A stretch of 64,000 nt of DNA. Source: an uncultured Bacteroidales bacterium. Its GTDB lineage: Bacteria > Bacteroidota > Bacteroidia > Bacteroidales > WCHB1-69. The stretch is from assembly GCA_947169105.1 (NCBI GenBank), contig CAMVOL010000009.1, positions 11,095 through 75,094 of the forward strand. Reading direction: 5' to 3'. The notes under the pieces are model-generated. The model was not told the origin of the DNA and made no database searches. It saw only the letters and a program-made list of their open reading frames with translations. The translations under genes and the position numbers were made by a program. Positions within the stretch are counted from its first letter, which is position 1. Every line of letters begins with the position of its first letter. Below are positions 1 through 64,000 of the stretch, in pieces.

Positions 1-2
1 CC

Positions 3-134
3 GCCCTACAAATCGACCTCATTCAGGATTCATTGGCTGAACTTCACGCAGAAAAGGCAGAACGCGACGACGAAGATGTCCACAGAAGAATCGGATTTCG
101 GATTGAAAGAGAAGAAACTGAGATAAAGAAGTAG
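3..134 (+). CDS. 3' end of an unidentified CDS entering from upstream of the window
   Basis: The frame is open from the window edge to TAG at 132-134. It translates to a charged helical tail (...AELHAEKAERDDEDVHRRIGFRIEREETEIKK*). No family is recognisable. Confidence 0.35.
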   Translation, partial: ALQIDLIQDSLAELHAEKAERDDEDVHRRIGFRIEREETEIKK

Positions 135-611
135 TCACATGCTCAGCACCCCTGCCAACTTTTCCAAACCGACTCGATCGGTTTCATCAAACGCGGCAAG
201 ATGCTTGCTGTCAATGTCTAAAACGGCGAACACGCGGTCGTGGCGGATTAACGGCACCACGATTTCACTGCGGGAGGCGCTGCTGCAGGCAATATGTCCT
301 GGGAACTTCTCCACGTCGGGCACAATAATGGACTGCCGCATCTTCCACGCTGTGCCGCACACCCCGCGTCCGAACGGAATACGGGAACATGCCACCGGCC
401 CCTGAAACGGCCCTAAGACCAACTCTTCGCCCACTACACGGTAAAATCCCGTCCACCAGAAATGGAAGGCATCGTGAATCAGCGCCGCCGCATTGGCCAT
501 CAGCGCCACCTCATCGCTCTCGCCTTCCGCCAAGGCCTGCAACTGCTTGTGCAACAGTTCGTATTGCGACTGCTTATCTTCCACCGGCTGCCCAGTCCCC
601 ATAATTCTCAA
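135..611 (-). CDS. msrC: GAF-domain free methionine-(R)-sulfoxide reductase (YebR/MsrC family)
   Basis: 158-aa ORF with the conserved Cys-containing stretches CSRIPFGRGVCGTAW and FPGHIACSSASRSEIVVP, which are typical of fRMsr GAF proteins. Confidence 0.8.
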   Translation of the reverse strand: MRIMGTGQPVEDKQSQYELLHKQLQALAEGESDEVALMANAAALIHDAFHFWWTGFYRVVGEELVLGPFQGPVACSRIPFGRGVCGTAWKMRQSIIVPDVEKFPGHIACSSASRSEIVVPLIRHDRVFAVLDIDSKHLAAFDETDRVGLEKLAGVLSM

Positions 612-635
612 TTTTCCGTTTTCAATTTTCAGTTT

Positions 636-3600
636 TTAGTTGAATTCGTCCAGCACCACCAGATAGTTCCCTTTGTAGATGATGCCGTTGCGGCCGTCGA
701 TGGCGACGGGGTCGAAGACCTTGAACGGCACGCCGTTGATGGTACAGCTCTTCTCCTTCTCGTGGACGTGCAGGGCCTCGCAGTTCACCACGCAGGTCTT
801 TCCCAGCGCCGCCGCCGTCACGGCAGCGTGGGAAGTGGCACCGCCACGGGCCGTCAGCAGTCCGTCGCACTCGATGATCAGCTCGATGTCGTCCGGCACA
901 GTGTCGGGACGCACCAGCACGATTTGCTGGTTCGGGTCGTCGCCTGTGCGTACCTTGCGGATGTCGTCCATGTCGAACACGATGATGCCGTTCAGCACGC
1001 CGTTGCCGATACCGATACCCGTACCCACCTTGTCCATATTCTCCGGTTTTTCGCCGAACGTCTCGACCGATGTCTGGTTGGAAACCACCATGTTACGGGT
1101 CTGCAGGATGTACAAATCCTCGCCTTTCGCCGTCTCAAAGGTGAACTCAATCTCCTGATGGCTGAAGCCGTCCTTCTCGATCATGTTCTTTGCCACCTCT
1201 AACAGCTTGTTGTAAATTTCCGGATATTGCGACTGCAACGAGAACGGGCAGTTCTGATAGCCGGTTTCCCGTTGTGCCTCGCTGATAGGCAGCGTGTTGA
1301 CCAAGCCGCCCACGATGTCCTCGCCCTGGCTGAGGAACGAGAAGTCACCAGTAAGACGGATGTTGGCGCGGTTTTGCTTTACATCGCGGGTGAAGACCAC
1401 GCCGGAACCGGATTCGCGGTGGATGTTGCCGAGCACCATCTTCTGGATGGTGGCCGCCGTACCCCACTCTTCGGCAATGTGCATCTGGCTCCGATAGACC
1501 TTAGCACGCGGCGAGTTCCATGACTCGAATACGCACAGGATGGCCTTCTTCAGCTGCTTGAATGGGTCGCTCTCAAACTCTATACCGTTGTCTGTGAGGA
1601 ACTTCTTGTAAGCAAAGGCGATTTCGCGCATATTCTCCGGCGTGAAACCGATCTTTTGCGACACATTGTATTTTTGCTTGTAATTCAAGATGATCTGATC
1701 AAAGTCATTACGGTCGAGGCCGTGCGCCATACCCCATGTCTGTAGCAGACGGCGGTAGCAGTCCCACGAGGTCCACGCGTAGTTGTCCTGCTTGCTGAGC
1801 TGCTCGGTGATTTCGTCGTTCATACCAACATTAAGGAAGGTGTTCATGGCACCCGGCATAGAAATGGCAGAGCCGGAACGGACACTCAGCAACAACGGGT
1901 TCTTCGGATTGCCGAATTCGTAGCCCGTAATCTTCTCGATAGCAGCCAATTGCCGTTTAATCATCCGATCCAGTTCGCGATTGATGGGGGCTACCTTCTG
2001 GATAGCATTCATACGACGGAACACCTCGGTGGTGACGACGAATCCCGGAGGTACGGGGTATCCTCCGAGCATCAGCCGTTTCAAATAGTAGGCCTTGGCA
2101 CCGAGGAACACTTTGTTGTCCACTGCCGGTGTTTCCTGATACAACGGACTGATAGCCAGCTCTTGATCGTAGGTCATCAGGTTCTGCGCCTCCTCTGGCG
2201 ACAACAGGTTGGCCTGCGTGCGGAGGTTGTTCAGGATTTCTCCAATGAAATTATCCACCTGCTGGATCAAGAACGAAGAGGAGAGAAGCTCGCGGTAGAA
2301 AATCTCGGATTTTTGTGCCAGCAGCTTCTTCAGCTCCACCTTGTCCGTCACTGGTTCATCCATCAGCTGCGGGATGATGATCTTCAGCAACGGCTCGTAC
2401 GGACGAATGAAATAGTTGCTGATAATTTCGTTCAAACTGCTTCCCATAAACTGGAACAGATTGATATACTGTTCGATAGTGAAGCATCCCGAATTCAAAC
2501 TGTATTGGAGCATCTTCAGGTTTGACTCGAAACCTTGGTCGCTGACACCGTCGAGCTTCAGCCCTTCATACAAAAGCTGGATGGTGCTGCTGATCTCCTT
2601 GATGGCCTTAAGGGTGAAAATGCTGGTGTTGATATTTTCGATGAGGTCGTGAACGAGCACGGTGACAATACGTTCCAGTCGGAAAATCAGGCCGAGGGCA
2701 TCGAACTTGTTCTCGCGGTAGTAACCGTACATCGACGGGATACCGAAGGCAATGTGCCGTTTATAAACCACATTTTCCCACCCGACACTGGGCTTCGGGT
2801 CGAAAATAATTTCGTTCAACTTCCTCATTATGGAGAAGATATGCTCCAACGTGGCGACCGTATCCTTGCCTTTCAGCAGTTCCTCCAACGTGTTGACATC
2901 CTCAGTCTCCACGAAGCTGTTGCGCCGCATGATGTTGATGATGTTGGTGGAATCGAAGATGTACTTCTCTTTCAAAAGTTGGTATAGCTCGATGATGAGG
3001 CAGACGCGCTGGACGTCAATTTCGTCGGTATGGTTGATTTTCCGCCCAATCTGTTCTACCTTATCTTTCTTCATTTCAATGAGTTCGTCCAATGGGACGT
3101 TGGCAAACTGACAGAATTTGTGCAGGCAGTCGTGAACGCCATCCACCCAGGTACCGTGGTCTTCCACCAGTTCGTAAACGTTGGGCGGCAAAATTTCGTG
3201 CAGCCGCTCTTTTTTCAGGTCGTACCAGAAATGGATGACATCTAACGTAATCTGTATGTGGGAGTTATTGCCTTCCGTATGAATCTGTTTGCGGAGGAAA
3301 TGAATCAGTTTGTCGTTGCGGTGCGAAAGTTCGTCAATCTTGGTGGATACGTCGCGGAGCTGCCCTTCCGCGCCGATTTCGTTGAAATAGACAGGGAAGA
3401 TACGAGCCAGCTGTTTCGTCTGCTTGTAAACTGGTGATATTTCGGAGTTTAGCAGTTTTGTAATATCCTTTTGGAAGAAGTCGGTATCAAAAACGAAGAT
3501 GCCGCCGATACGCAGATTGATGATCAAAGCCGACAACAACCGCTGCATCGTTTCGGGTGCCAGTTCCACTAATTCGAGCCACACCCGCACGTTCTTGATG

Positions 3601-4739
3601 TGGCACGGATTCACTTTCAGCTCCCAGTCGTTAGTGACGTATTTAACGCCCGGTGTAACGAAACCGAAATCAATGATTTTTTTCTCTAAATGTTTGATTA
3701 ACCGATGATTATCAGTATGGATAATCTCTTTTCCTAATTCAAAAATGGAGTCAAGGATAAGATTCAGATGACTGTCGCGGAAGTCGGTGAATTGCTCGAA
3801 CAGGTTGTCAATGGAAGCAATGCAAAGATCTTCATCTTTCTCATTACTAACATGTTTGATAACCTTGTTCAATTCCACCAGCAGTTGTGGGTGGTTATCC
3901 ACTGTGCCGGGCAGATGCAGGAGATAGAAAATGTAGCTGAACTGTTCGGAGGTGTGTTCAAAGACGTAAATTTTGCTTTGGAAAGCCTTGATAATGTCAC
4001 CGAAAGTGAAGGCATTTTCACATAGTTCCTGCCAATTTTTGGCGTTATCAGCCAAAGAAACGAACTCATCAAACATCTTATCGCCCAATGATTCAAGTTC
4101 TTGCGAATAATCACGGGACATTTTGGCCTTATGTTCCTCATACCACTGCATAATCTGCGTGGTTTCACGCCAGTACTGGATGTGGCTTTTGACCAGACGC
4201 TGCATCATCTTGAAGGTGGCCTCGGCCGTGTCGGGATTTTCCGCAGCCTTTGCCAATTTCAGCTTAAATTGCCCGATATGGCAGTAGTAGCTGAACGCAT
4301 TGTCATCCAGATATTTGTCTAAAATCTGGATGCATCGTTTCACGCCGTCGCCGCAGGCTTTGAGCACGCTGTCGTTGCTGTCGATAAAGCGGAGGAAGTA
4401 GGTTACCAAGTCCTTGGCTTTGGCGTGCGGCAGCTTCTCACTCAGCAGCTTGTCGTAGATAGCAAGGACGATGTCGATAATCCGTTTTTGGTCCTCGAGG
4501 GGAAGCTCCTTGTAGAGCCAGAAGTCGCTAATAGTCACATTGGGAAGCGCCTTTACCACCTCGGTGCGGTTCGACATGGGGTGGTCGTATTCGGTGAAAA
4601 ATTCAACCACGCGCTTGTGCAGACCCCATTGGTTTTCCGATTGTTTGATGAACCACTGGTGCTCGTCGGGAATGACGTATTCGACGTTGGTATTTTTGAG
4701 GTTGACCTCTAACGCTTTGGAGTTTATTTCGTTGGTCAT
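636..4739 (-). CDS. PEP-utilising (pyruvate,phosphate dikinase-like) protein: unassigned ~870-aa helical N-terminal region + PPDK nucleotide-binding domain + phosphohistidine swivel domain, with no PEP/pyruvate TIM-barrel domain
   Basis: 1367-aa ORF. The C-terminal ~490 aa align by eye to the PPDK N-terminal half (PVPPGFVVTTEVF, NPLLLSVRSGSAISMPGAMNTFLNVGMND, GTAATIQKMVLGN, SGSGVVFTRD, QGEDIVGG, EIEFTFE..LYILQTR). The mobile domain has the catalytic-His motif (LLTARGGATSHAAVTAAALGKTCVV). The protein ends right after the swivel domain. Confidence 0.85.
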   Translation of the reverse strand: MTNEINSKALEVNLKNTNVEYVIPDEHQWFIKQSENQWGLHKRVVEFFTEYDHPMSNRTEVVKALPNVTISDFWLYKELPLEDQKRIIDIVLAIYDKLLSEKLPHAKAKDLVTYFLRFIDSNDSVLKACGDGVKRCIQILDKYLDDNAFSYYCHIGQFKLKLAKAAENPDTAEATFKMMQRLVKSHIQYWRETTQIMQWYEEHKAKMSRDYSQELESLGDKMFDEFVSLADNAKNWQELCENAFTFGDIIKAFQSKIYVFEHTSEQFSYIFYLLHLPGTVDNHPQLLVELNKVIKHVSNEKDEDLCIASIDNLFEQFTDFRDSHLNLILDSIFELGKEIIHTDNHRLIKHLEKKIIDFGFVTPGVKYVTNDWELKVNPCHIKNVRVWLELVELAPETMQRLLSALIINLRIGGIFVFDTDFFQKDITKLLNSEISPVYKQTKQLARIFPVYFNEIGAEGQLRDVSTKIDELSHRNDKLIHFLRKQIHTEGNNSHIQITLDVIHFWYDLKKERLHEILPPNVYELVEDHGTWVDGVHDCLHKFCQFANVPLDELIEMKKDKVEQIGRKINHTDEIDVQRVCLIIELYQLLKEKYIFDSTNIINIMRRNSFVETEDVNTLEELLKGKDTVATLEHIFSIMRKLNEIIFDPKPSVGWENVVYKRHIAFGIPSMYGYYRENKFDALGLIFRLERIVTVLVHDLIENINTSIFTLKAIKEISSTIQLLYEGLKLDGVSDQGFESNLKMLQYSLNSGCFTIEQYINLFQFMGSSLNEIISNYFIRPYEPLLKIIIPQLMDEPVTDKVELKKLLAQKSEIFYRELLSSSFLIQQVDNFIGEILNNLRTQANLLSPEEAQNLMTYDQELAISPLYQETPAVDNKVFLGAKAYYLKRLMLGGYPVPPGFVVTTEVFRRMNAIQKVAPINRELDRMIKRQLAAIEKITGYEFGNPKNPLLLSVRSGSAISMPGAMNTFLNVGMNDEITEQLSKQDNYAWTSWDCYRRLLQTWGMAHGLDRNDFDQIILNYKQKYNVSQKIGFTPENMREIAFAYKKFLTDNGIEFESDPFKQLKKAILCVFESWNSPRAKVYRSQMHIAEEWGTAATIQKMVLGNIHRESGSGVVFTRDVKQNRANIRLTGDFSFLSQGEDIVGGLVNTLPISEAQRETGYQNCPFSLQSQYPEIYNKLLEVAKNMIEKDGFSHQEIEFTFETAKGEDLYILQTRNMVVSNQTSVETFGEKPENMDKVGTGIGIGNGVLNGIIVFDMDDIRKVRTGDDPNQQIVLVRPDTVPDDIELIIECDGLLTARGGATSHAAVTAAALGKTCVVNCEALHVHEKEKSCTINGVPFKVFDPVAIDGRNGIIYKGNYLVVLDEFN

Positions 4740-5743
4740 AAGGAATTTATGTATTTAATAAGGTCAATGATTCGGGAGGAATAGCCGCACTCGTTATCGT
4801 ACCATCCGAGGATTTGGATGAAGTTGCCGCCGATGACTTTGGTCGCTAATGCGTCGAAGATGGCGGAGTGCGGGTTGTTGGTGATGTCGCTGCTGACTAT
4901 CGGGTCGTTGGTGAATTCGAGGAACCCTTTGAGCGGGCCTTCGGCGTAGCGGCGGAAGGCTTCGCGGATGTCGTGTGCGGTGGTCTCGTGGTGCAGCTCA
5001 GCGGTGAGTTCCACAAAGGAGCAGTCGGCGACGGGCACGCGGGTGGCGAAGCCGTCGAAGATGTTCTTCATTTCGGGGATTACCAGCTGCGTGGCACGGA
5101 TGGCGGACGACGTGGTGGGGATGATGTTGGCGAGGGCGGAGCGGGCACGGCGGTAGTCGCTGTGGAAGCCGTCCTGCAGGTTCTGGTTGTTGGTCATCGG
5201 GTGGACGGTGTTCATGAAGCCGCGGCGGATGCCGAACTCGTCGTTCACCACCTTGAGCATCACCGCGATACAGTTGGTGGTGCAGGAGGCGTTGGAGATG
5301 ATGTCATCTTCTGGTCTGAGTGTGAGGTGGTTAACTCCCATCACGACGGTACGTTCGATACTTGCGTCATCGGGCGGGCAGCTGAGGATGACGCGCTTCA
5401 CCTCGCCGCGTAGGTGGCCTTGCAGTGCCTGACGGGTTTTGAAACGGCCGCACGAGTCGATGACGTAGGTCACCCCGGTCGTGTCCCACGGGATCTGCTC
5501 CGGCGACGGGTAATTGGTGACGAGGATTTGCCGTCCGTTCACCGTCACGTGTGTCTCGTCAAAGTCGATTTCCGCACCGAACCGTCCGTGGATGCTGTCG
5601 TATTTCAGCAGGTGCGCCATCAGGCGTGTGTCCATCTTGTCGTTGATGTGCGTAACGACCAAATCCTCACGGCCTTCGAGCAGCCGGAAAACCATCTTCC
5701 CGATTCTGCCGAAGCCGTTGATTCCGATTTTTACAGGTGTCAT
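4736..5743 (-). CDS. Glyceraldehyde-3-phosphate dehydrogenase family protein, divergent paralogue
   Basis: 335 aa with N-terminal INGFGRIGK Rossmann motif, catalytic SNASCTTNC, TVHPMT and a WYDNECGYS C-terminus. The canonical STGAAKA loop is replaced by TTSSAIRA. Its stop overlaps the downstream start (ATGA at 4736-4739). Confidence 0.85.
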   Translation of the reverse strand: MTPVKIGINGFGRIGKMVFRLLEGREDLVVTHINDKMDTRLMAHLLKYDSIHGRFGAEIDFDETHVTVNGRQILVTNYPSPEQIPWDTTGVTYVIDSCGRFKTRQALQGHLRGEVKRVILSCPPDDASIERTVVMGVNHLTLRPEDDIISNASCTTNCIAVMLKVVNDEFGIRRGFMNTVHPMTNNQNLQDGFHSDYRRARSALANIIPTTSSAIRATQLVIPEMKNIFDGFATRVPVADCSFVELTAELHHETTAHDIREAFRRYAEGPLKGFLEFTNDPIVSSDITNNPHSAIFDALATKVIGGNFIQILGWYDNECGYSSRIIDLIKYINSL

Positions 5744-5814
5744 ATTTGATTTGTTTTATATCTAATTGAAAATAACACAATTACATCTCTCGTGGTCTTT
5801 TGCCAAAAGAGGTG

Positions 5815-5822
5815 CAAATTTA
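5815..5822 (-). promoter_or_regulatory. Bacteroidetes-type -7 promoter box (TAAATTTG) for the GAPDH-like/dikinase operon
   Basis: The minus strand reads gTAAATTTGCACC about 70 nt upstream of ATG 5743, matching the TAnnTTTG consensus. Confidence 0.5.
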
Positions 5823-5900
5823 CACGATTTCCCGCATAGTTATTCTATTCTGATAAAACTTAAAAAACATTAATATTAGAATTTTTTGAAAAAATAATTG

Positions 5901-5908
5901 TACTTTTG
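5901..5908 (+). promoter_or_regulatory. -7 promoter box (TACTTTTG)
   Basis: gTACTTTTGCCGC lies 40 nt upstream of ATG 5948. Confidence 0.5.
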
Positions 5909-5947
5909 CCGCGTTGTACAAATTTATTAACCTTAAATATCAAAACA

Positions 5948-6151
5948 ATGAAAAAAGCATTAGTCATCATCGCTTGCGTTGCCCTCGTCGGCGCTTTCAC
6001 TTCTTGCAACAAGAAATGCACCTGCAAAACCTATGCTGCTGGTGTTGTCACTGTCACTCAGGAAGATATGGAAATTGACAAGGACAAAAAATGTTCAGAT
6101 TACACTGCCCTTGTTTCGACAGATCCCAAAACTGGTGTTGAATGCAAGTAA
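5948..6151 (+). CDS. Small Cys-rich lipoprotein (hypothetical)
   Basis: An internal ATG of ORF 5906-6151 gives MKKALVIIACVALVGAFTSC, a lipoprotein signal plus lipobox. The mature part has 4 further Cys. A hairpin terminator follows. Confidence 0.7.
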   Translation: MKKALVIIACVALVGAFTSCNKKCTCKTYAAGVVTVTQEDMEIDKDKKCSDYTALVSTDPKTGVECK

Positions 6152-6171
6152 TTGACACTTAATCTTTAAAA

Positions 6172-6205
6172 AAAAGCGGAGCAGCAATGTTCCGCTTTTT
6201 TTTAT
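6172..6205 (+). terminator. Rho-independent terminator
   Basis: Stem AAGCGGA / TCCGCTT with a 10-nt loop, followed by a T-run (ttttttttatt). Confidence 0.7.
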
Positions 6206-6249
6206 TCTTTTTACTTTATAAACCTGATAAACTTTATGAACTAAATTCG

Positions 6250-6257
6250 TACTTTTG
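6250..6257 (+). promoter_or_regulatory. -7 promoter box (TACTTTTG) immediately upstream of a GTG start
   Basis: cgTACTTTTGCCGCCGTG: the box ends 6 nt before GTG 6263. Confidence 0.45.
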
Positions 6258-6262
6258 CCGCC

Positions 6263-6619
6263 GTGAAAAAAATAATCCAATTTGGTTTTCTTCTTCTGTC
6301 TGTTTTGGTTTTTGTATCATGTACAAAAAAACCAAGCGTACCGCCTCCTGCCGATCTTGTCGGGGAGGATACGATAGTGCAAATGATTGCAGAACAGTTG
6401 GTTGTGGAGTCCTTCGTGTTCAATGCTCCCCCACAATACAACAAAGAAGCTTTATCGCGATCTTGTTATTCGCAATTGTTTGAAAAATACAATGTTACGG
6501 TTCCTCGTTACCGTTCATCACTCACCTATTATTTGTCTGATAAGGAAAGAATGGAGGATATATTGAATCGTGCAAAAGCTTTGATTGAAGCGGAAAAATC
6601 CAAGCTTCCTACGCAGTAA
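6263..6619 (+). CDS. DUF4296-like lipoprotein
   Basis: 118 aa with a GTG start. It has a signal peptide plus lipobox (LLLSVLVFVSC). The body (EDTIVQMIAEQLVVES...YYLSDKERMEDILNRAK) resembles the Bacteroidetes DUF4296 family. Confidence 0.65.
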   Translation: MKKIIQFGFLLLSVLVFVSCTKKPSVPPPADLVGEDTIVQMIAEQLVVESFVFNAPPQYNKEALSRSCYSQLFEKYNVTVPRYRSSLTYYLSDKERMEDILNRAKALIEAEKSKLPTQ

Positions 6620-8030
6620 CTACTTTAAATCCAAGTTTTTCACCCTCTTCCACCATTTTTTGGTAGGCCTCTTCGTAATTATTGCCGATGAGGCCGTCCA
6701 AGATGGCGTTGCACACGGCATCTTTGATGATGCCGACTTCACGCGATGGCCGCAGGTCAAAGGTCTTCATAATCAGCTCGCCGTCAATCGGCGGTCGCCA
6801 GTTGCGGATTTTGTCCTTTTCTTCTATTTCGATGAACTTCTGCCGGACAAGGGCAAAATTGTCCAAGTATTTCTGCACCTTCACGCGGTTTTTGGAGGTG
6901 ATGTCGGCTTCGCAAAGCAGCATCAGGTCATCAATATCATCACCGGCCTCGAAAAGAAGACGACGCACCGCAGAATCGGTAATGCTTTCATCCACAAGTG
7001 CTTGCGGACGAAGATGTAGTCCCACCAACTTCTGGACGTACTTCATCTTTTCGTTGCAGGGAAGTTTCATGGCTTTGAAAATTTCTGGCACCATCTTCGA
7101 GCCGATGAATTCGTGTCCGTGGAAGGTCCATCCCACCTTCGGGTCGTACCGTTTGGTGCGGGGCTTGGCAATGTCGTGCAGCAACGCTGCCCACAGCAGC
7201 CATAGGTTGTTGCTCACCATTGCTACCTTGTCCACCACTTCGAGGGTATGCAAAAAATTGTCCTTGTGTCCGTGTTCGCCACGCTTTTCAATCCCTTTTA
7301 AATCAATTAATTGTGGTAAAAACAGCTTTAAAAGTCCCGACTCTTCCAACAGCTTGATTCCGATAGAGGGTTGCGGGGAGAGCAAGATCTTGTTCATCTC
7401 TTCGGCGATGCGTTCTTTGGAGATGATTTCCAGACGGTAGGCGTTGCGGACGATGGCCTCGTAGGTTTCGGGCACAATTTGAAACCGCAGTTGCGAGGCG
7501 AACCGGATGGCGCGCAACATTCGCAAGGGGTCGTCAGAAAAGGTGATGTCAGGATCTAATGGCGTGCGTATCAATTTGTTGCTGAGGTCTTCCAAGCCGT
7601 TGAAGCGGTCAATAATCTGACCTTTTTCCAGTCCGTTGAGGACAACAGCAAGGGCATTGATGGTGAAGTCGCGGCGGCTGAGGTCATCCTCCAGAGTACC
7701 GTCTTCCACATGAGGCTTGCGGGAGTTACGGTCGTATGACTCCTTCCGTGCGCCCACAAACTCCACAAGTTCCTCATTCCAAGTAAATTGCGCTGTTCCA
7801 AAATTTTTGTAAACGTTCACTTTCAGCTTTGGGGAGAGTTTGTGGGCCGTTGCCTTGGCCAATTCAATGCCGCTGCCGACCACCACAATGTCAATGTCTT
7901 TCGACTCGCGGTGCAGGAGCATGTCGCGCACCACGCCGCCGACAGCATACGCGCAAACGCCCGTCTCCTCGGCCACTTCGCCCACAAATTTGTAAATTGG
8001 ATTACGGAGTTCTTTCAGATAGTCTTTCAT
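6609..8030 (-). CDS. cca: CCA-adding tRNA nucleotidyltransferase / poly(A) polymerase family protein with HD domain
   Basis: 473 aa with N-terminal GGVVRD...KDIDIVV nucleotidyltransferase motif, RRDFTINALA, DPLRMLRAIRFA and a C-terminal HD region (LLHDIAKP). Confidence 0.85.
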   Translation of the reverse strand: MKDYLKELRNPIYKFVGEVAEETGVCAYAVGGVVRDMLLHRESKDIDIVVVGSGIELAKATAHKLSPKLKVNVYKNFGTAQFTWNEELVEFVGARKESYDRNSRKPHVEDGTLEDDLSRRDFTINALAVVLNGLEKGQIIDRFNGLEDLSNKLIRTPLDPDITFSDDPLRMLRAIRFASQLRFQIVPETYEAIVRNAYRLEIISKERIAEEMNKILLSPQPSIGIKLLEESGLLKLFLPQLIDLKGIEKRGEHGHKDNFLHTLEVVDKVAMVSNNLWLLWAALLHDIAKPRTKRYDPKVGWTFHGHEFIGSKMVPEIFKAMKLPCNEKMKYVQKLVGLHLRPQALVDESITDSAVRRLLFEAGDDIDDLMLLCEADITSKNRVKVQKYLDNFALVRQKFIEIEEKDKIRNWRPPIDGELIMKTFDLRPSREVGIIKDAVCNAILDGLIGNNYEEAYQKMVEEGEKLGFKVVTA

Positions 8031-8046
8031 ATTTCCAAAAAGTGTG

Positions 8047-8054
8047 CAAAAATA
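8047..8054 (-). promoter_or_regulatory. -7 promoter box (TATTTTTG) for cca
   Basis: The minus strand reads cgTATTTTTGCACAC about 17 nt upstream of ATG 8030. Confidence 0.5.
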
Positions 8055-8066
8055 CGTTTTTTTTAT

Positions 8067-8074
8067 TATTTTTG
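8067..8074 (+). promoter_or_regulatory. -7 promoter box (TATTTTTG) for the dksA-like/lspA unit
   Basis: tTATTTTTGCCGC lies 26 nt upstream of ATG 8100. Confidence 0.5.
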
Positions 8075-8099
8075 CCGCTCATTTAAAAAACCAGTAACT

Positions 8100-8492
8100 A
8101 TGGAAGAGAACGTACAAAACCCTGAGGTTCCCGTCCGCTATTCTGACGAAGAGTTGGAGGAATTCCGCCAAATTATACTGGCAAAGATTGCAGAAGCCAA
8201 AAAAAGTTTGGAATTTTATGTCGAAGCAACCGGTAATTCCAACGAGGAATTGGATACGTCGCCGACATTCAAGTATTTGGAAGAGGGAAGTAATGTGCTT
8301 GCCAAGGAAGAAAATGCCCAGCAGGCCGCCCGTTTGGAGAAATTCATCAACAATCTGGAAGCCGCTTTGGGCCGCATTGAGAACAAGACTTACGGCATCT
8401 GCCGCGTCACGGGCAAGCTGATTCCTAAGGAACGCCTCCGTTGTGTACCCCACGCCACCCTCAGCGTGGAAGCCAAAAACCAACGAAAATAG
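8100..8492 (+). CDS. DksA/TraR family C4-type zinc-finger protein
   Basis: Internal ATG of ORF 7788-8492. The 130-aa product has a coiled-coil N-terminal half and a C-terminal YGICRVTGKLIPKERLRCVPHATLSVEAK motif typical of Bacteroidetes TraR/DksA proteins. Confidence 0.8.
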   Translation: MEENVQNPEVPVRYSDEELEEFRQIILAKIAEAKKSLEFYVEATGNSNEELDTSPTFKYLEEGSNVLAKEENAQQAARLEKFINNLEAALGRIENKTYGICRVTGKLIPKERLRCVPHATLSVEAKNQRK

Positions 8493-8503
8493 ACTTCTGA
8501 ACG

Positions 8504-9088
8504 GTGGAAAAAAGTAAAAGATTAACGCTCACGGCAATCCTTGTTATTGTTGTGGCCGTTGTTATTGACCAGATTATCAAGATTTTGGTTAGGACAAATA
8601 TGGCACCCGGAGAAACCCTTCCCGTCATTGGAAATTGGTTTCTTCTTCATTTTGTTGAGAATGAAGGAATTGCCTTCGGTGTCAGTTTCGGACAAAATAT
8701 CGGAAAGCTGCTGCTTTCGTTGTTTCGTATCGGCGTGGTCGGCTTCCTCACCTATTACGTTTTCCGCCGCATAAAGGAAGGGAAGCTCCGCATGGGTACG
8801 GTCATCCTTTCGTCGATGGTGCTGGCTGGCGCGATGGGAAATATCATTGACTCATTGTTTTACGGTGTGATTTTCGGCTATGCGCCTATCCTTTACGGAA
8901 GCGTGGTCGATATGTTCTATTTTCCGCTGTTCCTGCTGCCCGACTGGTTCCCGATCTTCGGGGGCGAGTACTTTTTCCCCGCCGTGTTCAACTTCGCCGA
9001 TAGTTGCGTCACCGTGGGACTCATCGGCCTGCTCTTCTTCCTTAAGGACTTTGCGGACGAAAAGAAGGGGGAAGGGGTATCAAGTTAA
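8504..9088 (+). CDS. lspA: Lipoprotein signal peptidase II
   Basis: 194 aa with a GTG start and four TM segments. Conserved NxGxAFG (ENEGIAFGVSF) and GNIIDSLFYG...VVDMFYF...FNFAD motifs are present. Confidence 0.85.
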   Translation: MEKSKRLTLTAILVIVVAVVIDQIIKILVRTNMAPGETLPVIGNWFLLHFVENEGIAFGVSFGQNIGKLLLSLFRIGVVGFLTYYVFRRIKEGKLRMGTVILSSMVLAGAMGNIIDSLFYGVIFGYAPILYGSVVDMFYFPLFLLPDWFPIFGGEYFFPAVFNFADSCVTVGLIGLLFFLKDFADEKKGEGVSS

Positions 9089-9132
9089 AAGTCTAAAGTT
9101 TAAAGTTTAGAGTTAAGGAGTTAAGAAGTTAA
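9082..9132. repeat. C-poor short-period AAGTT repeat tract between convergent genes
   Basis: aagttaaaagtctaaagtttaaagtttagagttaaggagttaagaagttaat shows a 7-8-bp periodicity of an AGTT core with almost no C on the + strand. Confidence 0.6.
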
Positions 9133-9151
9133 TGGGTAACACCCAAAGCCC

Positions 9152-9586
9152 CTACTTCAGAATCTCCTTCACTTTCCGTTTGTCGCGGGTGATGAACGCG
9201 CCCGGATATTGTGCTTGTAGCTCATGGAACATCCCGTATGCCTCCTGTTTGGTGCTGAAGTTGCCCACTCGTACTTTGTGGTTAGGCGCATCGAAAACAC
9301 TATAGGCCTGTGCATTAATGCCGCGGCTACGGTAATGTGCATTCAATTCATTGACAATGCTTTGGGCTTTCGCTCCAGAGCTTTCACCTGAAAACGAACC
9401 CAATTGAATGCAATAAATGTTCACTTTTTCCACTTTTTCCCACGCCTCCGAATGAAGACGGGAGGCCGCCTGCACCGACGGTTCAATGTCGTACGTAATG
9501 TTCTGCGCTGAAACGCCCGTGGAAATTCCAACCAATAAGAGGAAGCATCCGGTTATTTTAGGAAAAAGCAAAAACAGTTGTTTCAT
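9152..9586 (-). CDS. SPOR domain-containing protein
   Basis: 144 aa with a signal peptide and a C-terminal SPOR-like repeat (IYCIQLGSFSGESSGAKAQ...VRVGNFSTKQEAYGMFHELQ). Confidence 0.75.
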   Translation of the reverse strand: MKQLFLLFPKITGCFLLLVGISTGVSAQNITYDIEPSVQAASRLHSEAWEKVEKVNIYCIQLGSFSGESSGAKAQSIVNELNAHYRSRGINAQAYSVFDAPNHKVRVGNFSTKQEAYGMFHELQAQYPGAFITRDKRKVKEILK

Positions 9587-9592
9587 AGTTCG

Positions 9593-11644
9593 TTAGTGTT
9601 TCTGTTTGAAGGCTGTTACGCCGTTTTCCAAGAATTGCAGGTACTTGTCAATATCCAATTCGTAATATTGCGGGCCCGCCAGAACGGAACCGTCGGTATC
9701 CACGATGAAATAGCAAGGTTGTGAATTGCACTGGTATTTGTGCAGCCCAATGTAGGTGTTTTTTTCGCCTAACATCTTGAGAACATTGCCGTTCTCGTCC
9801 GTGAGATAGTCGCTTTCCTGTAGCTCGATGTTTTTGTCGTCAACATAGAGCGCCACCACGACAAACGATTCGGCGAATTTTTTGCGCACCCGCGGATCGC
9901 TCCACACTTTGTTCTCAACAATGCGGCAGTTGGTGCATCCGTGACCGGTAAAGTCGATAAATACGGGCTTGTTCTGTTTCTGCGCCACCTGCAGAGCCTG
10001 GTCATAGTCGAAATAACCTTTGATTCCGAAGGGCAGTTTCAATTTATCTGCGTAATGCGGGCTTTCAATGTTGCTGTTTTGTGCTGTTCCTGAAAGGGAA
10101 ATGCTCTCCAATTCTTCACGGACAATATCCTGAATCACAAAATCTTGCGTCTCAACTGGCGGCAGCCAGCCCGAAATGGCATTCAGTGGAGCACCCCACA
10201 TCCCGGGGATCATATAGACAACGAAGGTGAAGGTGAAGATGGCGGCAATGAACCGGACGGGACTTTTTTGCACCGGAAATTCGTCATCGGCAGGGAAGCG
10301 GATTTTGCCGAGGAGGTAAAATCCAAGCAGAGAAAAGATCACAATCCAGAAGGCGAGATAAACCTCACGGTCAAGAAGGCCCCAGTGGTAGGTCTGGTCG
10401 GGAACGTTGAGGAACTTCAAAGCGAAAGCCAATTCGATGAAAGCGAGGATCACCTTGAGGGTGTTCATCCAGCCGCCCGATTTAGGCATCTTACCTAACA
10501 GACTGGGAAACAATGCGAAAAGGGTAAACGGAACGGCGATACCGAGGGAGAATCCCAGCATGCCGATAATCGGTTTCAAGAAAGAGCCGCCCGCCGCGTT
10601 CAACGCCACCGCACCGGCGATTGGCAGGGTGCAGGAGAAAGAGACCAGCACCAAAGTCAGCGCCATAAAGAAGGTACCGACCAAGCCGCCTCTCTGCTCA
10701 TTTTTGGCAGACTTGTTTACCCAGCTGCTCGGCAGGGTGATTTCGAAATAGCCGAACAACGATATGGCAAAGATAATGAAGATGATGGCGAACAAGACGT
10801 TTGGAATCCAGTGCGTGCTAAGGATATTGGCAAAATCGGGACCAAATATTGCTGCCAGAATTATGCCGAACAGAACAAAAATCACCACGATGGAAAGGCC
10901 ATAGAAGAGGGCTTCCATCTTGCCTTTTTTACCTTTTTTGAGGAAGAAGGAAACGGTCATCGGAATCATCGGGAAGACGCAGGGCATCAGCAGGCCGATG
11001 AGGCCGCCGCCGATGGAGGTGAGGAAAAATATCCACAGGGACTCCTCTTTCTTTTCGGAAGGTTCTGCGGTTTCCGGCTGTGGCTGAATGACCGCAGTGG
11101 TTGGTGCGGGCTCTCCCGCCACTTCCGCAGGTTCGCCCTCTTCGCTGGCAGGTTCGTCTTCGGCGGCGGCCTCCGCCGTTGCATCGGAGCCGTTGGTGGC
11201 GGGTACGGAAAAGACGAATTTATCCTGCACCTGCGTACAACGCCCGTCTATGCAGGCTTGTCCCGACAAGCTCCCCTTGATTGTAAATGACTTATCAGGA
11301 GTTTTAATCTTGATTTTCTGTTTGAACGTCACCTGTGTGGTGAAGTACTTGGAGTACATTTGGAACATCGAATCGTACGACACTTTCGGTTTGGGCTCGA
11401 TAGTCTTGCCAATGGTCTCATAATTGGCTGACGGCGTTAACTTGATTTCCAACGGCAGCTCCATACCATCGTGCTGAATGGCATATAAATGCCAGTCTTT
11501 CTGAATGGTGGCTTTGAGAAGAAGCTCCGCTTCCGTGTCCGAAATTCGATTGACATCATACTTCCATTTCACCGGAGATTCAACCTGGGCAAAAGAAATT
11601 AAGAAGCTGATACAAAGAAAAATAGCGGCGAAAAGTTTTTTCAT
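9593..11644 (-). CDS. dsbD: Thiol:disulfide interchange protein DsbD family (N-terminal domain + cytochrome-c-biogenesis TM core + thioredoxin domain)
   Basis: Start chosen at MKKLFAAIFLCISF (ATG 11644), although the ORF extends to 11737. It has a multi-TM DsbD core, an Ala/Glu/Pro-rich linker and a C-terminal thioredoxin CxxC (FTGHGCTNCRIVE). Confidence 0.85.
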   Translation of the reverse strand: MKKLFAAIFLCISFLISFAQVESPVKWKYDVNRISDTEAELLLKATIQKDWHLYAIQHDGMELPLEIKLTPSANYETIGKTIEPKPKVSYDSMFQMYSKYFTTQVTFKQKIKIKTPDKSFTIKGSLSGQACIDGRCTQVQDKFVFSVPATNGSDATAEAAAEDEPASEEGEPAEVAGEPAPTTAVIQPQPETAEPSEKKEESLWIFFLTSIGGGLIGLLMPCVFPMIPMTVSFFLKKGKKGKMEALFYGLSIVVIFVLFGIILAAIFGPDFANILSTHWIPNVLFAIIFIIFAISLFGYFEITLPSSWVNKSAKNEQRGGLVGTFFMALTLVLVSFSCTLPIAGAVALNAAGGSFLKPIIGMLGFSLGIAVPFTLFALFPSLLGKMPKSGGWMNTLKVILAFIELAFALKFLNVPDQTYHWGLLDREVYLAFWIVIFSLLGFYLLGKIRFPADDEFPVQKSPVRFIAAIFTFTFVVYMIPGMWGAPLNAISGWLPPVETQDFVIQDIVREELESISLSGTAQNSNIESPHYADKLKLPFGIKGYFDYDQALQVAQKQNKPVFIDFTGHGCTNCRIVENKVWSDPRVRKKFAESFVVVALYVDDKNIELQESDYLTDENGNVLKMLGEKNTYIGLHKYQCNSQPCYFIVDTDGSVLAGPQYYELDIDKYLQFLENGVTAFKQKH

Positions 11645-11677
11645 CACAATTCGATGGATTTGTGTAACAATGGGCGG

Positions 11678-11685
11678 CAAAAATA
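11678..11685 (-). promoter_or_regulatory. -7 promoter box (TATTTTTG) for dsbD
   Basis: The minus strand reads acTATTTTTGCCGCCC about 34 nt upstream of ATG 11644. Confidence 0.5.
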
Positions 11686-11698
11686 GTAAAAATAAACG

Positions 11699-11706
11699 TA
11701 TTTTTG
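11699..11706 (+). promoter_or_regulatory. -7 promoter box (TATTTTTG) for rfbA
   Basis: cgTATTTTTGCACCCC lies 46 nt upstream of ATG 11752. Confidence 0.5.
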
Positions 11707-11751
11707 CACCCCATATAATATTGTATAGATTTATCAACTAAAAACACGAAT

Positions 11752-12612
11752 ATGAAAGGAATCATTTTGGCCGGCGGATCCGGCACACGGCTTCACCCCT
11801 TGACCTTGGCCATGAGCAAACAGCTAATGCCGATTTACAACAAACCGATGATTTACTATCCGCTTTCCACGCTGCTTTCGGCGGGGATTCGCGATATCCT
11901 CATCATTTCCACCCCTACCGATCTTCCTCATTTTGAACGCCTTCTCGGTGATGGCAGCCGCATCGGGTGCCATTTCGAGTATGTGGTACAGCATGTGCCG
12001 AACGGTCTGGCGCAGGCGTTTGTCCTTGGTGCTGACTTCATCGGCAAAGATAAAGCAGCTTTGGTCTTGGGTGATAACATCTTCTATGGCAGTTCGTTTG
12101 AGCACAATCTGCACCTCAACAACGACCCCGACGGCGGCATTGTCTTTGCCTACCACGTTTCCGACCCCGAACGGTACGGTGTGGTGGAGTTCGATGAAAA
12201 CATGAACGCCGTCTCCATTGAGGAGAAGCCGAAACAGCCCAAGTCGAACTATGCTGTGCCGGGACTCTACTTCTACGACAACTCCGTGGTGGAAGTGGCT
12301 CGCAACATCAAACCAAGTGCCCGTGGCGAGTACGAAATTACCGATGTAAACAAATACTATTTGGAACATAAGAAGTTGAAAGTCTGTAAGATAGATAGAG
12401 GTACGGCATGGCTTGACACCGGCACGTTCCGCTCCCTTATTGAAGCCACCCAATTCGTTCAAGTGGTGGAGGAACGTCAGGGGCTGATGGTCGGTTGTAT
12501 TGAAGAAATCGCTTATAAACAAGGTTTTATTGATGCCGAACAACTCCTCCGAATTGCCGAGCCACTCCGTAAAAGCGGCTATGGCGAATATTTGGTGAAA
12601 TTGGTGAAATAG
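11752..12612 (+). CDS. rfbA: Glucose-1-phosphate thymidylyltransferase
   Basis: 286 aa beginning [18 protein letters not shown], followed by [10 protein letters not shown]-like, LGDNIFYG and EITDVN motifs. Confidence 0.92.
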
Positions 12613-12641
12613 CTCCTATCTCAATCTAATAAATGATTTTT

Positions 12642-14861
12642 ATGAAGAAAATCCTACTCGCTTTTGTGGTGCTTTTTTCGGGCGTCACTCTTTTCGGACA
12701 AACAGAATTAATTGATTTACAGGGTGTTTTCAAAGGAAAATACCGTTATGACCGTCTTCCGTCCTTGCAATGGCGGCCCGCGGGTAACCAATATTCCTAT
12801 TATGATAAGGAAAAGGATGCGGTAATTGGTGTGGATTTTGCCAAAGGAAAAGAAGCGGAACTGTTCAGGTTCCAGCAATTTTATGACTATTTTGCAAAAG
12901 TCAATGGTCAAAAGAATCTTGATGCTGCCAGTTTCCGGTCACAAGGTGGACGAGTTTCAACTGCTTTTTCTTGGAAAGATGACCAAACCCTCATTTTTGA
13001 TTTTGTAAACCCTTCTGATAAAAACACTTACCACGCGACGTATAGTTTTGCCACCAAAAGTTTCCAAATAGCACTGGCTAATGGTGAAACAGAAACCCCT
13101 GTGGATGAATCCACTGACGGCCTCATCCGCATCTCCAATTTTGAAGGTGAAGAAGGCTATTTCGTGACAAATGGAAAGGAACATTACCTCCTCTGTCCAG
13201 ACACAGGTGAGCATATTGTCTTCGGCGAGCCCGTCCACCGCAGCGAATGGAACATCAACGAGGGCTGGTACTTCTCCCCGAACAGCGGTTACATCGCCTT
13301 CTACCGTATGGACGAGTCGATGGTCGAAGACTACCCGCTTCTCCAGACGAGCGACGGTGATGGTGCTGCCCACATTGCCTATTTCAAAAACATAAAATAT
13401 CCGATGGCCGGACGCACTAGCCATCAGGTGAAAGTCGGCATTTTTGATATAGCGCAATCGTTCCAACAGAAAAAAACGGTTTATCATTACATCCAAACGG
13501 ATTTGAGAGATGGGGAATTCTTGACGAACGTAACCTTTTCGCCTGATGAGAAATATTTGTATATCACGCACTTGAACCGTGAACAGAACCATTCCAAACT
13601 GATTCGGTACGATGTGGCTACTGGGAAGAAAATTGGCACAGTACTCGAAGAAAGGGACGATCGTTTTGTGGAACCGCAAACCCGTATGATTTTCCTGAAG
13701 GACGGCCGTTTCATCTGGCAGAGCGACCGCGACGGCTGGAATCATTTTTATCTCTACCAGTTTGATGGAACATTGGTAAAGCAAATCACCAAAGGTAACT
13801 GGCCCGTACTCGAATCCTTGGGGCTCGACGAAAAAGAGGAATTCCTCTATTTTATGACCAACAAGGACAATCCCGTTGATCACTACCTCTATTCGGTGAA
13901 TTTGAAAACGGGTGATTTAAAGCAGCTTACAAAACAATCGGGAACACATACCATTGTTCTTTCCAATGATAAAAAGTACTTTTTGGACTACTTTTCGAGC
14001 CTTCATGTGCCGTTCCAGATTTACGCGGGTAGCACAGATGGAAAAACCTACAAGAAGATTTTTGAATCGAAAAATCCTTACGGGAATCTGAAATTGGGTA
14101 CGGATACGATTTTTTCTCTGAAAAATTCGCACGGCGACGACCTCTATTGCGAGATGATCCTTCCGCCTGATTTCAACCAAAACAAGAAGTATCCTTGCTT
14201 GGTTTATGTTTACGGAGGTCCTCATTCACAGTTGGTTACGAATACTTTTATGACGGCTGGCGTGTTTTTGAACTATATGGCGCAAAAGGGGTATGTGATT
14301 TTCGTGATGGATAACCGTGGGACGAACAACCGTGGCGCCGAATTTGAGAAGTGCATCCACCGCCAGCTGGGCGTTTGCGAAAGCGAGGACCAGATGGTGG
14401 GCATCCGCTACCTCCAGTCGTTGCCCTATATTGACAAGGAGCGGATGGGCATTGACGGTTGGAGCTTCGGCGGCTTCATGACTTTGACGATGGTGACGGA
14501 GCATCCGGAAGTGTTCCGCTCGGCATCGTGCGGCGGCCCCGTCGTAAATTGGGAGTGGTACGAAATTATGTACGGGGAACGCTATATGGACACCCCGCAG
14601 GAAAATCCCGATGGTTACGCAAAGGCTTGTATCATTCCGAAAATCAAGAACTTGAAGTGCCCCTTGCTGATTATGCACGGCCAGCAGGACAACACCGTCG
14701 TACAGCAGCACAGTTTGGAATTGCTCCACCAGTCGGTGCTGGACGATGTGCAGATCCAGTACTTCCCTTACACCACCCACGAGCATAATGTGCGGGGGCT
14801 CGATCGTGTGCAGATGTGGCACAAGATAGAACAGTTCCACGATCAGTATTTGATGAAATAA
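12642..14861 (+). CDS. Dipeptidyl-peptidase IV (S9B family serine peptidase)
   Basis: Signal peptide from ATG 12642 (there is an in-frame ATG at 12633). It has an N-terminal DPP-IV beta-propeller region and a C-terminal S9 catalytic domain with GWSFGGFMT nucleophile elbow and LLIMHGQQDNTV. Confidence 0.88.
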   Translation: MKKILLAFVVLFSGVTLFGQTELIDLQGVFKGKYRYDRLPSLQWRPAGNQYSYYDKEKDAVIGVDFAKGKEAELFRFQQFYDYFAKVNGQKNLDAASFRSQGGRVSTAFSWKDDQTLIFDFVNPSDKNTYHATYSFATKSFQIALANGETETPVDESTDGLIRISNFEGEEGYFVTNGKEHYLLCPDTGEHIVFGEPVHRSEWNINEGWYFSPNSGYIAFYRMDESMVEDYPLLQTSDGDGAAHIAYFKNIKYPMAGRTSHQVKVGIFDIAQSFQQKKTVYHYIQTDLRDGEFLTNVTFSPDEKYLYITHLNREQNHSKLIRYDVATGKKIGTVLEERDDRFVEPQTRMIFLKDGRFIWQSDRDGWNHFYLYQFDGTLVKQITKGNWPVLESLGLDEKEEFLYFMTNKDNPVDHYLYSVNLKTGDLKQLTKQSGTHTIVLSNDKKYFLDYFSSLHVPFQIYAGSTDGKTYKKIFESKNPYGNLKLGTDTIFSLKNSHGDDLYCEMILPPDFNQNKKYPCLVYVYGGPHSQLVTNTFMTAGVFLNYMAQKGYVIFVMDNRGTNNRGAEFEKCIHRQLGVCESEDQMVGIRYLQSLPYIDKERMGIDGWSFGGFMTLTMVTEHPEVFRSASCGGPVVNWEWYEIMYGERYMDTPQENPDGYAKACIIPKIKNLKCPLLIMHGQQDNTVVQQHSLELLHQSVLDDVQIQYFPYTTHEHNVRGLDRVQMWHKIEQFHDQYLMK

Positions 14862-14897
14862 TGCAATTTTTTGGCATAATAACAAATAAGTACTTTT

Positions 14898-15794
14898 ATG
14901 AATCAAGCGGCATTTAATCGGTACATTTGGTTGATTGATACCATTTATAAAGCTGAAAAAGAAGGTATTACATACGAAAATATCGTCCAAAAATGGAATG
15001 AGAGCAACCTTTCCAACGGGCGTCCTTATCCGGTGAGAACCTTCCATAACCATCGGAAAGAAATCAAAAGCGTATTCAATATTGACATTAAGTGCAAGAA
15101 GAGCAGCAACAGTTACTACATCGCGGACACGGGTGTGGCGAACAGCAATATGCAGAAACTATTGGAGTTGGTGGCGGTGAACCAGCTGCTGGACGGAAGC
15201 CCCGAATTGGTGGTGCACTTGAGGGCGGAATTGCGTCCAGGCGGCGAATGTTACCTTGCCAAATTGATGCAAGCGATTTCCCAAAAGCGCCTGCTGAAGC
15301 TGGAATACAAGCCCTATTGGTCGGAAAAAATGCTGAAGTATCCGTTCTTTGCCCCATACGCCATCAAGGAGTTCAAGGGCAGCTGGTACTTGCTCGGACA
15401 ACGCGGCACCAGTACGATTGAACTGGTTGATTTGAAAAAAGTTACCTCTGTCAGCATGCTGAATGATACCTTCGTGATGCCTTCAAACGAGGAGATTTTG
15501 CGTCTTTTAAATGAAAATTACGGAAGTGTAGTTGAAAATATTGAAACAGAGGAGATTATGGTTAAAGTCGGGGCGCAAATTGCAGCCTACTTGCGTAATT
15601 TTCCCTTGCATACCTCACAACGGGAAATCGAGCGCAAACGCGGCTATGCCGTTTTCTACTATTGCCTGAAACCCAATTCCGATTTCCGTCGCGAACTTCT
15701 CTCTTTTGGCACCGGTGTTGAGGTGGTGGCGCCGCAACATCTTCGTGCCGAATTGTCAACGGACGCTAAGACCATTGCGAAGAAAAATTCATAG
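14898..15794 (+). CDS. WYL domain-containing putative transcriptional regulator
   Basis: 298 aa with an N-terminal wHTH-like segment (RYIWLIDTIYKAEKEGITYENI) and a central KEFKGSWYLLGQ WYL motif. Confidence 0.7.
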   Translation: MNQAAFNRYIWLIDTIYKAEKEGITYENIVQKWNESNLSNGRPYPVRTFHNHRKEIKSVFNIDIKCKKSSNSYYIADTGVANSNMQKLLELVAVNQLLDGSPELVVHLRAELRPGGECYLAKLMQAISQKRLLKLEYKPYWSEKMLKYPFFAPYAIKEFKGSWYLLGQRGTSTIELVDLKKVTSVSMLNDTFVMPSNEEILRLLNENYGSVVENIETEEIMVKVGAQIAAYLRNFPLHTSQREIERKRGYAVFYYCLKPNSDFRRELLSFGTGVEVVAPQHLRAELSTDAKTIAKKNS

Positions 15795-15809
15795 CTTATT
15801 TATCATAAA

Positions 15810-16925
15810 ATGAGAAATATAGCTATCATCGGGGCAGGGGCTGCCGGACTATTTGCCGCAGAAATGTTTTCAGCGGATAACCATCTGACCATTACCGTTT
15901 TTGAAAAAGCACAAAAGGTGGGTACCAAGCTCCGTGCTTCGGGCGGTGGTCGAGCCAATCTGATGAATACTCAAATAGACGGTGCTTGCTATAACCATCC
16001 GGATTTTATCAATAATCTTTTGAAATCCGTTGATTACAAGGTGATTAAAAACGAGTTTGAAAAGATGGGGCTGCGCCTTACTGCTGATGAGGAAGGGCGG
16101 GTGTATCCTGGCACTCTTTTTTCACAGACCGTCATCGATGTCCTTTTGCATAATTTGGGCGAAAAGGTGCAGATTATCACCGATTTTGAGGTGAAAAAGT
16201 TGCAGAATTCCAATGGCAAATGGCGGGTTAACGAGGAAAAGGTACTATATGATGACATTCTGTTGGCTTCGGGGTCTCCTGCGGGGATGATTGCTAAAAA
16301 TCGGCAGAGTTATAATAGTTATCTGTCAGATTTAAAATTAGTTGAAACAGAACAGGTACCCTCATTAGTTGGATTTAAGTTGAAAAAATACCCGAAAGAG
16401 TTGTCGGGTTGTCGTGCCCGCGCCGCTGTCACGTTACTACAGGATGGAAACGCCGTTTTTACGGAAATCGGCGAGGTGATGTTTAAAGATGACGGCATCT
16501 CCGGAATCGTCGTGCTGAATGTGTCAGCTCATTACAACCGTCTGAAAACCAAGGAGAATTGTTCGTTATCCTTGAATTTCCTTTACGATGATGAGACATT
16601 TGATGTTAAAGGGTATTTGAAGAAATTTGGTGATTTGTCGGGACTTCTTCATCCAAAATTAAACCGTTTTTATCAGAAAAATCCTTTTAATTTACGGAAT
16701 TTTCAAATGGAAATTGCCGGATTATATGATATGGAGTTTGCCCAAGTCTGTCATGGCGGAATTTCCCTGGATGAGGTGGATGACAAGTTTGCCTTGCGCC
16801 GTTATCCGAATCTTTATGCAGTAGGGGAACTGCTTGATATAGACGGAGTTTGTGGCGGATATAATCTCTTTTTTGCTTTTGCCAGCGCCTATCGGGCGAC
16901 TAAGGCGATTTTGGGAAATAGTTAA
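15810..16925 (+). CDS. HI0933/BaiN-like FAD-binding flavoprotein
   Basis: 371 aa with N-terminal IAIIGAGAAGLFAA dinucleotide-binding motif, SGGGRANLMN and C-terminal GELLDIDGVCGGYNLFFAFASA, typical of the HI0933 family. Confidence 0.8.
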   Translation: MRNIAIIGAGAAGLFAAEMFSADNHLTITVFEKAQKVGTKLRASGGGRANLMNTQIDGACYNHPDFINNLLKSVDYKVIKNEFEKMGLRLTADEEGRVYPGTLFSQTVIDVLLHNLGEKVQIITDFEVKKLQNSNGKWRVNEEKVLYDDILLASGSPAGMIAKNRQSYNSYLSDLKLVETEQVPSLVGFKLKKYPKELSGCRARAAVTLLQDGNAVFTEIGEVMFKDDGISGIVVLNVSAHYNRLKTKENCSLSLNFLYDDETFDVKGYLKKFGDLSGLLHPKLNRFYQKNPFNLRNFQMEIAGLYDMEFAQVCHGGISLDEVDDKFALRRYPNLYAVGELLDIDGVCGGYNLFFAFASAYRATKAILGNS

Positions 16926-16937
16926 TATTGGGAGTAG

Positions 16938-18524
16938 ATGAAGGACTTTCAGATAGCAAATATCCGTGTATCCGTTACTGTGCCAGTGGAATCGTTGAAG
17001 CCACTGGTTTTGAGGAAGTTCCGTATCAAGGAAGAGGAAGTCGAATTGTTTCGGATCCTCCGTTCGTCAGTGGATGCGCGGAAGAGGAATGACGTGGTTT
17101 ATGACTACCGTGTCCGGGTGGTGCTTAAGGTCGCCCGCCCCGACCTCTGCGGGCATCCCGACATCACGCCTTACACGCCGCCCGCCCCGATGACTTACGG
17201 TGAATGGCGGTTTCCCGAACCACCTGTCATTGTCGGCTTCGGACCTGCCGGTATGTTTGCTGCCCTCTACCTCGCCCGCTGCGGAGCTAAGCCCATCGTG
17301 ATTGAACGCGGCGGCAAGGTGGAGGACCGTCGGCGCGATGTCGATAACTTTTTGAAAACAAGAATTTTAAATCCCGACTCCAACATCCAGTTTGGAGAGG
17401 GCGGCGCTGGCACCTTCTCCGACGGAAAACTGACAACCAACCTCCATAACGAATGGATCGGCTTCGTTTTGGAAGAGTTCTACAAGCACGGGGCCACCGA
17501 AGATGTCACGTACGCCGCCAATCCGCACGTCGGAACTGACTACTTAGAGAAGGTGGTCCGTAACATCCGTGAGGAAATCATTGGGCTTGGCGGGACATTC
17601 CATTTCAACACCTGCTTCCTGAATTATGAAAAAAATCGGCAGGATAGTTTGAAAGTGGAATGTTCCAATAATTTGGTTTTCAACACAAAACATCTTTTGC
17701 TATGTATCGGGCATTCGGCTCGGGATACGATTCGTCATTTATATGCAAAGGGATTGGCGATGGAAGCCAAAGCATTTTCCATTGGGGTGCGGGTGGAACA
17801 TTTGCAGCGGAAAATTAATGCGATGCAATACGGACGTTTCGCGTCCTATTTGCCGGCAGCGTCGTACAAAGCGGCCGTCCATTTGCCTGACGGACGGGGC
17901 GTTTATACCTTCTGTATGTGTCCGGGCGGCACGGTGATGGCCTCTGCCAGCGAAAATGAAACTATCGTTACCAACGGGATGAGCGAAAAGAGCCGTTCGG
18001 GGAAAAATGCCAACAGCGCCCTTTTGGTCGGTGTGGAACCTGCTGATTTCTACAAAGATAGCCCGTTGGATGGACTTGCATTCCAAGAACAGTTCGAGCG
18101 GAAAGCTTTCGAGGTCTCCCGTGATTACCGCGCTCCGGCCAACCTGATGAAGGAGTTTCTGCAGGGCACGGTCGCCACGGCGGTGCGTAGTGTGAAGCCG
18201 TCGTACCAGCACGGCATCACCTTCTGTGACCTCAGCCGTTGCCTTCCCGATTATGTGGTACGTTCCCTGCGAGGAGCCATTCCGTTGATTGACAGACGAT
18301 TGAAAGGGTTCAATGATGCCGATGCTGTTCTGACAGGTGTGGAGACGCGCTCGTCGTCACCGGTTCGGATTTTGCGTAACGAACAGCGGGAAAGCAACAT
18401 CTCTGGCATATATCCTGTAGGGGAAGGGGCGGGCTACGCGGGGGGTATCACCTCCGCCGCCATCGACGGCCTCCGGACAGCGATGGCGATAATGACGATA
18501 GAAAAAGATTCCCCTTCTTTATAG
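16938..18524 (+). CDS. FAD-dependent oxidoreductase (COG2509-type uncharacterised dehydrogenase)
   Basis: 528 aa with VIVGFGPAGMFAALYLA Rossmann motif, GEGGAGTFSDGKL, FCMCPGG and a YPVGEGAGYAGGI C-terminal motif. Confidence 0.8.
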   Translation: MKDFQIANIRVSVTVPVESLKPLVLRKFRIKEEEVELFRILRSSVDARKRNDVVYDYRVRVVLKVARPDLCGHPDITPYTPPAPMTYGEWRFPEPPVIVGFGPAGMFAALYLARCGAKPIVIERGGKVEDRRRDVDNFLKTRILNPDSNIQFGEGGAGTFSDGKLTTNLHNEWIGFVLEEFYKHGATEDVTYAANPHVGTDYLEKVVRNIREEIIGLGGTFHFNTCFLNYEKNRQDSLKVECSNNLVFNTKHLLLCIGHSARDTIRHLYAKGLAMEAKAFSIGVRVEHLQRKINAMQYGRFASYLPAASYKAAVHLPDGRGVYTFCMCPGGTVMASASENETIVTNGMSEKSRSGKNANSALLVGVEPADFYKDSPLDGLAFQEQFERKAFEVSRDYRAPANLMKEFLQGTVATAVRSVKPSYQHGITFCDLSRCLPDYVVRSLRGAIPLIDRRLKGFNDADAVLTGVETRSSSPVRILRNEQRESNISGIYPVGEGAGYAGGITSAAIDGLRTAMAIMTIEKDSPSL

Positions 18525-18548
18525 GGTGGCCGTAGGCCGGGGTAGTAA
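18511..18548 (+). repeat. REP-like ~40-nt element, copy A
   Basis: ccccttctttatagggtggccgtaggccggggtagta. The 23-nt core ggtggccgtaggccggggtagta recurs in inverted orientation at 50572-50613. This copy overlaps the stop codon of the upstream CDS. Confidence 0.7.
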
Positions 18549-18554
18549 AAGATA

Positions 18555-19190
18555 TTATTTCCTTCCGAAATCCGCAGGAATCTCACCCCACGCTTTCGTG
18601 TTCCACTTTACAATCGGATTTTGGAACGTGTTGTTTTTCAGCCAGTTTTCGGCGCGGTTGAGCAGGTCGAAAAGGAGGGCGTTCTCTTCGGTCGGCAGTA
18701 CGATGGACTTGTGTTTCTTGTGGCGCACCCACGAAATGGCGGTGATGCTGTCGGTATAGATGGGGATGGTGCGTCCCTGCTGTTTCAGAAGGGCCAGTCC
18801 GTGTACTAAAGCCAGAAATTCGCCCATGTTGTTGGTGCCACCGTTGAAGGGCCCACGGTGGAAAATCACCTGTCCTGTGCGGGTGTCCACGCCGCGGTAC
18901 TCCATCACCCGCGTCACCATATTACAGGCCGCATCCACGCAGATGCTGTCTAAAACCGGCTTTGGGTCGGTGCTGCTGGCAAAGGTCGGCTTTTCCGTAG
19001 GGATGATGGGATGTTCTTGATAATAAGCTTTATATCCTTCACGAAAGTATTTTTGCGCATCCGTTATGGAGTCAAAAGATTTGTATTTCGCCCCGGCAAA
19101 CTGATCCACCTGCGCCTTCGCATCCGACCAATTATCATATATACCGGGGGTCCGTCCCTCCCATACCACATAGAATTTCTTTCCAGGCAT
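18555..19190 (-). CDS. rnhA: Ribonuclease H1 with N-terminal hybrid-binding (viroplasmin-like) domain
   Basis: Start chosen at MPGKKFYVVWEGRTPGIYDNW (there is an in-frame ATG at 19241). The N-terminal RNase H1/viroplasmin fold is followed by an RNase H domain (CVDAACN...GTNNMGEFLALVHGL...IYTDS). Confidence 0.85.
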   Translation of the reverse strand: MPGKKFYVVWEGRTPGIYDNWSDAKAQVDQFAGAKYKSFDSITDAQKYFREGYKAYYQEHPIIPTEKPTFASSTDPKPVLDSICVDAACNMVTRVMEYRGVDTRTGQVIFHRGPFNGGTNNMGEFLALVHGLALLKQQGRTIPIYTDSITAISWVRHKKHKSIVLPTEENALLFDLLNRAENWLKNNTFQNPIVKWNTKAWGEIPADFGRK

Positions 19191-19278
19191 CTTCGATCTT
19201 TTTAGTAAAACATTATCAATTTTTCCATTATTTTGAGACACAATACGATACAGAAAACTATCATTAAAGAAATTAGTG

Positions 19279-19286
19279 TAATTTTG
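19279..19286 (+). promoter_or_regulatory. -7 promoter box (TAATTTTG)
   Basis: gTAATTTTGCGC lies 55 nt upstream of ATG 19341. Confidence 0.45.
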
Positions 19287-19303
19287 CGCTCGAATTGCAG
19301 CCG

Positions 19304-19311
19304 CAAAGGTA
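19304..19311 (-). promoter_or_regulatory. -7 promoter box (TACCTTTG) for rnhA, divergent from the previous box
   Basis: The minus strand reads gTACCTTTGCGGC upstream of the rnhA start candidates. Confidence 0.45.
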
Positions 19312-19340
19312 CTATCATTTTTTGAAAACTTTAAAGCAGA

Positions 19341-19892
19341 ATGAAAAATATACGAACTTTTGTCTCATTTTTAACTATCGCTCTTATTTTCAGTGTGATA
19401 ACTGTCGGTTGTCATCGGGATACGCTGACGGAAAAGGATATAAAAGTCAATCCCAAGAATGGTTTTGCGGTTACTCATACCTTTGAAAATGGCATTTGGA
19501 CTTTCCCCAAAGTGGATGACGGTATTGACAAGGAACTTCATCTAACGGGCACGTTCCCGAACCCGCAGGAGTTTTACAAACTTATGGTTATTGTGGATTT
19601 TTATGGAGATGTCCAAGCAAAATCGTTACCATTGGTAATTACTACCACTTCACCAGATGGCAATAGTATGCAGAGTACCAATGTGTTAGTGGAGTTCAAC
19701 GATGAAGAAACGGTAACAGAACTTGGGGAGGAAAATGCCAAAAAATTGCTGCGTGCCACCAAGGTCATCTATCCGTCGAAACAGTTTGCCGAAGAGGGAA
19801 CTTACCATTTTACGGTCTATTCCAAATATTCAAAAATGTCGCTGCAAGGGGTGAAATCTCTCACAATTGCTGCACAAAAAGTTGAAAAATAG
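19341..19892 (+). CDS. Lipoprotein, possibly GldH-like
   Basis: 183 aa with signal peptide plus lipobox (VITVGC). The C-terminal FAEEGTYHFTVYSKYSKMSLQGVKSL resembles the GldH family signature. The family assignment is tentative. Confidence 0.45.
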   Translation: MKNIRTFVSFLTIALIFSVITVGCHRDTLTEKDIKVNPKNGFAVTHTFENGIWTFPKVDDGIDKELHLTGTFPNPQEFYKLMVIVDFYGDVQAKSLPLVITTTSPDGNSMQSTNVLVEFNDEETVTELGEENAKKLLRATKVIYPSKQFAEEGTYHFTVYSKYSKMSLQGVKSLTIAAQKVEK

Positions 19893-19893
19893 C

Positions 19894-20322
19894 ATGTTAC
19901 AAAAAGGAAAACTTTTTATTGCTCTGTTGGCTGCTGCGGTTTTTTTAGTCGCCTGCAACGGTTATGAACACGAAACCATTCCCAATGTGAAAGTCAATTT
20001 CACGATTTATCCGGACAGCCCTAATTATGTGAACTTGAACTATATTGGCGGACACGAGTATGTGACGGGTGGCGTGCAGGGCATCATCATCTATCGGGTG
20101 GATCAATTCACCTTTGTGGCTTACGACCGTGCCTGCCCCTACGACTGGGAGGAGCACGACTCTTGGCTTTGGGTCGATGAAAGCGGCATCCTCATCAAGG
20201 ATTCGCTGTGCGGCTCCGTTTTCAATATCCTTGACGGTTCCGTCATCAGCGGCCCGAGCAAATACAATTTAAAGTTTTACAAGACGATGTACGACGGTCG
20301 GCGGCTCCGTGTTTACAACTGA
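19894..20322 (+). CDS. Hypothetical lipoprotein with degenerate Rieske-like fold
   Basis: ATG 19894 gives MLQKGKLFIALLAAAVFLVAC (lipobox). The CPYDW...CGSVF spacing recalls a Rieske domain, but the His ligands are missing. Confidence 0.55.
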   Translation: MLQKGKLFIALLAAAVFLVACNGYEHETIPNVKVNFTIYPDSPNYVNLNYIGGHEYVTGGVQGIIIYRVDQFTFVAYDRACPYDWEEHDSWLWVDESGILIKDSLCGSVFNILDGSVISGPSKYNLKFYKTMYDGRRLRVYN

Positions 20323-21125
20323 GCAACGAGCGTACTGACCAGTTTCACCATATTTGGTTCGGCCTTTTTGGCTGCATTGAGCACCTCTTCGTGCGACACT
20401 TTTTCGATAGGTCCCACGCCGCCTAAGTCGGTGATGACGGAGAGTGCGAAGACCTCCATACCGAGGAAGCGGGCGACGATGGTTTCTGGCACGGTGGACA
20501 TTCCGACCGCGTCGGCGCCCAGAATGTGATACATCCGATATTCCGCAGGCGTTTCGTAGCTCGGTCCTTTAACACCCACATACACACCGTGTTGCAGCTT
20601 GATATTCAGTTCCTCCCCGATTTTTTTCGCCAGTTTGACCCACCGTTTCGAATAGGCCTCGCTCATATCGGGAAAACGCGGGCCGAGTTCGTCGATGTTG
20701 GGACCGAGTAGCGGGTTGTCGGCCATCATATTGATATGGTCGGTGATAATCATAATGTCGGCGACATCGAAGGTGGGGTTCATTCCGCCAGCGGCGTTGG
20801 AAAGCACCAACTTCTTGATTCCCATTTGGTTCATCACAAAGATGGGGAAGGTCACCGTCTTCATCGGATGCCCTTCGTAGTAGTGGAAACGACCGCTCAT
20901 CACCATCACGGGACGGCCGTTGAGCTTGCCGAAAATCATCGTGGCCTTGTGGCCGGCCACATTGGAAACGGGGAAGTTCGGAATCTCGCGGTAGGGGATT
21001 TCCTGCTCGATGTCAATGTGTTTGACCAAACCGCCCAATCCGGAGCCCAAAACGATGGCCACTTCCGGCTTTGTGGTGATTCTGCTTTCCAAAAACTGCG
21101 CCGTTTCTTTGATTTTTTCCAACAT
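20313..21125 (-). CDS. Purine nucleoside phosphorylase (trimeric PNP, inosine/guanosine type)
   Basis: 270 aa with GSGLGG, GRFHYYEG, SNAAGG, GPSYETPAE and MSTVPE motifs. Confidence 0.9.
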   Translation of the reverse strand: MLEKIKETAQFLESRITTKPEVAIVLGSGLGGLVKHIDIEQEIPYREIPNFPVSNVAGHKATMIFGKLNGRPVMVMSGRFHYYEGHPMKTVTFPIFVMNQMGIKKLVLSNAAGGMNPTFDVADIMIITDHINMMADNPLLGPNIDELGPRFPDMSEAYSKRWVKLAKKIGEELNIKLQHGVYVGVKGPSYETPAEYRMYHILGADAVGMSTVPETIVARFLGMEVFALSVITDLGGVGPIEKVSHEEVLNAAKKAEPNMVKLVSTLVAQL

Positions 21126-21203
21126 AATGATTATCTTTTAATGAATTAGATTTCAAAAAATTACATTCAATTTTCAAGAAAAATCCTCTTGAAAGAACGA
21201 GCC

Positions 21204-21211
21204 GCAAAGAT
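21204..21211 (-). promoter_or_regulatory. -7 promoter box (TATCTTTG) for PNP gene
   Basis: The minus strand reads cgTATCTTTGCGGC about 80 nt upstream of ATG 21125. Confidence 0.45.
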
Positions 21212-21221
21212 ACGATTATTT

Positions 21222-22271
21222 TCAGACTTCCTTTACCATCCTGTTGAACCTATCTTCCTCCCCAAACAAGAATTCCACCCGTACGGGCACTACAAAAATG
21301 GGAAGTCTGTCGGTGAGGGCTTTCAGCTCCGGAAGTTGAAGTCGGACAAAATCTTTTTCCGTCGTAAAGAGGACGGCGGAACCGCCTTTTTCTGCTACTT
21401 TTTTACAGAGTGATGCCATTTCACCTGCGGTGAATGAATGATGGTCACCGTATTCAAGGAGTTCAATATCAGCGAAATGAGTTCTTACTTCGTGATAGAG
21501 GTTTTTTGGATTGGCGATGCCCGTAAGCAAAATCAGCGGTGTGTTAGACGTGAGGGTGAGGTTCTGGGCGGCAACGGTAGCGGCAACGGGCTCCCCGTAG
21601 GCAAGGGTGGTGAAAAAGCATCGTTGGGTGTCACGGAGTTTCAGCTTTTGCCGGATGCTTTCGGCCTCCTCCTTTGTCAGCGACTGCGGGCACTTGGTGA
21701 CGATCACCATGTCGGCGTTGGCCGCGGTCGAAGGGAATTCCCGTAAGCGGCCGGCGGGCATCGGGAAATCGTTATAGTAGGGGCGGGCGTAGTCCGTCAG
21801 CAGCAGGTTGAGGTCGCACCGGACCGACAGGTGCTGGTAGGCATCGTCCAGAAGCACGATGTCGGGAGGGACCACCACACGTTCCAACCGCCGCAAGCCT
21901 TCAGCACGGTCTTCGCACACAACGACCTGAACATCAGGGAACTTATGATGGAGTTGGGTGGGCTCGTCACCGAAGGTGGCCGCCGTAACCTCCACATCGG
22001 CATTATCGGAGTTCAAGTACCCTTTCGTCTTCCGCCGGTAGCCGCGGCTGAGGGTGGCCACACGACGGTCGGTCTGGAACAGCCGTATCAAATACTCCAC
22101 CATCGGGGTCTTGCCGGTACCGCCGACCGCCAAGTTCCCTATGCAAATTGTTGGCAGAGTGGAACGATAGGAGTGAAGCCATCCGATTTTGTATAATCCT
22201 CTGCGTACCAATCCGATGATGCCGTAAACAGCACCCAAAGGAAGTATCAGTATGGACAGGATTTTTTTCAC
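21222..22271 (-). CDS. lpxK: Tetraacyldisaccharide 4'-kinase
   Basis: 349 aa with an N-terminal TM segment, P-loop GNLAVGGTGKTPMV, LSRGYRR and DDAYQH motifs. There is a 4-nt overlap with the upstream GT9 gene. Confidence 0.88.
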   Translation of the reverse strand: MKKILSILILPLGAVYGIIGLVRRGLYKIGWLHSYRSTLPTICIGNLAVGGTGKTPMVEYLIRLFQTDRRVATLSRGYRRKTKGYLNSDNADVEVTAATFGDEPTQLHHKFPDVQVVVCEDRAEGLRRLERVVVPPDIVLLDDAYQHLSVRCDLNLLLTDYARPYYNDFPMPAGRLREFPSTAANADMVIVTKCPQSLTKEEAESIRQKLKLRDTQRCFFTTLAYGEPVAATVAAQNLTLTSNTPLILLTGIANPKNLYHEVRTHFADIELLEYGDHHSFTAGEMASLCKKVAEKGGSAVLFTTEKDFVRLQLPELKALTDRLPIFVVPVRVEFLFGEEDRFNRMVKEV

Positions 22272-23281
22272 TCAGACAGGTGGTTTAGCCAATCGGCGAC
22301 CTCATAGGAAGAGATGAGATTCATGCATTTGAAGTGCCGGTGCGGGCATTTTTTGAAACCCAACTTGGAGCAGGGCCGGCAAAACAGGGAGTTGACTTCA
22401 AAGATGCGGGCTTTAGGTGCGTCGGGCTTGGTATAGGGGTACATGCCCAGCTCAGGAACCGTGTTGCCCCAAAGGGAGGCGATGGGTTTTCCGAGTGCGG
22501 CGGCAATGTGCATGATGCCCGTGTCGCCCGTCAGCACGCCGTCACTTTGTGCCACCACCGAGGCCGTGGTGTTGATGTTGAACTTTCCGCACAAGTTCAA
22601 TGCCTTGCCATTCATTTGAGTCTCAATGATTTCTGCGGTTTTGGCATCGTTTTTGTCGCCTAAAAGCACCATCGGCTTATACAGTTGGTTTCCGATTTCA
22701 ATGATTTTTTCTACCGGGATTCGCTTGGTGGCATGCGCCGCTCCGACCGCCACCGCAATGTACCCGTCTTCGAAACTGGCAGGAAGATCCTCAATATCAA
22801 AGATATCTTCTTCAGGAATAAAGTAATCAAGACCTTTGCCGTCATTGATTACCCCGAGTTCTTCCGCTGCTTTGAAGTAGCGATCCACAATGTGGATGGC
22901 GGGCAGGAAGTTGATTTTCGCCCGTACCAGCACCATTTTCTTGATATTATGCTTTGGAAAGCTACGGTGTGGGCAATCCAGCTTCCGTATGATTTTTTTG
23001 GAACGGAAATTATGCTGTAAATCAATGATATAGTCGAAATTTTCCGCTTTCAGTTCCGACACCAGTGAGTCGGTGTCCCCTTTGTACGTGTGGATGGCAT
23101 CCACGTAAGGGTTGCTTTTCAGGAGAATTTCATTAGATTTTTTTACCAAATAGTGCAGTTCCACATTTGGAATTTGCTGTTTTACAGCACGAATAACGGG
23201 CGTGGTGAGCACAATGTCACCGATGGAACTGAAACGGATGATGAGGATTTTCCGTCGCGACGGAGGTTGTGATTCGTTCAT
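22268..23281 (-). CDS. Glycosyltransferase family 9 (heptosyltransferase-like)
   Basis: 337 aa beginning KILIIRFSSIGDIVLTTPVIRAVK, with a C-terminal TGDTGIMHIAAALGKP motif. Confidence 0.82.
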   Translation of the reverse strand: MNESQPPSRRKILIIRFSSIGDIVLTTPVIRAVKQQIPNVELHYLVKKSNEILLKSNPYVDAIHTYKGDTDSLVSELKAENFDYIIDLQHNFRSKKIIRKLDCPHRSFPKHNIKKMVLVRAKINFLPAIHIVDRYFKAAEELGVINDGKGLDYFIPEEDIFDIEDLPASFEDGYIAVAVGAAHATKRIPVEKIIEIGNQLYKPMVLLGDKNDAKTAEIIETQMNGKALNLCGKFNINTTASVVAQSDGVLTGDTGIMHIAAALGKPIASLWGNTVPELGMYPYTKPDAPKARIFEVNSLFCRPCSKLGFKKCPHRHFKCMNLISSYEVADWLNHLSE

Positions 23282-23285
23282 TGTA

Positions 23286-24458
23286 TTACCAATCGTTATC
23301 TTCTTTGTGGTTCAATTCTTTTCCATAGTGGGTTTTCACAGGATTAGCATAGATTTGCAGTAGGTAGCTTTTCATTTTATCAGCAGCAACATCCTCCACA
23401 ATGGATTGTTTATCAATATATTGTAAGAATTCTTCTTTTTGTTTTGGGGTATAGAACTCTGCAAATTCATGGCATTGTTCTAAATAATCGTAGGCGATGT
23501 AGTTGGTAGCGAAAAGGTGGTAGTTTTGGTAGATTTGTTGGTCAATGATTTTGGCGACCTCGTTCAATTTGTCGTTTTTCCGCAAATCAGGAGAAATCGT
23601 ATCTAATTGTTCATCAATAGGTTTGCCGATGACAAAGTTCACTTCGCCTTTCCAGCCGAAAATGCCTTGTTTCATGCTGTTGAAGTCTTCGCCAGGTTTT
23701 TTGACATATTTTTCTTTTTCAGAAAGTGCCAATTCTCTGGCTTTCAGCTGGTCGCACGGCTCGTATTCGTAAGAGACGGTCAGCGGGGTGATGTGTATTT
23801 CCTTCAAAACCTCGATGACATCGCGGCTTTCGTCGTAGAAAGTCAGCATTTTGATGAGTCCTTGCTGGGTTTTGTCGAGGCCGTCCTTGGTTCTTCCATT
23901 TCTTTGGGCGATCCACACCGATTCGTTTTCCTCGAACATACTATAATGGATGTATTCCGATAACAATTTGGAATTCAACAGTTTTTCCCGTATTCCACCG
24001 TTCCTTTTTACGAGAAACATCTTGTTCATTTTGGCGATATTCAGCAAGAGGGGAGTGGATACGAGGTTGTTACCGATGGCGATCTTGGAGGAATTCACGT
24101 TATTTGCAAAAAAATAGAGTTGCAGATAGGCCGAATCCATAATGATGTCGCGGTGGTTGGCGATGTACAGATAGGCTTTGTCTCTTTCTATATTTTCAAG
24201 ACCGTTGTAAGAGACCTTGCTGGTGGTTTTATCGGAAAAGTATTTAAGGAAACGTCCCGGAAGTGCTTTTTGGAAGGCGTAATGGCTTTCATAGCTTTTA
24301 CATTCCTCCTTCAGGCTTTCAACGGTTATACCCATATCCAACTTGTTGAGCACTTGGTTAAAAGTCTCATCTGCAAAGATTTCCCGTCGCACGAGGATAG
24401 CCTCACGCAGGTTGAAGTGCCGTATTTCATCAAATTTGTCGGTCATAGAATCCGTCAA
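23286..24458 (-). CDS. PlsC-family acyltransferase
   Basis: 390 aa with the HxxxxD acyltransferase motif (ANHRDIIMDSAY). It lies within the lipid A/envelope gene string. Confidence 0.7.
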   Translation of the reverse strand: MTDSMTDKFDEIRHFNLREAILVRREIFADETFNQVLNKLDMGITVESLKEECKSYESHYAFQKALPGRFLKYFSDKTTSKVSYNGLENIERDKAYLYIANHRDIIMDSAYLQLYFFANNVNSSKIAIGNNLVSTPLLLNIAKMNKMFLVKRNGGIREKLLNSKLLSEYIHYSMFEENESVWIAQRNGRTKDGLDKTQQGLIKMLTFYDESRDVIEVLKEIHITPLTVSYEYEPCDQLKARELALSEKEKYVKKPGEDFNSMKQGIFGWKGEVNFVIGKPIDEQLDTISPDLRKNDKLNEVAKIIDQQIYQNYHLFATNYIAYDYLEQCHEFAEFYTPKQKEEFLQYIDKQSIVEDVAADKMKSYLLQIYANPVKTHYGKELNHKEDNDW

Positions 24459-24533
24459 AATAACGGCGGCAAAGATACGGCAAAAAAATAAATGTGGCTT
24501 TAACTTTTTTTAAAAGTTACGAAAGGTCAAAAG

Positions 24534-25025
24534 TTATTCGTTTGACCGGATGGTGTCGGGGTCGATTTCGAGGATGCGGCGCGGATTCTTGGGTCGCAGG
24601 ATGGGCTTCCGTGCGGGCTTTTGCTCGGCTACGGTGTCGGTTACGGCAGCTTTGGGGGCTTCGTCCGTCACTTCCGAAGCGACAGGTTTGCGGCGTGGCG
24701 CCGGCACTACCGCCTCTTCTACGGGCTCTTCCGTCAACTCCTCGACTGTTGCGGTGTCGGCAACGACCAACGTCGGTTCTTCGGCGGGAGTCTCTTCCAC
24801 CACAATGGTCGGTACCGCCTCGTCAGCTTGGAAAAAATACCGTATGCCAAACCAGCTTCCGACGGAAACAATGGCAACGGAAACAATAGCTATAATAACT
24901 GATTGTGTGACAGTTAGTGCAGACTTCAATCCAGCTTTTCTGGCAAAACTATGCCAAGAAGAAGCAGAGTATGAGTACTCCTTCTGTTCTACTTTTTCTT
25001 TGATGATTTGGTCGAAGTCCGTCAT
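24534..25025 (-). CDS. Single-pass membrane protein, putative anti-sigma factor
   Basis: 163 aa. It starts immediately after the ECF sigma stop with no gap. It has one TM segment (VIIAIVSVAIVSVGSWFGI) and a Pro/Glu/Ala/Thr-rich tail. Confidence 0.5.
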   Translation of the reverse strand: MTDFDQIIKEKVEQKEYSYSASSWHSFARKAGLKSALTVTQSVIIAIVSVAIVSVGSWFGIRYFFQADEAVPTIVVEETPAEEPTLVVADTATVEELTEEPVEEAVVPAPRRKPVASEVTDEAPKAAVTDTVAEQKPARKPILRPKNPRRILEIDPDTIRSNE

Positions 25026-25583
25026 TTATCTGGTTATTTCGTGGATCATTTCTTTCAGTTTTGTTCGGGCGAAATTGAGGTGCCAATGGGAGGTTCCTTC
25101 CTTCATTTGCAGTATTTCAGCGATTTCGGCGTGCGGATAACCTTCAAAAACATAGAGGTTGAAAACGCTTCGCGTGGTGGGCGGCAGTTGCTGGATCAAC
25201 GACAGCAGCTCGTCCGTCGTAATTTTGGAAAGAGCCGTGTTTTCGTCGAAATTGTGGATTTCCACTTCGGAAATATCCTCAATATCAGTCATTTGTGTCA
25301 GTGTCTTGTACTTCCGCTGATAGTCGATGGCGGCATTGACCACCACACGTTTCAACCATGCTTTGAAAGAACCTTCCGCGAATTTGTCAAGATTGGCGAA
25401 AATCTTGATGAAGCCTTCGCTGAGCATATCCTGCGCCTCGTCTTCGTCCTTCGCGTATCGCATACAGACGGCCATCACCTCACTGTAGAACAGCTTGAAA
25501 AACTGGTGCTGTGCGCGCCTTTTTTCGGCGCGGCAGTCGGCAATCAGCTGCTTCAATTCCTCTTCTGTCGTCTGCTTGAACAT
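25026..25583 (-). CDS. ECF-type RNA polymerase sigma-70 factor
   Basis: 185 aa with region 2 (FFKLFYSEVMAVCMRYAKDEDEAQDMLSEGFIKIF) and region 4 HTH (FNLYVFEGYPHAEIAEILQMKEGTSHWHLNFARTKLK). Confidence 0.85.
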   Translation of the reverse strand: MFKQTTEEELKQLIADCRAEKRRAQHQFFKLFYSEVMAVCMRYAKDEDEAQDMLSEGFIKIFANLDKFAEGSFKAWLKRVVVNAAIDYQRKYKTLTQMTDIEDISEVEIHNFDENTALSKITTDELLSLIQQLPPTTRSVFNLYVFEGYPHAEIAEILQMKEGTSHWHLNFARTKLKEMIHEITR

Positions 25584-25632
25584 ATTCTAAAACGGAAGTC
25601 GGTTCTTAAATCTTGGGTTGTTTTTTCACTTT

Positions 25633-28356
25633 TTACAAATTTTCGCGGAAGTCGTGTTTCAACGGTATCTTAAGATCTTGCAGCACAGAGGCTTTCACGT
25701 TTAGAGTGAAGCTCCAGCCGCGGCGTGGTCCGAATGGAATGAAGTTGAAACGCATCTCCCAGCAATGTAGGTCGCGGTAAATATCTATGGAGGTGTAGGA
25801 TATGTCGCGGTTGGTAATATCGTAGCCGGTGGTGAATCCGATCTTCCACTTTTTGGTGATATTGAACTCGCCACTCACATTGATGGTTTGGATTATCCGA
25901 CCTATATGTGACTTTTCTGCCTCCGACATCAGGATGTCGTATAATGCCAAATTGTTGTAGCTCATATAGAAATAGGGATTGTCTCGAGAAGTATAGGCAA
26001 AGGAGTAGTTGATGGTCAGCGACCACGGCGTGTTGAAGTCGGGCCGATGGGTGGGCATCCCGAGGGTGTTTTCGGTGAAAAGTTCCGGTTGCTGCTCCTG
26101 TTGTTTTTTCTCCTTTTTTTCATTTTTACCTTTAAAAAACTCCTGATTCAGCGTCCAGTTCAGTCCGATAGTCACATCGGTAGAGGAGAGACGAAGCAAG
26201 CGCTTGTTCTCCTTGAGTTCTGTCCGGTTGATGCGGACACCCTGCGCATTGTAGCAATAGGGGTCGAAGCCGAGGCTGAAGGTGATATACAGCTGTTTGA
26301 AGAGCGTGGTTCTTCCCGAAATGGTGAACATTGACCAGTTCATGGAGTCGGCGGCGAAGTCGTAATATTCTGATAACGTGAGATTTTCAATAAGAACGAT
26401 TTTTTTTGTCCCCGTAATGGTGTCTTTCCGCGACCGCACCTTCATTTCGATATTGTTGCTGATGCTGATTTTGGCGATAGCGGACGACCGGTCGGAAACG
26501 CCGCCGAAAATAGAGTTTGCAAAGTAGGAATAGCGGGTCCATTGTCCGGTGATGGTGTTAAAATACTCGCCGAAAGTATTGCCGCTGAGGTTGGGGATGT
26601 AGCTGAAGCTTAAGTCGGGGGACATCACGTGACGGATCGCCAAAAGCCCGCCTTTCTTAAACTGGTACATAAAATAGACCTTGGTGGTGAGTCCTGTGGT
26701 GATGTTGAGGTCGTGAAGGGCATAGAAATTGCGGTGGAAGACGTTATTAACATGCCCAATCACCACATCGTCGGTGGTGTCGGTCACAAATTGCTGCTCC
26801 TCCGACTGCAAGTACCATTTTTCGGTCAGGCTCACTGTCGTGTTCCAGTTGATGAGCTTGGCAATCTTAATAGGGATGGTCAGAGGGATGTTGTGCCGCC
26901 ATCCCAACTGCATTTTCTCCCACGTCTCCGCTTTGAGAATCATGGAATCTTGCGTAGCTATCTTATTGGTGAACTGTGAACTCCATTTGAGAGAAATGTT
27001 GTCCCACCATTTGAGGGCCGAAGTTTTGTTCTTTTTTCGGAACGGGTAGAACTGGTTGACCGACATGCTGATGTCAGGCAGAAGGAAGTCCATCTGTCCG
27101 GTTTTCGTGTTCTGGTTGTAGGAAGCGGTGATGTCAGCGAAAAAGATCCCTTTTACGCTGGTTGAAAGATTTAGTTTTGATGTATATTGGTTTGATAAAT
27201 AATCATTTACGCTCGATGCGTTATACTTGTTGTAAAACAAGCTCACGATGTTTACGTGGGCAGAAAAGCGGGTGGTGGGGTGCGACTTCGCGTCCTGTTT
27301 ATGATCCCAGTAAAGTTTGAAGTCGTTGGTGTGGTATCGGGAGGGGGTGTATCGTTCCCCGAAGAAGTTCTGGGCGAAGCTGATGTTCACCGCACCGGTG
27401 CATTTGTAGCGCACCACATAATTGGAACGGACTTTGGCGGCCCAGCTGCCGTTGGTGTAGATATCGCCGGCCAAAACAAGGTCGATGTTGTCGCTGATGC
27501 CGAAATAGTAACCGAAATTCTCCAGATAGAAACCGCGGTTGTTGGTTTCACCGAAGGTGGGCATGATGATGCCGGAGCGGCGGCCCTTCTTGATGGGGAA
27601 ATAACCGAACGGAAGGGCAAAAAAGGTGGGCACGCCGCCGAAACTGAGGTAGGCGGGACCTGTCACAATCTTGTCGTTCGGCATCACCTTTGCCTTAGTG
27701 AAGGCGATCTCGAAATGGGGATGGTCTAGTTCGCAGGTGGTATATTTCCCGTGCCGGATGAAAGAGGTGTTGTCGTCCAGTTTTTTCACTTTTTCACCAT
27801 GGATATAGCCATCACCTTCTTCTGTAATCACTTGTGTAATAATGCCTTTTGTGGTTTGGAAGTTGTACTTCAATTCGTGGGCGCGGAAGAAGGTCTCTCC
27901 CTGCTTGAAGACAGGGTAACCGTGCATATTTCCGGCAGAGTCGGCCACCCCGCAGGCATACAGCTCCTGCGATGCGAAGCCGAGCTGGATGAAGTCGGCA
28001 TGCAGCTCCAAGTCCTCATAGTAAACGACGGCCTCACCGAAAAGGTAGGCCATACGGTTCTTGATATCCACCACAATGGAGTCTTTTGCATCGTAAGTGA
28101 CTAATTTTTCGATAGCTCCTTTTGACAGGCGCTTGCCGTTTTCGTTCGTTTTTTGGGAGGAATCGGATGGGATTGTATCATTTTCAAAAGACAGGGAATC
28201 GGTCCGTGGGGCAATTCCGACAGAGAGGGAAAGTGTATCGGGAAGTGTGTCAATAATGGCTTGTGATTTTACACAAACGCTTAACAAACAGAATGTTATA
28301 GCGAAAAGGCATCGCAATAATAATAACAATCTGCCGTTCATTACTCGTTGCTGCAA
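25633..28356 (-). CDS. LptD-like outer-membrane LPS-assembly protein
   Basis: 907 aa with a signal peptide, an OstA-like N-terminal segment (LFGEAVVYYEDLELHADFIQL...) and a long beta-rich C-terminal barrel. This architecture is typical of Bacteroidetes putative LptD. Confidence 0.7.
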   Translation of the reverse strand: MQQRVMNGRLLLLLRCLFAITFCLLSVCVKSQAIIDTLPDTLSLSVGIAPRTDSLSFENDTIPSDSSQKTNENGKRLSKGAIEKLVTYDAKDSIVVDIKNRMAYLFGEAVVYYEDLELHADFIQLGFASQELYACGVADSAGNMHGYPVFKQGETFFRAHELKYNFQTTKGIITQVITEEGDGYIHGEKVKKLDDNTSFIRHGKYTTCELDHPHFEIAFTKAKVMPNDKIVTGPAYLSFGGVPTFFALPFGYFPIKKGRRSGIIMPTFGETNNRGFYLENFGYYFGISDNIDLVLAGDIYTNGSWAAKVRSNYVVRYKCTGAVNISFAQNFFGERYTPSRYHTNDFKLYWDHKQDAKSHPTTRFSAHVNIVSLFYNKYNASSVNDYLSNQYTSKLNLSTSVKGIFFADITASYNQNTKTGQMDFLLPDISMSVNQFYPFRKKNKTSALKWWDNISLKWSSQFTNKIATQDSMILKAETWEKMQLGWRHNIPLTIPIKIAKLINWNTTVSLTEKWYLQSEEQQFVTDTTDDVVIGHVNNVFHRNFYALHDLNITTGLTTKVYFMYQFKKGGLLAIRHVMSPDLSFSYIPNLSGNTFGEYFNTITGQWTRYSYFANSIFGGVSDRSSAIAKISISNNIEMKVRSRKDTITGTKKIVLIENLTLSEYYDFAADSMNWSMFTISGRTTLFKQLYITFSLGFDPYCYNAQGVRINRTELKENKRLLRLSSTDVTIGLNWTLNQEFFKGKNEKKEKKQQEQQPELFTENTLGMPTHRPDFNTPWSLTINYSFAYTSRDNPYFYMSYNNLALYDILMSEAEKSHIGRIIQTINVSGEFNITKKWKIGFTTGYDITNRDISYTSIDIYRDLHCWEMRFNFIPFGPRRGWSFTLNVKASVLQDLKIPLKHDFRENL

Positions 28357-28382
28357 AATCCTACTATATCTAATAATTACAA

Positions 28383-28390
28383 TATTTTTG
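28383..28390 (+). promoter_or_regulatory. -7 promoter box (TATTTTTG) for amidase gene
   Basis: aaTATTTTTGCG lies 43 nt upstream of ATG 28433. Confidence 0.5.
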
Positions 28391-28432
28391 CGTTTTCAAA
28401 AAAGAGCCAAAAATACACAAAAATCAACCTTT

Positions 28433-29608
28433 ATGAACACAAAAAAATGGTTTTTATTATTCATAATATTTGCATTTTTTAACGTGCAGGCGTTCCCACA
28501 GGTAAAGGACGGTATCAGCAAGGTTGTGATTGATGCCGGACACGGCGGCGAAGACCCCGGCGCTGTGGGCAGCAAGGGAAAGGAGAAGGATGTCACACTG
28601 GCCGTGGCGCTGGAACTTGGCAAGCTCATCTCGGAAAACTGCCCCGATGTCGATGTTTTCTATACCCGTAAAACGGATGTCTTCATCCCGCTGTACAACC
28701 GCTCCAAAATCGCCAACGACAAGCATGCCGACCTCTTCATCTCCATCCATTGCAACTCCGCCGACAACAAGACGGCCAACGGGGTGGAAACCTTCGTGAT
28801 GGGACTCCACAAAACGGAGTCCAGTCTTGACGTGGCCCGCAAGGAGAACGCCTCCATGCTGTTGGAAAAGGACTACAAGAACAAATACGGTGACTTCAAC
28901 CCCAATTCGCCGGAATCCTATGTCATTTTCTCGCTATATAGCAGCGCCTACTTGGAAAGTTCGGTGCAGTTGGCCTCAAAGGTGCAGAAGAACCTGCTGA
29001 AATGCACGCACTTCCGCGACCGTCAGGTGCAGCAGGCCGGCTTCTGGGTGCTACACAAGGTGGCCATGCCCAGCATCCTCGTGGAACTTGGCTTCATTTC
29101 CAACAAGTCGGAGGAGGCGCAACTACTTGACCCGACGTTCCAAAAGGCAATGGCCGCCTCGCTTTGCAACGCCTTCATCGAGTACAAGAATCAGGTGGAG
29201 GGTAACAGTGCCGCCCTCATCACCGTGCCGGAAACCAAACCGCAGCCGAAAAAGGAGGAGGCGGAGACTGCAAAACCGGAAGAGAAGCCCTCTGTTGCGG
29301 AAAAACCTGAACTTCAACCTGTTGACGACCCTGCGCCGCAGGCCGAAACAGGAGTGGTCTTCAAGGTGCAGATCTTTGCCCTGCCCGACAAACTCGGCCC
29401 CAACGACCCCAAATACGCCGGTCTGAAAAACGTGGACAAATACTTTGAAGGGAACCTTTGGAAATACACCGTTGGAAGCGAGAAGAAATTCGCTGACATC
29501 CAAGCTGTTCTGAAAACCACCAAAGAGAAATTCCCCGATGCCTTTGTCATCGCTTTCAAAGACGGGAAGAAGATTCCCGTGCCTGAAGCACGCAAACTTA
29601 CAGAGTAA
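28433..29608 (+). CDS. N-acetylmuramoyl-L-alanine amidase (Amidase_3) with C-terminal SPOR domain
   Basis: The internal ATG of ORF 28097-29608 gives the signal peptide MNTKKWFLLFIIFAFFNVQA. Features are VVIDAGHGGEDPGA, SIHCNS, GFWVLH, a Pro/Glu/Lys linker and a SPOR-like end (VFKVQIFAL...FVIAFKDGK). Confidence 0.88.
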   Translation: MNTKKWFLLFIIFAFFNVQAFPQVKDGISKVVIDAGHGGEDPGAVGSKGKEKDVTLAVALELGKLISENCPDVDVFYTRKTDVFIPLYNRSKIANDKHADLFISIHCNSADNKTANGVETFVMGLHKTESSLDVARKENASMLLEKDYKNKYGDFNPNSPESYVIFSLYSSAYLESSVQLASKVQKNLLKCTHFRDRQVQQAGFWVLHKVAMPSILVELGFISNKSEEAQLLDPTFQKAMAASLCNAFIEYKNQVEGNSAALITVPETKPQPKKEEAETAKPEEKPSVAEKPELQPVDDPAPQAETGVVFKVQIFALPDKLGPNDPKYAGLKNVDKYFEGNLWKYTVGSEKKFADIQAVLKTTKEKFPDAFVIAFKDGKKIPVPEARKLTE

Positions 29609-29623
29609 ACTATCATTTTTTCT

Positions 29624-31240
29624 ATGGATAATCTAAAAGAAATTTTTGTTCAAAAATGCCAGATTCCGGCAGAGTATCATCTCAATCCTTTCCCTTTTCA
29701 TCAAACAAACTACCTCATCAACGGTGAGTTGCGGAAATGGGAGGGAGAATACAACGAAGTTCTTTCCCCCATATATGTAAAAGAAGGGGAAAACTGCACC
29801 CGCTCCATCGGGAGCTACCCGATGATGGGGGAGAAGGAGGCACTGGAAGCCCTTGACGCCGCCGTCGCCGCCTATAACCACGGCAACGGGGAGTGGCCCT
29901 CGATGAGTGTGGAACAACGCATCGGCTGCATCCGCAACTTTGTGATGATGATGCAGGAACAGCGCGACCTCATCGTCAACCTGCTGATGTGGGAAATCGG
30001 AAAGTCGCGGCCCGATTCCGAAAAGGAGTTCGACCGCACGGTGGATTACATCAACGATACCATCGAGGCACTCAAGCAGCTGGACAGGACTTCGTCGCGG
30101 TTCACCATCTCGCAGCACATCATCGCCCAGATCCGCCGGGCGCCCCTTGGGGTGGTGCTCTGCATGGGTCCGTTCAACTATCCTCTGAATGAGACATTTA
30201 CCACATTGATTCCAGCCCTTATCATGGGCAACTGTGTGATTTTCAAACCCCCGAAACTGGGTGTGCTGCTGCACGCGCCGTTGCTGAAGGCCTTCCAGAC
30301 CGCCTTCCCGAAAGGTGTCGTCAACACCATTTACGGAGAAGGTGAGAAGGTGATTACCCCCATTATGCAAAGCGGGAAAATCGATGTGTTCGCCTTCATC
30401 GGCACCAGCCGTGTGGCCGACATCCTGAAAAAACAGCACCCGCAGCCGCACCGCCTGAAATCCGTTTTGGGTCTGGATGCGAAAAATCCCGGTATCGTTC
30501 TCAAAGATGCTGATTTGCAAAACGCTGTAAACGAATGTGTTTTGGGCGCTCTTTCGTTTAATGGCCAGCGTTGTACCGCCATCAAGATCATTTTTGTCCA
30601 TGAGGATATTGCGGAAACGTTTGCCACGATGATGGCGGAAGCAGTTGAGAAGCTGAAAATCGGTCTTCCCTGGACGAAAGGGGTCAACATCACCCCGCTG
30701 CCCGAGGAAAACAAGGCCGAATTTCTGCACGACCTCATTGACGATGCCGTATCGAAAGGGGCGAAATTGATGAATCCGAACGGTGGGAAAAGTCACCTTT
30801 CGCTGTTCTTCCCTGCAATCCTCTTCGGTGTTAACAAGGAGATGAAGCTTTGGAACAAGGAGCAGTTCGGCCCTGTCATCCCCATCGCCACCTACCGCTC
30901 CATCGAGGAGCCGCTGAACTACGTCGTGGAGTCGAACTATGGCCAGCAGGCCGCTGTTTTCGGGAAAGACCCCAAGGAGTTGGCACGGCTTATCGACGTG
31001 CTGGTCAATCAGGTGTGCCGCGTCAATGTCAATTCGCAGTGCCAGCGCGGTCCCGATGACTTCCCCTTCACCGGACGGAAAGACAGTGCCGAAGCCACGC
31101 TCTCGGTGTCGGACGCCCTCCGCGTCTTCTCCATCCGCACGCTGGTTTCCACCAAGGAAAACGACACGAACATCGGCATCGTCCGACAGATTTTGAAGGA
31201 CGATCTCTCCACCTTCCTCAATACAGATTTTATTCTGTAG
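29624..31240 (+). CDS. NADP-dependent aldehyde dehydrogenase, GapN-like (non-phosphorylating G3P dehydrogenase family)
   Basis: 538-aa ALDH superfamily protein with catalytic Cys in FNGQRCTAIK, LGLDAKNP in place of ELGGK, and EQFGPV. Confidence 0.7.
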   Translation: MDNLKEIFVQKCQIPAEYHLNPFPFHQTNYLINGELRKWEGEYNEVLSPIYVKEGENCTRSIGSYPMMGEKEALEALDAAVAAYNHGNGEWPSMSVEQRIGCIRNFVMMMQEQRDLIVNLLMWEIGKSRPDSEKEFDRTVDYINDTIEALKQLDRTSSRFTISQHIIAQIRRAPLGVVLCMGPFNYPLNETFTTLIPALIMGNCVIFKPPKLGVLLHAPLLKAFQTAFPKGVVNTIYGEGEKVITPIMQSGKIDVFAFIGTSRVADILKKQHPQPHRLKSVLGLDAKNPGIVLKDADLQNAVNECVLGALSFNGQRCTAIKIIFVHEDIAETFATMMAEAVEKLKIGLPWTKGVNITPLPEENKAEFLHDLIDDAVSKGAKLMNPNGGKSHLSLFFPAILFGVNKEMKLWNKEQFGPVIPIATYRSIEEPLNYVVESNYGQQAAVFGKDPKELARLIDVLVNQVCRVNVNSQCQRGPDDFPFTGRKDSAEATLSVSDALRVFSIRTLVSTKENDTNIGIVRQILKDDLSTFLNTDFIL

Positions 31241-31243
31241 GGA

Positions 31244-31549
31244 CTAATTTTCAATTGTTTCAATAAGAAAAGATACGGGACGGAAACCGTCGTTGCAGGA
31301 AAGCATCGCCGAGTGCGGGTTCTTCATCCAGCCGTCGTAGAAGTTGCCGCCGCCACTTGCCAGTGCCAATACAAAGGGAGCCAGCGACTGCCACGCGCTG
31401 TCGCACAGGCCGTCGGGCTTTTGCGCATCTTCGGAAACAAAAACCTCCCCCTCCTGATGGTCGCAGGCGTGTTCGATGGGGTTCTCATACTTCTCGGACA
31501 AATCTTGATAGTGGACTTTCCTTATGACGGTAATTCTGACTCTTTTCAT
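31244..31549 (-). CDS. TIGR04076 family protein
   Basis: Start at MKRVRITVIRK (the ORF extends to 31573). The ~101-aa product has the characteristic C-x-H...GLCDSAW...GGNFYDGWM pattern. Confidence 0.7.
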   Translation of the reverse strand: MKRVRITVIRKVHYQDLSEKYENPIEHACDHQEGEVFVSEDAQKPDGLCDSAWQSLAPFVLALASGGGNFYDGWMKNPHSAMLSCNDGFRPVSFLIETIEN

Positions 31550-31670
31550 CTTTTTTATACAGAAGAAAAACAAACAATCAGCACTAATTCCTAACTCTTG
31601 ATTCCTAATTCATTTATTCTAAATATTTTACAATCTTAAAAAAAGATATTGCAAAAATAAAAAAAAGTAG

Positions 31671-31678
31671 TACTTTTG
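31671..31678 (+). promoter_or_regulatory. -7 promoter box (TACTTTTG) for tRNA-Val
   Basis: agTACTTTTGCAACC ends 19 nt before the tRNA 5' end. Confidence 0.55.
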
Positions 31679-31696
31679 CAACCTCAAATCAAGCAC

Positions 31697-31774
31697 GATC
31701 TGTTAGCTCAGTTGGTTTAGAGCGCTTGCTTGACAGGCAAGAGGTCACTGGTTCAAATCCAGTACAGATCACCA
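31697..31774 (+). tRNA. tRNA-Val (anticodon GAC), CCA encoded
   Basis: Cloverleaf folded by eye. Acceptor GATCTGT/ACAGATC, D-stem GCTC/GAGC, anticodon stem CTTGC/GCAAG with loop TTGACAG, T-arm ACTGG-TTCAAAT-CCAGT, then ACCA. Confidence 0.9.
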
Positions 31775-31777
31775 GGC

Positions 31778-31817
31778 AAAAAGGAACATCGGAAGGTGTT
31801 CCTTTTTTATTTTTTTA
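31778..31817 (+). terminator. Rho-independent terminator after tRNA-Val, probably bidirectional
   Basis: Stem AAAAGGAACA / TGTTCCTTTT with an 8-nt loop, followed by a T-run. It overlaps the stop codon of the convergent esterase gene. Confidence 0.7.
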
Positions 31818-33063
31818 CAACCTTTTGGAACTGCGTGCCCTTATTCGTATTGATTTGGAGAATATAGGTGCCGGAAGAAAGGGAACTTACATTCATTACG
31901 GCGTTGTCTTTCTGCTTTTTCAGTAACTTTCCCTGCATATCATAGAGTTCGCACGAGAAGTTGGAATTGCGGTCGCCGATTTGCAGATAGAGGCAATCTT
32001 CCACAGGATTCGGGAAAACCTGTATAGGTTCATTGTCAATATCGGAAATGGCTTCGGATGTCGGTTGGTCAAAAATAATGTCCGTCATGAACGCGAGGGC
32101 GATGCGGAAGCAAGTGTCCAATTCTTCGGGAAGCAGGGTGGTGGTTCCTTCAATGTAAAAGCAATGTTCCTTTCCCTCAAAGGTGTGGAGTTCGTGTTCC
32201 ACCCCAAGCGAAGTAAGGCGCTGGTCAAGATAGTAGGAACCGTACAAATCGGGTAGAACGAGGGAGGTTACACCCAGAAAACTTCCACCGTAGGGAGCCC
32301 CGTATTCGTAAGGTACGGTTTCATCGGCGGTGCCGTGGATAAGACAGACGGGGGTGGTGTCGTCATTGCTGATGATGTTGGTGTCCATCACGCCGCCCCA
32401 TTGGGCGATCAGTCCGGCGATGCGCGGGGAATACGAAAGGTATTCGGGGAATCCCGTTGTGTGAATATTTCCGAGGTCGCTATGCCCGCCGATTCCCAAC
32501 CAGCCGTCGTCTTCAAACGTTTCTTCCGGTCGTTCATCGTCATCCATCCACAAGAAATACATGGAGGCGATGGTACCGGCGGAATTGCCAAGCACGAAAA
32601 TGCGGTTGGTGTCAATGCCATACAAATCGCAATTCCCTTTGAAGAAACGGACGGCGGCGCTGACGTCCTGCGCGGCCATATAACCGGCACGGATGAAGTT
32701 GGTTTCCGTAATCCGATATACGGGCAGCAACCGGTAATCGATGGAGGCGACGGCATAACCGTAGTGGCTCAACGAGTCAGCGAAGGCCACCATATCGCAC
32801 CAGCTGCGGTTGCCCGCGACGAAGGCGCCGCCAAACACCGTAATCACCAAAGGCCGATGGGCCATCGTGTCGTTGGCGGGTTCGTAAAAGTCAAAATAGA
32901 GCGGATCTTCCGTGTCGCTTCCGACGGGCGCACCCTGTCCGTACTGGATTTCCGAACGAACCGTAATGTCCTGGAACACACGGTTAAAAAAACGAGTACT
33001 GCTTTGGGCATAAAGCATCACGCTCGTCATCAATAAAAAGGTGATCAGTGTGATTTTTTTCAT
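31807..33063 (-). CDS. Secreted alpha/beta-hydrolase (esterase) with T9SS C-terminal sorting domain
   Basis: 418 aa with a signal peptide, GNSAGT nucleophile elbow and HGTADETV. The C-terminal ~75 aa (VFPNPVEDCLYLQI...SSLSSGTYILQINTNKGTQFQKVVKK) match the Por_Secre_tail pattern. Confidence 0.82.
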   Translation of the reverse strand: MKKITLITFLLMTSVMLYAQSSTRFFNRVFQDITVRSEIQYGQGAPVGSDTEDPLYFDFYEPANDTMAHRPLVITVFGGAFVAGNRSWCDMVAFADSLSHYGYAVASIDYRLLPVYRITETNFIRAGYMAAQDVSAAVRFFKGNCDLYGIDTNRIFVLGNSAGTIASMYFLWMDDDERPEETFEDDGWLGIGGHSDLGNIHTTGFPEYLSYSPRIAGLIAQWGGVMDTNIISNDDTTPVCLIHGTADETVPYEYGAPYGGSFLGVTSLVLPDLYGSYYLDQRLTSLGVEHELHTFEGKEHCFYIEGTTTLLPEELDTCFRIALAFMTDIIFDQPTSEAISDIDNEPIQVFPNPVEDCLYLQIGDRNSNFSCELYDMQGKLLKKQKDNAVMNVSSLSSGTYILQINTNKGTQFQKVVKK

Positions 33064-33097
33064 AGAAATCCATTTTTTTGAAGGCGCAAAAATACGG

Positions 33098-33133
33098 AAA
33101 AAATAAAAAAAGAGGAAAGCAGCGCCTTCCTCT
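33098..33133 (-). terminator. Rho-independent terminator (minus strand)
   Basis: Stem AGAGGAA / TTCCTCT with a 9-nt loop. On the minus strand it is followed by a T-run. Confidence 0.65.
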
Positions 33134-33158
33134 TTTTATACAGGTAATAAAACGTAAA

Positions 33159-33851
33159 CTATTCAATAGGGTTTCCATGAAGAACAATCACATCCTCATC
33201 GTCATTGGCTTCTTCTCCTTTTGATGATAGAGTAAGGTGTATTTTTTGGCAAACCCCAGGTTCAATGGTGACTTCACCACGCCAGCCATATTGCCAATTG
33301 TCAGTTGCAACAAGCTCATAAGTTCCTTTAGGACTATTTGGGAAATTCGCACACCTATGATCACCGCAATCAGGAACTCCTGAAGGAACTACGCCAGGAT
33401 ATCCTGTTTTGTCTAAAAAGTAAACAAATACAAAACGTCCCAAACTTTGTGACAAATAAACTGTTAGATCTCCACTTTCACGAACAGAGAGATTCACTGT
33501 TGCCGTTTCAAGCTTTTTGCCGTGTTTCGAAAATACTACCAGACGAACGGTGTATTCGCCAGGTTCAGAGTATTCATGTTCGATGTACAGATCGGATTGA
33601 TTATATGTGTTATTTAGTGTTTCTGTTGTCCCATCGCCATAATCACAAGTATATTCGAAAACATTTGAGCATTTGATATGAAAACGTATCGGCTCGCCGA
33701 CACCATAAATGTTACCACTTCGTGTTGTATAGTGATTGTTTTTAGCAGCCGTGTCATCAATAGTGAACATTACAGACGGCTGTTTGTCGCAACTGTTCAG
33801 AAAAAAGGGAAGCAAAAGGGTGAAAAGATAAAATAATTTTTTCATAATCAT
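33159..33851 (-). CDS. PKD-domain lipoprotein (hypothetical)
   Basis: 230 aa with lipobox LLPFFLNSC and a PKD-like motif (CDYGDGTTE...HEYSEPGEYTVRLVV). The region is more AT-rich by eye than its neighbours. Confidence 0.65.
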   Translation of the reverse strand: MIMKKLFYLFTLLLPFFLNSCDKQPSVMFTIDDTAAKNNHYTTRSGNIYGVGEPIRFHIKCSNVFEYTCDYGDGTTETLNNTYNQSDLYIEHEYSEPGEYTVRLVVFSKHGKKLETATVNLSVRESGDLTVYLSQSLGRFVFVYFLDKTGYPGVVPSGVPDCGDHRCANFPNSPKGTYELVATDNWQYGWRGEVTIEPGVCQKIHLTLSSKGEEANDDEDVIVLHGNPIE

Positions 33852-33872
33852 TTGATTTTAAAATATTTATAA

Positions 33873-34970
33873 TTATTTGAAAACATAACGGACACTCAGA
33901 CACACAGCCCAGTCAAAGAAGTGATAGTCCCAAATGTCATCGAAAACACACCCGTATCCCGGACGGAAATCGAATTGGAGTGAAACAGGTTTTTCAAATA
34001 CATACTCCAACCCTAAAAGAGCACCCGCACCAGCTTTGCCGCCATGTTCAAACAATTCGTAACCAATATTGATACCGCCGCCTGCAATTCCATAAAGTCC
34101 TTTGGTAAATTGTCCCTGATATAGGAAATTCAGATTTAGTACAGGTGCAGCCCAATACATATCGAAAGGAACCCCAAGAGACACTTCAAATCCCGCCAAA
34201 TCCAATTCGATGGCGAAGTGGTCTTTGATAAATGTTTTGTAGGATATGCCGTTTATATTTCCAACTACAAGCCCCAAACTGTGCTTGTATGGGAATTTTT
34301 CACTAAAAATGGCGATGTTTTCTTTGGGGGCCTTCTCTTTTTCTTCTTTCACTTTTGGGCTTTGGACGGGCTTCTCTTCATCCTTGCTCTTTGTTTGTGG
34401 TTCGGCGGCTTTCTTCTCTTCCTTTTGCTGTTCCCCTTCTGCTATGGGCGCAGGTGTTGTTTCAACATCCGCCTTGTTTTCAGCCACATTTGAACCCTGT
34501 TCAGTCACGGGTTTTGTAACAGGTTCGGATACGGTTTCTGCAGGTTTTGTTTCCGTAGCAGCCACATACGGCGACCATACGCAACGGATGCTGTTCTTGT
34601 CACTGAAGGCGCATGTTTTCACCTTACCATTGGCAGAAACAGCGTAAAAATCCAGCTTTCCGACCACCTTGTCCATTGTCCAGTAGGTGTTCCCTGTTGT
34701 CAATCCGGCGTTTTGCGATGCAAGCACCTGCAATTCATTTAGGGTAGGCAACCGCCAACCGTCCCCTTTGTTCTGGCAGGCACACACCGCGTCGGGACGG
34801 TTCAGTTTCTCGGGTTCATCGTAAGAGAAAAGGTAAAGTCCATTTGCGCCTTCCACCGGTTTCGTACCGTAAGGAGGCGAAACCTGTCCGTACAACCGTA
34901 CTCCCACCAATAGGAAAAATCCCAAAAAGAGATAGGTGATCTTACAAAAAGATATATTCATAAAACACAT
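33873..34970 (-). CDS. DUF1566 (Lcl C-terminal-like) domain - Lys/Glu/Pro linker - small outer-membrane beta-barrel fusion protein
   Basis: 365 aa (alternative start ATG 34961). The N-terminal domain has CQNKGDGWRLPTLNELQVL (DUF1566 signature). A ~80-aa charged low-complexity linker follows. The C-terminal ~150 aa show alternating-hydrophobic strands ending in ...LSVRYVFK with an aromatic residue near the end. Confidence 0.6.
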   Translation of the reverse strand: MCFMNISFCKITYLFLGFFLLVGVRLYGQVSPPYGTKPVEGANGLYLFSYDEPEKLNRPDAVCACQNKGDGWRLPTLNELQVLASQNAGLTTGNTYWTMDKVVGKLDFYAVSANGKVKTCAFSDKNSIRCVWSPYVAATETKPAETVSEPVTKPVTEQGSNVAENKADVETTPAPIAEGEQQKEEKKAAEPQTKSKDEEKPVQSPKVKEEKEKAPKENIAIFSEKFPYKHSLGLVVGNINGISYKTFIKDHFAIELDLAGFEVSLGVPFDMYWAAPVLNLNFLYQGQFTKGLYGIAGGGINIGYELFEHGGKAGAGALLGLEYVFEKPVSLQFDFRPGYGCVFDDIWDYHFFDWAVCLSVRYVFK

Positions 34971-34987
34971 ATTTTATTGTTAAACAA

Positions 34988-35470
34988 TTAATTAAGAACA
35001 GCAGTGGCAACCATTTGCGTACCAGCGGGGATAGAGGCATTACCCCCTTTGATGCACAAGAAAAGGAGTCCCACGGGAAATGTGATGATTCCGAAAACCA
35101 CCCCACAGGCAACGGCGGCCCCGCGTCGGTTCTTTCCAATGTCGGACTTTTCAGGTCCATTAAGTGTTACCACTTGCCCATTTACATCCGTGGTGCTCAC
35201 AGGTCTTACCGTAATTGTCCCCGGTATTCCCAACCCACGATGCTTTTCCGATTGTATGTCCATCACCACTGGCGTACCGGCGGCAATCACAATCTTACCG
35301 TCTTTCGTAACATCATTGCTGACCACCACAGAACCAGTTTCCGTTTTCACCTTATCCTTACGGAGTGTTTTCACCACTTCCAAACCCACATTCACCGTTT
35401 GCTGGGCATTTGCCTGGAAAAATCCAACACTTAAAAATATTGCACAAATAATCACAAGGATTTTCTTCAT
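34988..35470 (-). CDS. Hypothetical secreted/membrane-anchored protein
   Basis: Start at MKKILVIICAIFLSVGFFQANA (the ORF extends to 35545). It has a beta-rich body and a hydrophobic segment near the C-terminus (AAVACGVVFGIITFPVGLLFLCI). Confidence 0.55.
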   Translation of the reverse strand: MKKILVIICAIFLSVGFFQANAQQTVNVGLEVVKTLRKDKVKTETGSVVVSNDVTKDGKIVIAAGTPVVMDIQSEKHRGLGIPGTITVRPVSTTDVNGQVVTLNGPEKSDIGKNRRGAAVACGVVFGIITFPVGLLFLCIKGGNASIPAGTQMVATAVLN

Positions 35471-35574
35471 AATACTTTGATTTTTAAAGTTCTTCGATAA
35501 AATTTGAAATGAAGTACCATAAAGAAAATTTTGAGCAGGACACAAAAAAAGCGTGGCACTTCAGCTCGCTTTAT

Positions 35575-35868
35575 TTAGAACTTCTGAGGTCTTCGACTAC
35601 CTAATTCTTCCCAAATATTACGATGTAAGCCCACGCCAATCGGCGGGAATATAGCGGCTTGGTCGGGAAGAATTTTTGAAAGTGTCGAAGTTTCAGAAAT
35701 TCCGATTAGCGAAACGCTTTTTCCTTCTTATAGTGTATGTGCTCTTTAAGTGGTTATCTCATAGGCAGATGGTTTCGTTTGCAAATATGGTTTCTATATC
35801 TTTCTTTAATAAAGGGATGTGCTTTGCGACAAGACATCCTCCAAGTGCTTTTTAACAAATTCCTCCAT
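35575..35868 (-). pseudogene. Decayed HepT (DUF86) toxin gene remnant
   Basis: ATG 35868 overlaps the MNT stop by 17 nt, the usual MNT-HepT arrangement. It reads MEEFVKKHLEDVLSQSTSLY* and then continues only through frame changes (…KKDIETIFANET…, …YIPADWRGL…, …GLHRNIWEEL…). The PxxW..GLRN-like piece suggests a disrupted RxxxxHxY region. Confidence 0.45.
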
Positions 35869-36160
35869 ACAATTGCTTTTTTGTGCGGTCAATGTTGTTG
35901 AGCAAAACGGTATTTTTAATCCCCGTCAACTCCAACAGATCAACTTCGCGGCCAAGCATGCTTGACAAAGATTCTTTAAATGAAAAATAATTGTCTGCAT
36001 ACTCTTCGGGGGGAATATTATCAAATTCAACGAGGAAGTCAATGTCACTTGTAGGAGAAAAACGGTTAGTCAGGACAGAGCCAAAAACAGACAAGGTTTT
36101 AACCTTGTACTTTTTGCACAAGAAAATGATTGTCTGTATGTTGGCTTCCAAAATATTCAT
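35852..36160 (-). CDS. Minimal nucleotidyltransferase (MNT antitoxin of HepT/MNT type VII TA family)
   Basis: Start at MNILEANIQ (ATG 36160, 2 nt after the mutB stop). It carries the GSxxxG...DxD motif (VFGSVLTNRFSPTSDIDFLVEF). Confidence 0.8.
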   Translation of the reverse strand: MNILEANIQTIIFLCKKYKVKTLSVFGSVLTNRFSPTSDIDFLVEFDNIPPEEYADNYFSFKESLSSMLGREVDLLELTGIKNTVLLNNIDRTKKQLYGGIC

Positions 36161-36162
36161 GA

Positions 36163-38307
36163 TTATGCTTCCAAAATTTCCAAGATCTTGATGGCGCATT
36201 CGCTGATGATGCTGCCGGGACCGAAGATAGCGGCGGCGCCGGCCTTGTACAGGAAGTCGTAGTCCTGCGGGGGAATCACACCACCCACCACAACGATGAT
36301 GTCCTCGCGCCCCAGTTTCTTGAGCTCCTCAATCACCTGCGGAACCAGCGTCTTGTGGCCGGCAGCGAGGGAGGAAACGCCCAATACGTGGACATCGTTC
36401 TCCACCGCCTGTTTCGCGGCTTCGGCCGGCGTCTGGAACAACGGGCCCATATCCACATCGAAACCGATGTCGGCATAACCGGTGGCAACCACCTTGGCAC
36501 CGCGGTCGTGACCGTCCTGGCCCATTTTGGCCACCATAATACGGGGGCGGCGTCCCTCTTTCTTTGCGAAAGCGTCGGCCATAGCGCACGCCTTCTTGTA
36601 GGAATCGTTGTCTTGCTGTTGTGAACTGTACACGCCTGTTATCAGATTAATTTTTGCTTTGTAACGACCAAATACTTTTTCCATAGCGTAGGAAATCTCA
36701 CCGAGGGTGGCACGCTTCTTAGCAGCCTCGATGGAGAGTGCCAGCAGGTTGCCCTTGCCGGTGCTTGCGCACTCAGTGATGGCTTCCAGAATGGACTGTA
36801 CCTCCTCGTTGTTGCGGTTGGCGCGGAGTTCCTGCAAACGCTTGATCTGCGCCTCGCGCACCACAGTGTTGTCAACTTCCAGGGTTTCAATAGGATCCTC
36901 TTTCTCCAGACGGTACTTGTTGACACCGATGATGCTTTCCGTGCCGGAGTCGATGCGGGCCTGCTTGCGGGCGGCGGCCTCCTCGATACGCATCTTCGGA
37001 ATACCCGTCTCGATGGCCTTGGCCATACCGCCGAGAGATTCCACCTCCTGGATGTGCTTCCAAGCGCGGTGAGCCAGCTCGTTGGTCAACGTTTCCACGT
37101 AGTAGGAACCGGCCCACGGATCCACCACGCGGCAGACGTTGGTCTCTTCCTGAATGTAAATTTGTGTGTTACGGGCGATACGGGCACTGAAGTCGGTCGG
37201 CAGAGCGATGGCTTCGTCCAACGCGTTGGTGTGCAGTGACTGCGTATGGCCGAGGGCGGCGCCCATAGCCTCGATGCAGGTGCGGGCCACGTTGTTGAAC
37301 GGGTCCTGCTCCGTCAGCGACCACCCGGAAGTCTGCGTATGGGTACGCAGTGCCAAAGACTTGCTGTTCTTCGGGTTGAAGGTGCTCACGATCTTTGCCC
37401 ACAGCATACGGGCGGCGCGCATCTTCGCAATTTCCATAAAGTGGTTCATTCCCGAGCACCAGAAGAAGGAGAGGCGCGGAGCGAAAGCGTCGATGTCAAG
37501 GCCGGCCTTGACGCCCGTGCGGAGGTAGTCCCAACCGTCGGCCAGCGTGTAGGCCATTTCGATATCGGAGGTGGCACCGGCTTCTTGCATGTGGTAGCCG
37601 GAGATGGAGATGCTGTTGAACTTCGGCATGTTCTGCGAGGTGAACTCGAAGATGTCGGCGATAATGCGCATGGAGTGTTCCGGCGGGTAGATGTAGGTGT
37701 TACGCACCATGAACTCTTTCAGGATGTCGTTCTGGATGGTGCCTTGCAGCTCCTCGAACTTGGCGCCCTGTTCCAAAGCGGCCACTATATAGAAAGCCAG
37801 AATCGGCATCACAGCGCCGTTCATCGTCATGGAGACGGACATCTTGTTCAGCGGGATCTGGTTGAAAAGCACCTTCATATCCTCGACGGAGCAGATGCTC
37901 ACGCCGGCCTTTCCCACGTCACCGAGGACGCGTTCGTGGTCGGCGTCGTAACCGCGGTGGGTGGCCAAGTCGAAGGCCACGGAAAGACCCTTCTGTCCGG
38001 CGGCGATGTTGCGGCGGTAGAAGGCGTTGGACTCCTCAGCGGTCGAAAAACCGGCGTACTGGCGGATGGTCCACGGGCGCATCACATACATGGTGGAGTA
38101 GGGGCCGCGGAGGAAGGGCGCAATGCCGGCGGCATAATTGAGGTGCTCCATCCCTTCAAGGTCTTCCTTGCCATAGACGGGCTTGCACGGAATCTGTTCC
38201 GCCGTCATACGGTTAAAATCAATGTGGTTTTCTTTGCACCACGCCAAAAAATCTTCGTGATTCTTCGGGGCGGTCTTGTGACTTACATTACTGAAATCTG
38301 GTCGCAT
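36163..38307 (-). CDS. mutB: Methylmalonyl-CoA mutase, large subunit with B12-binding domain
   Basis: 714 aa with MCM catalytic barrel motifs ([36 protein letters not shown]) and the C-terminal cobalamin-binding motif ([15 protein letters not shown]). Confidence 0.93.
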
Positions 38308-38369
38308 AAAGCTCTTATTATGGTTTGTTTGTTATTCACAAAAATGAGAGGGCAAAAATACAATTTTTT

Positions 38370-39668
38370 TTACAACCTTCCGTCAATTTGTTTTTTGTCG
38401 AGTATGCCTTTCACATCATATACGACGCCGTTTTCATTGGCAAGGAACTTTCTGACGTTCACGGTTTTGAACTGGTTGTGTGCCACAGCGAGCACCACTG
38501 CGTCGAAACGCTGCTCCAACGCCGTGAGATCACCCGACACAATGTCCACACCATACTCACGTTTCACCTCTTCGGCGTTAGCCCACGGGTCGTAAATCGT
38601 GATGTTGCGGGTGTATTCCGTAAGTGTGGAGTAGATGTCAATAATCCGCGAGTTGCGGATATCGGGGCAGTTCTCCTTGAAGGTGAAGCCGAGAATCAGG
38701 ATATTGGCATCCTTCACCATCACCCCCTTCTTGTTCATCAGCTTGATGACCTGATTGGCCACGTAGTCGCCCATGCCGTCGTTGAGGCGGCGGGCTGCCG
38801 ACATCACGCGGGGCAGCACACCATAGACCTGTGCCTTCTGGATGAGGTAGTAGGGATCGACGCTGATGCAGTGGCCGCCCACCAAGCCTGGCTGCAGCTT
38901 GATGAAGTTCCACTTGGAGGCCGCCGCCTCGATTACGTCGTGCGTGTCAATGCCCATGGCATTGAAGATTTTCGCCAGTTCATTCATGAAGGCGATGTTC
39001 ACGTCACGCTGCGAGTTTTCGATGATTTTCGACGCTTCCGCCACTTTGATGGAGCTGGCTTTGTGCGTGCCGTTCACCAATACGGAATTGTACAGAGCGT
39101 CCACGAAATCCGCCACTTCCGGCGTAGAGCCGGAGGTTACCTTTTTGATCTTCTCCACCGTATGCTCCTTGTCGCCCGGATTGATACGTTCGGGGGAGTA
39201 GCCGGCGAAGAAATCGGTGTTGAACGTCAGTCCCGACACTTTTTCGACCACAGGGAGGCACTCCTCTTCCGTCACGCCCGGATAAACTGTGGATTCGTAG
39301 ATCACCACGTCGTTTTTGCTGATCACCTGTCCGACGGTGGTGCTGGCACCGATGAGCGGCGAAAGGTCGGGATTGTTGTTGTGATCGACGGGGGTGGGAA
39401 CGGCCACGATATAGACGTTGCAGCGGCGTATCGCCTCAAGGTTGGAGGTGCAGACAAAGCCGTTGCGGATGGCTTCCTGAAGAAGGTTGTCATCGACCTC
39501 GCGGGTGGTGTCGTGTCCGGACATCAGGGTGGCGACGCGCGCTGGGTTGCGGTCGTACCCGACGGTGCGGAAACGGGTGGAAAAGAGGCGGGCGAGCGGG
39601 AGGCCCACATAGCCCAATCCAATCACGCCGATGCAGATGTCTTTATTGTCAATCGTTTTCATTTTCAA
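38370..39668 (-). CDS. Nucleotide-sugar dehydrogenase (UDP-N-acetyl-hexosamine dehydrogenase-like, TviB/WbpO/CapL group)
   Basis: 432 aa with N-terminal IGVIGLGYVGLPLA Rossmann motif and a catalytic-Cys region (PGLVGGHCISVDPYYL). It belongs to the UDP-glucose/GDP-mannose dehydrogenase family. Confidence 0.82.
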   Translation of the reverse strand: MKMKTIDNKDICIGVIGLGYVGLPLARLFSTRFRTVGYDRNPARVATLMSGHDTTREVDDNLLQEAIRNGFVCTSNLEAIRRCNVYIVAVPTPVDHNNNPDLSPLIGASTTVGQVISKNDVVIYESTVYPGVTEEECLPVVEKVSGLTFNTDFFAGYSPERINPGDKEHTVEKIKKVTSGSTPEVADFVDALYNSVLVNGTHKASSIKVAEASKIIENSQRDVNIAFMNELAKIFNAMGIDTHDVIEAAASKWNFIKLQPGLVGGHCISVDPYYLIQKAQVYGVLPRVMSAARRLNDGMGDYVANQVIKLMNKKGVMVKDANILILGFTFKENCPDIRNSRIIDIYSTLTEYTRNITIYDPWANAEEVKREYGVDIVSGDLTALEQRFDAVVLAVAHNQFKTVNVRKFLANENGVVYDVKGILDKKQIDGRL

Positions 39669-39679
39669 TATTTTATAAT

Positions 39680-39711
39680 AAAAAAAAGAGACTGTATGGA
39701 AACAGTCTCTT
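39680..39711 (-). terminator. Rho-independent terminator after the ExbB-ExbD cluster
   Basis: Stem AGAGACTGT / ACAGTCTCT with a 6-nt loop. The minus strand continues with a T-run (tttttttt). Confidence 0.75.
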
Positions 39712-39731
39712 ACGGTTTTGACAAGTGAATT

Positions 39732-40232
39732 TTACTTTTCGTTCTTCTTGTCTTTCTTGGTTGCATAATTGATTTTCAGTGCGTTGTTTTCACGCAGCTC
39801 CTGCTTGAGGATGTTTACGTAGCGCATCTGAACTTCTTGGTCAATTTTGAGGGAGTAGGTGATGGTGTTGGGGTCCTTGCCTTTGTTGGCGCAGGATTCG
39901 CGCTCACCCTTGATAAAATCCGAAACGTCCCTTCTCATGATCTCAGCGCGGGTGCTGGCGAACTTGTCATTGAGCTGGATGGAGACCTTTTCGTCGATGG
40001 CAGGGATACCCGCACGTTTCGGCGCGCCCATATAGATGGTAGCGATGGAGGACTTCTTTTCCAGTTTCTGATATTCCGTAGCGTGGGGCGCGGTGAACTT
40101 CACGGCGGCATCGCTTTCTCTCATGGTGGTGATCACCATAAAGAAGAAGAGGAACATGAAGATGATATCTGACATGGAGCTGTTGTTGATTTCCGGCAGC
40201 TCCTTTTTACCATTTTTCTTAAAACGAGCCAT
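39732..40232 (-). CDS. exbD: Biopolymer transport protein ExbD/TolR
   Basis: 166 aa with an N-terminal TM segment (MSDIIFMFLFFFMVITT) and an ExbD periplasmic domain. Confidence 0.82.
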   Translation of the reverse strand: MARFKKNGKKELPEINNSSMSDIIFMFLFFFMVITTMRESDAAVKFTAPHATEYQKLEKKSSIATIYMGAPKRAGIPAIDEKVSIQLNDKFASTRAEIMRRDVSDFIKGERESCANKGKDPNTITYSLKIDQEVQMRYVNILKQELRENNALKINYATKKDKKNEK

Positions 40233-40247
40233 AGTGTTCGAATTTTA

Positions 40248-40820
40248 TTATTTACTGGTAGCTTCGGAGATATTGATCGGAATCGCTTCTTGGACAGCCT
40301 TTTTCTCATCGGGAGCCAGCTTCTCATATTTCTGACCGAAATAGTTGAGGGCGGTCTCGTCGCGGAGCTCGTTGACCGCTTTTTGCAGTTCGTTCTGCAC
40401 CAGAATGTAGGTGGCGAACGTGGTACTGTTATCGTTGGTCAGAGAGATAACCCCTTTGGAGACGGCGAAGGTTCCCAATCCGTCAATCTGTTTGACCGTC
40501 TTTTCGGGCAGATTGTCGGCGTTACGCGGGTTGGCCAAGAATTCCTTTGCAATATCCTTCAATTTCGCGGCGATTTCCTCCTTTTTGAGGATCTGCGTCT
40601 TGTTGATGAGCACATCGTCATTCTTGTTCACGAGGATGGTGAGGATGTTACGCTCACGGATATCCTCCTGCTGCTGTTTCTCCTGATTGGAGATTTTGGG
40701 CAACAGACGGGGAATACCCTGCTCGTTGGTGATGGACGATGTCAACAAGAAGAAGGTCAACAGCAGGAAGGAGATGTCGGCCGACGAACTTGTGTTCAAT
40801 GAGGGCATTTTTCTTGACAT
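40248..40820 (-). CDS. exbD: Biopolymer transport protein ExbD/TolR (second copy)
   Basis: 190 aa with LNTSSSADISFLLLTFFLLTS and a periplasmic domain (ILVNKNDDVLINK...). Confidence 0.82.
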   Translation of the reverse strand: MSRKMPSLNTSSSADISFLLLTFFLLTSSITNEQGIPRLLPKISNQEKQQQEDIRERNILTILVNKNDDVLINKTQILKKEEIAAKLKDIAKEFLANPRNADNLPEKTVKQIDGLGTFAVSKGVISLTNDNSTTFATYILVQNELQKAVNELRDETALNYFGQKYEKLAPDEKKAVQEAIPINISEATSK

Positions 40821-40826
40821 AATCGC

Positions 40827-41786
40827 TTATTTAAGGGATTTTTTATCACGGATTGCGCTGATAATCGGGGCGGCGATAATCGTGGCAATGGCTGCAAAGA
40901 AGACGATATAGGTGAAATAGACAGCTGCTTCAATGAGGCGGGCGGTTTCAGGGGCAATCTGCAGCTTGATGAACACGTCGTCCAGAATCGGAGAGGCGCA
41001 GAGGTAGCAGATGACGAAGAGCACCACCAAGGCGATGATGGCCACCAATGCCTTATACGAAGTCTTGAGGTTCTTGGCTATACGCATGACAGCGAAGAAC
41101 AACAGGGCTGCGATGGCAAAGAACAGCATGATGTAGAACAGGGTGAAGGAAGTGTTGAGCAGGCGGTTGCTGGAGACCTGCGATTTCTTCACGAAGCTCT
41201 GGAAATCAGCTAATTGGTTTGCCTTCAGTTCGGCAGAATTAAGTTCGGCGATGGCGGTGGTGGCATCTTGCACCACTTTCAGGGCGTTGCGATAGGCCTC
41301 TTTCTGAAGATAGGCCTGACGAACGCTGTTATACTCCTGTTCCAAGTTTACCAAATATTTGGTAAGTCCTTTGAAATCAGAAACTTTATTGAATTCCTCA
41401 ACGTATTTGCCTTCGGTGTCGAACTGGTCGAGTAAAACCTTGACATTGGCAGGATAACCGGCTTTGAAACCGTCGAAGTTGTCGGCATTCAGAGCCTTGA
41501 GGGTGGACAGATAATCGTAGAAGCTTTCCTTTGCCTTCTTTTCGCTTCTCAGCTCGCCGTCCAGTTCTGATGCGACAGTCTGGCATTTTTCTACGTAGGC
41601 GGGCAGAGTTTCGGGGGTGGTGGCAGACAGCTCGCTGAGGAGTTCAGGGTTGTTGTCGTGCAACACACCGACGGCCTTGTACTGGTTGATCTTGTCGCTG
41701 TCGAACATGGCGGCATAGATGATGGCCAATACGCAAGCAATTGCGGCTATAGCGAAAATGACAATATTTACTATTCTTCTTGTCAT
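40827..41786 (-). CDS. Hypothetical multi-pass membrane protein embedded in the ExbB-ExbD cluster
   Basis: 319 aa with an N-terminal TM segment, a ~190-aa helical soluble region and three or four C-terminal TM segments. No family is recognised. Confidence 0.6.
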   Translation of the reverse strand: MTRRIVNIVIFAIAAIACVLAIIYAAMFDSDKINQYKAVGVLHDNNPELLSELSATTPETLPAYVEKCQTVASELDGELRSEKKAKESFYDYLSTLKALNADNFDGFKAGYPANVKVLLDQFDTEGKYVEEFNKVSDFKGLTKYLVNLEQEYNSVRQAYLQKEAYRNALKVVQDATTAIAELNSAELKANQLADFQSFVKKSQVSSNRLLNTSFTLFYIMLFFAIAALLFFAVMRIAKNLKTSYKALVAIIALVVLFVICYLCASPILDDVFIKLQIAPETARLIEAAVYFTYIVFFAAIATIIAAPIISAIRDKKSLK

Positions 41787-41825
41787 AGTGTTAGTTTTGA
41801 AGATTTATAATTGGGGAATTATAAA

Positions 41826-42656
41826 TTATTTTTTGTTGTAATTAACCATGATATCCATGAAACCGATGGTGGCGTTTTCCATATCGTTGACGATACCGTC
41901 AATCTTGGAGAGGATGTAGTTGTAGAAAATCTGAAGGATGACAGCGGTGATCAAACCGAACACGGTGGTCAACAGAGCGACCTTCATACCGCCAGCCACA
42001 ACGGTGGGGCTGATATCACCCTGACGTTCAATGTTATCGAAAGCGCCGACCATACCGATAACGGTACCCATGAAACCTAACTGGGTAGCGAGGGCCATGC
42101 AGAGGCTCAGCCAGCTCAGGTTCTTTTCGAGGCGGCCCATTTCAACACCGCCGTAGGCAACGAGGGATTTCTCAACGGAATCAAGACCTTCGTCGTAGCG
42201 GTCGAGACCCTGATAGAAGACGCCGGCGAGGGGTCCTTTGGTGTCGCGGCACACTTCCTTGGCCTTCTCAACACCGCCGTTCTTCATGGCTTCTTCAACT
42301 TTGGCAAGTAATTTCTGGGAATTGGTGCTGGCAAGGTTGAGGTAGAAAATACGTTCGATGGCGAAAGCCAGACCGAGAACCAAGCAGATCAACACCGGGG
42401 TCATCCACAACGGATCACCTTCAGCAAATTTGTCTTTCAAAACGTAGTGAAGGCTCTTTTCGACAGAAGTGTTCTGGTCTTCAGCCTTGACGATGTGTGC
42501 CTGTTCAGCAGCAGCGGGTGCAGCTTCCTGCGCTTCAGTCACTTGTTCGGTTGCCGGTTCTTCAGCAGCCTTCTTGTCATTCTGTGCAATGGTCACATTG
42601 TTGATGCCGAAAGCAAAGATGGCAAAAACGGCAAATAATGCAATAAGTTTTTTCAT
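41826..42656 (-). CDS. exbB: MotA/TolQ/ExbB proton-channel family protein
   Basis: 276 aa with a signal peptide plus an Ala/Glu-rich N-terminal extension, then an ExbB core (GLAFAIERIFYL...LGFMGTVIGMVGAF...ALLTTVFGL). Confidence 0.88.
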   Translation of the reverse strand: MKKLIALFAVFAIFAFGINNVTIAQNDKKAAEEPATEQVTEAQEAAPAAAEQAHIVKAEDQNTSVEKSLHYVLKDKFAEGDPLWMTPVLICLVLGLAFAIERIFYLNLASTNSQKLLAKVEEAMKNGGVEKAKEVCRDTKGPLAGVFYQGLDRYDEGLDSVEKSLVAYGGVEMGRLEKNLSWLSLCMALATQLGFMGTVIGMVGAFDNIERQGDISPTVVAGGMKVALLTTVFGLITAVILQIFYNYILSKIDGIVNDMENATIGFMDIMVNYNKK

Positions 42657-42716
42657 AATACTTGTTTTGTTGTTGATTTGATTTTTGATAATTTGTTCCT
42701 TTTCAATAAATTAATT

Positions 42717-42807
42717 TGGCGGAGAGATAGGGATTCGAACCCTAGAAGCGCTTTCGGCGCTTACACACTTTCCAGGCGTGCGCCTTCGACCACTCGGCCA
42801 TCTCTCC
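42717..42807 (-). tRNA. tRNA-Ser (anticodon GGA), CCA encoded
   Basis: The minus strand reads GGAGAGA...TCTCTCC GCCA. Anticodon stem CACGC/GTGTG with loop CTGGAAA, a long variable arm (TAAGCGCCGAAAGCGCTTC), and T-arm TAGGG-TTCGAAT-CCCTA. Confidence 0.9.
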
Positions 42808-42903
42808 ATGTGCTAAAAAATGCGGGTGCGAAATTACAAAAAAATAATTTTGTTTCTTTACACACCCCATTATTTTTTTAATGGCATTTAAATTATTGTA
42901 TAT

Positions 42904-42947
42904 CAAAAAAATACGTCCTGTCAAGAAGGTGTATTCCCGACAGGACG
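42904..42947 (-). terminator. Rho-independent terminator after the long GAPDH-like gene
   Basis: 9-bp stem CGTCCTGTC / GACAGGACG with a 16-nt loop. A T-run follows on the minus strand. Confidence 0.65.
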
Positions 42948-42955
42948 GTCTTTTC

Positions 42956-44206
42956 TTAATCCAAACTTGAGGCAATATATTCCGTCAGTTTGCCCAAACA
43001 GGTGACGTAGCTGCCGAACTCGTTGTCGTACCAGCCGAACACCTTGGCGTGGGTGACGGGGATGTTGATGTCCTTGAAATCGGATACATGAAGCGACTGC
43101 AAAATCTCAGCAGGAATCTTGAGGAAACCGGTGCGGGTGTGGATCTCCTTGCCTTCGATAGTGATGGCGGCGGGCAGGCCGAGCAGGTCCATCGAGACGT
43201 TCTGCTTCATCGAGAAGCGGAGCAGCCCCTTCTGTTCGCCTTCGGCGGCGCGACGGTAGATGTCGCGGATGTAGTCACCGGAGATGTACGGCACGCCGCG
43301 CTCGTTCATCCGGGAGTTGAAGGTGATGTTGAGGGCGATGAGCGACACCGACGGAGTGGGGATGCGGATGGAGTCGGCCATAAAGCCGAAGTGGGCGGTC
43401 TGCGGGATCACCTTCTCCAAGGTCTTGGCCGCACCCGTGGATGACAATATTATATTATTAAGCACGGAACGGTTCTTGCGGAGGTCGGAGGCGGCGGCAC
43501 TCGGCACGGCATCCAACACGCTCTGGGTGTTGGTGGCAGCGTGTACTGTTGACAAGGACGCCGTCAGCACGTTGTTGGTTTCGGGGTCGTCCAGAAGGGG
43601 CTTGATCATGTGGGCCAGGCCGGTCGTGGTGCAGCTGGCCGCCGAAATTACCTTGTGGACGGAGGGGTCGAAACAGGTGTGGTTGATACCATATATTAAG
43701 GTAGGAGTTTCTTCCGCGTTGAAGTCGGTTTTCTTGATCTTGAACGGGGCGCTGGCGATGACGTGCTCGGCACCGGCGGTGAGGTGGCCAAGGATGCTGC
43801 CTTTGCCTTCGTTGTCTTCCAACGACGGGTCAAGGAACTTTCCGGTGCAGTCCACCACCACGCGGACACCCTCTTCCTTCCAGTTGATGTTGCGGGGGTT
43901 CCGTTCGGTCATCAAAACCTTGATGGGCAGCCCGTCAATTTCGACGATGTGCTTCTCGCTATCGACAATCTCCACTTTGATCTGCTTGCCAGCCCGTCCG
44001 TAAAGGAAGAGGCTGAGGTTGCCGTAGGTGGAGTCGGTGGTCAGCGACTGGACAAGGTCTTCCAGACTTTTACCGACCTCGCGACCCACATTGAGGACGA
44101 TGCCGTCGAACTTGCGGGAGAGGAGGTGGTGCCAAAGGGTTAGTTTTCCGATACGCCCGGCTCCGTTGATGCCGAGCAGATTCTTTTGGTGAAGTACGAT
44201 ACTCAT
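42956..44206 (-). CDS. Glyceraldehyde-3-phosphate dehydrogenase family protein, long (416-aa) form
   Basis: INGAGRIGK Rossmann start, catalytic SAASCTTTG, TVHAATNTQ, retained SSTGAAK loop and a WYDNEFGY C-terminal motif. Several insertions make it longer than a ~335-aa GAPDH. Confidence 0.8.
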   Translation of the reverse strand: MSIVLHQKNLLGINGAGRIGKLTLWHHLLSRKFDGIVLNVGREVGKSLEDLVQSLTTDSTYGNLSLFLYGRAGKQIKVEIVDSEKHIVEIDGLPIKVLMTERNPRNINWKEEGVRVVVDCTGKFLDPSLEDNEGKGSILGHLTAGAEHVIASAPFKIKKTDFNAEETPTLIYGINHTCFDPSVHKVISAASCTTTGLAHMIKPLLDDPETNNVLTASLSTVHAATNTQSVLDAVPSAAASDLRKNRSVLNNIILSSTGAAKTLEKVIPQTAHFGFMADSIRIPTPSVSLIALNITFNSRMNERGVPYISGDYIRDIYRRAAEGEQKGLLRFSMKQNVSMDLLGLPAAITIEGKEIHTRTGFLKIPAEILQSLHVSDFKDINIPVTHAKVFGWYDNEFGSYVTCLGKLTEYIASSLD

Positions 44207-44242
44207 AATATTTTGGTTTTTAATTATTTCTATAAAAGAATT

Positions 44243-45184
44243 TTACACATTGCCGACCTCAAAATGGGAGGCGATGGAGGTCTTGTCAATGACGCTCTGG
44301 ATGACATCGCCGATGAGGTTGGCCACGCTTAGGACGATGAATTTGTCGGAGGGGCGTTTCATCGGGATGGTGTCAGTGATGATGAACTTGTCCACGATGG
44401 AATTTTCGAGCTTGTCGAGGGCGTCACCGGAGAGAAGGGCGTGGGTGCACATCACATAGACCTGTTTGGCGCCGCACTCTTTGACGCGGGCGGCGGCTTT
44501 GCAGATGGTGCCGCCAGTGTCGATGATGTCGTCAAGCAGAATGACGTTTTTCCCTTCCACATTGCCGATAATCTGGAGATTGGAGACCTCGTTGGCCTTC
44601 ACGCGCTGTTTGAAGCCGATGGCAAAGTCGCAGTCGAGTGCCTTGGCGAACACGGAGGCGCGCTTGGTGCCGCCGGTGTCGGGGGAGACGATGCAGAGGT
44701 TGTCCCAGTTAAGGCTGCGGATATAGGGGAGAAATACGGAAGAGGCGAAAAGGTGGTCAACGGGGACTTCGAAGAAACCCTGTATCTGGTCGGCATGCAA
44801 GTCCATGGTGATGAGGCGGTTGATGCCGGCGGCGGTGAGAAGGTTGGCCATCAGTTTGGAACCGATGGAGGTTCTCGGCTTGTCCTTGCGGTCCTGCCGT
44901 GAGTAGCCGAAGTAGGGCACCACGGCGATAATCTCGGCGGCGGAGGCGCGCTTGGCGGCGTCAATCAGGATGAGAAGCTCAAGGATATTTTCAGCAGGGG
45001 AGAAGGTGGGCTGGATGATGAAGACGTGCCGGCCACGGATGGTTTCGTTGTAATAGGCCTGAATTTCACCGTCCTTGAACTGCACGATTTCCTCATTCAG
45101 AAGGTTAAGGCCCAGATGGGCGGCAATTTTCTCGGCCAGCGGACGGTTCGCCCGACCCGTTACAAGAGCAATTTCCGATTTCAT
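44243..45184 (-). CDS. prs: Ribose-phosphate pyrophosphokinase
   Basis: 313 aa with YFGYSRQDRK, DLHADQIQGFF and the PRPP-binding loop VILLDDIIDTGGT. Confidence 0.93.
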   Translation of the reverse strand: MKSEIALVTGRANRPLAEKIAAHLGLNLLNEEIVQFKDGEIQAYYNETIRGRHVFIIQPTFSPAENILELLILIDAAKRASAAEIIAVVPYFGYSRQDRKDKPRTSIGSKLMANLLTAAGINRLITMDLHADQIQGFFEVPVDHLFASSVFLPYIRSLNWDNLCIVSPDTGGTKRASVFAKALDCDFAIGFKQRVKANEVSNLQIIGNVEGKNVILLDDIIDTGGTICKAAARVKECGAKQVYVMCTHALLSGDALDKLENSIVDKFIITDTIPMKRPSDKFIVLSVANLIGDVIQSVIDKTSIASHFEVGNV

Positions 45185-45296
45185 AAGTTGTTGGTTTTAA
45201 ATCAGGTTGTTGAAAAGGATGACAGCCGCAAATATATAACTTTATCGCGATAATGTTTCAATAATATTTTAATTTTTTTAGGATTGCATCCTCTTT

Positions 45297-45347
45297 CAAA
45301 CTTTATAACTTTATGAACTTGAAACTTTATAAACTTTATGAACTTTT
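45297..45347 (+). repeat. AACTTTAT-type short-period repeat tract directly upstream of the ugd promoter box
   Basis: caaactttataactttatgaacttgaaactttataaactttatgaacttttg contains the 14-mer aactttatgaactt twice. Confidence 0.65.
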
Positions 45348-45351
45348 GTTG

Positions 45352-45359
45352 TATTTTTG
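45352..45359 (+). promoter_or_regulatory. -7 promoter box (TATTTTTG) for ugd
   Basis: ttgttgTATTTTTGCACCCC lies 21 nt upstream of ATG 45380. Confidence 0.55.
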
Positions 45360-45379
45360 CACCCCTAATTTTAAATGAT

Positions 45380-46702
45380 ATGAAGATTGCTATTGTGGGG
45401 TCCGGTTATGTGGGCCTCGTTACGGGAACCTGTTTGGCCGATGTGGGCTGTGAAGTGTGCTGCGTGGATGTGGATGAAAAGAAGATTGCAAAGCTGAAAC
45501 GCGCCGATTCTCCCATCTATGAACCCGGTCTGGAAGAACTTTTGCGCAATAATATTGAGAAAAAACGTCTCTCTTTCACCACCTCTCTTGGGTCGGTGAT
45601 TGATAACGTTGATATTGTCTTTTCCGCTGTCGGTACGCCGCCAGACGAGGACGGCAGCGCCGACCTCCGCTATGTGCTGGAGGTGGCCCGCACCGTCGGA
45701 CGCTCCATGAACCATTACATCCTGCTTGTCACCAAAAGCACCGTGCCGGTGGGTACGGCCCAAAAGGTGAAGGCCGTCATCCGCGAGGAGCTGGCAAAGC
45801 GCGGCGCGGACATCCCCTTCGATGTGGCCTCCAATCCGGAGTTCCTGAAGGAGGGTGACGCCATCAACGACTTCAAACGCCCCGACCGTATCGTGGTGGG
45901 CGTGGAGTCGAAGCGGGCGGAAGAACTCCTGCTGTCTCTTTACCGCCCCTTCGTCATGAACGGGCACCCCATCATCGTCACCGACATCGCCTCCGCCGAA
46001 ATGATCAAGTATGCGGCCAACGCCATGCTCGCCACCCGTATCAGCTTCATGAACGACATCGCCAACCTGTGCGAAAAGGTGGGTGCGGATGTCAATATGG
46101 TGCGGCGCGGCATCGGCAGCGACACCCGTATCGGCGGCAAGTTCCTCTATGCCGGCATCGGCTACGGCGGCTCCTGCTTCCCCAAAGATGTGAAGGCGCT
46201 GATCCACACCGCCGACGAAAACGGCTACTCCCTCGACCTGCTGAAGTCGGTGGAGGCCGTCAACGACCGGCAGAAACAGGTGCTGTTTAACAAGTTTTAT
46301 GACTATTCCAAAGGCGATATTGCCGGCAAGACCGTTGCCATACTGGGCCTTTCGTTCAAGCCCAACACCGATGATATGCGCGAAGCCCCTTCATTGGTAC
46401 TGATTGACAAGCTGTTGAAAGCGGGTTGCTCCGTCCGTGCCTATGATCCTGTGGCAATGGACGAGTGCCGCCGCCGTATCGGTGACACCATCACCTATTG
46501 TAGGGATGTTTACGAAACGTTGCAGAAAGCCGACGCCCTCTTCGTGGTTACCGAATGGTCTGAGTTCAAGATTATGGACTTCAAGCGGCTGAAGGCTGAA
46601 ATGAGGCAGGCAGTCATCTTTGACGGGCGCAACATCTACAATGCCGGTGAGGTCGCGGCCCACGGCATCCCCTATTTCCCCATCGGGTACAAGGTGCGGT
46701 AA
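45380..46702 (+). CDS. ugd: UDP-glucose 6-dehydrogenase
   Basis: Start at MKIAIVGSGYVGLVTG (the ORF extends to 45338). It has the catalytic-Cys region GYGGSCFPKD, and GLSFKPNTDDMREAP. Confidence 0.9.
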   Translation: MKIAIVGSGYVGLVTGTCLADVGCEVCCVDVDEKKIAKLKRADSPIYEPGLEELLRNNIEKKRLSFTTSLGSVIDNVDIVFSAVGTPPDEDGSADLRYVLEVARTVGRSMNHYILLVTKSTVPVGTAQKVKAVIREELAKRGADIPFDVASNPEFLKEGDAINDFKRPDRIVVGVESKRAEELLLSLYRPFVMNGHPIIVTDIASAEMIKYAANAMLATRISFMNDIANLCEKVGADVNMVRRGIGSDTRIGGKFLYAGIGYGGSCFPKDVKALIHTADENGYSLDLLKSVEAVNDRQKQVLFNKFYDYSKGDIAGKTVAILGLSFKPNTDDMREAPSLVLIDKLLKAGCSVRAYDPVAMDECRRRIGDTITYCRDVYETLQKADALFVVTEWSEFKIMDFKRLKAEMRQAVIFDGRNIYNAGEVAAHGIPYFPIGYKVR

Positions 46703-46823
46703 AAGTTAAAAGTTGAGAGTTAAAAGTTAAGGGTGTATTATGTAGAGCCGTTATATTATGGCGGCTCTCGGTAGTTTCGTAAAAGGTAATAGGTTAAAGG
46801 TAATAGGTAGGAGGTTTGAAGAG
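46700..46823. repeat. C-poor AAGTT / AGGTAATAGG short-repeat tracts flanking a hairpin between convergent genes
   Basis: aaaagttaaaagttgagagttaaaagttaaggg (46700-46733), hairpin AGAGCCG/CGGCTCT (46744-46768), and aaaggtaataggt twice (46782-46808). Confidence 0.55.
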
Positions 46824-46870
46824 GGGATGTGCACCGGCTACCTTTTACTTTTTACCTCCTACTTTATACG

Positions 46871-49360
46871 CTACATTCCTGTGCCCTGTCCCCTGTTTCC
46901 TGCACCTTGGCCGCCTTGGCTGTCGCCGCCGCCCATGCGGTCGAACTCGTCGTCGTGGCCCTTGCGCTGCCGCATCTGGATACGCTGCTTGCCGAAACGG
47001 TAGGTGAGGTTCAGGCTCACACCCCGTGACTGCCCCTTCCACCGCATATCGGTGACCGTGCCGTCAGGATAGGCAGCGTGGTTCACCCACTGGCTGTTGT
47101 TGAAAATGTCCTGCACGCCCAAACGCACCGTGAAGGCATCCTTGAAGAAGCTGGCCTTGAAACCGCCCCACGCGAAAAACATCCCTTTCGTTGTGCCGAA
47201 CGTTTCCCTTTGTTTCGGCATCCACCAACAGGCAATCTCTATCGAATAGTGTTTGCAGAAGGTAAAGGTGTGCATCGTGTATAGCTGCACCATACTCACT
47301 AAGCTGGAAGTGTTTGTTGTTTCATATTTAAAGTATTGTCTTCCAAGACTGTAGTTGACACTCCACATCATCATCCACCACTTGCCAACAGGGACGTTGG
47401 CAAAAGCCGACAGCTCCATACAATGCATCTTCCCGATGTTTTCCGGGCGCGACATCTTGACATTCGTCACCTTGTCGGTGTAGAGCATATCCTCCTCGGT
47501 GCCTTGGATGAACGCGTATCCCGCCGTCAGGAACAGCATATAACGCCATGAGTAGTCCACCGAGAACGATTGCATGTATGTCGGCTTGAGGGGCGGGCTG
47601 CCGGTTGAGGAGGTGGACGGGGCGGGAATGGGCACATAAGGGCTGAGCGAACGGTTGTTGGGGCGCGAGATGCGGGAACGGTAGGCAAACGACAGTGTGT
47701 TCATCTTCGGCAGCTGGTAGTCCAACTGCAACGACGGGAACAAATCGACATAGTCCTGCTTGTTGACTTCACCGGTGGTGAGCAGGTTGCCCTTCAGATG
47801 GGTGTATTCGGCGCGAAGCCCTGACTGGATGCTCAACTGTTTATCAACTTGGAAGGTAGCTTGAAGATAGGCCGCCGCGATGTTCTCATTATAGATGAAA
47901 TGGTTGCTCTTGTTTTCCAATAAGCTGTCGTTCAAATAGTTGATGCTGTTGTTGTTGTTGTGGGCAAAACTGGTTTTCACGCCGCACTCAATGGAAACTT
48001 GGTCGTTGACAGGATGCTCGAAGTCGATTTTGGCCGTGGCCACGTGCATCCGGCTGGGATGTACGAGGGCCGTGTAGTGTGCGCTGTAGAGCGGGGTGAG
48101 GAAGTTGCCGACATAGAAGGGCTGTTCTCGGTCGGTATGGTTGCGGCTGTGGTTGATGGAGTAGGTGGCATCGGCGTAAAGCACGGTGCCGAGGGTGTCG
48201 AACGTATGCTTGAAGTTGATGTTCATTTGGTGGTTGCCGTGGTTTACCTTTGTCAGGGAGTTGTTTTCGAAGGACTGCACCAGCTCGTTGTTGCGGTAGA
48301 TGCGGTTCTTGGAGGCGGAAGTCCAGTTGGCGTTGAACAAATTGCCCTGATACGAGAAGCTCAGCGTATTGACGGAGTCGATGTAGCAGTCGGCGCCAAA
48401 GTTGATGCCGTGGGCGTTGGCCGTCGAGCGGTTGTTCCAGAACTCGTCCGCCAGCTCGTTGGCGGTCTGCTTGATGGTGTCGCCTTGGATGAGGGAGACG
48501 GAGGTGCCGTCGTACCCGTTTTTCGATTGGAAGAACATGTAGTTGTAGTTGCCGCTGAGGGTCCACTTGCCAACACGGGCGGTGAGGTTGAAGCCGTCGT
48601 TGGTGCCAAAGGAGCCGTGGTAGTCCGCGCCCGCCCACACGGAGCCGTTGATGCCGTTGCGGTGCTCCTTCTTGGTGACGAGGTTGATGATGCCCGATGT
48701 GCCCGCCGCATCATAGCGTGCCGACGGGTTCTTTATCACCTCCACACGGTCGATCGTTGCGGCGGGCATGCTTTTCAGAAAGTTGGCGAGATCGTCGCCC
48801 GACAGGTGCGGGTCGCGGTCGTCGATGAGGATCAGCACGCCCGACTTGCCCTGAAGGGAGATGTTGTCGCTGTTGTCCACCATCACGCCCGGCATCTTGC
48901 GCAGCAGCTCCAGCACGTTGTCGCCCGCGGTGCCCGGGTGCGACTCCACGTTCATAACGGTCTTGCCGGCCTTTTGCTCAAACAGAGGTTTTTTATAGAC
49001 CACCGTCGCGCCCTCCAGCATTTTCGAATCTTTCCGAAGGCCGATGGTGCCCAGATCGTGGCTGCCGCCCGACAACTTGAAGGGCTCACTGAACCAGTCG
49101 AGATAACCCATATACGACACTTTCACGAGGTAGGTTCCCGCAGCAATGTCTTGGATGGCGAAGATGCCGTCCTTGTCCGACATGTCGCCCGTCACCACGG
49201 TGGAATCGGCGGGTTTCAGCAGCATTACGCTGGCATAGCCGATGGGGGTTTGGGTGTCAGCATCCGTCAGTTTGCCGCTGACCGTCCCCTTTTGGGCGCT
49301 CAGGGTGAACGATGAAAGGACGAGAAGGAGAACCAGTAGAGGAGTGATTATCTTTTTCAT
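46871..49360 (-). CDS. TonB-dependent outer-membrane receptor (CarboxypepD_reg + plug + beta-barrel)
   Basis: 829 aa with a signal peptide, a carboxypeptidase-regulatory-like domain (GTVSGKLTDADTQTPIGYASVML), a plug (DNVLELLRKMPGVMVD...IDRVEVIKNPSARYDAAG) and a long barrel. Confidence 0.85.
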   Translation of the reverse strand: MKKIITPLLVLLLVLSSFTLSAQKGTVSGKLTDADTQTPIGYASVMLLKPADSTVVTGDMSDKDGIFAIQDIAAGTYLVKVSYMGYLDWFSEPFKLSGGSHDLGTIGLRKDSKMLEGATVVYKKPLFEQKAGKTVMNVESHPGTAGDNVLELLRKMPGVMVDNSDNISLQGKSGVLILIDDRDPHLSGDDLANFLKSMPAATIDRVEVIKNPSARYDAAGTSGIINLVTKKEHRNGINGSVWAGADYHGSFGTNDGFNLTARVGKWTLSGNYNYMFFQSKNGYDGTSVSLIQGDTIKQTANELADEFWNNRSTANAHGINFGADCYIDSVNTLSFSYQGNLFNANWTSASKNRIYRNNELVQSFENNSLTKVNHGNHQMNINFKHTFDTLGTVLYADATYSINHSRNHTDREQPFYVGNFLTPLYSAHYTALVHPSRMHVATAKIDFEHPVNDQVSIECGVKTSFAHNNNNSINYLNDSLLENKSNHFIYNENIAAAYLQATFQVDKQLSIQSGLRAEYTHLKGNLLTTGEVNKQDYVDLFPSLQLDYQLPKMNTLSFAYRSRISRPNNRSLSPYVPIPAPSTSSTGSPPLKPTYMQSFSVDYSWRYMLFLTAGYAFIQGTEEDMLYTDKVTNVKMSRPENIGKMHCMELSAFANVPVGKWWMMMWSVNYSLGRQYFKYETTNTSSLVSMVQLYTMHTFTFCKHYSIEIACWWMPKQRETFGTTKGMFFAWGGFKASFFKDAFTVRLGVQDIFNNSQWVNHAAYPDGTVTDMRWKGQSRGVSLNLTYRFGKQRIQMRQRKGHDDEFDRMGGGDSQGGQGAGNRGQGTGM

Positions 49361-49366
49361 GGCTGT

Positions 49367-49945
49367 TTATTCCTCAATTTGTTTGATGATTTCGTCGCAA
49401 GTGTCAATGACTTTCTTGTGCATCCGGAAGCCGATGACCATGCCGAGGGCGCCGCCCACGGCAAGAAACAGGATGGTGAACAGGGCTTCCTTCCACGATT
49501 GACTGTTACGTCCCATTTCGATGGCATACCAAATGAACCACACAACGAACAGCAAAATCCCGTATTTGAGCCAGTTACGATAGTTCTCTTTCAGCTTCTT
49601 GGCGGTTTTGACCACGGTCAGCAGGTCGCTGTTCAAGGTCTTCTGGTTCAAGTTCTTGTGGTATTTCCAAGTGAAAAAGTCGCAGACCAGCATAATGATG
49701 ACCGTGCCAACGGAGAACCAGAGGGAAAGTCCGAGTTGCGGGAAGTAGGTGAACGCCATCAGGATGACGAAAGCGGAGGCGGCGACGCTGATCCATGCGT
49801 TGTTGTTGATGGTGCGGGCCTTGTGCCGCATGGCATTTCGCAGCACCTCCTCATTGACGATGTTCTCCTTGTCCAATTTGTTTTTCAAGATTGCGGCTTG
49901 TTCGCGCAGTTCCTCTAACGGTTGGGTATTTTCAAAGTTCTCCAT
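49367..49945 (-). CDS. Hypothetical 4-TM membrane protein between the ECF sigma and the TonB-dependent receptor
   Basis: 192 aa with an N-terminal coiled segment followed by four hydrophobic segments. It is 2 nt from the sigma stop and 6 nt from the receptor start. Confidence 0.6.
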   Translation of the reverse strand: MENFENTQPLEELREQAAILKNKLDKENIVNEEVLRNAMRHKARTINNNAWISVAASAFVILMAFTYFPQLGLSLWFSVGTVIIMLVCDFFTWKYHKNLNQKTLNSDLLTVVKTAKKLKENYRNWLKYGILLFVVWFIWYAIEMGRNSQSWKEALFTILFLAVGGALGMVIGFRMHKKVIDTCDEIIKQIEE

Positions 49946-49947
49946 GG

Positions 49948-50439
49948 CTAATCTTCTTTGGTTTCTGACATTTGAATTAATTTCTGCTTGATTCTCAATA
50001 ATTTGACGGAAACATTTTTGACGGAAATTCCGATGATGGCGGCGATTTCCTCATAGCTGAGGTTGTCAAGCCAGAGCAGCACGATGGCGCGTTCCATCAG
50101 GTCGAGGCGGTTGATACGGCTGTAAAGCTGCTGGATTTGGCGCGTTTCGTGGTCGTCGTTGGTGAAAAGGTCGGAGGCCATATCCAACGACACTTTCTCG
50201 CCGCGCCGTTTCTTTTTCCGGTCTTCAGAAATGCAGGTGTTGAGCGCCACCCGCCAGATCCAAGTCTCCACTTTGGCCTCGCCCCGGAAACCGTCGAAAC
50301 CCTTCCAGAGGTTGACCAGCGTGTCCTGAAACAAGTCGTTCACCTCATCGGTGTCTTTCGAAAACATATAGCACACGGTGTAGATGGTGCTCTTATGCTT
50401 CCTCACGACTTTTTCAAACTCAAATTCTTTGTTGTCCAT
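49948..50439 (-). CDS. ECF-type RNA polymerase sigma-70 factor
   Basis: Start at MDNKEFEFEKV (the ORF extends to 50520). Region 2 is VCYMFSKDTDEVNDLFQDTLVNLWKGF and region 4 is VLLWLDNLSYEEIAAIIGISVKNVSVKLLRIKQKL. Confidence 0.85.
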   Translation of the reverse strand: MDNKEFEFEKVVRKHKSTIYTVCYMFSKDTDEVNDLFQDTLVNLWKGFDGFRGEAKVETWIWRVALNTCISEDRKKKRRGEKVSLDMASDLFTNDDHETRQIQQLYSRINRLDLMERAIVLLWLDNLSYEEIAAIIGISVKNVSVKLLRIKQKLIQMSETKED

Positions 50440-50499
50440 CTTTTTAAGAATCAATACGTCCGTTAGACGCAACGAAAGGAAATTTGCTACACAAATTTT

Positions 50500-50533
50500 A
50501 TAAAAAAACTCCCGCCGCAAACGAAGACGGGAG
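50500..50533 (-). terminator. Rho-independent terminator about 170 nt downstream of arcC
   Basis: The minus strand reads CTCCCGTC-ttcgtttgc-GGCGGGAG followed by TTTTTTT. Confidence 0.65.
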
Positions 50534-50571
50534 AATGGTTATATTCTATTGAGGTGCGGTATATCACGTTT

Positions 50572-50613
50572 CTACTACCCCGGCCTACGGCCACCCCTTC
50601 TACATAGAAGGGG
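50572..50613 (-). repeat. REP-like ~40-nt element, copy B (inverted relative to copy A)
   Basis: ctactaccccggcctacggccaccccttctacatagaagggg. Its reverse complement matches 18511-18548 over the 23-nt core. This copy keeps an intact 9-bp hairpin CCCCTTCTA/TAGAAGGGG. Confidence 0.7.
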
Positions 50614-50645
50614 AATTCACTCACTCCTACATTCAAACCATTAGT

Positions 50646-50714
50646 CTAATTCCTAACACCTCTATATCCTATTCACTATACCCTGAAACCTGAAACCTGA
50701 ACCCTAACCCCTGA
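50646..50714. repeat. G-poor short repeats: 12-mer CTAATTCCTAAC plus CCTGAAA heptamer run overlapping the arcC stop
   Basis: ctaattcctaac (also at 31584-31595), then cctgaaa cctgaaa cctgaac cctaacc cctga (50682-50714). Confidence 0.6.
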
Positions 50715-51645
50715 CGATGCGGGTGCCGCAGGCGGGGTTGCCCAATTGGCCGGCTTCGGTGATGATGCACTCGGCGCCGCCGTTTTCCACGAAATAGAGG
50801 GCGGCACGGATTTTCGGAGCCATCGAACCTTCGGTGAAATGGCCTTCCTCAAGGTATTGTTTCGCCTCTGCCACGGTGATGGTGTCGAGGGCTTTCTCGT
50901 TGGGTTTCTTGAAGTTGAGATAGACCTTCGGCACATCGGTGAGGATGTAGAACTCGTCGGCGCCGATCTCCACGGCGGTGAGGGCGGAAGCAAGGTCCTT
51001 GTCGATAACGGCCTCAACGCCAATGGTGTAGCCGTCCTTCACGATGACGGGGATGCCACCGCCGCCGACGGTCACCACAATATTGCCGGCTTCGGCCAGC
51101 TGCTTCACGATGTCGATGTTCACCACGCGAAGCGGCTTCGGGGAGGCCACGACCTTGCGCCAGCCGTTGCCTTTCGGGTCCTCACGGAAGATGGCGCCCG
51201 TTTCGGCGGCATACTCCTCCGCCTCCTCTTCCGAGTAGTACGGACCCACCGGCTTGGTCGGGTTCTTGAACAGCGGATCCTCGCCGTTCACCTCCACCTG
51301 CGTCACCAAAGTGACTACATTGCGCTTCATGTTATTCTTGACGAAGATATTGCGGAATGCCTGCTCGATGAGGTATCCGATGGAGCCTTGCGTCTCCGAA
51401 ACGCAGAAGTCCATCGGCATAATTGGAAGATCGAAGCTCTTGTTTCCCGCTTCATGCTGAAGCATCACGTTGCCCACCTGCGGGCCGTTTCCGTGGCCGA
51501 TTACAATATTATAGTCCTGTTTCAATAAACCCAAAAGGGATTCGCAAGTTTTCGTAACGTTCTGAATCTGTTCCTGATAGGTACCTTTCTGGCCGCTTCG
51601 CAACAAGGCATTTCCTCCAAAGGCGACCACTGCTAATTTTGCCAT
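50704..51645 (-). CDS. arcC: Carbamate kinase
   Basis: 313 aa with VVAFGGNAL, GHGNGPQVG and VGGGGIPV motifs. Confidence 0.92.
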   Translation of the reverse strand: MAKLAVVAFGGNALLRSGQKGTYQEQIQNVTKTCESLLGLLKQDYNIVIGHGNGPQVGNVMLQHEAGNKSFDLPIMPMDFCVSETQGSIGYLIEQAFRNIFVKNNMKRNVVTLVTQVEVNGEDPLFKNPTKPVGPYYSEEEAEEYAAETGAIFREDPKGNGWRKVVASPKPLRVVNIDIVKQLAEAGNIVVTVGGGGIPVIVKDGYTIGVEAVIDKDLASALTAVEIGADEFYILTDVPKVYLNFKKPNEKALDTITVAEAKQYLEEGHFTEGSMAPKIRAALYFVENGGAECIITEAGQLGNPACGTRIVRG

Positions 51646-51690
51646 AAATGTTATTTAGTTGTTTTATAGATGTTTCAAAAATTGGGGCGG

Positions 51691-51698
51691 CAAAGATA
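51691..51698 (-). promoter_or_regulatory. -7 promoter box (TATCTTTG) for arcC
   Basis: The minus strand reads ttacaaactaaattgTATCTTTGCCGCC about 46 nt upstream of ATG 51645. Confidence 0.5.
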
Positions 51699-51791
51699 CA
51701 ATTTAGTTTGTAATGTTCATCAAGTTTATTTGTAATGTAGGGACGCATCGCATGCGTCCGATTATGGCACCGCGTGCGTCCGATAATAACC

Positions 51792-52178
51792 CTAATCCTC
51801 TTCCCCGTACAAATTTTTGATGTACTCAATCTGCCGCCGGTCGCGTTTGGTGGGACGGCCTTCGCCGCGGTCGCGGTGCTCGAACCGCATATTGAGCATC
51901 TTCACCCGCTCGTACTCTTCGGGCGGCGTGAGGTCGGTCATGTACTGCGGCACTAACGGCGCTCCCACGCGACTTTTGGGACTATCGACCACCTGCACCG
52001 TTTTCTCCAACTGCCCGATGTGGACGACGTAAATCTCGTCTTTCTTCACTGCCTTCGACGGTTTCACGTTGGTGCCGTTCATCTTCACCTTGCCCGCGTT
52101 GCATGCGTCGGTGGCCATCGAGCGGGTCTTGAACAGCCGCACGCTCCACAACCATTTGTCAATCCGGATGTTCTCCAT
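51792..52178 (-). CDS. hslR: RNA-binding S4 domain protein (Hsp15/HslR-like)
   Basis: 128 aa beginning IRIDKWLWSVRLFKTRSMATDACNAGKVKMNG, with a basic C-terminal tail. Confidence 0.8.
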   Translation of the reverse strand: MENIRIDKWLWSVRLFKTRSMATDACNAGKVKMNGTNVKPSKAVKKDEIYVVHIGQLEKTVQVVDSPKSRVGAPLVPQYMTDLTPPEEYERVKMLNMRFEHRDRGEGRPTKRDRRQIEYIKNLYGEED

Positions 52179-52187
52179 AACGCTGGC

Positions 52188-53066
52188 TTATTTGCGGTGC
52201 AACTCTCTGGCGTGCAGAGTGTTCAGCAGCAGACAGGTCATCGTCATCGGGCCCACGCCGCCAGGTACGGGCGTGATGGCCTCACACTTCTTGGCCACCT
52301 CGTCGAACTTCACGTCGCCGCAGATGCGGTAGCCCTTCTCACTCTTTTCGTCGGGGATGCGGTGGATGCCGATGTCGATGACGGTGGCGCCCTCCTTCAC
52401 ATAGTCGGCGGTGATCATCTCCGGCTGGCCGATGGCCACGAGCAGGATGTCGGCAGTGGCGCAGACCTCCTTGAGGTTCTGTGTACGGCTGTGGCAGAGG
52501 GTGACGGTGGCGTCGCCCGTGTCGGCTTTTTCGGCGAGCAGCAGGGCGAGCGGTTTGCCCACGATGTTGCTGCGACCGAGCACCACGCAGTGCTTTCCTT
52601 TCGGGGAAATGCCGCTGCGTCGGAGCAGTTCCACGGTGCCGTAGGGGGTGGCGGGCAGGAAATCGGCCTCGCCCAACAGCAGTTTGCCGTTGTTCACGGG
52701 GTGGAAGCAATCCACGTCTTTTTTTGGATCCACGTGGGCCACTACTTTCTCCATACTGATGTGTTTGGGCAGCGGCATCTGGATGATGTAGCCGTCGATT
52801 TCATCGTCATTGTTCAGGAAATCAATGGCTTGCAAAAAATCCTCCTCTTTGATTTCAGTGGGGTAATGGTAGATGGAGGAGACGAAGCCGACCTCTTTGC
52901 AGGCGCGGCAGATACTGTCCACGTAGGTTTTGGCTGCGCCGTCGTCGCCCACGATGACCGCCGCGAGGTGCGGAACGGGCTGTCCCTCTTTCATCATCGC
53001 TTTCACCTTGTCGGCGATTTCGTCCTTCACTTCATTCGCAATCTTCTTACCGTCAATTACTTTCAT
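52188..53066 (-). CDS. folD: Bifunctional methylenetetrahydrofolate dehydrogenase/cyclohydrolase
   Basis: Start at MKVIDGKKIA (the ORF extends to 53096). Motifs are LAAVIVGDDGAAKTYV, VVLGRSNIVGKPLA and TPVPGGVGPMT. Confidence 0.92.
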   Translation of the reverse strand: MKVIDGKKIANEVKDEIADKVKAMMKEGQPVPHLAAVIVGDDGAAKTYVDSICRACKEVGFVSSIYHYPTEIKEEDFLQAIDFLNNDDEIDGYIIQMPLPKHISMEKVVAHVDPKKDVDCFHPVNNGKLLLGEADFLPATPYGTVELLRRSGISPKGKHCVVLGRSNIVGKPLALLLAEKADTGDATVTLCHSRTQNLKEVCATADILLVAIGQPEMITADYVKEGATVIDIGIHRIPDEKSEKGYRICGDVKFDEVAKKCEAITPVPGGVGPMTMTCLLLNTLHARELHRK

Positions 53067-53093
53067 AAAAATATCTTTAAAATTATTGGGGTG

Positions 53094-53101
53094 CAAAGGT
53101 A
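53094..53101 (-). promoter_or_regulatory. -7 promoter box (TACCTTTG) for folD
   Basis: The minus strand reads ttgttgTACCTTTGCACCCC 28 nt upstream of ATG 53066. It is nearly identical to the ugd promoter core. Confidence 0.55.
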
Positions 53102-53107
53102 CAACAA

Positions 53108-53206
53108 TAGTTTGTAAAGTTTGTCAAGTTCATCAAGTTTATCAAGTTTGTAAAGTTTATCAAGTTTGTAAAGTTTATCAAGTTCATCAAGTTTTAAAGT
53201 TTGGGT
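53108..53206. repeat. 9-bp tandem repeat array, about 11 units, consensus AAGTTTRTM
   Basis: tagtttgta aagtttgtc aagttcatc aagtttatc aagtttgta aagtttatc aagtttgta aagtttatc aagttcatc aagttttaa agttt. It lies between the divergent folD and giant-gene promoters. Confidence 0.85.
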
Positions 53207-53316
53207 TTTTGTGGGTTGGGGGGGTGTTCATAACCCTTTTTTTCCGTTCACAATTTGCTGTTTAAAAAAATAAGGTTTTTTTAGAAATACCTATATGCCA
53301 ATAAAAAAATAAATGC

Positions 53317-53324
53317 TATTTTTG
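53317..53324 (+). promoter_or_regulatory. -7 promoter box (TATTTTTG) for the giant surface-protein gene
   Basis: gcTATTTTTGTCAG sits in a very AT-rich region about 125 nt upstream of ATG 53448. Confidence 0.45.
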
Positions 53325-53447
53325 TCAGATTTTATATCATAGTGTAAAAGTTGTTGATAACCCACCACTATGGCTTTGTAATTTATTGGAAATAAAATAG
53401 ATAGAAAAATAAATAAGAAAATTAATAACAATCAAAAACTATTTTTT

Positions 53448-56400
53448 ATGAAAAAGTTTTACACTTTTGAGCCTAAAAATTTCCGAATCTTGACCAAGAT
53501 GAAGAGTTTTCTTGCCGTCGCACTCCTTTTGCTGATGGCTGTAGGTAATGTAAAAGCACAAACGGAACAAACAAAGACGGTTAGTTTTGACAGTTATGGT
53601 TTTAGTAATGCCCAAACCTTCCCGTCAGGAGATGTTGTAAGTGGTTTTATAAGTTTTTCGACAGAGAAAAATAGTGCAACTACTGATCCTGCTTACTATG
53701 GGAATTCGAATAAAGATATTCGTTTATATGCGGGTAGCGGAAATGGCTGTGCTTTAAAGTTGTCCCTTTCTGGTGGAGTAATTGTAACAGCTGTGGAAAT
53801 TCAAAGTAAAAGAACCCAAACATCTACCTATAATTTTTACGTGGATGGAGTTGATAAAGGACAAACCACTGCATCATTGAGCGCGGGTCAATGGATTAAA
53901 TTGACAGGTATAAATGCTACTGAAACTGTTGTTTTCAAAAACACCAATGCAGCGGCAAGTGGTAGTGATAGTCAGATAAGAATCACGGGTATTAAGGTTA
54001 CATATATTGTTACTTCCTGCACAGTTACCCGCACGGAGCCGGTGAATCTGTCCGTGTGTACGTCACCGTACCAACAAGTGATATTTGGTAAAAATAATAA
54101 GGTATATTCTTCCACCCGTGCGGAAGGGGAGTATCTTGACACCATCGCTGGTGTGGGCGGCGATTGCGATACCGCCGTTACGGTGAACTTCACATTGATT
54201 CCTGCTTCCTATGAAAAGTATGATACCATCAAAGCTGGTGAACATTACGCCTTTGGTGATATGGATCTTACAACAACTACTAATGAAAATTATACATTCA
54301 CTGCAAGCTGTGGTTGCGACAGTATTGTGTTCCTTTATCTGACCGTTCTCCAGCCGGTGATGAAGGATGCCGTCAACGATTTTGTTTGTGCCGGTAAGAC
54401 CTATATTTATAGAGGCAAGAATTACACGGAGGCAAACACCTACTACGACACGGTGAAGATGGGTGCCGGCATTTGCGACACCATCTACACCTTGGTTCTC
54501 TCCGTCAGAGACAACGCCACGTATGCGTTCGACCAGACGATCAAGCCGGGTGAAACATGGTTCTTCACCGACAAGTATCCCAGCATCGCCACGGCTGGTA
54601 CTTATAAAGACACACTCACCGCCGCCAACACCTGTGACAGCATCGTGACCGTCACCGTGACCGTCCTCCTGCCGGTGGTGCTGCCTGCTGAGGATGCCAC
54701 CACCTGCGAAGGAAAAGCATATTCCTTCAGAGACAAGGATTACACCGTGGCAGATACCTACTACGACACAGTGAAGATGGGCGCCGGCATTTGCGACACC
54801 ATCTACACCCTGATCCTCACGGTGAACCCGAAAGCCACCTATGAATATGACTATTCGATGGACGAAGGTGACACCTACGATTTCTTCGGGACCCCGATCA
54901 CGGAATCCGGCGTCTATCCCTACACGCTGACGGATGCCGCCGCCAATGGCTGCGACAGTGTCGTCACCGTCACCGTCACCGTGATTCCGCTGCCCGATAC
55001 CATCTACGAGGAAACGGTTGCCATTTGCGAAGGTGAAACCTATACCTTCCATACGTTTGAAGGAGATAGTATATGTACAGAAACAAATATATATATATTC
55101 ACGAAAGCAGGTTTTGCCCAGGGTGGTCGCGACAGTATCCGTATCCTCAACCTCACCGTTATTGAAGAAGTGAGAGTGGACACCAGCATCACCATTTGCG
55201 AAGGCCAGTTGCCACACGAATTCTTCGGACGCACTTACGATGAAAGCATCGGAACAGGTACCCACAATTACACCATCCACATGGAAAGTGAGGGTGGCTG
55301 CGACAGCGCCTTAGTGCATCTGACCCTCATCGTCGGTGAGGAGTACGAAGGCGAGACGGTTGAGGCAACCATCTGCGAGAGCGAGCTTCCGTATCACTTC
55401 GGCCCCACCGGTCAGGATACTCTCATCCAGACGGCAGGTGCCCATGTCATCACGTTCCATACGGTGCTTGGTTGCGACAGCACCGTCACCCTGAAGCTCA
55501 ACGTCAATCCGGAATACGACCTTGCGGAAACGCTGACCATCTGCGAGAGCGAACTGGCCGGCACTGGCTATGTTTGGCGCGACACCGTCTTTATGGAAGG
55601 TACCACTTCCGGCATCTTCGTTTTCAACAGAGAGACTGTCGCCCACTGCGACAGCATCGTGACCCTGACCCTTACGGTGAACGGCCTCAACAACGAGACG
55701 GTCTATGACACCATCTGCGACAGCGAGCTGGCCGGCACCGGCTATGCTTGGCGCGACACCACCTTCATGGAAGGTACGGAGAGCGGCACTTTCGTCTTCA
55801 ACCGCAAGAATGCCAATAACTGTGACAGCATCGTCACCTACCACCTCACTGTCAATCCGGCCCGTACGGAAACGGCCTATGACACCATCTGTGCGAGCGA
55901 GCTGGCCGGAACCGGCTATGCTTGGCGCGACACCACTTTCATGGAAGGTACTACAACCGGCACTTTCGTCTTCAACAGAGAGACTTCCCTCGGCTGCGAC
56001 AGCATCGTGACCCTGTACCTCACGGTCAACCCGACCTATACGCTGCCTTTGGTGGACACCACCATCTGCGCCAGCGCACTGCCGTTCAGTTACTATGACA
56101 CCACTTTTGATGCGAACACGCTTCCTGGTGTGTACAACTATACCTTCCGCGGTCACACCCTTGCCGGCTGCGACAGCATCGGAACTGTGAAGCTCACGGT
56201 CAATCCGTCCTATACGGAGACAGATACTCTCAAAATCTGTCAGCTTGAGCTGCCCTATGTCTATACCACCGGCCTCGGCCAGACGATCACTTTGGAGGAA
56301 GGCATTCCCACGGGTACGTATGACACCATGCTTCTGTTCAACACCACCCTCAACTGCGACAGCAACATCGTCCTGCACCTCACGGTCACTCCGAGCACAG

Positions 56401-59400
56401 AGTGCCAGTTCATAATCCAAGTGGATACCGGCGCACATGGCACCGTTGATGGCGCAACCACTGTTTACTACCAGGATACCGCCCGTTTCACCATCAAAGC
56501 CGACAACTGCTACTATATCGAAAGCATTAAGATGGATGGCGTTGATGCCGCTTTCGACCCCTATAGCACATACAAGGAAGTTTCTTTCGACAGCGTTTAT
56601 ACGGACCACACGTTGGCCGTCACTTTCGCCATGTTCCAATACACGGTAACGGCTACGGCCCACGGCGAAGGCACCATCACGGCTAGCGACACCTACGACT
56701 GCGACTCTGTTGTGGTTTACAACTATGCCGCCGCTGCTGGTTATCATATCGACTCTGTGAAGGTTGACGAAGAGCTTACGGTTTATACCGACGAGACCCA
56801 GACAGAGGGCAGCAAGAACTTCGGTCCTATTGCCGCCAACCACACAATTGATGTCTATTACAGCATCAACCACTACACGGTGACGATCACGGCTGGTGAG
56901 CACGGCACGGTTACCCCGAGCGGTGTTCAGAATGTTGTTTATGGCACACAGCCGATCCTCAACTTCACTTCCGATGGTTGCTACGAAGTGGCTTCCATCA
57001 CAGTGAATGGTACCCAGATTGACACCACTTGCACCACCTTCACGCTTGACTCCATCAAGGAGAACACGACCGTTGACATCGCCTTCGACACCATTCATTA
57101 TCAGATTATGGTGACGAGAGCGGGTAACGGTAACGGTACTATCAACGGCAACTATGGTGATATTGCCGGTGAAATTGCCTGCGCTAATCCGGTCAATTAT
57201 GATGTGATTGCGGATGAAGGTTCCTATATTGACACTATTATTTGGTACGGTGTAACCATTCCGTTCACCGGCCACGTGACAAGCTGGTCCATCGGTCTGC
57301 CTTCTGTTACGCAGAATATGGAACTCTATGTGGTCTTCTCCCTTGACAAGGAGCATGTGTTGGCATACGCTGATGGCGGTCTTGGAACTGTCACTCCGGC
57401 CGACACAATGGTTGGCTTCGGCACCAGCTGTGACATCCAAGTGGTGGCCGACACGCTCAACGGTTATCATATCGCCACCATCTACACGGGCGAAAATCCC
57501 GAGAACGTGGTTTGGGAAGGCCAGAACAACGAAAAGACCCATATCTTCACTCTTGGCAGTGTGACTACCGACACCACCGTCCACGCCACCTTCGAGCTGA
57601 ACCGCTACACCGTAGCCGCTACGACGGAAGGTACGGAGGGCACCCTCACTCCCGATAGCATTACCGTGCTTCATGGTCATGACTTGGGCTTCACCGCTAT
57701 TGCCGGTGACTGCCAGTTCATCGACAGCATCTTTGTGGATGGTATTTCCCAGATCATTACCAATGTTGACACAATGAAATTCACGGTCAGCAACGTTATC
57801 ACGCCTGACCGCACGGTGCGCGTGGTCTTCTCCACTGTCCAGTATCAGATGACCGCCACCTTCAATAATGTGGAAGGCACGGTCAGCGACAGCATCGTGG
57901 ACTGCGGCAGCAGCTACACCTACACCATTACCCCGAACACGGGCTACCATGTGGACACTATTTACTATGATGCTGAAAACTTCGTCATAGGAGAAACCAG
58001 CTATACCTTTACGAACATCCGTGAAGATCATAACATCAAGGTCGTCTTCGCTATCAACCAGTACGAAGTGACCGCCAGCACGGACGGCAACGGCACGGTG
58101 ACGCCCACTTCCGAAACAGTGGCTCACGGCGATGATCAGACCTTTACCGTGACACCGAACGACTGCTACCATATCAGCAGCATCACCGTGAACGATGTGG
58201 ACTACGACCTGAGCCATGTGAGTGGTGGTACATTTACGGTTTCCAACATCACGGAGGCCACCACAGTGAAGATCAACTTCGCTCTCGACACCTTCCAGCT
58301 GGTCCAGACCATCACGGGTGAGGGTACGGTGAACGAAATGGCCGACACTACGGTGAATGTGCTTTGCGGCAGCGATTACATCTTCAACATCGCCGCTGCC
58401 GAAGGCAACCACATCGTAAGCTATACGGTTAATGGCGGAACTCCCGTTACGGTTGACAACAGCGAAAGCTATGTTGCTACGCTGACCGATACGATTAAGA
58501 ACATCCAAGCGGATTGCACGCTTGCCGCTGAATTCGCCGTGAACACCTACACCATTTACACGGAGAGACTTAGCGGTATGGGTACTTTCACTCCCGATGT
58601 CGTAACCGTCAACTACGATGCTGACACGATCATCATCGTTACGGCCGACAACGCCAACGGTTATCATATCGCTTCCGTCACTGCCACTGGTATCAATGAA
58701 GTTTACAGCAATGACGACCACAAGATAGTGGATACGGTGCATCTTACTAACATCCGCGCCAACGACACCCTGAAGGCAGAGTTCGCTCTCGACCTCCACC
58801 TGATTTCCGTAATTATCGAGGGTGAAGGTGCGGTTGCTCCGATGGACACCAACATCACTTTCGGTGACACCGTCACGTTCAACATCACTCCTTACGATTG
58901 CCAGTACATCAGCAGCATCGTCGTGGACGGTCGCGACACGACTATCACCGATCCTGCAGGTATGCAGCTGACCTTCAACCATGTGGTGGATACTCACAGA
59001 CTGGAAGTCACCTTTGCTCCTACCACCTATCTGGTCAAGTGGAAAGAGTACTATCCGGGTATGCCCACCATCAGAGAAGACTCCAACGTGGCCTGCGGTA
59101 CTGACTTCACTTACGAGGTTCGTGCCGAAGAAGGTTTCCACATCCACGAGGTCTATCTGGATTATGTCGTTGATACGACCTTCGAAACCGAACAGATTGA
59201 TGCGTATGACTTGGTAATCCCCAATGTCCGTGAGACCCACCTTATTGAGGTACAGTTCGAACAGGACTACTACAGCTTGCATCTTGACACGGTTGGCGCA
59301 GGTACGATTGTGTGCGACAGCGCTGATCTCTCGAAGATTTATTACAACACCCCGCTGCAGTTCACGGTGACTCCGGAAGAATGTTACGAGTTCACCAGTC

Positions 59401-62400
59401 TCACCATCAATGGTGTGAACTATACGGATCAAGTGGTGGGCGGTGTCCTCAACTGGAACGCCATCGACAGCGGTGCCGTGGTCGCCACCTTCAGCATCAT
59501 CCGTTACGAAATGGCCTCCTCGGTCAATGACGGCAATATGGGTACGGTGACACCCACCGATTCTGTGGATTGCGGTACGCCTTACACTTACTACATCGCC
59601 GCCAACGAAGGCTACCATATCGACACTATCACTTGCGGCTCGTTTGTCAAGGTGCTGGGTGAGAACGACAATGTTCTTGACACGTTAGTGATTGCGAACG
59701 CTGTTTCTGACACGGCCGTCCGTGTGGTCTTCTCCATCAACACTTACAATGTTACGATTTGCACACCTGCTCCTGAAAACGGCACATTGACCGTCAATCC
59801 TGCCATAGTGGAACACGGTGAAAACTGCGAGGTGACTATCGTTGCCGATTCTGTACACGGCTACCACATTGACACCATCTTCTGCGGTGACAACATCGTG
59901 CCGCTGGGCCAGAACGAGAACACGTTCTATGTATATAACATCAATGGTATCACTTCCGATACGACCGTCTGTGCGTCGTTCAGCCTGAACAACTACACGA
60001 TTACCGCTTCCATCGCTGCTGAAGATGTTGAACACCTCTCCATCATGCCTGGTGACACCAATGTGAAGTTTGGTGACACGGTGATTTACACGGTGAAGAG
60101 CATCAATGACTGCTACTACATCAACGACGAGATTTTGGTGGACGGTGTAGCTGTTGAGTTCACCACTGGCGACAGCACGCGTGCTACCTACGCTTTTGAA
60201 GCCATTAATTCGAACCACACGATTGTGGCCAACGCCGCGATTTACCGTTACGCAGTCACCACCACGGTCAATGACAACACTCTTGGTGAAATCACTCCGG
60301 GTGACACCACGCTTGACTGTGGTAGCGACTATGCTTACGTTGTGACCCCGATCACGGGTTATCATATTGATTCTGTGAAGGTGAACGGCGTGATGCAGAC
60401 CATTACCGACAGCTCCACCTTCTCCAGCACGATTGAGGACATCCACACGGATACGACGATTGCTGCTTACTTCAGCATCAACCATTACATGATTGTCGCC
60501 TCCACGGGTGATAACAATGGTACGATTGATCCGGTTGACACCATCGTTTACGAATACGGTGCAACCCCGACCTACATCATCAAACCGAATGACTGCTACT
60601 ACATCAGTGAGGTTCTGGTGGACGGCACGGCTGTGGAGTTTACCACTGGCGACAGCACGTACGCTACCTATACTTTCGATGCGATCGATGCGAGCCATAC
60701 CATTGTGGCCAACTTCGCCATCTACAAATATGATATGACGGCTGACTTCGAAGCGGCAATGGGTACTGTCACCACCGCTACCGACATTAACTGCGGTGCT
60801 GATTACCAATATATGATTACCGCCAACGAAGGCTTCCATATTGTCAGCTACACGATTGGTGGTGTTACTGTCACCAACACGATGGAAGAACCCAACGACT
60901 ACATCGTTGATTCTGTCCTGATCTCCCCGGTCAGCCAGGATACCAATCTTGTGGTTGAGTTCGATACGAACACCTACACTGTCTCTGTCTGTGCTGATGC
61001 AGTGAACGGCAGTCTTGTGGTGAACGATCCGACCGAGGTGAACTACAATGAAGGTACGACAGTCACTGTCGTTGCTGACACCGCCAATGGTTATCATATC
61101 GCCAGCATTACCGACAGCCGCGGCATCACCGTTCCTTACGGCCACAATACGGACAAGATCGCCACTTACAATGTGGACAATGTTGTTGCCGATGATACGG
61201 TGTGCGCCACCTTCGAACTGAACACCTTCACCATCCATACTGAAAACGGTGAAAACGGCACAATCACTCCGTCGAACGACACCATCGTCACCTACGGCGA
61301 TGTGGTTGACTTCGTCATCGAGCCGAACAGCTGCTACTACATCTCCAACATTTTGGTGGATGGCGAAAGCGTCTGGACCGGTTACACAGATTCTGTCAGC
61401 GCCTACACGCTCCAAATCAATGTTTCCGAATTCGATCCGGCCGTTGAGACCCACACCATCGCCACCGAATACACCATCTTCCAATACACGATGACATCCA
61501 CTGTCAATGATGCGACGATGGGTACGGTGACGCCCACCACCACGGTGGAATGCGGTTCGACCCACAACTACGAGATTGAAGCCACCACAGGTTATCATAT
61601 TGACCATGTGATTTTGGACAATGTCCAGACCGACTACGAAGGTCAGCAGAATACCGCCACCATCACGGTGACTGACATTCGTGCAGACCATCAGTTGGAT
61701 GTCTTCTTCGCGAAGAACCGCTACACAGTGACGGCCACCGCCGGTGAGCACGGCACGATTACTCCGTCGGGTGTGACCACTGTTGAACACGGCGCATCCC
61801 TCACCTACACGATTGCACCTGATCCTTGCTACTACATCGACAGCGTTCTGGTGAACGGCGAGGTTGTTGAATTCACCACTGGCGACAGCACAGGTGGTAC
61901 CTACACCTTCGCTTCCGTTGAGGACACCATGACCATCCACGCCGACTTCCATATCTATGAATATAGAATGATGGCTGAATATGATGAGGAAATGGGTTCT
62001 GTGGAGACAGGTATTGCCACCTGCGGCAGCAACTACACTTACACGATTCACGCCAACGAAGGCTACCACATCACGAGCATGCGTGTCGGCACGACGACGC
62101 ACAACAACAATGTGGGTCTGAATACGGATACTGTTGCTACCTTCAATGTCTATAGTGTCTATCAGGATACTACTTGCTACGTTGAGTTCGCTCGGAACAC
62201 CTACACTGTCAACTTCAATGTGACGGGTGAGGGTGAAGTTGAGCCGGGTAACACCACGGTCGATTACGACTCCACATTGGCTTACACGGTTACTGCCGGT
62301 ACAGGTTATCACATTGTGAGCATTACCGACAACGGCACAGTGGTTTACACCAATGACAACCGCGATACGGTTGCTCACTCTGGCAGCATTGCCAATATCC

Positions 62401-64000
62401 GTGAAAATCACACGATTGATGTAGTCTTCGCTATCAACGAGTACACCATCACTGCCACGGCTGGTAATGAAGGCGAAATCATCCCGGGTACGCAAACCGT
62501 CACCTACGGTGCTACGCCGAACGTTACCATCCGCACCCTCGAGGATTGCTACTATATCAGCCGCATCCTTGTGGACGGTGAGGAAGACACGGTCTTCACG
62601 AACAATGAAACCCGCTATGTTTACACCTTCGCTCCTGTTGATACAGATCACGTGATTGCAGCTGAATTCGGTATCCGCACCTACACGGTTATCGTTAATG
62701 CTGACACCAACGGTACGGTTGATCCGAGCGGTGACACACTCACGTACGACTGTGGTGCCACGGTCACTTACACCTTCACGCCGAATGATGGATACGAAGT
62801 GGTGAGTGTCACGGTCAACGGCAGCAACATTGGTGCCCAGACCAGCTACACTATCACCAATATCCAGAATGACTACACGATTGATGTGGTGTTCGGTCAG
62901 ACCTTCTACACCCTGACATCTGTTGCCTACGGTCATGGTACGATTGATCCGCTGGGTGAAACTACCGTTCTTGCTGACTCCTCTATGACCTACACGCTGA
63001 CTCCGGACGACTGCTACACAGTTTCTGAAGTTCTGGTCAACGGTGTCTCTTATCTGAACAACGAAGCCTTCGACGGTGAAACCCTCACCTTTGATTCTGT
63101 AACGTCGGATATGACCATCCAGGCTTACTTCCAGATTAAGACCTACACGGTTGAAACCGAAGCCAACGAAGGCGGTACAATCACCGAGACGGCTGTTTAC
63201 GATTGCGGTACGGATGTGGTCATCAACATCACTCCGGATGCCTGCCACACCCTTGATTCTGTTATGGTTGACACCACTGTGATGACGGATGTCACCGAAG
63301 TTTCCTTCAACGCACTGGATACCAACCACACGGTCATGGCCTACTTCTCCATGAAGACCTACGCCATCACCGCTTCTGTCAATGACACCTTGGGCGGCAC
63401 CATCACCCCGACCGACACGTTCGATTGCGGTGAGAGACCGACCTACGAGATTACTGCCAACGACGGCTATCATATCGACAGCGTTATGGTTGACGGTGTG
63501 TATCAGGGTGCTATTGGAAGCTACACCTTCAGTTCACTTGATGCAGATCATGAAATTATGGCTGTCTTCGCCAAAGACTTGCACCATCTGACGGCTTATG
63601 CCAACGCAGGTGTGCGGATTGAGCCCGTTGCCGACACTACGGTTGAACATGGCACAGACTTCACCTTCTACTTCACGATTGTGGATACCTGCTACGAGAT
63701 TGAAAATGTCACGGTTGACGGTGAAAGCATCGGTGCGGTTGATTCCGTTGCCTTCGACAGCGTGATTACTGATCATGTTGTGAATGTCACCACCACGTTG
63801 AAGACCTACACCATCACGGCTACGGCTATGGAAGGCGGTACTATCACGCCTGCTGGTGCCCTTACCGTTGAGTGCGGTGGCACACAGAGCTTCAGCATCA
63901 CGCCCGCCGTCGGTTACACGCTCGACAGCGTGATGGTGGACAGCGAGAATGTGGGCGAGGTCTATAACTACGTGTTCAGCGATGTCCATGAGGACCACAC
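53448..64000 (+). CDS. Giant repetitive cell-surface protein, 5' partial (more than 3,500 codons, continues beyond the window): signal peptide, unassigned N-terminal domain, 14 Cys-framed modules, ~30 InlB-B-repeat-like modules
   Basis: The frame with codon starts at positions divisible by 3 is open by hand translation from ATG 53448 to base 64000. A second ATG at 53499 gives MKSFLAVALLLLMAVGNVKAQ. It has consistent repeat grammar throughout and a promoter-like AT-rich upstream region. It is not in the ORF track, presumably because it has no stop in the window. Confidence 0.85.
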   Translation, partial: MKKFYTFEPKNFRILTKMKSFLAVALLLLMAVGNVKAQTEQTKTVSFDSYGFSNAQTFPSGDVVSGFISFSTEKNSATTDPAYYGNSNKDIRLYAGSGNGCALKLSLSGGVIVTAVEIQSKRTQTSTYNFYVDGVDKGQTTASLSAGQWIKLTGINATETVVFKNTNAAASGSDSQIRITGIKVTYIVTSCTVTRTEPVNLSVCTSPYQQVIFGKNNKVYSSTRAEGEYLDTIAGVGGDCDTAVTVNFTLIPASYEKYDTIKAGEHYAFGDMDLTTTTNENYTFTASCGCDSIVFLYLTVLQPVMKDAVNDFVCAGKTYIYRGKNYTEANTYYDTVKMGAGICDTIYTLVLSVRDNATYAFDQTIKPGETWFFTDKYPSIATAGTYKDTLTAANTCDSIVTVTVTVLLPVVLPAEDATTCEGKAYSFRDKDYTVADTYYDTVKMGAGICDTIYTLILTVNPKATYEYDYSMDEGDTYDFFGTPITESGVYPYTLTDAAANGCDSVVTVTVTVIPLPDTIYEETVAICEGETYTFHTFEGDSICTETNIYIFTKAGFAQGGRDSIRILNLTVIEEVRVDTSITICEGQLPHEFFGRTYDESIGTGTHNYTIHMESEGGCDSALVHLTLIVGEEYEGETVEATICESELPYHFGPTGQDTLIQTAGAHVITFHTVLGCDSTVTLKLNVNPEYDLAETLTICESELAGTGYVWRDTVFMEGTTSGIFVFNRETVAHCDSIVTLTLTVNGLNNETVYDTICDSELAGTGYAWRDTTFMEGTESGTFVFNRKNANNCDSIVTYHLTVNPARTETAYDTICASELAGTGYAWRDTTFMEGTTTGTFVFNRETSLGCDSIVTLYLTVNPTYTLPLVDTTICASALPFSYYDTTFDANTLPGVYNYTFRGHTLAGCDSIGTVKLTVNPSYTETDTLKICQLELPYVYTTGLGQTITLEEGIPTGTYDTMLLFNTTLNCDSNIVLHLTVTPSTECQFIIQVDTGAHGTVDGATTVYYQDTARFTIKADNCYYIESIKMDGVDAAFDPYSTYKEVSFDSVYTDHTLAVTFAMFQYTVTATAHGEGTITASDTYDCDSVVVYNYAAAAGYHIDSVKVDEELTVYTDETQTEGSKNFGPIAANHTIDVYYSINHYTVTITAGEHGTVTPSGVQNVVYGTQPILNFTSDGCYEVASITVNGTQIDTTCTTFTLDSIKENTTVDIAFDTIHYQIMVTRAGNGNGTINGNYGDIAGEIACANPVNYDVIADEGSYIDTIIWYGVTIPFTGHVTSWSIGLPSVTQNMELYVVFSLDKEHVLAYADGGLGTVTPADTMVGFGTSCDIQVVADTLNGYHIATIYTGENPENVVWEGQNNEKTHIFTLGSVTTDTTVHATFELNRYTVAATTEGTEGTLTPDSITVLHGHDLGFTAIAGDCQFIDSIFVDGISQIITNVDTMKFTVSNVITPDRTVRVVFSTVQYQMTATFNNVEGTVSDSIVDCGSSYTYTITPNTGYHVDTIYYDAENFVIGETSYTFTNIREDHNIKVVFAINQYEVTASTDGNGTVTPTSETVAHGDDQTFTVTPNDCYHISSITVNDVDYDLSHVSGGTFTVSNITEATTVKINFALDTFQLVQTITGEGTVNEMADTTVNVLCGSDYIFNIAAAEGNHIVSYTVNGGTPVTVDNSESYVATLTDTIKNIQADCTLAAEFAVNTYTIYTERLSGMGTFTPDVVTVNYDADTIIIVTADNANGYHIASVTATGINEVYSNDDHKIVDTVHLTNIRANDTLKAEFALDLHLISVIIEGEGAVAPMDTNITFGDTVTFNITPYDCQYISSIVVDGRDTTITDPAGMQLTFNHVVDTHRLEVTFAPTTYLVKWKEYYPGMPTIREDSNVACGTDFTYEVRAEEGFHIHEVYLDYVVDTTFETEQIDAYDLVIPNVRETHLIEVQFEQDYYSLHLDTVGAGTIVCDSADLSKIYYNTPLQFTVTPEECYEFTSLTINGVNYTDQVVGGVLNWNAIDSGAVVATFSIIRYEMASSVNDGNMGTVTPTDSVDCGTPYTYYIAANEGYHIDTITCGSFVKVLGENDNVLDTLVIANAVSDTAVRVVFSINTYNVTICTPAPENGTLTVNPAIVEHGENCEVTIVADSVHGYHIDTIFCGDNIVPLGQNENTFYVYNINGITSDTTVCASFSLNNYTITASIAAEDVEHLSIMPGDTNVKFGDTVIYTVKSINDCYYINDEILVDGVAVEFTTGDSTRATYAFEAINSNHTIVANAAIYRYAVTTTVNDNTLGEITPGDTTLDCGSDYAYVVTPITGYHIDSVKVNGVMQTITDSSTFSSTIEDIHTDTTIAAYFSINHYMIVASTGDNNGTIDPVDTIVYEYGATPTYIIKPNDCYYISEVLVDGTAVEFTTGDSTYATYTFDAIDASHTIVANFAIYKYDMTADFEAAMGTVTTATDINCGADYQYMITANEGFHIVSYTIGGVTVTNTMEEPNDYIVDSVLISPVSQDTNLVVEFDTNTYTVSVCADAVNGSLVVNDPTEVNYNEGTTVTVVADTANGYHIASITDSRGITVPYGHNTDKIATYNVDNVVADDTVCATFELNTFTIHTENGENGTITPSNDTIVTYGDVVDFVIEPNSCYYISNILVDGESVWTGYTDSVSAYTLQINVSEFDPAVETHTIATEYTIFQYTMTSTVNDATMGTVTPTTTVECGSTHNYEIEATTGYHIDHVILDNVQTDYEGQQNTATITVTDIRADHQLDVFFAKNRYTVTATAGEHGTITPSGVTTVEHGASLTYTIAPDPCYYIDSVLVNGEVVEFTTGDSTGGTYTFASVEDTMTIHADFHIYEYRMMAEYDEEMGSVETGIATCGSNYTYTIHANEGYHITSMRVGTTTHNNNVGLNTDTVATFNVYSVYQDTTCYVEFARNTYTVNFNVTGEGEVEPGNTTVDYDSTLAYTVTAGTGYHIVSITDNGTVVYTNDNRDTVAHSGSIANIRENHTIDVVFAINEYTITATAGNEGEIIPGTQTVTYGATPNVTIRTLEDCYYISRILVDGEEDTVFTNNETRYVYTFAPVDTDHVIAAEFGIRTYTVIVNADTNGTVDPSGDTLTYDCGATVTYTFTPNDGYEVVSVTVNGSNIGAQTSYTITNIQNDYTIDVVFGQTFYTLTSVAYGHGTIDPLGETTVLADSSMTYTLTPDDCYTVSEVLVNGVSYLNNEAFDGETLTFDSVTSDMTIQAYFQIKTYTVETEANEGGTITETAVYDCGTDVVINITPDACHTLDSVMVDTTVMTDVTEVSFNALDTNHTVMAYFSMKTYAITASVNDTLGGTITPTDTFDCGERPTYEITANDGYHIDSVMVDGVYQGAIGSYTFSSLDADHEIMAVFAKDLHHLTAYANAGVRIEPVADTTVEHGTDFTFYFTIVDTCYEIENVTVDGESIGAVDSVAFDSVITDHVVNVTTTLKTYTITATAMEGGTITPAGALTVECGGTQSFSITPAVGYTLDSVMVDSENVGEVYNYVFSDVHEDH
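54006..56400 (+). repeat. Array of 14 Cys-framed ~50-60-aa protein modules (coding repeats)
   Basis: Each module runs from about C-[EAD]-[GS]-[EQ] to [GN]CDS[IV]VT-x-x-LTV-x-P. Examples are GCDSIVFLYLTVLQP, TCDSIVTVTVTVLLP, GCDSTVTLKLNVNP and NCDSNIVLHLTVTP. Confidence 0.8.
56400..64000 (+). repeat. Array of about 30 ~75-90-aa beta-rich modules (Listeria-Bacteroides / divergent InlB B-repeat-like), coding repeats
   Basis: The recurrent pattern is xYxVTAxxGxxGTVTPxxxxxVxxGxxxxxxIxPxxCYxIxSIxVDG...YxFxxIxxxHxIxxxF, alternating with ...MGTVTP...CGSxYxYxIxAxxGYHI... variants. The family name is inferred from pattern memory, not from a search. Confidence 0.7.

What the first reader, a model, noticed from the sequence alone, without database searches (positions are those of the whole stretch)
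636..5743. Divergent GAPDH paralogue translationally coupled to a PPDK-like dikinase that lacks the PEP/pyruvate domain and carries an ~870-aa unknown N-terminal region
The 1367-aa protein contains the ATP-grasp nucleotide-binding half and the phosphohistidine swivel domain of pyruvate,phosphate dikinase / PEP synthase. The catalytic His context GGATSHAAV is present. The protein ends directly after the swivel domain, so the TIM-barrel that binds PEP/pyruvate is missing.

In its place there is a long, helical N-terminal region with no motif I can assign. In known relatives with this layout (rifampicin phosphotransferase, glucan-water dikinases), the extra domain binds the substrate that receives the phosphate.

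The gene's ATG overlaps the stop of the upstream GAPDH-family gene (ATGA, 4736-4739). That paralogue keeps the catalytic Cys and His (SCTTNC, TVHPMT). However, its canonical S-T-G-A-A-K-A loop is replaced by TTSSAIRA, which suggests altered substrate or phosphate handling.

The tight coupling suggests a two-enzyme module acting on an unidentified phosphorylated metabolite.
Basis: partly seen in the sequence, partly recalled or inferred. Interest (0 to 1): 0.65.

Follow-up and report, generated by a model that had tools for sequence, protein, structure and literature searches.

The report
Orphan dikinase locked to GAPDH paralogues
A rumen Bacteroidales genome carries an uncharacterised 1367-residue ATP-dependent phosphotransfer enzyme whose gene sits next to special copies of the glycolytic enzyme GAPDH in hundreds of anaerobic bacteria, which points to an undescribed step of central carbon or energy metabolism.

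Summary
A 335-aa GAPDH-family gene (4736..5743, minus strand) overlaps by ATGA a 1367-aa gene (636..4739). That protein has a PPDK-type ATP-grasp and a phosphohistidine swivel domain, no PEP/pyruvate barrel, and an all-helical 870-residue N-terminal domain. This domain has no match in Pfam, NCBIfam, PDB sequences or PDB folds.

The pairing is not chance. In 67 species genomes with both flanks available, 61 have a GAPDH-family gene beside the dikinase, and no other neighbour is conserved. The ancestral partner is a 416-aa GAPDH-like protein, which lies immediately downstream of the dikinase in other phyla. Here it sits 38 kb away (42956..44206) because this lineage broke the cassette.

The 335-aa protein belongs to a separate clade. 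It is 41% identical to E. coli GapA and has conserved changes in the phosphate loop.

The N-domain keeps an invariant Arg/Lys/His/Asp set down to about 20% identity, as an active site would.

My best guess (confidence about 0.4) is a dikinase that interconverts 1,3-bisphosphoglycerate and 3-phosphoglycerate, coupled to AMP+PPi/ATP+Pi. The main rival is a VadK-like regulatory kinase acting on GAPDH. I found no literature on the family. I rate it a new variant of a known kind, with high interest.

The parts
4736..5743 (-). gap335: a 335-aa NAD-type GAPDH paralogue of a dikinase-linked clade. Cys154, His181 and the Arg residues of the anion sites are kept. The clade signatures are HP(T/M)TNNQ, T(S/T)SA(V/I)(R/K), RVPVxDCS and WYDNE(C/Y).
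   Evidence: (TIGR01534 375.2 against a cut-off of 367.2; every more specific model is below its cut-off).
4736..4739 (-). ATGA start/stop overlap between gap335 and the dikinase (translational coupling).
   Evidence: The same -4/-8/-1 overlaps occur in 23 of the 27 co-oriented gap335-dikinase loci.
636..4739 (-). The whole 1367-aa dikinase gene. It belongs to a family of remarkably constant length (about 1360-1376 aa).
2130..4739 (-). N-domain (residues 1-870): an all-alpha domain found only in this architecture. The family-invariant polar set is D418, R462, D469, R483, K484, H487, K592, Y593, K660, H662, S669, R816 and D829. It is the presumed phosphoryl-acceptor/donor site.
   Evidence: models; no fold match; 434 clusters, always N-terminal to the dikinase half; no sequence match; invariant residues.
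1065..2129 (-). PPDK-type ATP-grasp nucleotide-binding domain (residues about 871-1225). The PPDK catalytic residues are conserved: K882 (=K22), R954 (=R92), E1196/E1198 (=D321/E323) and Q1213/R1215 (=Q335/R337).
   Evidence: (alignment to 9pzl/1kbl).
639..1034 (-). Phosphohistidine swivel domain (residues about 1236-1367). The catalytic His1304 lies in GGATSHAAV (codon 828-830). The protein ends here, with no PEP/pyruvate TIM barrel.
42956..44206 (-). gap416: a 416-aa GAPDH-like protein and the ancestral partner of the dikinase. Cys, His, STGAAK and Arg231 are kept. Asp32 is replaced (LNVGRE) and there are about 80 residues of surface insertions. In this lineage it has been separated from the dikinase by a rearrangement and now follows prs.
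   Evidence: (below every NCBIfam cut-off).

Best explanation
The locus is part of a conserved three-gene metabolic cassette, gap335 - dikinase - gap416, which is split in this genome. The dikinase works like pyruvate,phosphate dikinase. Its swivel His1304 shuttles a phosphoryl group between the PPDK-type ATP-grasp site (ATP + Pi <-> AMP + PPi) and a second active site. That second site is built by the novel 870-residue N-domain instead of the PEP/pyruvate barrel.

I propose that the second substrate pair is 1,3-bisphosphoglycerate / 3-phosphoglycerate:
1,3-BPG + AMP + PPi <-> 3-PG + ATP + Pi.
The acyl phosphate would be delivered by, or handed to, the co-encoded GAPDH paralogues, probably within a complex. 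In effect this would be a PPi-dependent counterpart of phosphoglycerate kinase, sitting in the genome where pgk sits in classical gap-pgk operons.

Shown: the architecture, the intact catalytic residues, the conserved linkage to GAPDH genes, and an active-site-like conservation pattern in the N-domain.
Inferred: the substrate, the use of Pi/PPi, the direction of the reaction, and the formation of a complex.
For: 1. Linkage. GAPDH-family genes are the only conserved neighbours in 80 species genomes from at least 10 lineages. Of the 67 loci with both flanks, 61 have one: 15 have both paralogues, 26 have gap416 only, 10 have gap335 only, and 10 have a canonical GapA transcribed divergently. Family members with only 24-26% N-domain identity still have gap416 directly downstream, with overlapping or 13-nt spacing.

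2. All three GAPDH types keep Cys149, His176, Thr179 and Arg231. One of the three types is canonical GapA (53% identical to E. coli GapA). The shared chemistry is therefore GAP / 1,3-BPG.

3. The ATP-grasp is of PPDK type (TIGR01828 360.7 bits over profile positions 11-343). The PPDK catalytic residues and the His/Thr motif are intact.

4. The N-domain keeps three Arg, three Lys, two His and three Asp invariant across 58 sequences, down to 18-25% identity. That is expected for a site binding a polyanion plus Mg2+, and unexpected for a passive scaffold.

5. Precedent. GAPDH-family genes sit directly upstream of pgk in E. coli epd-pgk-fbaA. No pgk is linked to any of the 88 loci.

6. Thermodynamics, from textbook values and not computed here. 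Hydrolysis of 1,3-BPG is about -49 kJ/mol and ATP -> AMP + PPi is about -46 kJ/mol, so the proposed reaction is near equilibrium.

7. The carriers are anaerobes: rumen and gut Bacteroidales, Cloacimonadota, Ignavibacteria, Clostridia, Geobacteraceae and Desulfobacteraceae.

8. All three genes are covered at similar low depth in gut metatranscriptome assemblies, and one 1198-nt contig crosses the gap335/dikinase junction.
Against: - There is no biochemical evidence of any kind.
- The N-domain has no similarity to PGK or to any known phosphoglycerate-binding fold.
- I could not test whether the carriers lack pgk. Cultured carriers such as Acetobacterium and Geobacter relatives are expected to have one, so the enzyme would be an addition, not a replacement.
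- The need for two or three different GAPDH types is not explained by a simple PGK-like role.
- Six of 67 loci, and the more distant family members (P0297, P0380), have no GAPDH neighbour.
- Use of Pi/PPi instead of water is inferred only from greater similarity to PPDK than to PEP synthase.
- Helical-solenoid-like folds often serve protein-protein binding.
Confidence: 0.4

Rival explanations
1. A regulatory kinase or scaffold. Like Mycobacterium tuberculosis VadK (a PPDK that lost its PEP/pyruvate domain), the protein autophosphorylates on the swivel His. It would use the large helical N-domain to dock onto GAPDH paralogues and modulate their activity or assembly by binding or protein phosphorylation. 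It would not turn over a metabolite.
For: - VadK has the same ATP-grasp + His-domain core without the barrel. It autophosphorylates and pulls down methylcitrate-cycle enzymes (PMC13400623).
- The short-PPDK model NF004531 matches the C-terminal half at 277.7 bits.
- The only Foldseek hits of the N-domain are HEAT/ARM-type solenoids, which are typical protein-binding scaffolds.
- Distant relatives carry an N-terminal hemerythrin sensor domain.
- gap416 has about 80 residues of surface insertions that could be docking elements.
Against: - The Foldseek matches are meaningless in quality (TM 0.1-0.2).
- The N-domain has an invariant Arg/Lys/His/Asp constellation at about 20% identity, and the family length is extremely constant. 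Both look enzymatic.
- Stoichiometric, translationally coupled expression with highly conserved GAPDHs suits a metabolic complex better than a regulator.
- VadK has no equivalent of the 870-residue domain.
Confidence: 0.22
2. A dikinase for a different small molecule. The N-domain would bind another carboxylate or hydroxyl compound, for example 4-phosphoerythronate/erythrose-4-P chemistry, glycerate or another phospho-sugar acid. The enzyme would activate it as an (acyl) phosphate, and the specialised GAPDH paralogues would then reduce or oxidise it. The logic is that of aspartokinase with aspartate-semialdehyde dehydrogenase.
For: - GAPDH-family enzymes do diversify in substrate, as Epd shows.
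- gap335 is as far from GapA (41%) as Epd is (41%) and has a conserved altered phosphate loop.
- gap416 is below every curated GAPDH cut-off.
- In rifampicin phosphotransferase, the extra domain binds the phosphoryl acceptor (PMC4844700, found).
Against: - gap416 has a fully canonical active site: SCTT, H176, T179, STGAAK, R231.
- In ten genomes the dikinase is paired with a canonical GapA.
- No further pathway genes (transporter, isomerase, aldolase) are conserved nearby.
- Neither paralogue reaches the Epd or ArsJ-type model cut-offs.
Confidence: 0.2
3. A self-protection or resistance pair against a GAPDH-targeting electrophile of the pentalenolactone / heptelidic-acid type. It would combine an insensitive GAPDH copy with a phosphotransferase that inactivates the inhibitor, as rifampicin phosphotransferase does for rifampicin.
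For: - The dikinase belongs to the same superfamily as rifampicin phosphotransferase (weak match NF041857, 30.7 bits).
- Duplicated, divergent GAPDH genes are a known self-resistance device (own knowledge).
Against: - The cassette is a stable chromosomal feature across many phyla, with strong purifying conservation.
- No biosynthetic, efflux or mobile-element genes are conserved nearby.
- There are no PADLOC or resistance-family hits.
- The RPH model score is far below its cut-off (999).
Confidence: 0.04
4. Nothing special: an ordinary glycolytic gapA that happens to lie next to an unrelated large gene.
For: - NCBI's type I GAPDH model is passed, narrowly.
- Public annotations call the protein 'type I glyceraldehyde-3-phosphate dehydrogenase'.
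Against: - 61 of 67 loci from distant phyla keep a GAPDH-family neighbour, often with overlapping stop and start codons.
- The clade-specific substitutions are conserved.
- The clade is monophyletic and separate from canonical GapA.
Confidence: 0.02

Closest known systems
Pyruvate,phosphate dikinase (PPDK; e.g. Clostridium symbiosum 1KBL/1DIK)
   Same: - ATP-grasp nucleotide domain. It is the best PDB and NCBIfam match: E 1e-70, about 45% identity over residues 877-1217.
- Catalytic Lys/Arg/Glu/Gln/Arg residues.
- Swivel domain with the GG(A/M)TSHAAV phosphohistidine motif and the preceding Thr.
   Different: - The C-terminal PEP/pyruvate TIM barrel is absent.
- An unrelated 870-residue all-alpha domain precedes the ATP-grasp.
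- The swivel domain is C-terminal and tethered on one side only.
- TIGR01828 scores 360.7 against a cut-off of 843.
VadK (Rv1127c) of Mycobacterium tuberculosis, a truncated PPDK acting as a regulatory histidine kinase (PMC13400623)
   Same: - ATP-grasp + phosphohistidine domain without the PEP/pyruvate domain.
- Functionally tied to specific central-metabolic enzymes.
   Different: - VadK is about 490 aa and has no N-terminal domain.
- Its partners are methylcitrate-cycle enzymes found by pull-down, not operon-encoded GAPDHs.
- It occurs in Actinomycetes, not in anaerobes of the Bacteroidota and allied lineages.
Rifampicin phosphotransferase (RPH) and other small-molecule dikinases of the PEP-synthase superfamily (phenylphosphate synthase, the Hpe two-component kinase, PigC/RedH)
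   Same: The principle is shared: ATP-grasp + swivel His + an extra domain that binds the phosphoryl acceptor (PMC4844700; PMC12167813, listed).
   Different: - The domain order is different (RPH: ATP-grasp - substrate domain - His).
- There is no sequence or fold similarity of the extra domain.
- Model scores are 20-35 bits against cut-offs of 900-1350.
- The ATP-grasp is of PPDK type, not PEP-synthase type.
gap-pgk operons (e.g. E. coli epd-pgk-fbaA)
   Same: A GAPDH-family gene sits immediately next to the gene for the enzyme that handles the acyl phosphate it makes.
   Different: The neighbour is a 1367-aa dikinase with no homology to PGK. There are up to two specialised GAPDH paralogues flanking it.
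Type I GAPDH subfamilies (GapA, Epd, ArsJ-associated GAPDH, NADP-dependent GapB)
   Same: - Both paralogues have the Gp_dh_N and Gp_dh_C domains, catalytic Cys/His and the phosphate-site Arg/Thr.
- gap335 keeps Asp32 (NAD type).
   Different: - gap335: the Gly209Ser/Ala211Val loop, HPxTNNQ and RVPVxDCS.
- gap416: Asp32 is lost, and there are about 80 inserted residues and a 4-residue S-loop insertion.
- Neither reaches any subfamily cut-off, apart from gap335 narrowly passing the general model.

Membership tests
PEP-utilising dikinase superfamily (PPDK / PEP synthase / RPH) | ATP-grasp nucleotide-binding domain (Pfam PPDK_N) | tested here: met
   PF01326 105.2 bits against a cut-off of 27. The PPDK catalytic residues are aligned and conserved.
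PEP-utilising dikinase superfamily (PPDK / PEP synthase / RPH) | Mobile phosphohistidine domain with the catalytic His in the TSH motif | tested here: met
   PF00391 57.6 bits against a cut-off of 23.1. GGATSHAAV with His1304 is conserved in at least 90% of 58 family members.
PEP-utilising dikinase superfamily (PPDK / PEP synthase / RPH) | Autophosphorylation from ATP and transfer of the beta-phosphate to an acceptor | not testable with these tools
   This requires an enzyme assay.
Pyruvate,phosphate dikinase proper (TIGR01828) | C-terminal PEP/pyruvate-binding TIM barrel (PEP-utilizers_C) | tested here: not met
   There is no PF02896 hit, and the protein ends at residue 1367, just after the swivel domain. 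The PDB alignments stop at PPDK residue about 510.
Pyruvate,phosphate dikinase proper (TIGR01828) | Score above the curated equivalog cut-off | tested here: not met
   360.7 bits against 843.45. For PEP synthase TIGR01418 the score is 64.4 against 739.75.
Rifampicin phosphotransferase | NF041857 equivalog score and the domain order ATP-grasp / RIF-binding / His | tested here: not met
   30.7 bits against 999. The extra domain is N-terminal and has no fold match to any PDB entry.
VadK-type truncated PPDK | A protein of about 490-530 aa consisting only of the ATP-grasp and His domains | tested here: not met
   The core architecture is shared, but an 870-residue conserved domain precedes it. The short-PPDK model NF004531 scores 277.7 against 456. 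The description of VadK comes from PMC13400623.
Type I GAPDH (TIGR01534) - gap335 | Score above the curated cut-off; catalytic Cys149 and His176 | tested here: met
   375.2 bits against 367.2, a narrow pass. SCTTNC and TVHPMT are present.
Type I GAPDH (TIGR01534) - gap335 | Canonical S/T-T-G-A-A-K phosphate loop, as in glycolytic GapA | tested here: not met
   The loop is T-S-S-A-I-R here. T(S/T)SA(V/I)x is conserved in the clade, while canonical GapA genes in related genomes keep TTGAAKA.
Type I GAPDH (TIGR01534) - gap335 | Clusters with glycolytic GapA | tested here: not met
   It is a separate monophyletic clade in a neighbour-joining tree: 41% identical to E. coli GapA, 46% to Thermus GAPDH, and 47% to the canonical GapA of related genomes. 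Identity within the clade is 51-98%. Caveat: the reference set is small and no bootstrap was run.
Type I GAPDH (TIGR01534) - gap416 | Score above the curated cut-off | tested here: not met
   286.9 bits against 367.2. All other GAPDH/Epd models are far below their cut-offs. The Pfam Gp_dh_N and Gp_dh_C domains are present.
Erythrose-4-phosphate dehydrogenase (Epd) | TIGR01532 / NF010058 equivalog scores | tested here: not met
   gap335 scores 278.3 against 530.55, and gap416 scores 112.7. Identity to E. coli Epd is 35% and 27% respectively.
ArsJ-associated GAPDH | NF033735 score and an adjacent arsJ transporter | tested here: not met
   327.3 bits against 450. No transporter is conserved next to the cassette.
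Known anti-phage defence systems | Match to a PADLOC model | tested here: not met
   None of the three proteins has a hit.

The most novel reading that the evidence does not exclude
The cassette encodes a previously unknown energy-conserving enzyme complex of anaerobic glycolysis/gluconeogenesis. A GAPDH-docked '1,3-bisphosphoglycerate:AMP,PPi dikinase' would make ATP from AMP and PPi at the triose-phosphate oxidation step. In reverse, together with PGK, it would form an ATP-driven PPi-generating cycle. It would use a catalytic domain with a fold not yet seen in any solved structure.
Probability: 0.3. Interest if true: 0.92.

Novelty: new variant of a known kind. Interest (0 to 1): 0.78.

Why it matters
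A protein family this large, this conserved (47-60% identity between phyla over 1365 residues) and this widespread among gut, rumen, sediment and digester anaerobes is very likely a metabolic enzyme. Yet it is annotated only as 'PEP/pyruvate-binding domain-containing protein' or 'hypothetical'. Its GAPDH partners are mis-annotated as ordinary GAPDH or as hypothetical proteins.

If the substrate is 1,3-BPG/3-PG, this would add a third PPi-linked step to glycolysis, beside PPi-PFK and PPDK. That would change ATP-yield calculations for rumen and gut Bacteroidales and for syntrophs. It would also bear directly on an open question: where the PPi for PPi-dependent glycolysis comes from. [quoted passage not shown]

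Whatever the substrate, three things are new and concrete, and all are directly testable with recombinant proteins:
- the 870-residue domain, a catalytic-looking fold with no structural relative;
- two new GAPDH subfamilies;
- a very clean guilt-by-association signal.

Tried and rejected
- A known domain in residues 1-870. Pfam at E<=10 on three sub-fragments gives only noise. NCBIfam gives nothing. An HMM profile against PDB sequences gives only a marginal hit to ribonucleotide reductase R2F (E 0.004, 18.8 bits) in the least conserved stretch. I judge it helical noise. Foldseek of the 880-residue model and of the conserved core 360-880 gives only solenoid and designed-repeat hits with TM 0.1-0.2 and none at E<=0.001 for the core.
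- A circularly permuted PEP/pyruvate barrel. Rejected, because the domain is all-alpha.
- Other architectures for the N-domain. An exhaustive phmmer search of 1.84 billion representatives finds it only at the N-terminus of this dikinase. Shorter hits are contig fragments.
- Other conserved neighbours (pgk, transporters, regulators). None were found. The downstream GAF gene (135..611) is not conserved. The neighbours in Acetobacterium wieringae are uninformative.
- ArsJ-type, Epd-type or defence-system membership. Rejected on scores and context.
- Promoter and terminator scans. Counts are at shuffle expectation, with no terminator between or after the two genes on the minus strand. Bacteroidota promoters are not covered by that tool.
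- Literature. Six full-text searches for a BPG/phosphoglycerate dikinase, a PPi-dependent PGK, PPDK-like + GAPDH, or the annotation strings found nothing on this family.
- Absence of pgk in carrier genomes. This could not be tested, because whole genomes are not retrievable with these tools.

Full report
**Observation**

The window encodes two genes on the minus strand: a 335-aa ORF (4736..5743) and a 1367-aa ORF (636..4739). The sequence ...TCC TTA TGA CC... shows that the ATG of the large gene overlaps the TGA of the small one by four bases, at 4736-4739.

Pfam assigns the small protein to the two GAPDH domains. In the large one it finds only PPDK_N (residues 879-1148) and the mobile phosphohistidine domain (1271-1336). 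NCBIfam and PDB searches agree. The C-terminal 490 residues align to the first 510 residues of pyruvate,phosphate dikinase, about 45% identical to the Clostridium symbiosum enzyme. The nucleotide-site residues are kept (K882, R954, E1196, E1198, Q1213, R1215), and so is the GGATSHAAV motif with His1304. The protein then stops, so there is no PEP/pyruvate barrel.

**The N-terminal 870 residues**

- AlphaFold2 with a 45-sequence alignment gives a confident all-alpha model: pLDDT 81.5, pTM 0.68. A second model of the conserved core (residues 360-880) has pLDDT 78.7.
- Foldseek against the PDB returns only generic HEAT/ARM solenoids and designed repeat proteins at TM 0.1-0.2. For the core, nothing reaches E<=0.001.
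- Pfam at E<=10, NCBIfam and a profile search of PDB sequences give nothing credible.
- An exhaustive phmmer search of 1.84 billion representative proteins finds the domain in 434 clusters. In every full-length hit it is at the N-terminus of a protein of 1335-1540 residues with the same dikinase half.
- The family is strikingly uniform: 1360-1376 aa and 47-96% identical across phyla.
- I aligned 58 members, down to 18-25% identity in this domain. A small polar set stays invariant: D418, R462, D469, R483, K484, H487, K592, Y593, K660, H662, S669, R816 and D829.
- These residues lie largely in the motifs IGAEGxLRDV...LIHFLRKQIHTEGNN and YKRHIAFGIPSMYG. Some of them fall in low-confidence, presumably mobile, loops of the model.
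- This is the conservation pattern of an active site that binds a polyanion and a metal. It is not the pattern of a passive scaffold. That reading is an inference.

**Genomic context**

A scan of one genome per species found several hundred carriers. The carriers include Bacteroidales, Lentimicrobiaceae, Prolixibacteraceae, Marinilabiliales, Ignavibacteria, Cloacimonadota, Aminicenantes, Calditrichales, Clostridia (including cultured Acetobacterium wieringae), Geobacteraceae and Desulfobacteraceae.

I clustered all ORFs within 6 kb in the 80 best loci. The only conserved neighbours are GAPDH-family genes. The 67 loci with both flanks divide as follows:

| Arrangement | Loci |
|---|---|
| 335-aa type upstream and 416-aa type downstream | 15 |
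| 416-aa type downstream only | 26 |
| 335-aa type upstream only (as in the window) | 10 |
| Canonical GapA transcribed divergently upstream | 10 |
| No GAPDH-family neighbour | 6 |

The upstream junction is usually a stop/start overlap, and the downstream spacer is usually 12-60 nt. Dikinases with only about 25% N-domain identity still have the 416-aa gene directly downstream. The dikinase/gap416 pair is therefore the ancient core.

The window does contain this third gene, at 42956..44206 on the minus strand. In close relatives the order is gap335-dikinase-gap416-exbB-...-UDP-glucose dehydrogenase. A blastn comparison shows that the window lineage broke the cassette exactly in the dikinase|gap416 spacer. 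This left gap416 with exbB and placed it behind prs.

**The GAPDH paralogues**

gap335:
- It narrowly passes NCBI's general type I model (375 against 367) and no specific one.
- It forms a monophyletic clade with the other co-oriented dikinase-linked copies, 51-98% identical within the clade.
- It is only 41% identical to E. coli GapA, 46% to Thermus GAPDH and 47% to the canonical GapA genes of related genomes. That is about as far as Epd is from GapA.
- The clade keeps Cys149, His176, Thr179, Arg195, Arg231 and Asp32.
- It has conserved replacements: HP(T/M)TNNQ, T(S/T)SA(V/I)(K/R) (Gly209Ser, Ala211Val/Ile), RVPVxDCS and WYDNE(C/Y).
- At least 22 of its 120 closest database clusters have a longest contig of the same length as the longest contig of a dikinase cluster. 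This suggests they sit on the same contigs.

gap416:
- It is below every curated cut-off and 30-35% identical to any reference, yet 59-96% identical within its clade.
- It retains a canonical catalytic centre, including STGAAK.
- It replaces Asp32 (LNVGRE), which by established GAPDH knowledge suggests NADP or dual specificity.
- It carries about 80 residues of insertions, including 4 in the S-loop and 24 before the last strand.

Public names are 'type I GAPDH' for gap335 and 'hypothetical' or 'GAPDH NAD-binding domain-containing protein' for gap416.

**Expression**

Assemblies of two gut metatranscriptome runs contain contigs 92-99% identical to the dikinase, gap335, gap416 and prs, at similar low depth. 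One 1198-nt contig spans the gap335/dikinase junction. Caveats: these are related strains, contig depth is a poor measure of expression, and DNA carry-over is possible. DNA runs place the organism in bovine and other gut metagenomes. The rest of the window is ordinary Bacteroidales chromosome (LptD, methylmalonyl-CoA mutase, a T9SS-tailed esterase, a TonB-dependent receptor).

**Mechanism**

Three things are shown:
- a catalytically intact PPDK-type ATP-grasp and swivel His;
- a new, active-site-like domain in place of the PEP/pyruvate barrel;
- exclusive, ancient genetic coupling to GAPDH enzymes whose active sites are built for GAP/1,3-BPG, including canonical GapA in one lineage.

The most economical reading is that the new domain handles the acyl phosphate made by GAPDH:
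1,3-BPG + AMP + PPi <-> 3-PG + ATP + Pi.
This would be a PPi-linked analogue of PGK, encoded where pgk sits in classical gap-pgk operons (E. coli epd-pgk-fbaA).

From textbook free energies (about -49 kJ/mol for 1,3-BPG hydrolysis, about -46 kJ/mol for ATP -> AMP + PPi), the reaction would be near equilibrium. It could therefore serve two purposes:
- extra ATP conservation in glycolysis;
- in reverse, pulling gluconeogenesis, or (together with PGK) generating PPi.

The substrate, the use of Pi/PPi, the direction and the formation of a complex are all inferences. I give this model a confidence of about 0.4.

It does not explain why two specialised GAPDHs are needed. I could not check whether carriers lack pgk. 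The N-domain resembles no known phosphoglycerate-binding fold.

**Rivals**

1. A VadK-like regulatory kinase or scaffold acting on GAPDH (0.22). VadK is a PPDK that lost its barrel, autophosphorylates and binds methylcitrate-cycle enzymes (PMC13400623). Hemerythrin-fused distant relatives also hint at sensing.
2. A dikinase for another phosphorylated acid or alcohol, whose product the paralogues reduce or oxidise (0.2).
3. A resistance pair against GAPDH-targeting electrophiles (0.04).
4. Chance adjacency (0.02). This is effectively refuted.

**Comparison and novelty**

The protein is a member of the PEP-utilising dikinase superfamily. It fails the defining features of PPDK (no barrel, and a score of 361 against 843), of PEP synthase, of rifampicin phosphotransferase and of VadK.

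Six full-text searches found no description of the family, of a phosphoglycerate dikinase or of a PPi-dependent PGK.

I class it as a new variant of a known kind: a known catalytic engine, with a new substrate domain of unknown fold and a new, conserved partnership with two undescribed GAPDH subfamilies.

The interest is high for three reasons. The signal is unusually clean. The family is widespread in gut and environmental anaerobes. If the leading model holds, it touches the open question of PPi economy in PPi-dependent glycolysis (PMC8863071).

Noticed in passing
window 42956-45184 (minus strand); compare L095-L098: The ancestral gap335-dikinase-gap416 cassette is split in this lineage, exactly in the dikinase|gap416 spacer. 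gap416 stayed with exbB/exbD/UDP-glucose dehydrogenase and now lies 36 nt behind the PRPP synthetase gene (prs). An RNA contig crosses the prs/gap416 junction.
   Followed up: yes
P0297 and P0292 (distant family members; L093 1166-5788): Some distant members of the dikinase family (about 25% N-domain identity, 1455-1540 aa) carry an extra N-terminal hemerythrin (di-iron O2/NO/redox sensor) domain. The locus examined (L093, for P0297) has no GAPDH neighbour. L089 has a globin-like gene upstream. This hints at redox or oxygen control in part of the family.
   Followed up: partly
window 55311-59618 and 59685-63473 (minus strand): Two adjacent very large ORFs (1435 and 1262 aa) have no Pfam or NCBIfam match at all.
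   Followed up: partly
window 135-611 (minus strand): A 158-aa GAF-domain protein starts 24 nt downstream of the dikinase stop, and no terminator-like site lies between them. It is not found near the dikinase in any of the 88 other loci, so it is probably not part of the module.
   Followed up: yes
window 4080-4575 (dikinase residues 55-220): The N-domain profile gives a marginal hit to ribonucleotide reductase R2F, a ferritin-like di-iron helical bundle (E 0.004, 18.8 bits). The hit is in the least conserved part of the domain and no ligand residues are conserved. It is probably noise.
   Followed up: partly
window 5271-5305: Metatranscriptome contigs pile up to very high depth (up to about 9800) on just these 35 bases, which encode the universally conserved GAPDH active-site peptide (SNASCTTNC). 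The contigs run on into unlike sequence. They are highly expressed GAPDH mRNAs of other community members, not this gene.
   Followed up: yes
L057, L065, L074, L075, L077, L082-L085, L087: In one Bacteroidales/Lentimicrobiaceae/Marinilabiliales sub-lineage, the dikinase (1371-1375 aa) has neither special paralogue adjacent. Instead a canonical GapA is transcribed divergently from a shared intergenic region of about 130-150 nt.
   Followed up: partly
window 636-5743, composition: The GAPDH gene and the dikinase C-terminal half are GC-richer (about 0.55) than the N-domain coding region (about 0.47). This parallels their higher protein conservation. I did not analyse it further.
   Followed up: no

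Follow-up and report, generated by a model that had tools for sequence, protein, structure and literature searches.

The final 10.5 kb of the window, the 64,000-nucleotide stretch of uncultured Bacteroidales DNA analyzed here, raises a simple question: which strand encodes protein? The ORF list covers this region with four minus-strand ORFs only, exactly the four described in the initial annotation, which nevertheless proposed that a giant plus-strand gene runs off the end of the window and that the listed ORFs are its antisense shadows. These ORFs are:

54063-55280, minus strand: shadow ORF of 405 aa, its stop lying on the sense TCA at 54063; no Pfam match
55311-59618, minus strand: shadow ORF of 1,435 aa, its stop lying on the sense TTA at 55311; no Pfam match
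59685-63473, minus strand: shadow ORF of 1,262 aa, its stop lying on the sense TTA at 59685; no Pfam match
63534-63998, minus strand: shadow ORF of 154 aa, its stop lying on the sense TCA at 63534

Machine translation of the plus strand from the ATG at 53448 to position 64000 yields 3,517 codons and zero stops, so the uninterrupted frame claimed earlier is indeed present. The remaining two plus frames over the same interval contain 128 and 214 stops, while the minus frames contain 8 (the codon-aligned antisense frame), 221, and 279. Because other frames hold 128-279 stops, an open frame of 3,517 codons is not attributable to chance. Its omission from the ORF list had been ascribed to the lack of a stop, and ORFs running off an end are unlisted by design. 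Against Pfam, the plus frame matches Flg_new_2 (PF18998) in 9 stretches at 157.5 bits (cutoff 23.6, E 8e-47). Of the families that the initial annotation had suggested searching for, Flg_new_2 is thus found, but Flg_new (PF09479), Big, and cadherin families are not. The same search returned no match to SprB repeats (PF13573) or the type B CTD (PF13585), and no catalytic or known binding domain was detected by sequence. As judged from the sequence, a real gene occupies the plus frame; the window ends inside it, with the first ~93% of its length present. The predicted full protein has about 3,770 aa, a mass of about 408 kDa, and a pI of about 4.

The long minus-strand ORFs owe their existence to the composition of this gene. 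All eight stops in the codon-aligned antisense frame correspond to sense TTA or TCA codons (53625, 53724, 53754, 53874, 54063, 55311, 59685, and 63534). Downstream of 53877, the only such codons are the four that end the minus-strand ORFs, at precisely the positions first reported, and CTA is absent from the sense frame throughout 53448-64000. TTA, CTA, and TCA together make up 0.23% of sense codons, in line with the near-absence noted earlier; in 39 other window ORFs the figure is 1.25%. Leucine accounts for 4.2% of residues versus 8.9% in the other window ORFs, and A occupies codon position 3 in 8.8% of codons. What keeps the minus-strand ORFs open is the sense gene's shortage of leucine and its avoidance of A-ending codons, which leave these three codons nearly absent. 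Codon-aligned antisense shadow ORFs of biased genes are a familiar annotation artefact. As in the classic cases, the stops come only from sense TTA, CTA, and TCA, and the ORFs lengthen where these are avoided; only the scale (1,435 and 1,262 aa) is unusual, owing to the length of the gene, its low leucine content, and its avoidance of A at codon position 3. The antisense products are enriched in V, G, R, D, I, and A.

The plus-strand gene has the following layout, in which self-profile segmentation recovers the order originally described, namely a signal peptide, one unique domain, and two classes of repeats:

52188-53066, minus strand: folD, the divergently transcribed neighbour, whose translation begins MKVIDGKKIANEV
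53317-53324, plus strand: Bacteroidetes-type -7 box TATTTTTG, read in the sequence
53325-53498, plus strand: conserved AU-rich 5' leader that includes the first ATG (53448)
53499-53558, plus strand: probable start codon and predicted Sec signal peptide MKSFLAVALLLLMAVGNVKA, cleaved before Gln38 (between VKA and Q)
53559-54044, plus strand: head domain H1 (aa 38-199 counted from ATG 53448), predicted to be all-beta and jelly-roll-like
54045-56411, plus strand: 14 tandem Cys modules of ~58 aa each, detected by self-profile with E 1e-17 to 1e-29 per module
56409-64000, plus strand: 32 tandem InlB-B-repeat-like (Flg_new_2) modules, detected by PF18998 and self-profile, with module 32 cut by the window end

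The TATTTTTG box, already noted to precede the gene, is invariant in the window and in contigs L001-L007, L009, L010, L018, and L019; we take it to be a promoter on the basis of the published TAnnTTTG consensus. Together with the leader, it is 100% conserved between the window and L019, a metagenome scaffold carrying a near-identical allele. The leader harbors an invariant 35-nt block (53457-53491) that is identical in eight of nine distant relatives. Two ATGs had been proposed as starts, with the frame drawn from the one at 53448, and both are present. The 17 codons between them show zero synonymous-variant columns and variable sites distributed 3/3/3 by codon position. From ATG 53499 onward, the substitutions are of the coding type, with 12 synonymous-variant columns and variable sites at 8/0/11. 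Translation therefore probably begins at 53499, where this pattern sets in, and not within the preceding 51 nt, which are conserved at the nucleotide level. This 51-nt stretch keeps its nucleotide conservation across orthologues whose proteins share only 37% identity.

An Rfam search of the leader gave no match, and RNA folding and alifold indicate a structure that is neither stable nor covarying (z = -0.06, covariation term +0.1). A 20-nt inverted repeat (53341-53360 / 53446-53465) was considered as a conserved helix or inversion site and rejected because, in an alignment read by eye, complementarity is weaker in relatives and compensatory changes are absent. Likewise, a 9-bp array upstream and a similar stretch past the terminator of the allele were considered as flanking direct repeats marking an insertion. 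This was rejected because the 9-bp motif is also dispersed in other intergenic regions.

By inspection, MKSFLAVALLLLMAVGNVKA has a basic n-region and a hydrophobic core of 12 residues, and its cleavage site is of the small-x-small type; the protein is thus predicted to carry the N-terminal Sec (SPI) signal peptide that characterizes T9SS type A cargo. The glutamine at +1 agrees with the Bacteroidetes Q-rule (PMC5837995).

The H1 head has no match in Pfam (E <= 1) or in PDB sequence searches. Its AF2 model is of moderate confidence (pLDDT 68.8, pTM 0.69, from a two-sequence alignment), and Foldseek places it closest to carbohydrate-binding modules, with E values of 7e-5 to 1e-3 and TM scores of 0.45-0.57. 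These neighbours, CBM36, CBM35, CBM32-type modules, and a pectate-lyase CBD, resemble H1 at the fold level only, at 12-19% identity.

The Cys modules follow the consensus TIC..L.G..Y.F.D....G.Y..T....GCDSIVTL.LTV.P and have no Pfam model. A module pair is modeled by AF2 as beta-rich with a pLDDT of 91.7, and comparison of this model with PDB folds gave nothing significant, the best weak matches having E >= 0.012 and TM <= 0.43. In a representative library, the module occurs in 21,790 protein clusters, and proteins rich in it have a terminal T9SS domain of either type A or type B. The B-repeat modules, delimited with a profile built from the protein itself, are 70-84 aa long and stand back to back with 2-aa linkers. 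Their pairwise identity averages 27% and reaches at most 58%, with two subtypes alternating roughly. No PDB match by sequence was obtained for the head, the Cys modules, or the B-repeats, nor for the profile of the Cys module.

Relatives of the gene supply the part that the window lacks. The near-identical allele (P0355, on L019) surfaced in a profile search of the representative library and shares 95-98% nucleotide identity with the window over folD, the leader, the Cys modules, and the B-repeats. It extends 271 aa past the last codon of the window, through one further B-repeat, an fn3 domain, and a TIGR04183 domain (T9SS type A) scoring 36.3 bits against a cutoff of 23; the gene then ends in TAATAA followed by a hairpin terminator. 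Scanning genome and metagenome contigs for protein patterns brought up orthologues at 53-59% identity, none of them from the same species. Nine are collinear and full-length (3,568-3,709 aa), in nine rumen Bacteroidales assemblies. Four of these (L001, L002, L005, and L007) were scored for the C-terminal domain and carry TIGR04183 at 32-39 bits; the tails of the others read alike, so that all nine end like the allele. Two fragments, P0121 and P0180, overlap the last repeat of the window and bear the same tail, with T9SS type A scores of 31-32 bits. Because the allele and the orthologues end in it, a T9SS type A tail on this strain's copy, with the stop expected ~271 codons past the window end, is strongly supported by comparison.

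The locus itself is recognizable by folD, which is called THF_DHG_CYH in same-species contigs and adjoins the giant gene in both L018 and L019, providing a synteny anchor. The syntenic P0010 on L018, from a related organism, is only 1,006 aa long and lacks a sorting domain, so truncated or divergent versions of the locus exist. A search of metagenome contigs for an exact 45-nt match from the end of the window found none, and a look-up by the carbamate-kinase gene retrieved only short same-species contigs that end at or before the giant gene.

The allele differs from the window chiefly in its head. In L019, H1 is replaced by an unrelated 491-nt H2 head that cannot be aligned with it, between flanks of 95-98% identity; the exchanged cassette corresponds to 53568-54028. 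Behind the leader, H1 is found in the window, L018, and P0391, and H2 in L001-L007, L009, L010, and P0063. The exchange may have occurred by recombination at two conserved handles, the leader/signal-peptide sequence and the first stalk module, placing either a CBM-like jelly-roll (H1) or an unrelated domain (H2) on otherwise 95-98% identical alleles.

A route to the cell surface can be proposed from these features. The presence of CTD proteins tracks that of the T9SS (PMC10202324). An esterase encoded at 31807-33063, described earlier as T9SS-sorted, does carry a Por_Secre_tail domain of T9SS type A (55.9 bits), and the organism is therefore predicted to use a T9SS. None of the genes identified in the window is a core T9SS gene (sov, porK/L/M/N, porV, or porU). 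According to the type A processing model (PMC10202324), the giant protein would be exported by the Sec pathway via its classical signal peptide and would next cross the outer membrane through the type IX secretion system. PorU would then, by analogy with other type A cargo, cut off the C-terminal sorting domain and join the new C-terminus to anionic LPS, which would anchor the protein at the surface. The stalk would extend outward from the cell through 33 B-repeat domains and then 14 Cys modules, placing the N-terminal head at the distal tip. Since the head resembles a carbohydrate-binding jelly-roll, we infer that the protein most likely serves to attach the cell to a glycan, whether on plant fibre, on mucus, or on another cell.

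Several other explanations of this locus can be weighed against that account. The great length of the minus-strand ORFs (1,435 and 1,262 aa) and their ATG starts might suggest that at least one of them, such as 55311-59618, is a true gene that overlaps or replaces the plus-strand gene. This is extremely improbable given how the window and L019 differ. Over 3,255 codons and 132 differences, the sense dN/dS is 0.164 and changes fall mostly at codon position 3 (24/22/86), whereas the same substitutions read in the antisense frame give a dN/dS of 1.52 and are concentrated at position 1 (85/22/24). The allele, 98% identical, has an additional antisense stop at sense codon 1944 that breaks the 1,435-aa ORF, and the antisense frame of the relatives contains 12-39 stops at varying spacing, the longest open run ranging from 365 to 2,098 codons. 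The minus-strand products have zero Pfam matches, as expected from the earlier remark that they lack motifs, their stops match rare sense codons exactly, and comparable shadows occur elsewhere in the window, for instance at 47960-49315 over a TonB-type receptor and at 52020-53117 over folD. By this comparison, the sense frame is under purifying selection and the antisense frame is not; the four long minus-strand ORFs are non-genic shadows, and the plus-strand reading first put forward stands, with its Flg_new_2 match, nine orthologues, and sense dN/dS of 0.16. A plus-strand gene could still be a decaying or silent copy (an incipient pseudogene), or the head swap an assembly chimera at conserved flanks. 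The scaffold L019 is metagenomic, the junctions of the swap fall within sequence common to both gene types, and no independent assembly of the exact H1-backbone junction of the window was found. Same-species contigs break near the giant gene, strain L012 diverges wholly from the window at 53107, and P0010 terminates early. Nevertheless, both possibilities are improbable: 3,517 stop-free codons under such constraint disfavor decay, the promoter box and leader are unchanged in L019, several independent assemblies carry each head type behind the leader, and folD flanks the giant gene in the window, L018, and L019.

A weightier alternative, still rather unlikely, is that the plus-strand protein is secreted yet is no adhesin, being instead released, structural (a surface-layer, spacer, or fibre protein), or a scaffold, possibly with a non-glycan ligand for its head. 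Some type A cargo is released instead of anchored (PMC10202324), the fold match of the head is moderate, the protein shows no catalytic or known binding domain by sequence, and the model of the Cys modules has weak similarity to stalk domains from a range of giant proteins, the GhpA grappling hook and Rib domains among them. However, a long stalk of tandem beta domains that have diverged from one another, with a head at its far end, is how fibrillar adhesins are laid out, the head differs between near-identical alleles as expected of a ligand-recognition tip, and its best structural neighbours are carbohydrate-binding modules. Taken as a whole, it is highly probable that 53499-64000 on the plus strand encodes the first ~93% of one ~3,770-aa T9SS-exported surface protein of a rumen-type Bacteroidales bacterium, likely a glycan adhesin, and that the minus-strand ORFs are non-genic.

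The gene is of a kind already known, a giant T9SS repeat protein with a presumed adhesin role. Similar to T9SS type A cargo such as RemA of Flavobacterium johnsoniae and the P. gingivalis CTD proteins, it has a Sec signal peptide and Gln at +1, its allele and all orthologues end in TIGR04183/PF18962 after an Ig/fn3-like domain, and further type A cargo is encoded in the same genome. Unlike them, it is far larger (~3,770 aa), is built of Flg_new_2 repeats and an unannotated Cys module, and lacks a sequence-recognizable lectin or protease domain; its tail is predicted from relatives. Like the giant F. johnsoniae gliding adhesin SprB (PMC10202324), it would be a T9SS-exported surface repeat protein of several hundred kDa. 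SprB, in contrast, has a type B CTD (PF13585), requires SprF, and contains SprB repeats (PF13573). A gliding adhesin of the SprB type was rejected, as PF13573 and PF13585 are absent from the window protein and the allele tail is type A; nothing at this locus points to gliding. The repeat family is that of InlB B-repeat/Flg_new_2 (PF18998) proteins, e.g., the multi-domain pectin-esterase proteins of Prevotella and Bacteroidales. In gut members of these groups, the repeats are reported to stand beside carbohydrate-active domains (PMC10076258), but here 32-33 copies form one unbroken array with no enzyme domain. Finally, Gram-positive Rib-domain fibrillar adhesins and GhpA, the T9SS "grappling hook" of Aureispira, are likewise built as a functional tip on a stalk of numerous small beta domains that have diverged. 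This likeness reflects the top fold matches of the Cys-module model, which are not significant; these proteins are unrelated to it in sequence and are anchored by different chemistry.

A broader reading, for which the odds are about even, is that the locus is a folD-adjacent polymorphic giant adhesin with a cassette-swapped head, that its leader is a control element, and that the Cys module represents a huge T9SS stalk family. The 51-nt leader stretch might then control giant T9SS cargo after transcription or at translation, as an element not described before, and the 58-aa Cys module could be a very large stalk-domain family that has neither a model nor a solved structure.

In practical terms, the region is an annotation trap: a contig end cuts a single plus-strand gene, and an ORF list shows its 10.5 kb as four large genes on the minus strand instead. 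Taking the listed ORFs at face value would lead to the annotation of about 3,250 aa of non-existent protein and to the loss of the largest gene in the region. To our knowledge, giant T9SS surface proteins are common in rumen Bacteroidales yet almost entirely uncharacterized. In the rumen, attachment to plant fibre determines which organism degrades what. The head swap, the leader, and the Cys module overturn none of the present understanding. The points of biological interest are the swappable distal head, with the respective ligands of H1 and H2, the nucleotide-conserved leader, which bears on the expression of an 11-kb mRNA, and the widespread 58-aa Cys module.

The plus strand from ATG 53448 to position 64000 translates as 3,517 codons with zero stops, as the initial annotation had read it, and none of the in-frame stops that would speak against a gene was found. 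Over this interval, stops number 128 and 214 in the other two plus frames and 221, 279, and 8 in the minus frames. The ORF listing leaves out ORFs open at either end of the source; the giant plus-strand ORF is absent from it, while four minus-strand ORFs are listed, exactly as first reported.

Listed minus-strand ORFs over the giant gene
54063-55280, minus strand, listed ORF
55311-59618, minus strand, listed ORF of 1,435 aa
59685-63473, minus strand, listed ORF
63534-63998, minus strand, listed ORF

Each of the eight stops in the codon-aligned antisense frame corresponds to a sense TTA or TCA codon (53625, 53724, 53754, 53874, 54063, 55311, 59685, and 63534), among them the four at which the minus-strand ORFs had been said to end (TCA 54063, TTA 55311, TTA 59685, and TCA 63534). 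CTA is used zero times in the sense frame. Both reported start candidates (ATG 53448 and ATG 53499) and the TATTTTTG box (53317-53324) are present in the sequence.

Composition, homology, orthologue comparison, and a substitution test concur that the plus strand is coding. A occupies codon position 3 of the sense frame in only 8.8% of cases, a strong codon-position asymmetry, and the sense product matches Flg_new_2 in Pfam with 157.5 bits, whereas the three long antisense products have zero Pfam matches. In the seven of nine orthologues in which antisense stops were counted (L001-L007, from GTDB genomes), the antisense frame carries 12-39 stops and its longest open runs span 365-2,098 codons; its openness is thus not conserved. 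A near-identical allele on metagenome scaffold L019 differs from the window at 132 sites over 3,255 aligned codons, distributed 24/22/86 over the sense codon positions (dN/dS = 0.164). Read in the antisense frame, the same substitutions fall 85/22/24 (dN/dS = 1.52), and the L019 allele has one extra antisense stop, at sense codon 1944, within the 1,435-aa ORF. That one or more of the minus-strand ORFs are real genes is, on this evidence, scarcely credible, and their earlier description as antisense shadows is borne out.

The proposed origin of the shadows also holds: TTA, CTA, and TCA together make up 0.23% of codons in the giant gene versus 1.25% pooled over 39 other window ORFs. The shadow ORFs are long because these codons are scarce, leucine is rare (4.2% versus 8.9% in the other window ORFs), and A-ending codons are avoided. 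Shadow ORFs are general in the host genome, and those of the giant gene are a textbook artefact of unusual scale. Elsewhere in the window, a 451-aa ORF (47960-49315, plus strand) shadows a TonB-dependent receptor-like gene (46871-49360, minus strand), and a 365-aa ORF (52020-53117, plus strand) shadows folD (52188-53066, minus strand).

Domain order of the giant protein, with residues numbered from ATG 53448
Residues 1-17, plus strand, product of the inter-ATG stretch
Residues 18-37, plus strand, signal peptide MKSFLAVALLLLMAVGNVKA; the next residue is Gln38, in line with the Bacteroidetes Q-rule
Residues 38-199, plus strand, head domain (type H1), without Pfam or PDB sequence match
Residues 200-988 (window 54045-56411), plus strand, 14 tandem Cys modules of ~58 aa each
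Residues 988-3517, plus strand, 32 adjoining Flg_new_2/InlB-B-repeat-like modules of 70-84 aa, joined by linkers of two residues; module 32 is cut by the window edge

The Q-rule applies to SPI substrates, and the Gln after the signal peptide agrees with it (PMC5837995, PMC10653852). By Pfam's own threshold, the predicted protein belongs to the Flg_new_2 (PF18998) repeat family. The B-repeats share a mean pairwise identity of 27% (maximum 58%), with nucleotide self-matches of at most 78% identity over at most 335 nt, which marks them as old and diverged. They form two subtypes, "CYYI...VDG" and "GYHI", in rough alternation. Thr, Val, and Asp are abundant, and the mature protein with the tail of the allele added has a predicted mass of ~408 kDa and a pI of ~4.1.

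Metagenome contigs contain no exact match to a 45-mer from the window end, protein-pattern scans for the 3′ end return only orthologues, and the same-species contigs reached via a neighboring gene are short, ending at or before the giant gene. A search of 1.84 billion representative proteins with the Cys-module profile returned, among others, P0355 (3,735 aa), the product of the L019 allele. Its N-terminus is nearly identical to that of the window protein, and from residue 251 onward every 250-aa block, through the final residue, is 94-100% identical between the two. The 13.2-kb scaffold matches the window in gene order (S4-domain gene, folD, giant gene).

Aligned blocks of the window and L019
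Window 51751-53567, L019 1-1819, 95.7% nucleotide identity
Window 54029-55868, L019 2311-4147, 95.1% nucleotide identity
Window 55710-64000, L019 3815-12093, 98.4% nucleotide identity

The last two blocks overlap because L019 has one Cys module fewer (13 versus 14), the alleles differing by exactly one 58-aa module in the 55710-55868 region. This difference indicates unequal recombination among the most similar Cys modules. The modules most alike are 67-74% identical to one another.

Past the last codon of the window, the L019 allele encodes another 271 aa: after the remainder of repeat 32 and a complete repeat 33 come an fn3-like domain and a C-terminal sorting domain of T9SS type A (CTD; TIGR04183, 36.3 bits, cutoff 23). 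The gene closes with TAATAA; beyond it lie a hairpin that is rich in G+C and has a T-run, and then the beginning of an SDR gene. Collinear orthologues of 3,568-3,709 aa occur in nine rumen Bacteroidales assemblies (L001-L007, L009, and L010), with 37% identity to the window protein overall and 53-59% over the last 300 aa. All nine are complete and have a similar tail, with TIGR04183 scores of 32-39 bits in the four tails scored (L001, L002, L005, and L007). A hairpin terminator follows the stop in all three orthologues checked, and the downstream SDR gene is common to L001, L002, L005, and L019. Two database fragments overlapping the last repeat of the window (62-64% identity) also end in fn3 and TIGR04183 domains. 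The T9SS tail expected by the initial annotation is therefore present in the allele and orthologues; for the window strain it is strongly supported by these relatives and stays an inference. The predicted full length is ~3,788 aa from ATG 53448 or ~3,771 aa from ATG 53499. The esterase at 31807-33063, previously taken as T9SS-sorted, does carry Por_Secre_tail (55.9 bits). In L001 (~1-460) and L005 (~1-850), the adjacent upstream same-strand gene ends in ...GCYFVRVTTDRTSEVLKLMVQ and ...GIYFVQVDTRQTVETIKLIVK, respectively, T9SS-like by eye; the giant gene may lie within a T9SS cargo cluster at these loci.

The Cys module has the consensus TIC...GCDSIVTL.LTV.P. It matches no Pfam or NCBIfam model, and its profile matches no PDB sequence. 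A module pair is modeled with high confidence as small beta-rich units (pLDDT 91.7), for which PDB folds give nothing significant (best E = 0.012, TM ≤0.43); the leading matches, all weak, are to Rib domains in tandem and to the neck of GhpA, the "grappling hook" of Aureispira. In a representative library, 21,790 protein clusters match the profile at E ≤ 1e-3, and a cutoff of E ≤ 1e-10 leaves 13,253; a single protein can carry as many as 85 copies. A CHU_C or Por_Secre_tail domain closes three of the five copy-rich proteins scanned, and no Pfam family covers the module in any of the five; among shorter matches, PF18962 and PF13585 proteins predominate. The module seems to be a stalk unit that is very common in T9SS cargo yet lacks annotation, and it could serve to define a new domain family.

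In a 5′ alignment of the window and nine orthologues, nucleotide conservation begins at about −215 and reaches to the end of the signal peptide, and TATTTTTG is invariant. The inter-ATG stretch (53448-53498) is the most conserved part of the locus, with 84-96% nucleotide identity to orthologues whose proteins are 37% identical; a 35-nt block (53457-53491) is identical in eight of nine relatives. Its 17 codons have no synonymous-variant columns and variable sites of 3/3/3 by codon position, whereas the next 21 codons, of the signal peptide, have 12 such columns and variable sites of 8/0/11. The coding signature hence starts at ATG 53499, the likely start codon, and the preceding 51 nt would be part of a highly conserved leader (53325-53498). 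Public gene calls (P0010, P0063, P0355, and P0391) start at the first ATG (MKKFYTFEPKNFRI...), and an N-terminal extension may be translated. Although gene callers translate this stretch, its substitution pattern does not look protein-like; if translated, it would be constrained at the nucleotide level too. The leader has no match in Rfam, and neither a stable fold (z = −0.06) nor covariation emerges from RNA folding.

Window 53568-54028 (461 nt) and L019 1820-2310 (491 nt) are unalignable, between flanks that are 95-98% identical. One junction coincides with the signal-peptide cleavage site and the other with the beginning of Cys module 1 (RTEPVNLSVC), and the head appears as a swappable cassette between otherwise similar alleles. 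H2, the L019 head, shares 41-60% identity with its counterparts in the distant orthologues and in the related protein P0063; since this divergence resembles that of the rest of the protein, H2 looks ancestral. Outside the window, H1 occurs only in P0010 and P0391 (36% identity), H2 being found in all other relatives. P0010 is encoded in a folD-adjacent locus on L018, a related organism's contig, whose folD is 95% (amino acids) and 90% (nucleotides) identical to that of the window. This gene (714-3734) shares the leader, behind which come an H1-type head and nine Cys modules. An Ala-rich helical stretch and a further domain follow, and the frame closes at 1,006 aa without a sorting domain, 13 nt from the contig end; the architecture may be a different one, or the gene may be truncated or mis-assembled. 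The AlphaFold model of H1, from an alignment of two sequences only, is all-beta (pLDDT 68.8, pTM 0.69). Its best PDB neighbors, a pectate-lyase CBD and CBM36-, CBM35-, and CBM32-type modules (E 7e-5 to 1e-3, TM 0.45-0.57), are suggestive of a carbohydrate-binding module.

The 9-bp unit AAGTTTRTM forms a ~10-copy tandem array at 53100-53203, between folD and the giant gene, and single or double copies occur in three other intergenic regions (~6214-6242 and 45325-45345, minus strand; 51704-51724, plus strand) and after the terminator of the L019 allele. Window and L019 differ by 3 nt in the upstream array, and the unit looks like a dispersed intergenic repeat of the host genome. Contig L012 is 94-96% identical to window 45560-53107 and diverges completely at 53107, where the array begins, which places the giant gene at a strain-variable junction; L012 1-376 holds a different gene start (MENDLILRVEEK...) adjoining folD. 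In a 1,367-aa ORF at 636-4739 (minus strand), PPDK_N and PEP-utilizer domains are confined to the C-terminal third; the ORF scores far under pyruvate phosphate dikinase cutoffs, and its N-terminal ~870 aa has no reported domain.

Type A cargo passes through the Sov/SprA translocon with PorV as shuttle; PorU cleaves the CTD, and the new C-terminus is commonly joined to anionic LPS, though some cargo is released rather than attached (PMC10202324, PMC12618676). The analysis finds a Sec signal peptide, a long diverged tandem beta-domain array, and a variable N-terminal head, and in the allele and orthologues the tail that defines type A cargo. In the window strain this tail, on which the putative type A class of the protein depends, would lie beyond the window end. 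The C-terminus would tether the protein to the cell, displaying the head at the distal end of a ~47-domain stalk; the protein would act as a fibrillar adhesin whose head sets specificity, the H1 ligand probably being a glycan. A structural or released, non-adhesin role is unlikely, yet it is a more serious contender than a silent gene or a chimeric assembly at the conserved flanks, which we regard as improbable. L019 is a metagenome scaffold, and the H1-backbone junction of the window is found in no independent assembly, but H1 and H2 each occur behind the same leader in several independent assemblies.

Unlike SprB, which has SprB repeats and a type B tail, the giant protein lacks such repeats, and its allele has a type A tail. 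It is one more of the giant T9SS-exported repeat proteins of Bacteroidota, a known kind; the finding is correct, is of use to annotators, and would not surprise specialists. Modest, testable interest comes from the exchanged head, the leader conserved at the nucleotide level, and the Cys module for which no model exists.

Follow-up and report, generated by a model that had tools for sequence, protein, structure and literature searches.

Does a conspicuous higher-order repeat in a giant bacterial gene mark a recombining locus, or can such an array be old and stably inherited? This question is raised by a gene at the end of a 64,000-nucleotide stretch of DNA (the window) from an uncultured Bacteroidales bacterium. 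The original prediction described five tandem ~1.2-kb super-repeats within this gene, each comprising small modules in the order B-C-A-B-A, and put the locus forward as a candidate for length variation between strains and for assembly collapse. Our sequence comparisons indicate that the array, which is part of a probable stalk, is instead old, with far-diverged units that have been inherited stably, and is not a recombination hotspot.

Organization of the giant gene

The plus-strand reading frame is uninterrupted from 53382 to the end of the window. The gene as a whole and its parts ahead of the module array are as follows:

53448..63998, + strand: 5' part of the giant gene, likely starting with the ATG at 53448; its 3' end lies beyond the window
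53448..53498, + strand: 17-aa extension MKKFYTFEPKNFRILTK that precedes the signal peptide at the N-terminus, conserved in nearly all full-length orthologs
53499..53561, + strand: Sec-type signal peptide MKSFLAVALLLLMAVGNVKAQ, read by eye from the sequence without a predictor
53562..54128, + strand: N-terminal head domain
54129..56420, + strand: Cys-containing repeats of ~58-106 aa (...C...GCDS.VTL.LTV), seen by TRF and blastn self-comparison

Comparison with orthologs indicates that ~0.8 kb of the gene is missing 3' of the window; this part would encode one more module as well as Fn3 and T9SS-type C-terminal domains. Complete orthologs of the giant protein are 3.1-3.7 kaa long. A search of the head (53502-54500) for any Pfam match, including known adhesive domains, found none, and in some orthologs the head is swapped for unrelated heads. 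Such variable heads, together with mosaic alleles, are as expected of a surface structure under diversifying selection. Within the Cys-containing repeats, TRF detects a 174-nt tandem period at 55536-56030. Homologs of these repeats are Bacteroidota proteins with a T9SS or gliding C-terminal domain.

Two long minus-strand ORFs, at 55311-59618 and at 59685-63473, are shadows of the giant gene. Upstream, the plus-strand ORF at 52020-53117 is likewise a shadow, in this case of folD on the minus strand.

The modules belong to a known sequence family. Five stretches match Pfam PF18998 (Flg_new_2, divergent InlB B-repeat) with 157.5 bits and an E-value of 8.2e-47, the gathering score being 23.6 bits; an NCBIfam search with the giant protein gave no match. 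An AF2 model of a single module is a seven-strand all-beta fold (pLDDT 91). Foldseek found nothing significant for this model in the PDB (best E 0.18, the top matches being generic Fn3/Ig-like domains), no PDB match was found by sequence, and a six-module model returned generic multi-domain matches only.

Among the orthologs, P0180 has an fn3 match of 28.8 bits, above its cut-off. The secretion domain Por_Secre_tail (PF18962) scores 19.6-20 bits in P0180 and P0184, under its 27-bit cut-off; it is not shown in the precomputed Pfam lists of the orthologs, and the window itself ends ahead of the C-terminus. Most likely, the region encodes the stalk of a fibrillar surface protein that is secreted via T9SS. 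The family is a large group of proteins of ~3,600 aa from herbivore and human gut Bacteroidales, none of which has been characterised.

A five-module period

An iterated HMM delimits 32 modules of 72-88 aa each, starting at nucleotide 56421:

56421..57116, + strand: M01-M03 (A-B-A), the partial unit that precedes the array in the phase of the original prediction (HMM)
57117..58304, + strand: super-repeat 1, M04-M08 (B-C-A-B-A) (HMM, unit alignment)
58305..59522, + strand: super-repeat 2, M09-M13 (HMM, unit alignment)
59523..60743, + strand: super-repeat 3, M14-M18 (HMM, unit alignment)
60744..61976, + strand: super-repeat 4, M19-M23 (HMM, unit alignment; within an AF2 model, pLDDT 88)
61977..63155, + strand: super-repeat 5, M24-M28, of which the second module, M25, is B-like without Cys (HMM)
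63156..63998, + strand: tail modules M29-M32, with Cys pattern 2-b-a-b; M32 is cut by the window end

The unit starts proposed previously (57096, 58290, 59502, 60726, and 61959, with an end at 63140) are all in frame, and lie 15-21 nt upstream of the HMM boundaries (57117, 58305, 59523, 60744, 61977, and 63156). The natural phase is A-B-A-B-C, counted from M01; B-C-A-B-A is a rotation of the same array. We rejected a sixth, degenerate unit in M29-M33, as M29 and M30 resemble the second B position rather than B1 followed by C.

The five-module, ~1.2-kb period is borne out by lag peaks, shuffles, and unit alignments. Normalised Smith-Waterman similarity between modules is highest at lags 5, 10, and 15 (0.25 vs ~0.15), and in 20,000 full shuffles of M04-M28 the observed lag-5 value was never reached. 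When each unit is compared with the masked protein, units align end to end over ~400 aa at offsets of 5, 10, and 15 modules, at 27-41% amino acid identity, with the best pair being super-repeats 3 and 4 (E 7e-90). These in-register alignments score far above out-of-register ones. Furthermore, lag 5 has a mean profile-profile score of 110, whereas lags other than multiples of five have 47-68. At the DNA level, TRF (period limit 500) found nothing in the module array, and indels kept global autocorrelation from yielding a usable peak.

The proposed A, B, and C types emerge from unsupervised clustering when position-specific profiles from 23 orthologs are used. The expectation that modules would also group by their position in the unit holds for B and C modules and fails for A. 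The B modules split into {9,14,19,24} and {2,7,12,17,22,27}, a division equalled by only 2 of 252 partitions (the minimum possible), and the C modules {5,10,15,20} form one clade, while the two A positions are inseparable (46/252). M04 and M13 are outliers, and M29 is a hybrid module. The fifth "C" of the proposed B-C-A-B-A order (M25) clusters with B modules and merely lacks Cys. Owing to the outliers M04 and M13 and the inseparable A positions, the history of block duplication is blurred, partly by what appears to be gene conversion among A modules.

As had been proposed, tandem duplication of a ~1.2-kb five-module block very probably built up the array, judging from the full-length in-register alignments and the positional clustering of B and C modules. 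A different reading is that no block was duplicated, and that a structural rule (a-b-a-b-none) patterned single or double modules that had been duplicated independently. Such a rule would fit the indistinguishable A modules and the B-like M25 in a Cys-less slot. Other Flg_new_2 arrays, which have a period of 2 (L016 and L021) or no higher order, point the same way and make the A-B pair plausible as an older unit. The clean positional split of the B modules, the single C clade, and the alignment of whole units, far better in register than out of it, all argue against this reading, which we regard as improbable.

Divergence and inheritance of the array

The super-repeats are highly diverged from one another, with 29-43% amino acid identity, 46-55% nucleotide identity, and 36-45% identity at third codon positions. 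The top identity between any two modules is 56.6%; adjacent modules (lag-1) are on average 27.9% and at most 37.5% identical. The longest exact repeat within 56400-63998 is 20 nt, and blastn self-comparison of the array yields a single 292-nt HSP (68%) at lag 1233.

The long, nearly identical stretches reported between equivalent modules were overstated. The example given was a 27-mer:

60153..60179, + strand: 27-mer encoding VEFTTGDST in M16, with near-copies at 60633-60659 (M18) and 61866-61892 (M23)

This 27-mer is exact at 60153 and has two mismatches each at 60633 and 61866. One of the three copies, that in M16, does not occupy the equivalent unit position. Among orthologs, the EFTTGDST motif is found in M23 of the closer ones and in M18 of only some; the M16 copy occurs in the window only. 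These near-copies look like local gene conversion among A modules. A motif specific to the window's lineage was considered and rejected given its presence in M23 of closer orthologs, only the spread to M16 being window-specific.

Module order and count are conserved among orthologs. A search of a protein database with a 2,090-aa query recovered about 24 orthologs (37-66% identical to the window, none from conspecific strains) that have the same 33-module order, unchanged in order and number through all five units. They occur in Bacteroidales MAGs, recovered from gut samples that include horse feces and buffalo rumen. The type string is identical in 23 orthologs, the Cys string is also shared, and modules map one-to-one to ortholog L007. 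In some pairs, two orthologs share 95-100% identity over many modules and have equal module counts. Differences in number are confined to the N-terminal edge of the array, at minus 2 or minus 7 (2+5) modules: P0199 and P0200 lack five of the modules present in P0197 and L007 and seven of those in the remaining orthologs. In the multiple alignment, indels occur only at the array edge and as one inserted domain; most orthologs carry a ~170-aa insertion between M08 (a) and M09 (b). Short-read contigs of 13-17 kb contain full-length genes of ~11 kb.

These observations bear on whether the array is actively recombining, that is, changing copy number between strains by unequal homologous recombination in 1.2-kb steps and collapsing in assemblies, like the stalk of a "Periscope protein". 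The period-5 pattern does imply past block duplication, and the A modules carry traces of gene conversion in their EFTTGDST 27-mers. The deficit of five or seven modules at the N-terminal edge of P0199 and P0200 would also agree with active recombination, as would a short-read metagenome contig (L001) that stops near the gene start. The low nucleotide identity of the units and the one weak blastn HSP weigh heavily against it, as do the constant internal count in about 24 orthologs (near-identical pairs included) and the full-length genes on short-read contigs. No exact repeat is longer than 20 nt, which leaves homologous unequal crossing-over and k-mer collapse without a substrate. An actively recombining array is thus already largely refuted, and we consider it very improbable.

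The forecast of strain-to-strain length variation is not upheld: among about 24 orthologs, no change in the number of whole units was seen inside the array. Nor is the assembly-collapse risk, as short-read assemblies recover the whole gene. More generally, instability need not follow from a conspicuous higher-order repeat. Across lineages with only ~40% identity, this array has been preserved module by module, and it does not call for an assembly-risk or contingency-locus flag.

Proposed cysteine pairing between modules

Types A, B, and C correspond to Cys states. In A modules, the ..CYYI strand begins with a Cys (A-site), B modules have one in the DCG loop (B-site), and C modules have neither. 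Across ortholog junctions, the A-site of module i and the B-site of module i+1 are both occupied in 294 cases and both empty in 404; the B-site alone is occupied in 5 and the A-site alone in 0. Every module with an A-site Cys therefore precedes one with a B-site Cys (294/294), although these junctions are not independent, as the Cys pattern is inherited within the family.

Independent support comes from distant arrays. In 171 other proteins, the same junctions comprise 269 with both Cys, 2 + 2 with a single one, and 1406 with neither; coupling of this kind is absent from the reverse pairing (196/72/79). Unrelated arrays also contain 48 complete a-2...2-b chains, in which an A-site-only module comes first, both-site modules follow, and a B-site-only module comes last.

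This covariation suggests that consecutive modules are joined by disulfide staples, following the grammar [A=B][A=B]C. The module types would then seem to mark which neighbouring modules are disulfide-tied. M25, M33, and M29 fit the pairing rule, as Cys is absent exactly where the partner module is missing (M25 and M33) and M29 has both sites. In the AF2 strand order, strand 3 starts with the A-site and the first hairpin is directly followed by the B-site, which is compatible with the two sites being at opposite poles of the modelled module.

Alternatively, the Cys residues might not be bonded between modules, and could instead act as ligands, for a metal or some other modification, or stay buried as free thiols, with A and B representing two old alternating subfamilies. 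The host is an anaerobe, as such a reading would favor, and the ~170-aa insertion between M08 and M09 falls inside a presumed stapled pair, where it would need to loop out. The 48 chains and the 269 vs 2+2 junctions of unrelated arrays speak for bonding, since the chain pattern is expected only if module i pairs with module i+1; so does the loss of Cys exactly where a partner is missing. Unbonded Cys thus appear possible and rather doubtful.

We consider the following explanation as a whole to be likely. The host would be an uncultured gut or rumen Bacteroidales, and the region the stalk of a giant secreted surface protein, laid out as a signal peptide, a variable head, Cys-rich repeats, and ~33 small all-beta modules, with Fn3 and T9SS-type sorting domains in complete orthologs. 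With ~33 modules, such a stalk would have a length on the order of 100 nm. Long ago, a five-module block would have been duplicated in tandem, creating the higher-order repeat. The copies, now ~30-40% identical, have been inherited module for module. A putative disulfide would link the A-site Cys of each module to the B-site Cys of the next, with each unit comprising two stapled module pairs and one unstapled spacer. The alternation of dissimilar neighbours (<=37.5% identical) may also help avert inter-domain misfolding. Of these elements, the Cys covariation, orthology, divergence, and periodicity are observed, and the disulfide, T9SS-mediated secretion, and a role as stalk or adhesin are inferred.

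More tentatively, Flg_new_2 arrays might share a general "staple code", so far undescribed, in which the A-site Cys bonds to the B-site Cys of the next module and the Cys pattern (a, 2, b, none) specifies rigid versus hinge junctions. Under such a code, the conserved [A=B][A=B]C x5 of this Bacteroidales family might form a rod that repeats at a fixed interval of about five modules, acting as a mechanical or spacing device or permitting lateral packing, rather than serving as a mere spacer. If the disulfide is real, the locked junctions of any Flg_new_2 stalk could be read from sequence alone.

Comparison with known systems

The modules score far above the PF18998 (Flg_new_2) threshold, and in this resemble the Listeria InlB B-repeat and Flg_new (PF09479). 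Membership is by sequence profile, and the predicted module has no significant Foldseek match to the PDB, InlB included.

The protein also resembles fibrillar adhesins (Monzon, Lafita and Bateman 2021, PMC8286594) in having a stalk of many tandem domains from one Pfam family, a terminal region that is distinct, and a putative surface-anchoring signal. With at least 32 consecutive modules, it qualifies as having a stalk in their sense. It differs in that its head has no recognised adhesive Pfam domain, and "Flg_new" is absent from the main text of that paper. The 51-domain adhesin of Mobiluncus mulieris is reported to have intramolecular cross-links in each stalk domain (PMC10619420). Both stalks would consist of repeats with conserved covalent cross-links, including disulfides (putative here); unlike in the Mobiluncus adhesin, covariation in our array points to a disulfide between consecutive modules.

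Periscope proteins (SasG, Rib, and Sgo_0707) similarly project an N-terminal head on a rod of tandem folded domains, and SasG also alternates domain kinds (G5 and E). They were sought as tandem repeats of >50 aa with >=80% identity, and their repeat number varies between strains (Whelan et al. 2021, PMC8201768). The repeats of the giant protein are far less alike, at about 25-43% (aa) and 46-55% (nt), which further argues against a Periscope-like recombining array. In addition, module number is constant in about 24 orthologs (none conspecific with the window), apart from edge differences of 0, -2, and -7. Divergence between neighbours is a general rule for tandem domains (PMC4660218, PMC8201768), which Periscope proteins break and the giant protein follows.

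The A-band super-repeats of titin, with 7- and 11-domain Ig/Fn3 patterns (PMC3859903), offer another comparison. Titin is eukaryotic and intracellular, has other folds, and its period fits the thick-filament lattice, whereas no partner lattice is known for our array. Nevertheless, both consist of ordered subtypes in tandem, ancient and conserved, in which same-position domains are closer to each other than to their neighbours; here, this similarity holds for B and C modules, the two A positions being indistinguishable.

The giant gene and its surroundings

The giant gene lies in an open + strand frame that spans 53382 to the final base of the window, with its 3' end outside the window. The ATG at 53448 (MKKFYTFEPKNFRILTK) is the likely start codon, and the Sec-type signal peptide read from the sequence after it is MKSFLAVALLLLMAVGNVKAQ. 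PF18998 (Flg_new_2, "divergent InlB B-repeat") is the sole Pfam match of the protein (E 8e-47); an NCBIfam search gave no match. Long - strand ORFs across this DNA were rejected as shadow ORFs.

Features of the giant protein and of the DNA upstream of it.
45298-45346: 9-mer array 2, AAACTTTAT x5.8
53109-53203: 9-mer array 1, AGTTTRTMA x10.6 (AAACTTKAY on the - strand)
+ strand, ~190 aa: head, no family match
+ strand, ~760 aa: Cys-containing repeats; relatives are Bacteroidota proteins with T9SS or gliding C-terminal domains
+ strand, from aa 974 (nt 56421): 32 consecutive modules (M01-M32) of 72-88 aa, from an iterated HMM

A 17-aa extension (MKKFYTFEPKNFRIF.K; 53448-53498) precedes the signal peptide and is kept in nearly all full-length orthologs, including those only ~40% identical. 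Possible identities are an extended signal region and a translated leader. The two 9-mer arrays belong to one family, and each sits just upstream of a gene in the same orientation relative to it: array 1 precedes folD (- strand, ATG ~53066) by 45-140 nt and the giant gene by ~245 nt, and array 2 lies directly upstream of a UDP-glucose 6-dehydrogenase gene. These may be regulatory or promoter-associated repeats. A 365-aa + strand ORF (52020-53117) was rejected as a gene, being the shadow of - strand genes (52188-53096); at this locus, metagenome contigs with an identical carbamate kinase carry - strand folD and an S4/Hsp15-like gene. One such contig (L001) stops about where the giant gene starts.

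The modules have a diverged period of five

The original prediction was of five tandem ~1.2-kb units (SR1-SR5; M04-M28), each ordered B-C-A-B-A. The unit starts it gives keep the reading frame and precede the HMM boundaries (57117, 58305, 59523, 60744, 61977, and 63156) by 15-21 nt. Normalised Smith-Waterman similarity between modules is highest at lags 5, 10, and 15 (0.25 vs ~0.15), and none of 20,000 shuffles of M04-M28 reached the observed lag-5 value. Every unit matches other units end to end (~400 aa) when shifted by exactly 5, 10, or 15 modules, SR3-SR4 being the best pair (41% identity, E 7e-90), while most out-of-register alignments score below in-register ones. The anticipated 1.2-kb diagonal therefore exists at the protein level. 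In the DNA it is nearly lost: we find one blastn HSP (292 nt, 68%, lag 1233), codon-aligned identities between units of 46-55% (third positions 36-45%), and a longest exact repeat of 20 nt within 56400-63998. A 27-mer reported from equivalent modules at three sites matches exactly at 60153 but with two mismatches each at 60633 and 61866; these sites fall in M16, M18, and M23, and the M16 copy does not occupy an equivalent position.

B and C modules group by their position in the unit. One profile was built from orthologs for each of 33 positions, and all pairs were compared with hhalign. Mean scores are 110 at lag 5 and 47-68 at lags other than multiples of five. Clustering gave a C group {5,10,15,20}, an A group {1,3,6,8,11,16,18,21,23,26,28,31,32,33}, and a B group {2,7,9,12,14,17,19,22,24,25,27,29,30}, with M04 and M13 as outliers. 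B modules divide by unit position, {9,14,19,24} vs {2,7,12,17,22,27}, with only 2/252 partitions as good, which is the lowest count possible; modules at the two A positions are inseparable (46/252). Grouping by position, on which the proposed super-repeat hinged, is therefore what the profiles give for B and C. The predicted array is thus confirmed, with corrections: all five units recur in register, and M25, taken for a C module, is B-like. Position clustering and in-register units both support a history of block duplication, which on this evidence appears real but old, and blurred among A modules. Gene conversion is part of this blur. The highest module-pair identities are M16-M18 (56.6%) and M18-M23 (51.9%), and the closer orthologs have the EFTTGDST motif in M23, only some of these also have it in M18, and the window alone has it in M16.

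Internal module order and number are stable among orthologs

A metagenome scan yielded one complete ortholog (L007/L008; 3,682 aa). It matches the window protein colinearly at 39% identity, and its C-terminal end consists of an Fn3 domain and a sorting-type tail. Searching a database with M03-M28 added ~22 orthologs, all without a name (1,701-3,654 aa, 37-66% identity). The T9SS C-terminal domain match seen in orthologs is sub-threshold. The gene is present in four species-representative genomes, all Bacteroidales MAGs, with horse feces and buffalo rumen among the sources.

Every module was typed against HMMs trained on the A, B, and C sets of the window. One string, (ABABC) x5, then ABA-x-BABA, 33 modules in all, is shared by the window and the two orthologs closest to it, and the remaining orthologs have the same order. 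Their multiple alignment contains length differences of three kinds only: loss of M01-M02 (two sequences), loss of M01-M07 (two sequences), and, in most orthologs, a ~170-aa non-repeat domain between M08 and M09. This domain, missing from the window, P0180, P0181, and P0199, has only a weak Pfam match below threshold (NOMO1-like, 18 bits). Head domains (N-terminal 200-250 aa; L007:2228 onward) are swapped among orthologs, with at least two unrelated types.

Ortholog pairs that are 95-100% identical across a dozen modules have equal module counts. Together with the shared internal order, this speaks against the present-day length variation that had been proposed. Mosaic alleles occur at module positions 1-33 in P0184/P0185, P0187/P0192, and P0186/P0190, where runs of 95-100% identity lie beside modules of 38-87%; between P0187 and P0192, modules 25 and 29 are 38% and 45% identical. 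With module number unchanged, such profiles indicate in-register allelic exchange and module replacement between lineages rather than the unequal exchange originally invoked. Many of these ~11-kb genes were found intact on short-read contigs of 13-17 kb; thus, the gene assembles without the collapse once suspected.

A cysteine grammar suggests stapling between modules

Two columns of the module HMM are cysteine-rich: the C of ..CYYI (A-site) and the C of DCG (B-site). Coding each module as a (A-site only), b (B-site only), 2 (both), or - (neither), every ortholog reads abab- x5, then aba2bab-. Three modules in this string are telling exceptions: M25, B-like with a B before it, and M33, A-like and last in the array, have neither Cys, and M29, flanked by A and B, has both. 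Wherever an ortholog module has the A-site Cys, the next module has the B-site Cys (294/294 junctions). Because members of the family share this pattern by descent, we examined 171 unrelated Flg_new_2 proteins, with arrays such as a222222b, a22222222ba, -a2ba2b-a2b, and --aba2b--. There, the A-site of one module and the B-site of the next were both occupied in 269 cases, singly in 2 + 2, and neither in 1406. The reverse pairing is uncoupled (196/72/79). We counted 48 complete a-2*-b chains and four true singleton exceptions. Chains that open with A-site-only and close with B-site-only modules are the prediction of a disulfide between consecutive modules; an intra-module bond makes no such prediction.

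The grammar explains the module types and points to inter-module stapling, in which the A-site Cys of one module would bond to the B-site Cys of the next. The natural unit would then be [A=B][A=B]C from M01 onward; the predicted phase would split a stapled pair, and the array-edge losses (M01-M02, M01-M07) would fall between pairs. The insertion that most orthologs carry between M08 and M09 complicates the proposed A-B disulfide. Confident AF2 models depict seven-strand all-beta modules (pLDDT 88 for six modules, 91 for one), and comparing the single-module model with the PDB gave no significant neighbour.

C-type M15 (59763-60017) and M20 (60987-61238) have a Cys pair of their own, near the N-terminus (..C.) and in the last strand (V-C-A-x-F), that is invariant or nearly so across 16 aligned orthologs and missing from M05 and M10. 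It could form an intra-module disulfide.

Comparison with known systems

Our literature search found no paper on PF18998 architecture, and as far as that literature shows, the cysteine grammar is new. Other Flg_new_2 arrays are either homogeneous, with a module similarity of 0.55-0.8, or of period 2; the diverged period of five is seen in this family and a shorter relative, P0209. A different giant protein, from a yak rumen Bacteroidales (L016; JAGCXN010000036.1, 2629-14631; 4,001 aa), has 48 Flg_new_2 modules with period-2 similarity and long Cys chains (a22..2b), then a run of ba pairs. Another gut Bacteroidales protein therefore uses a staple-like grammar differently.

Periscope proteins, to whose model the original interpretation corresponds, were identified by repeats at least 80% identical, whose number differs between strains (PMC8201768); both features fail here. 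Neighbouring domains in multidomain proteins are, as a rule, dissimilar (PMC4660218), and the giant protein obeys this rule, adjacent modules being at most 37.5% identical. In function, fibrillar adhesins (PMC8286594) are the closest class, but Pfam finds no known adhesive domain in the giant protein. The nearest architectural analogy is the titin super-repeat (PMC3859903).
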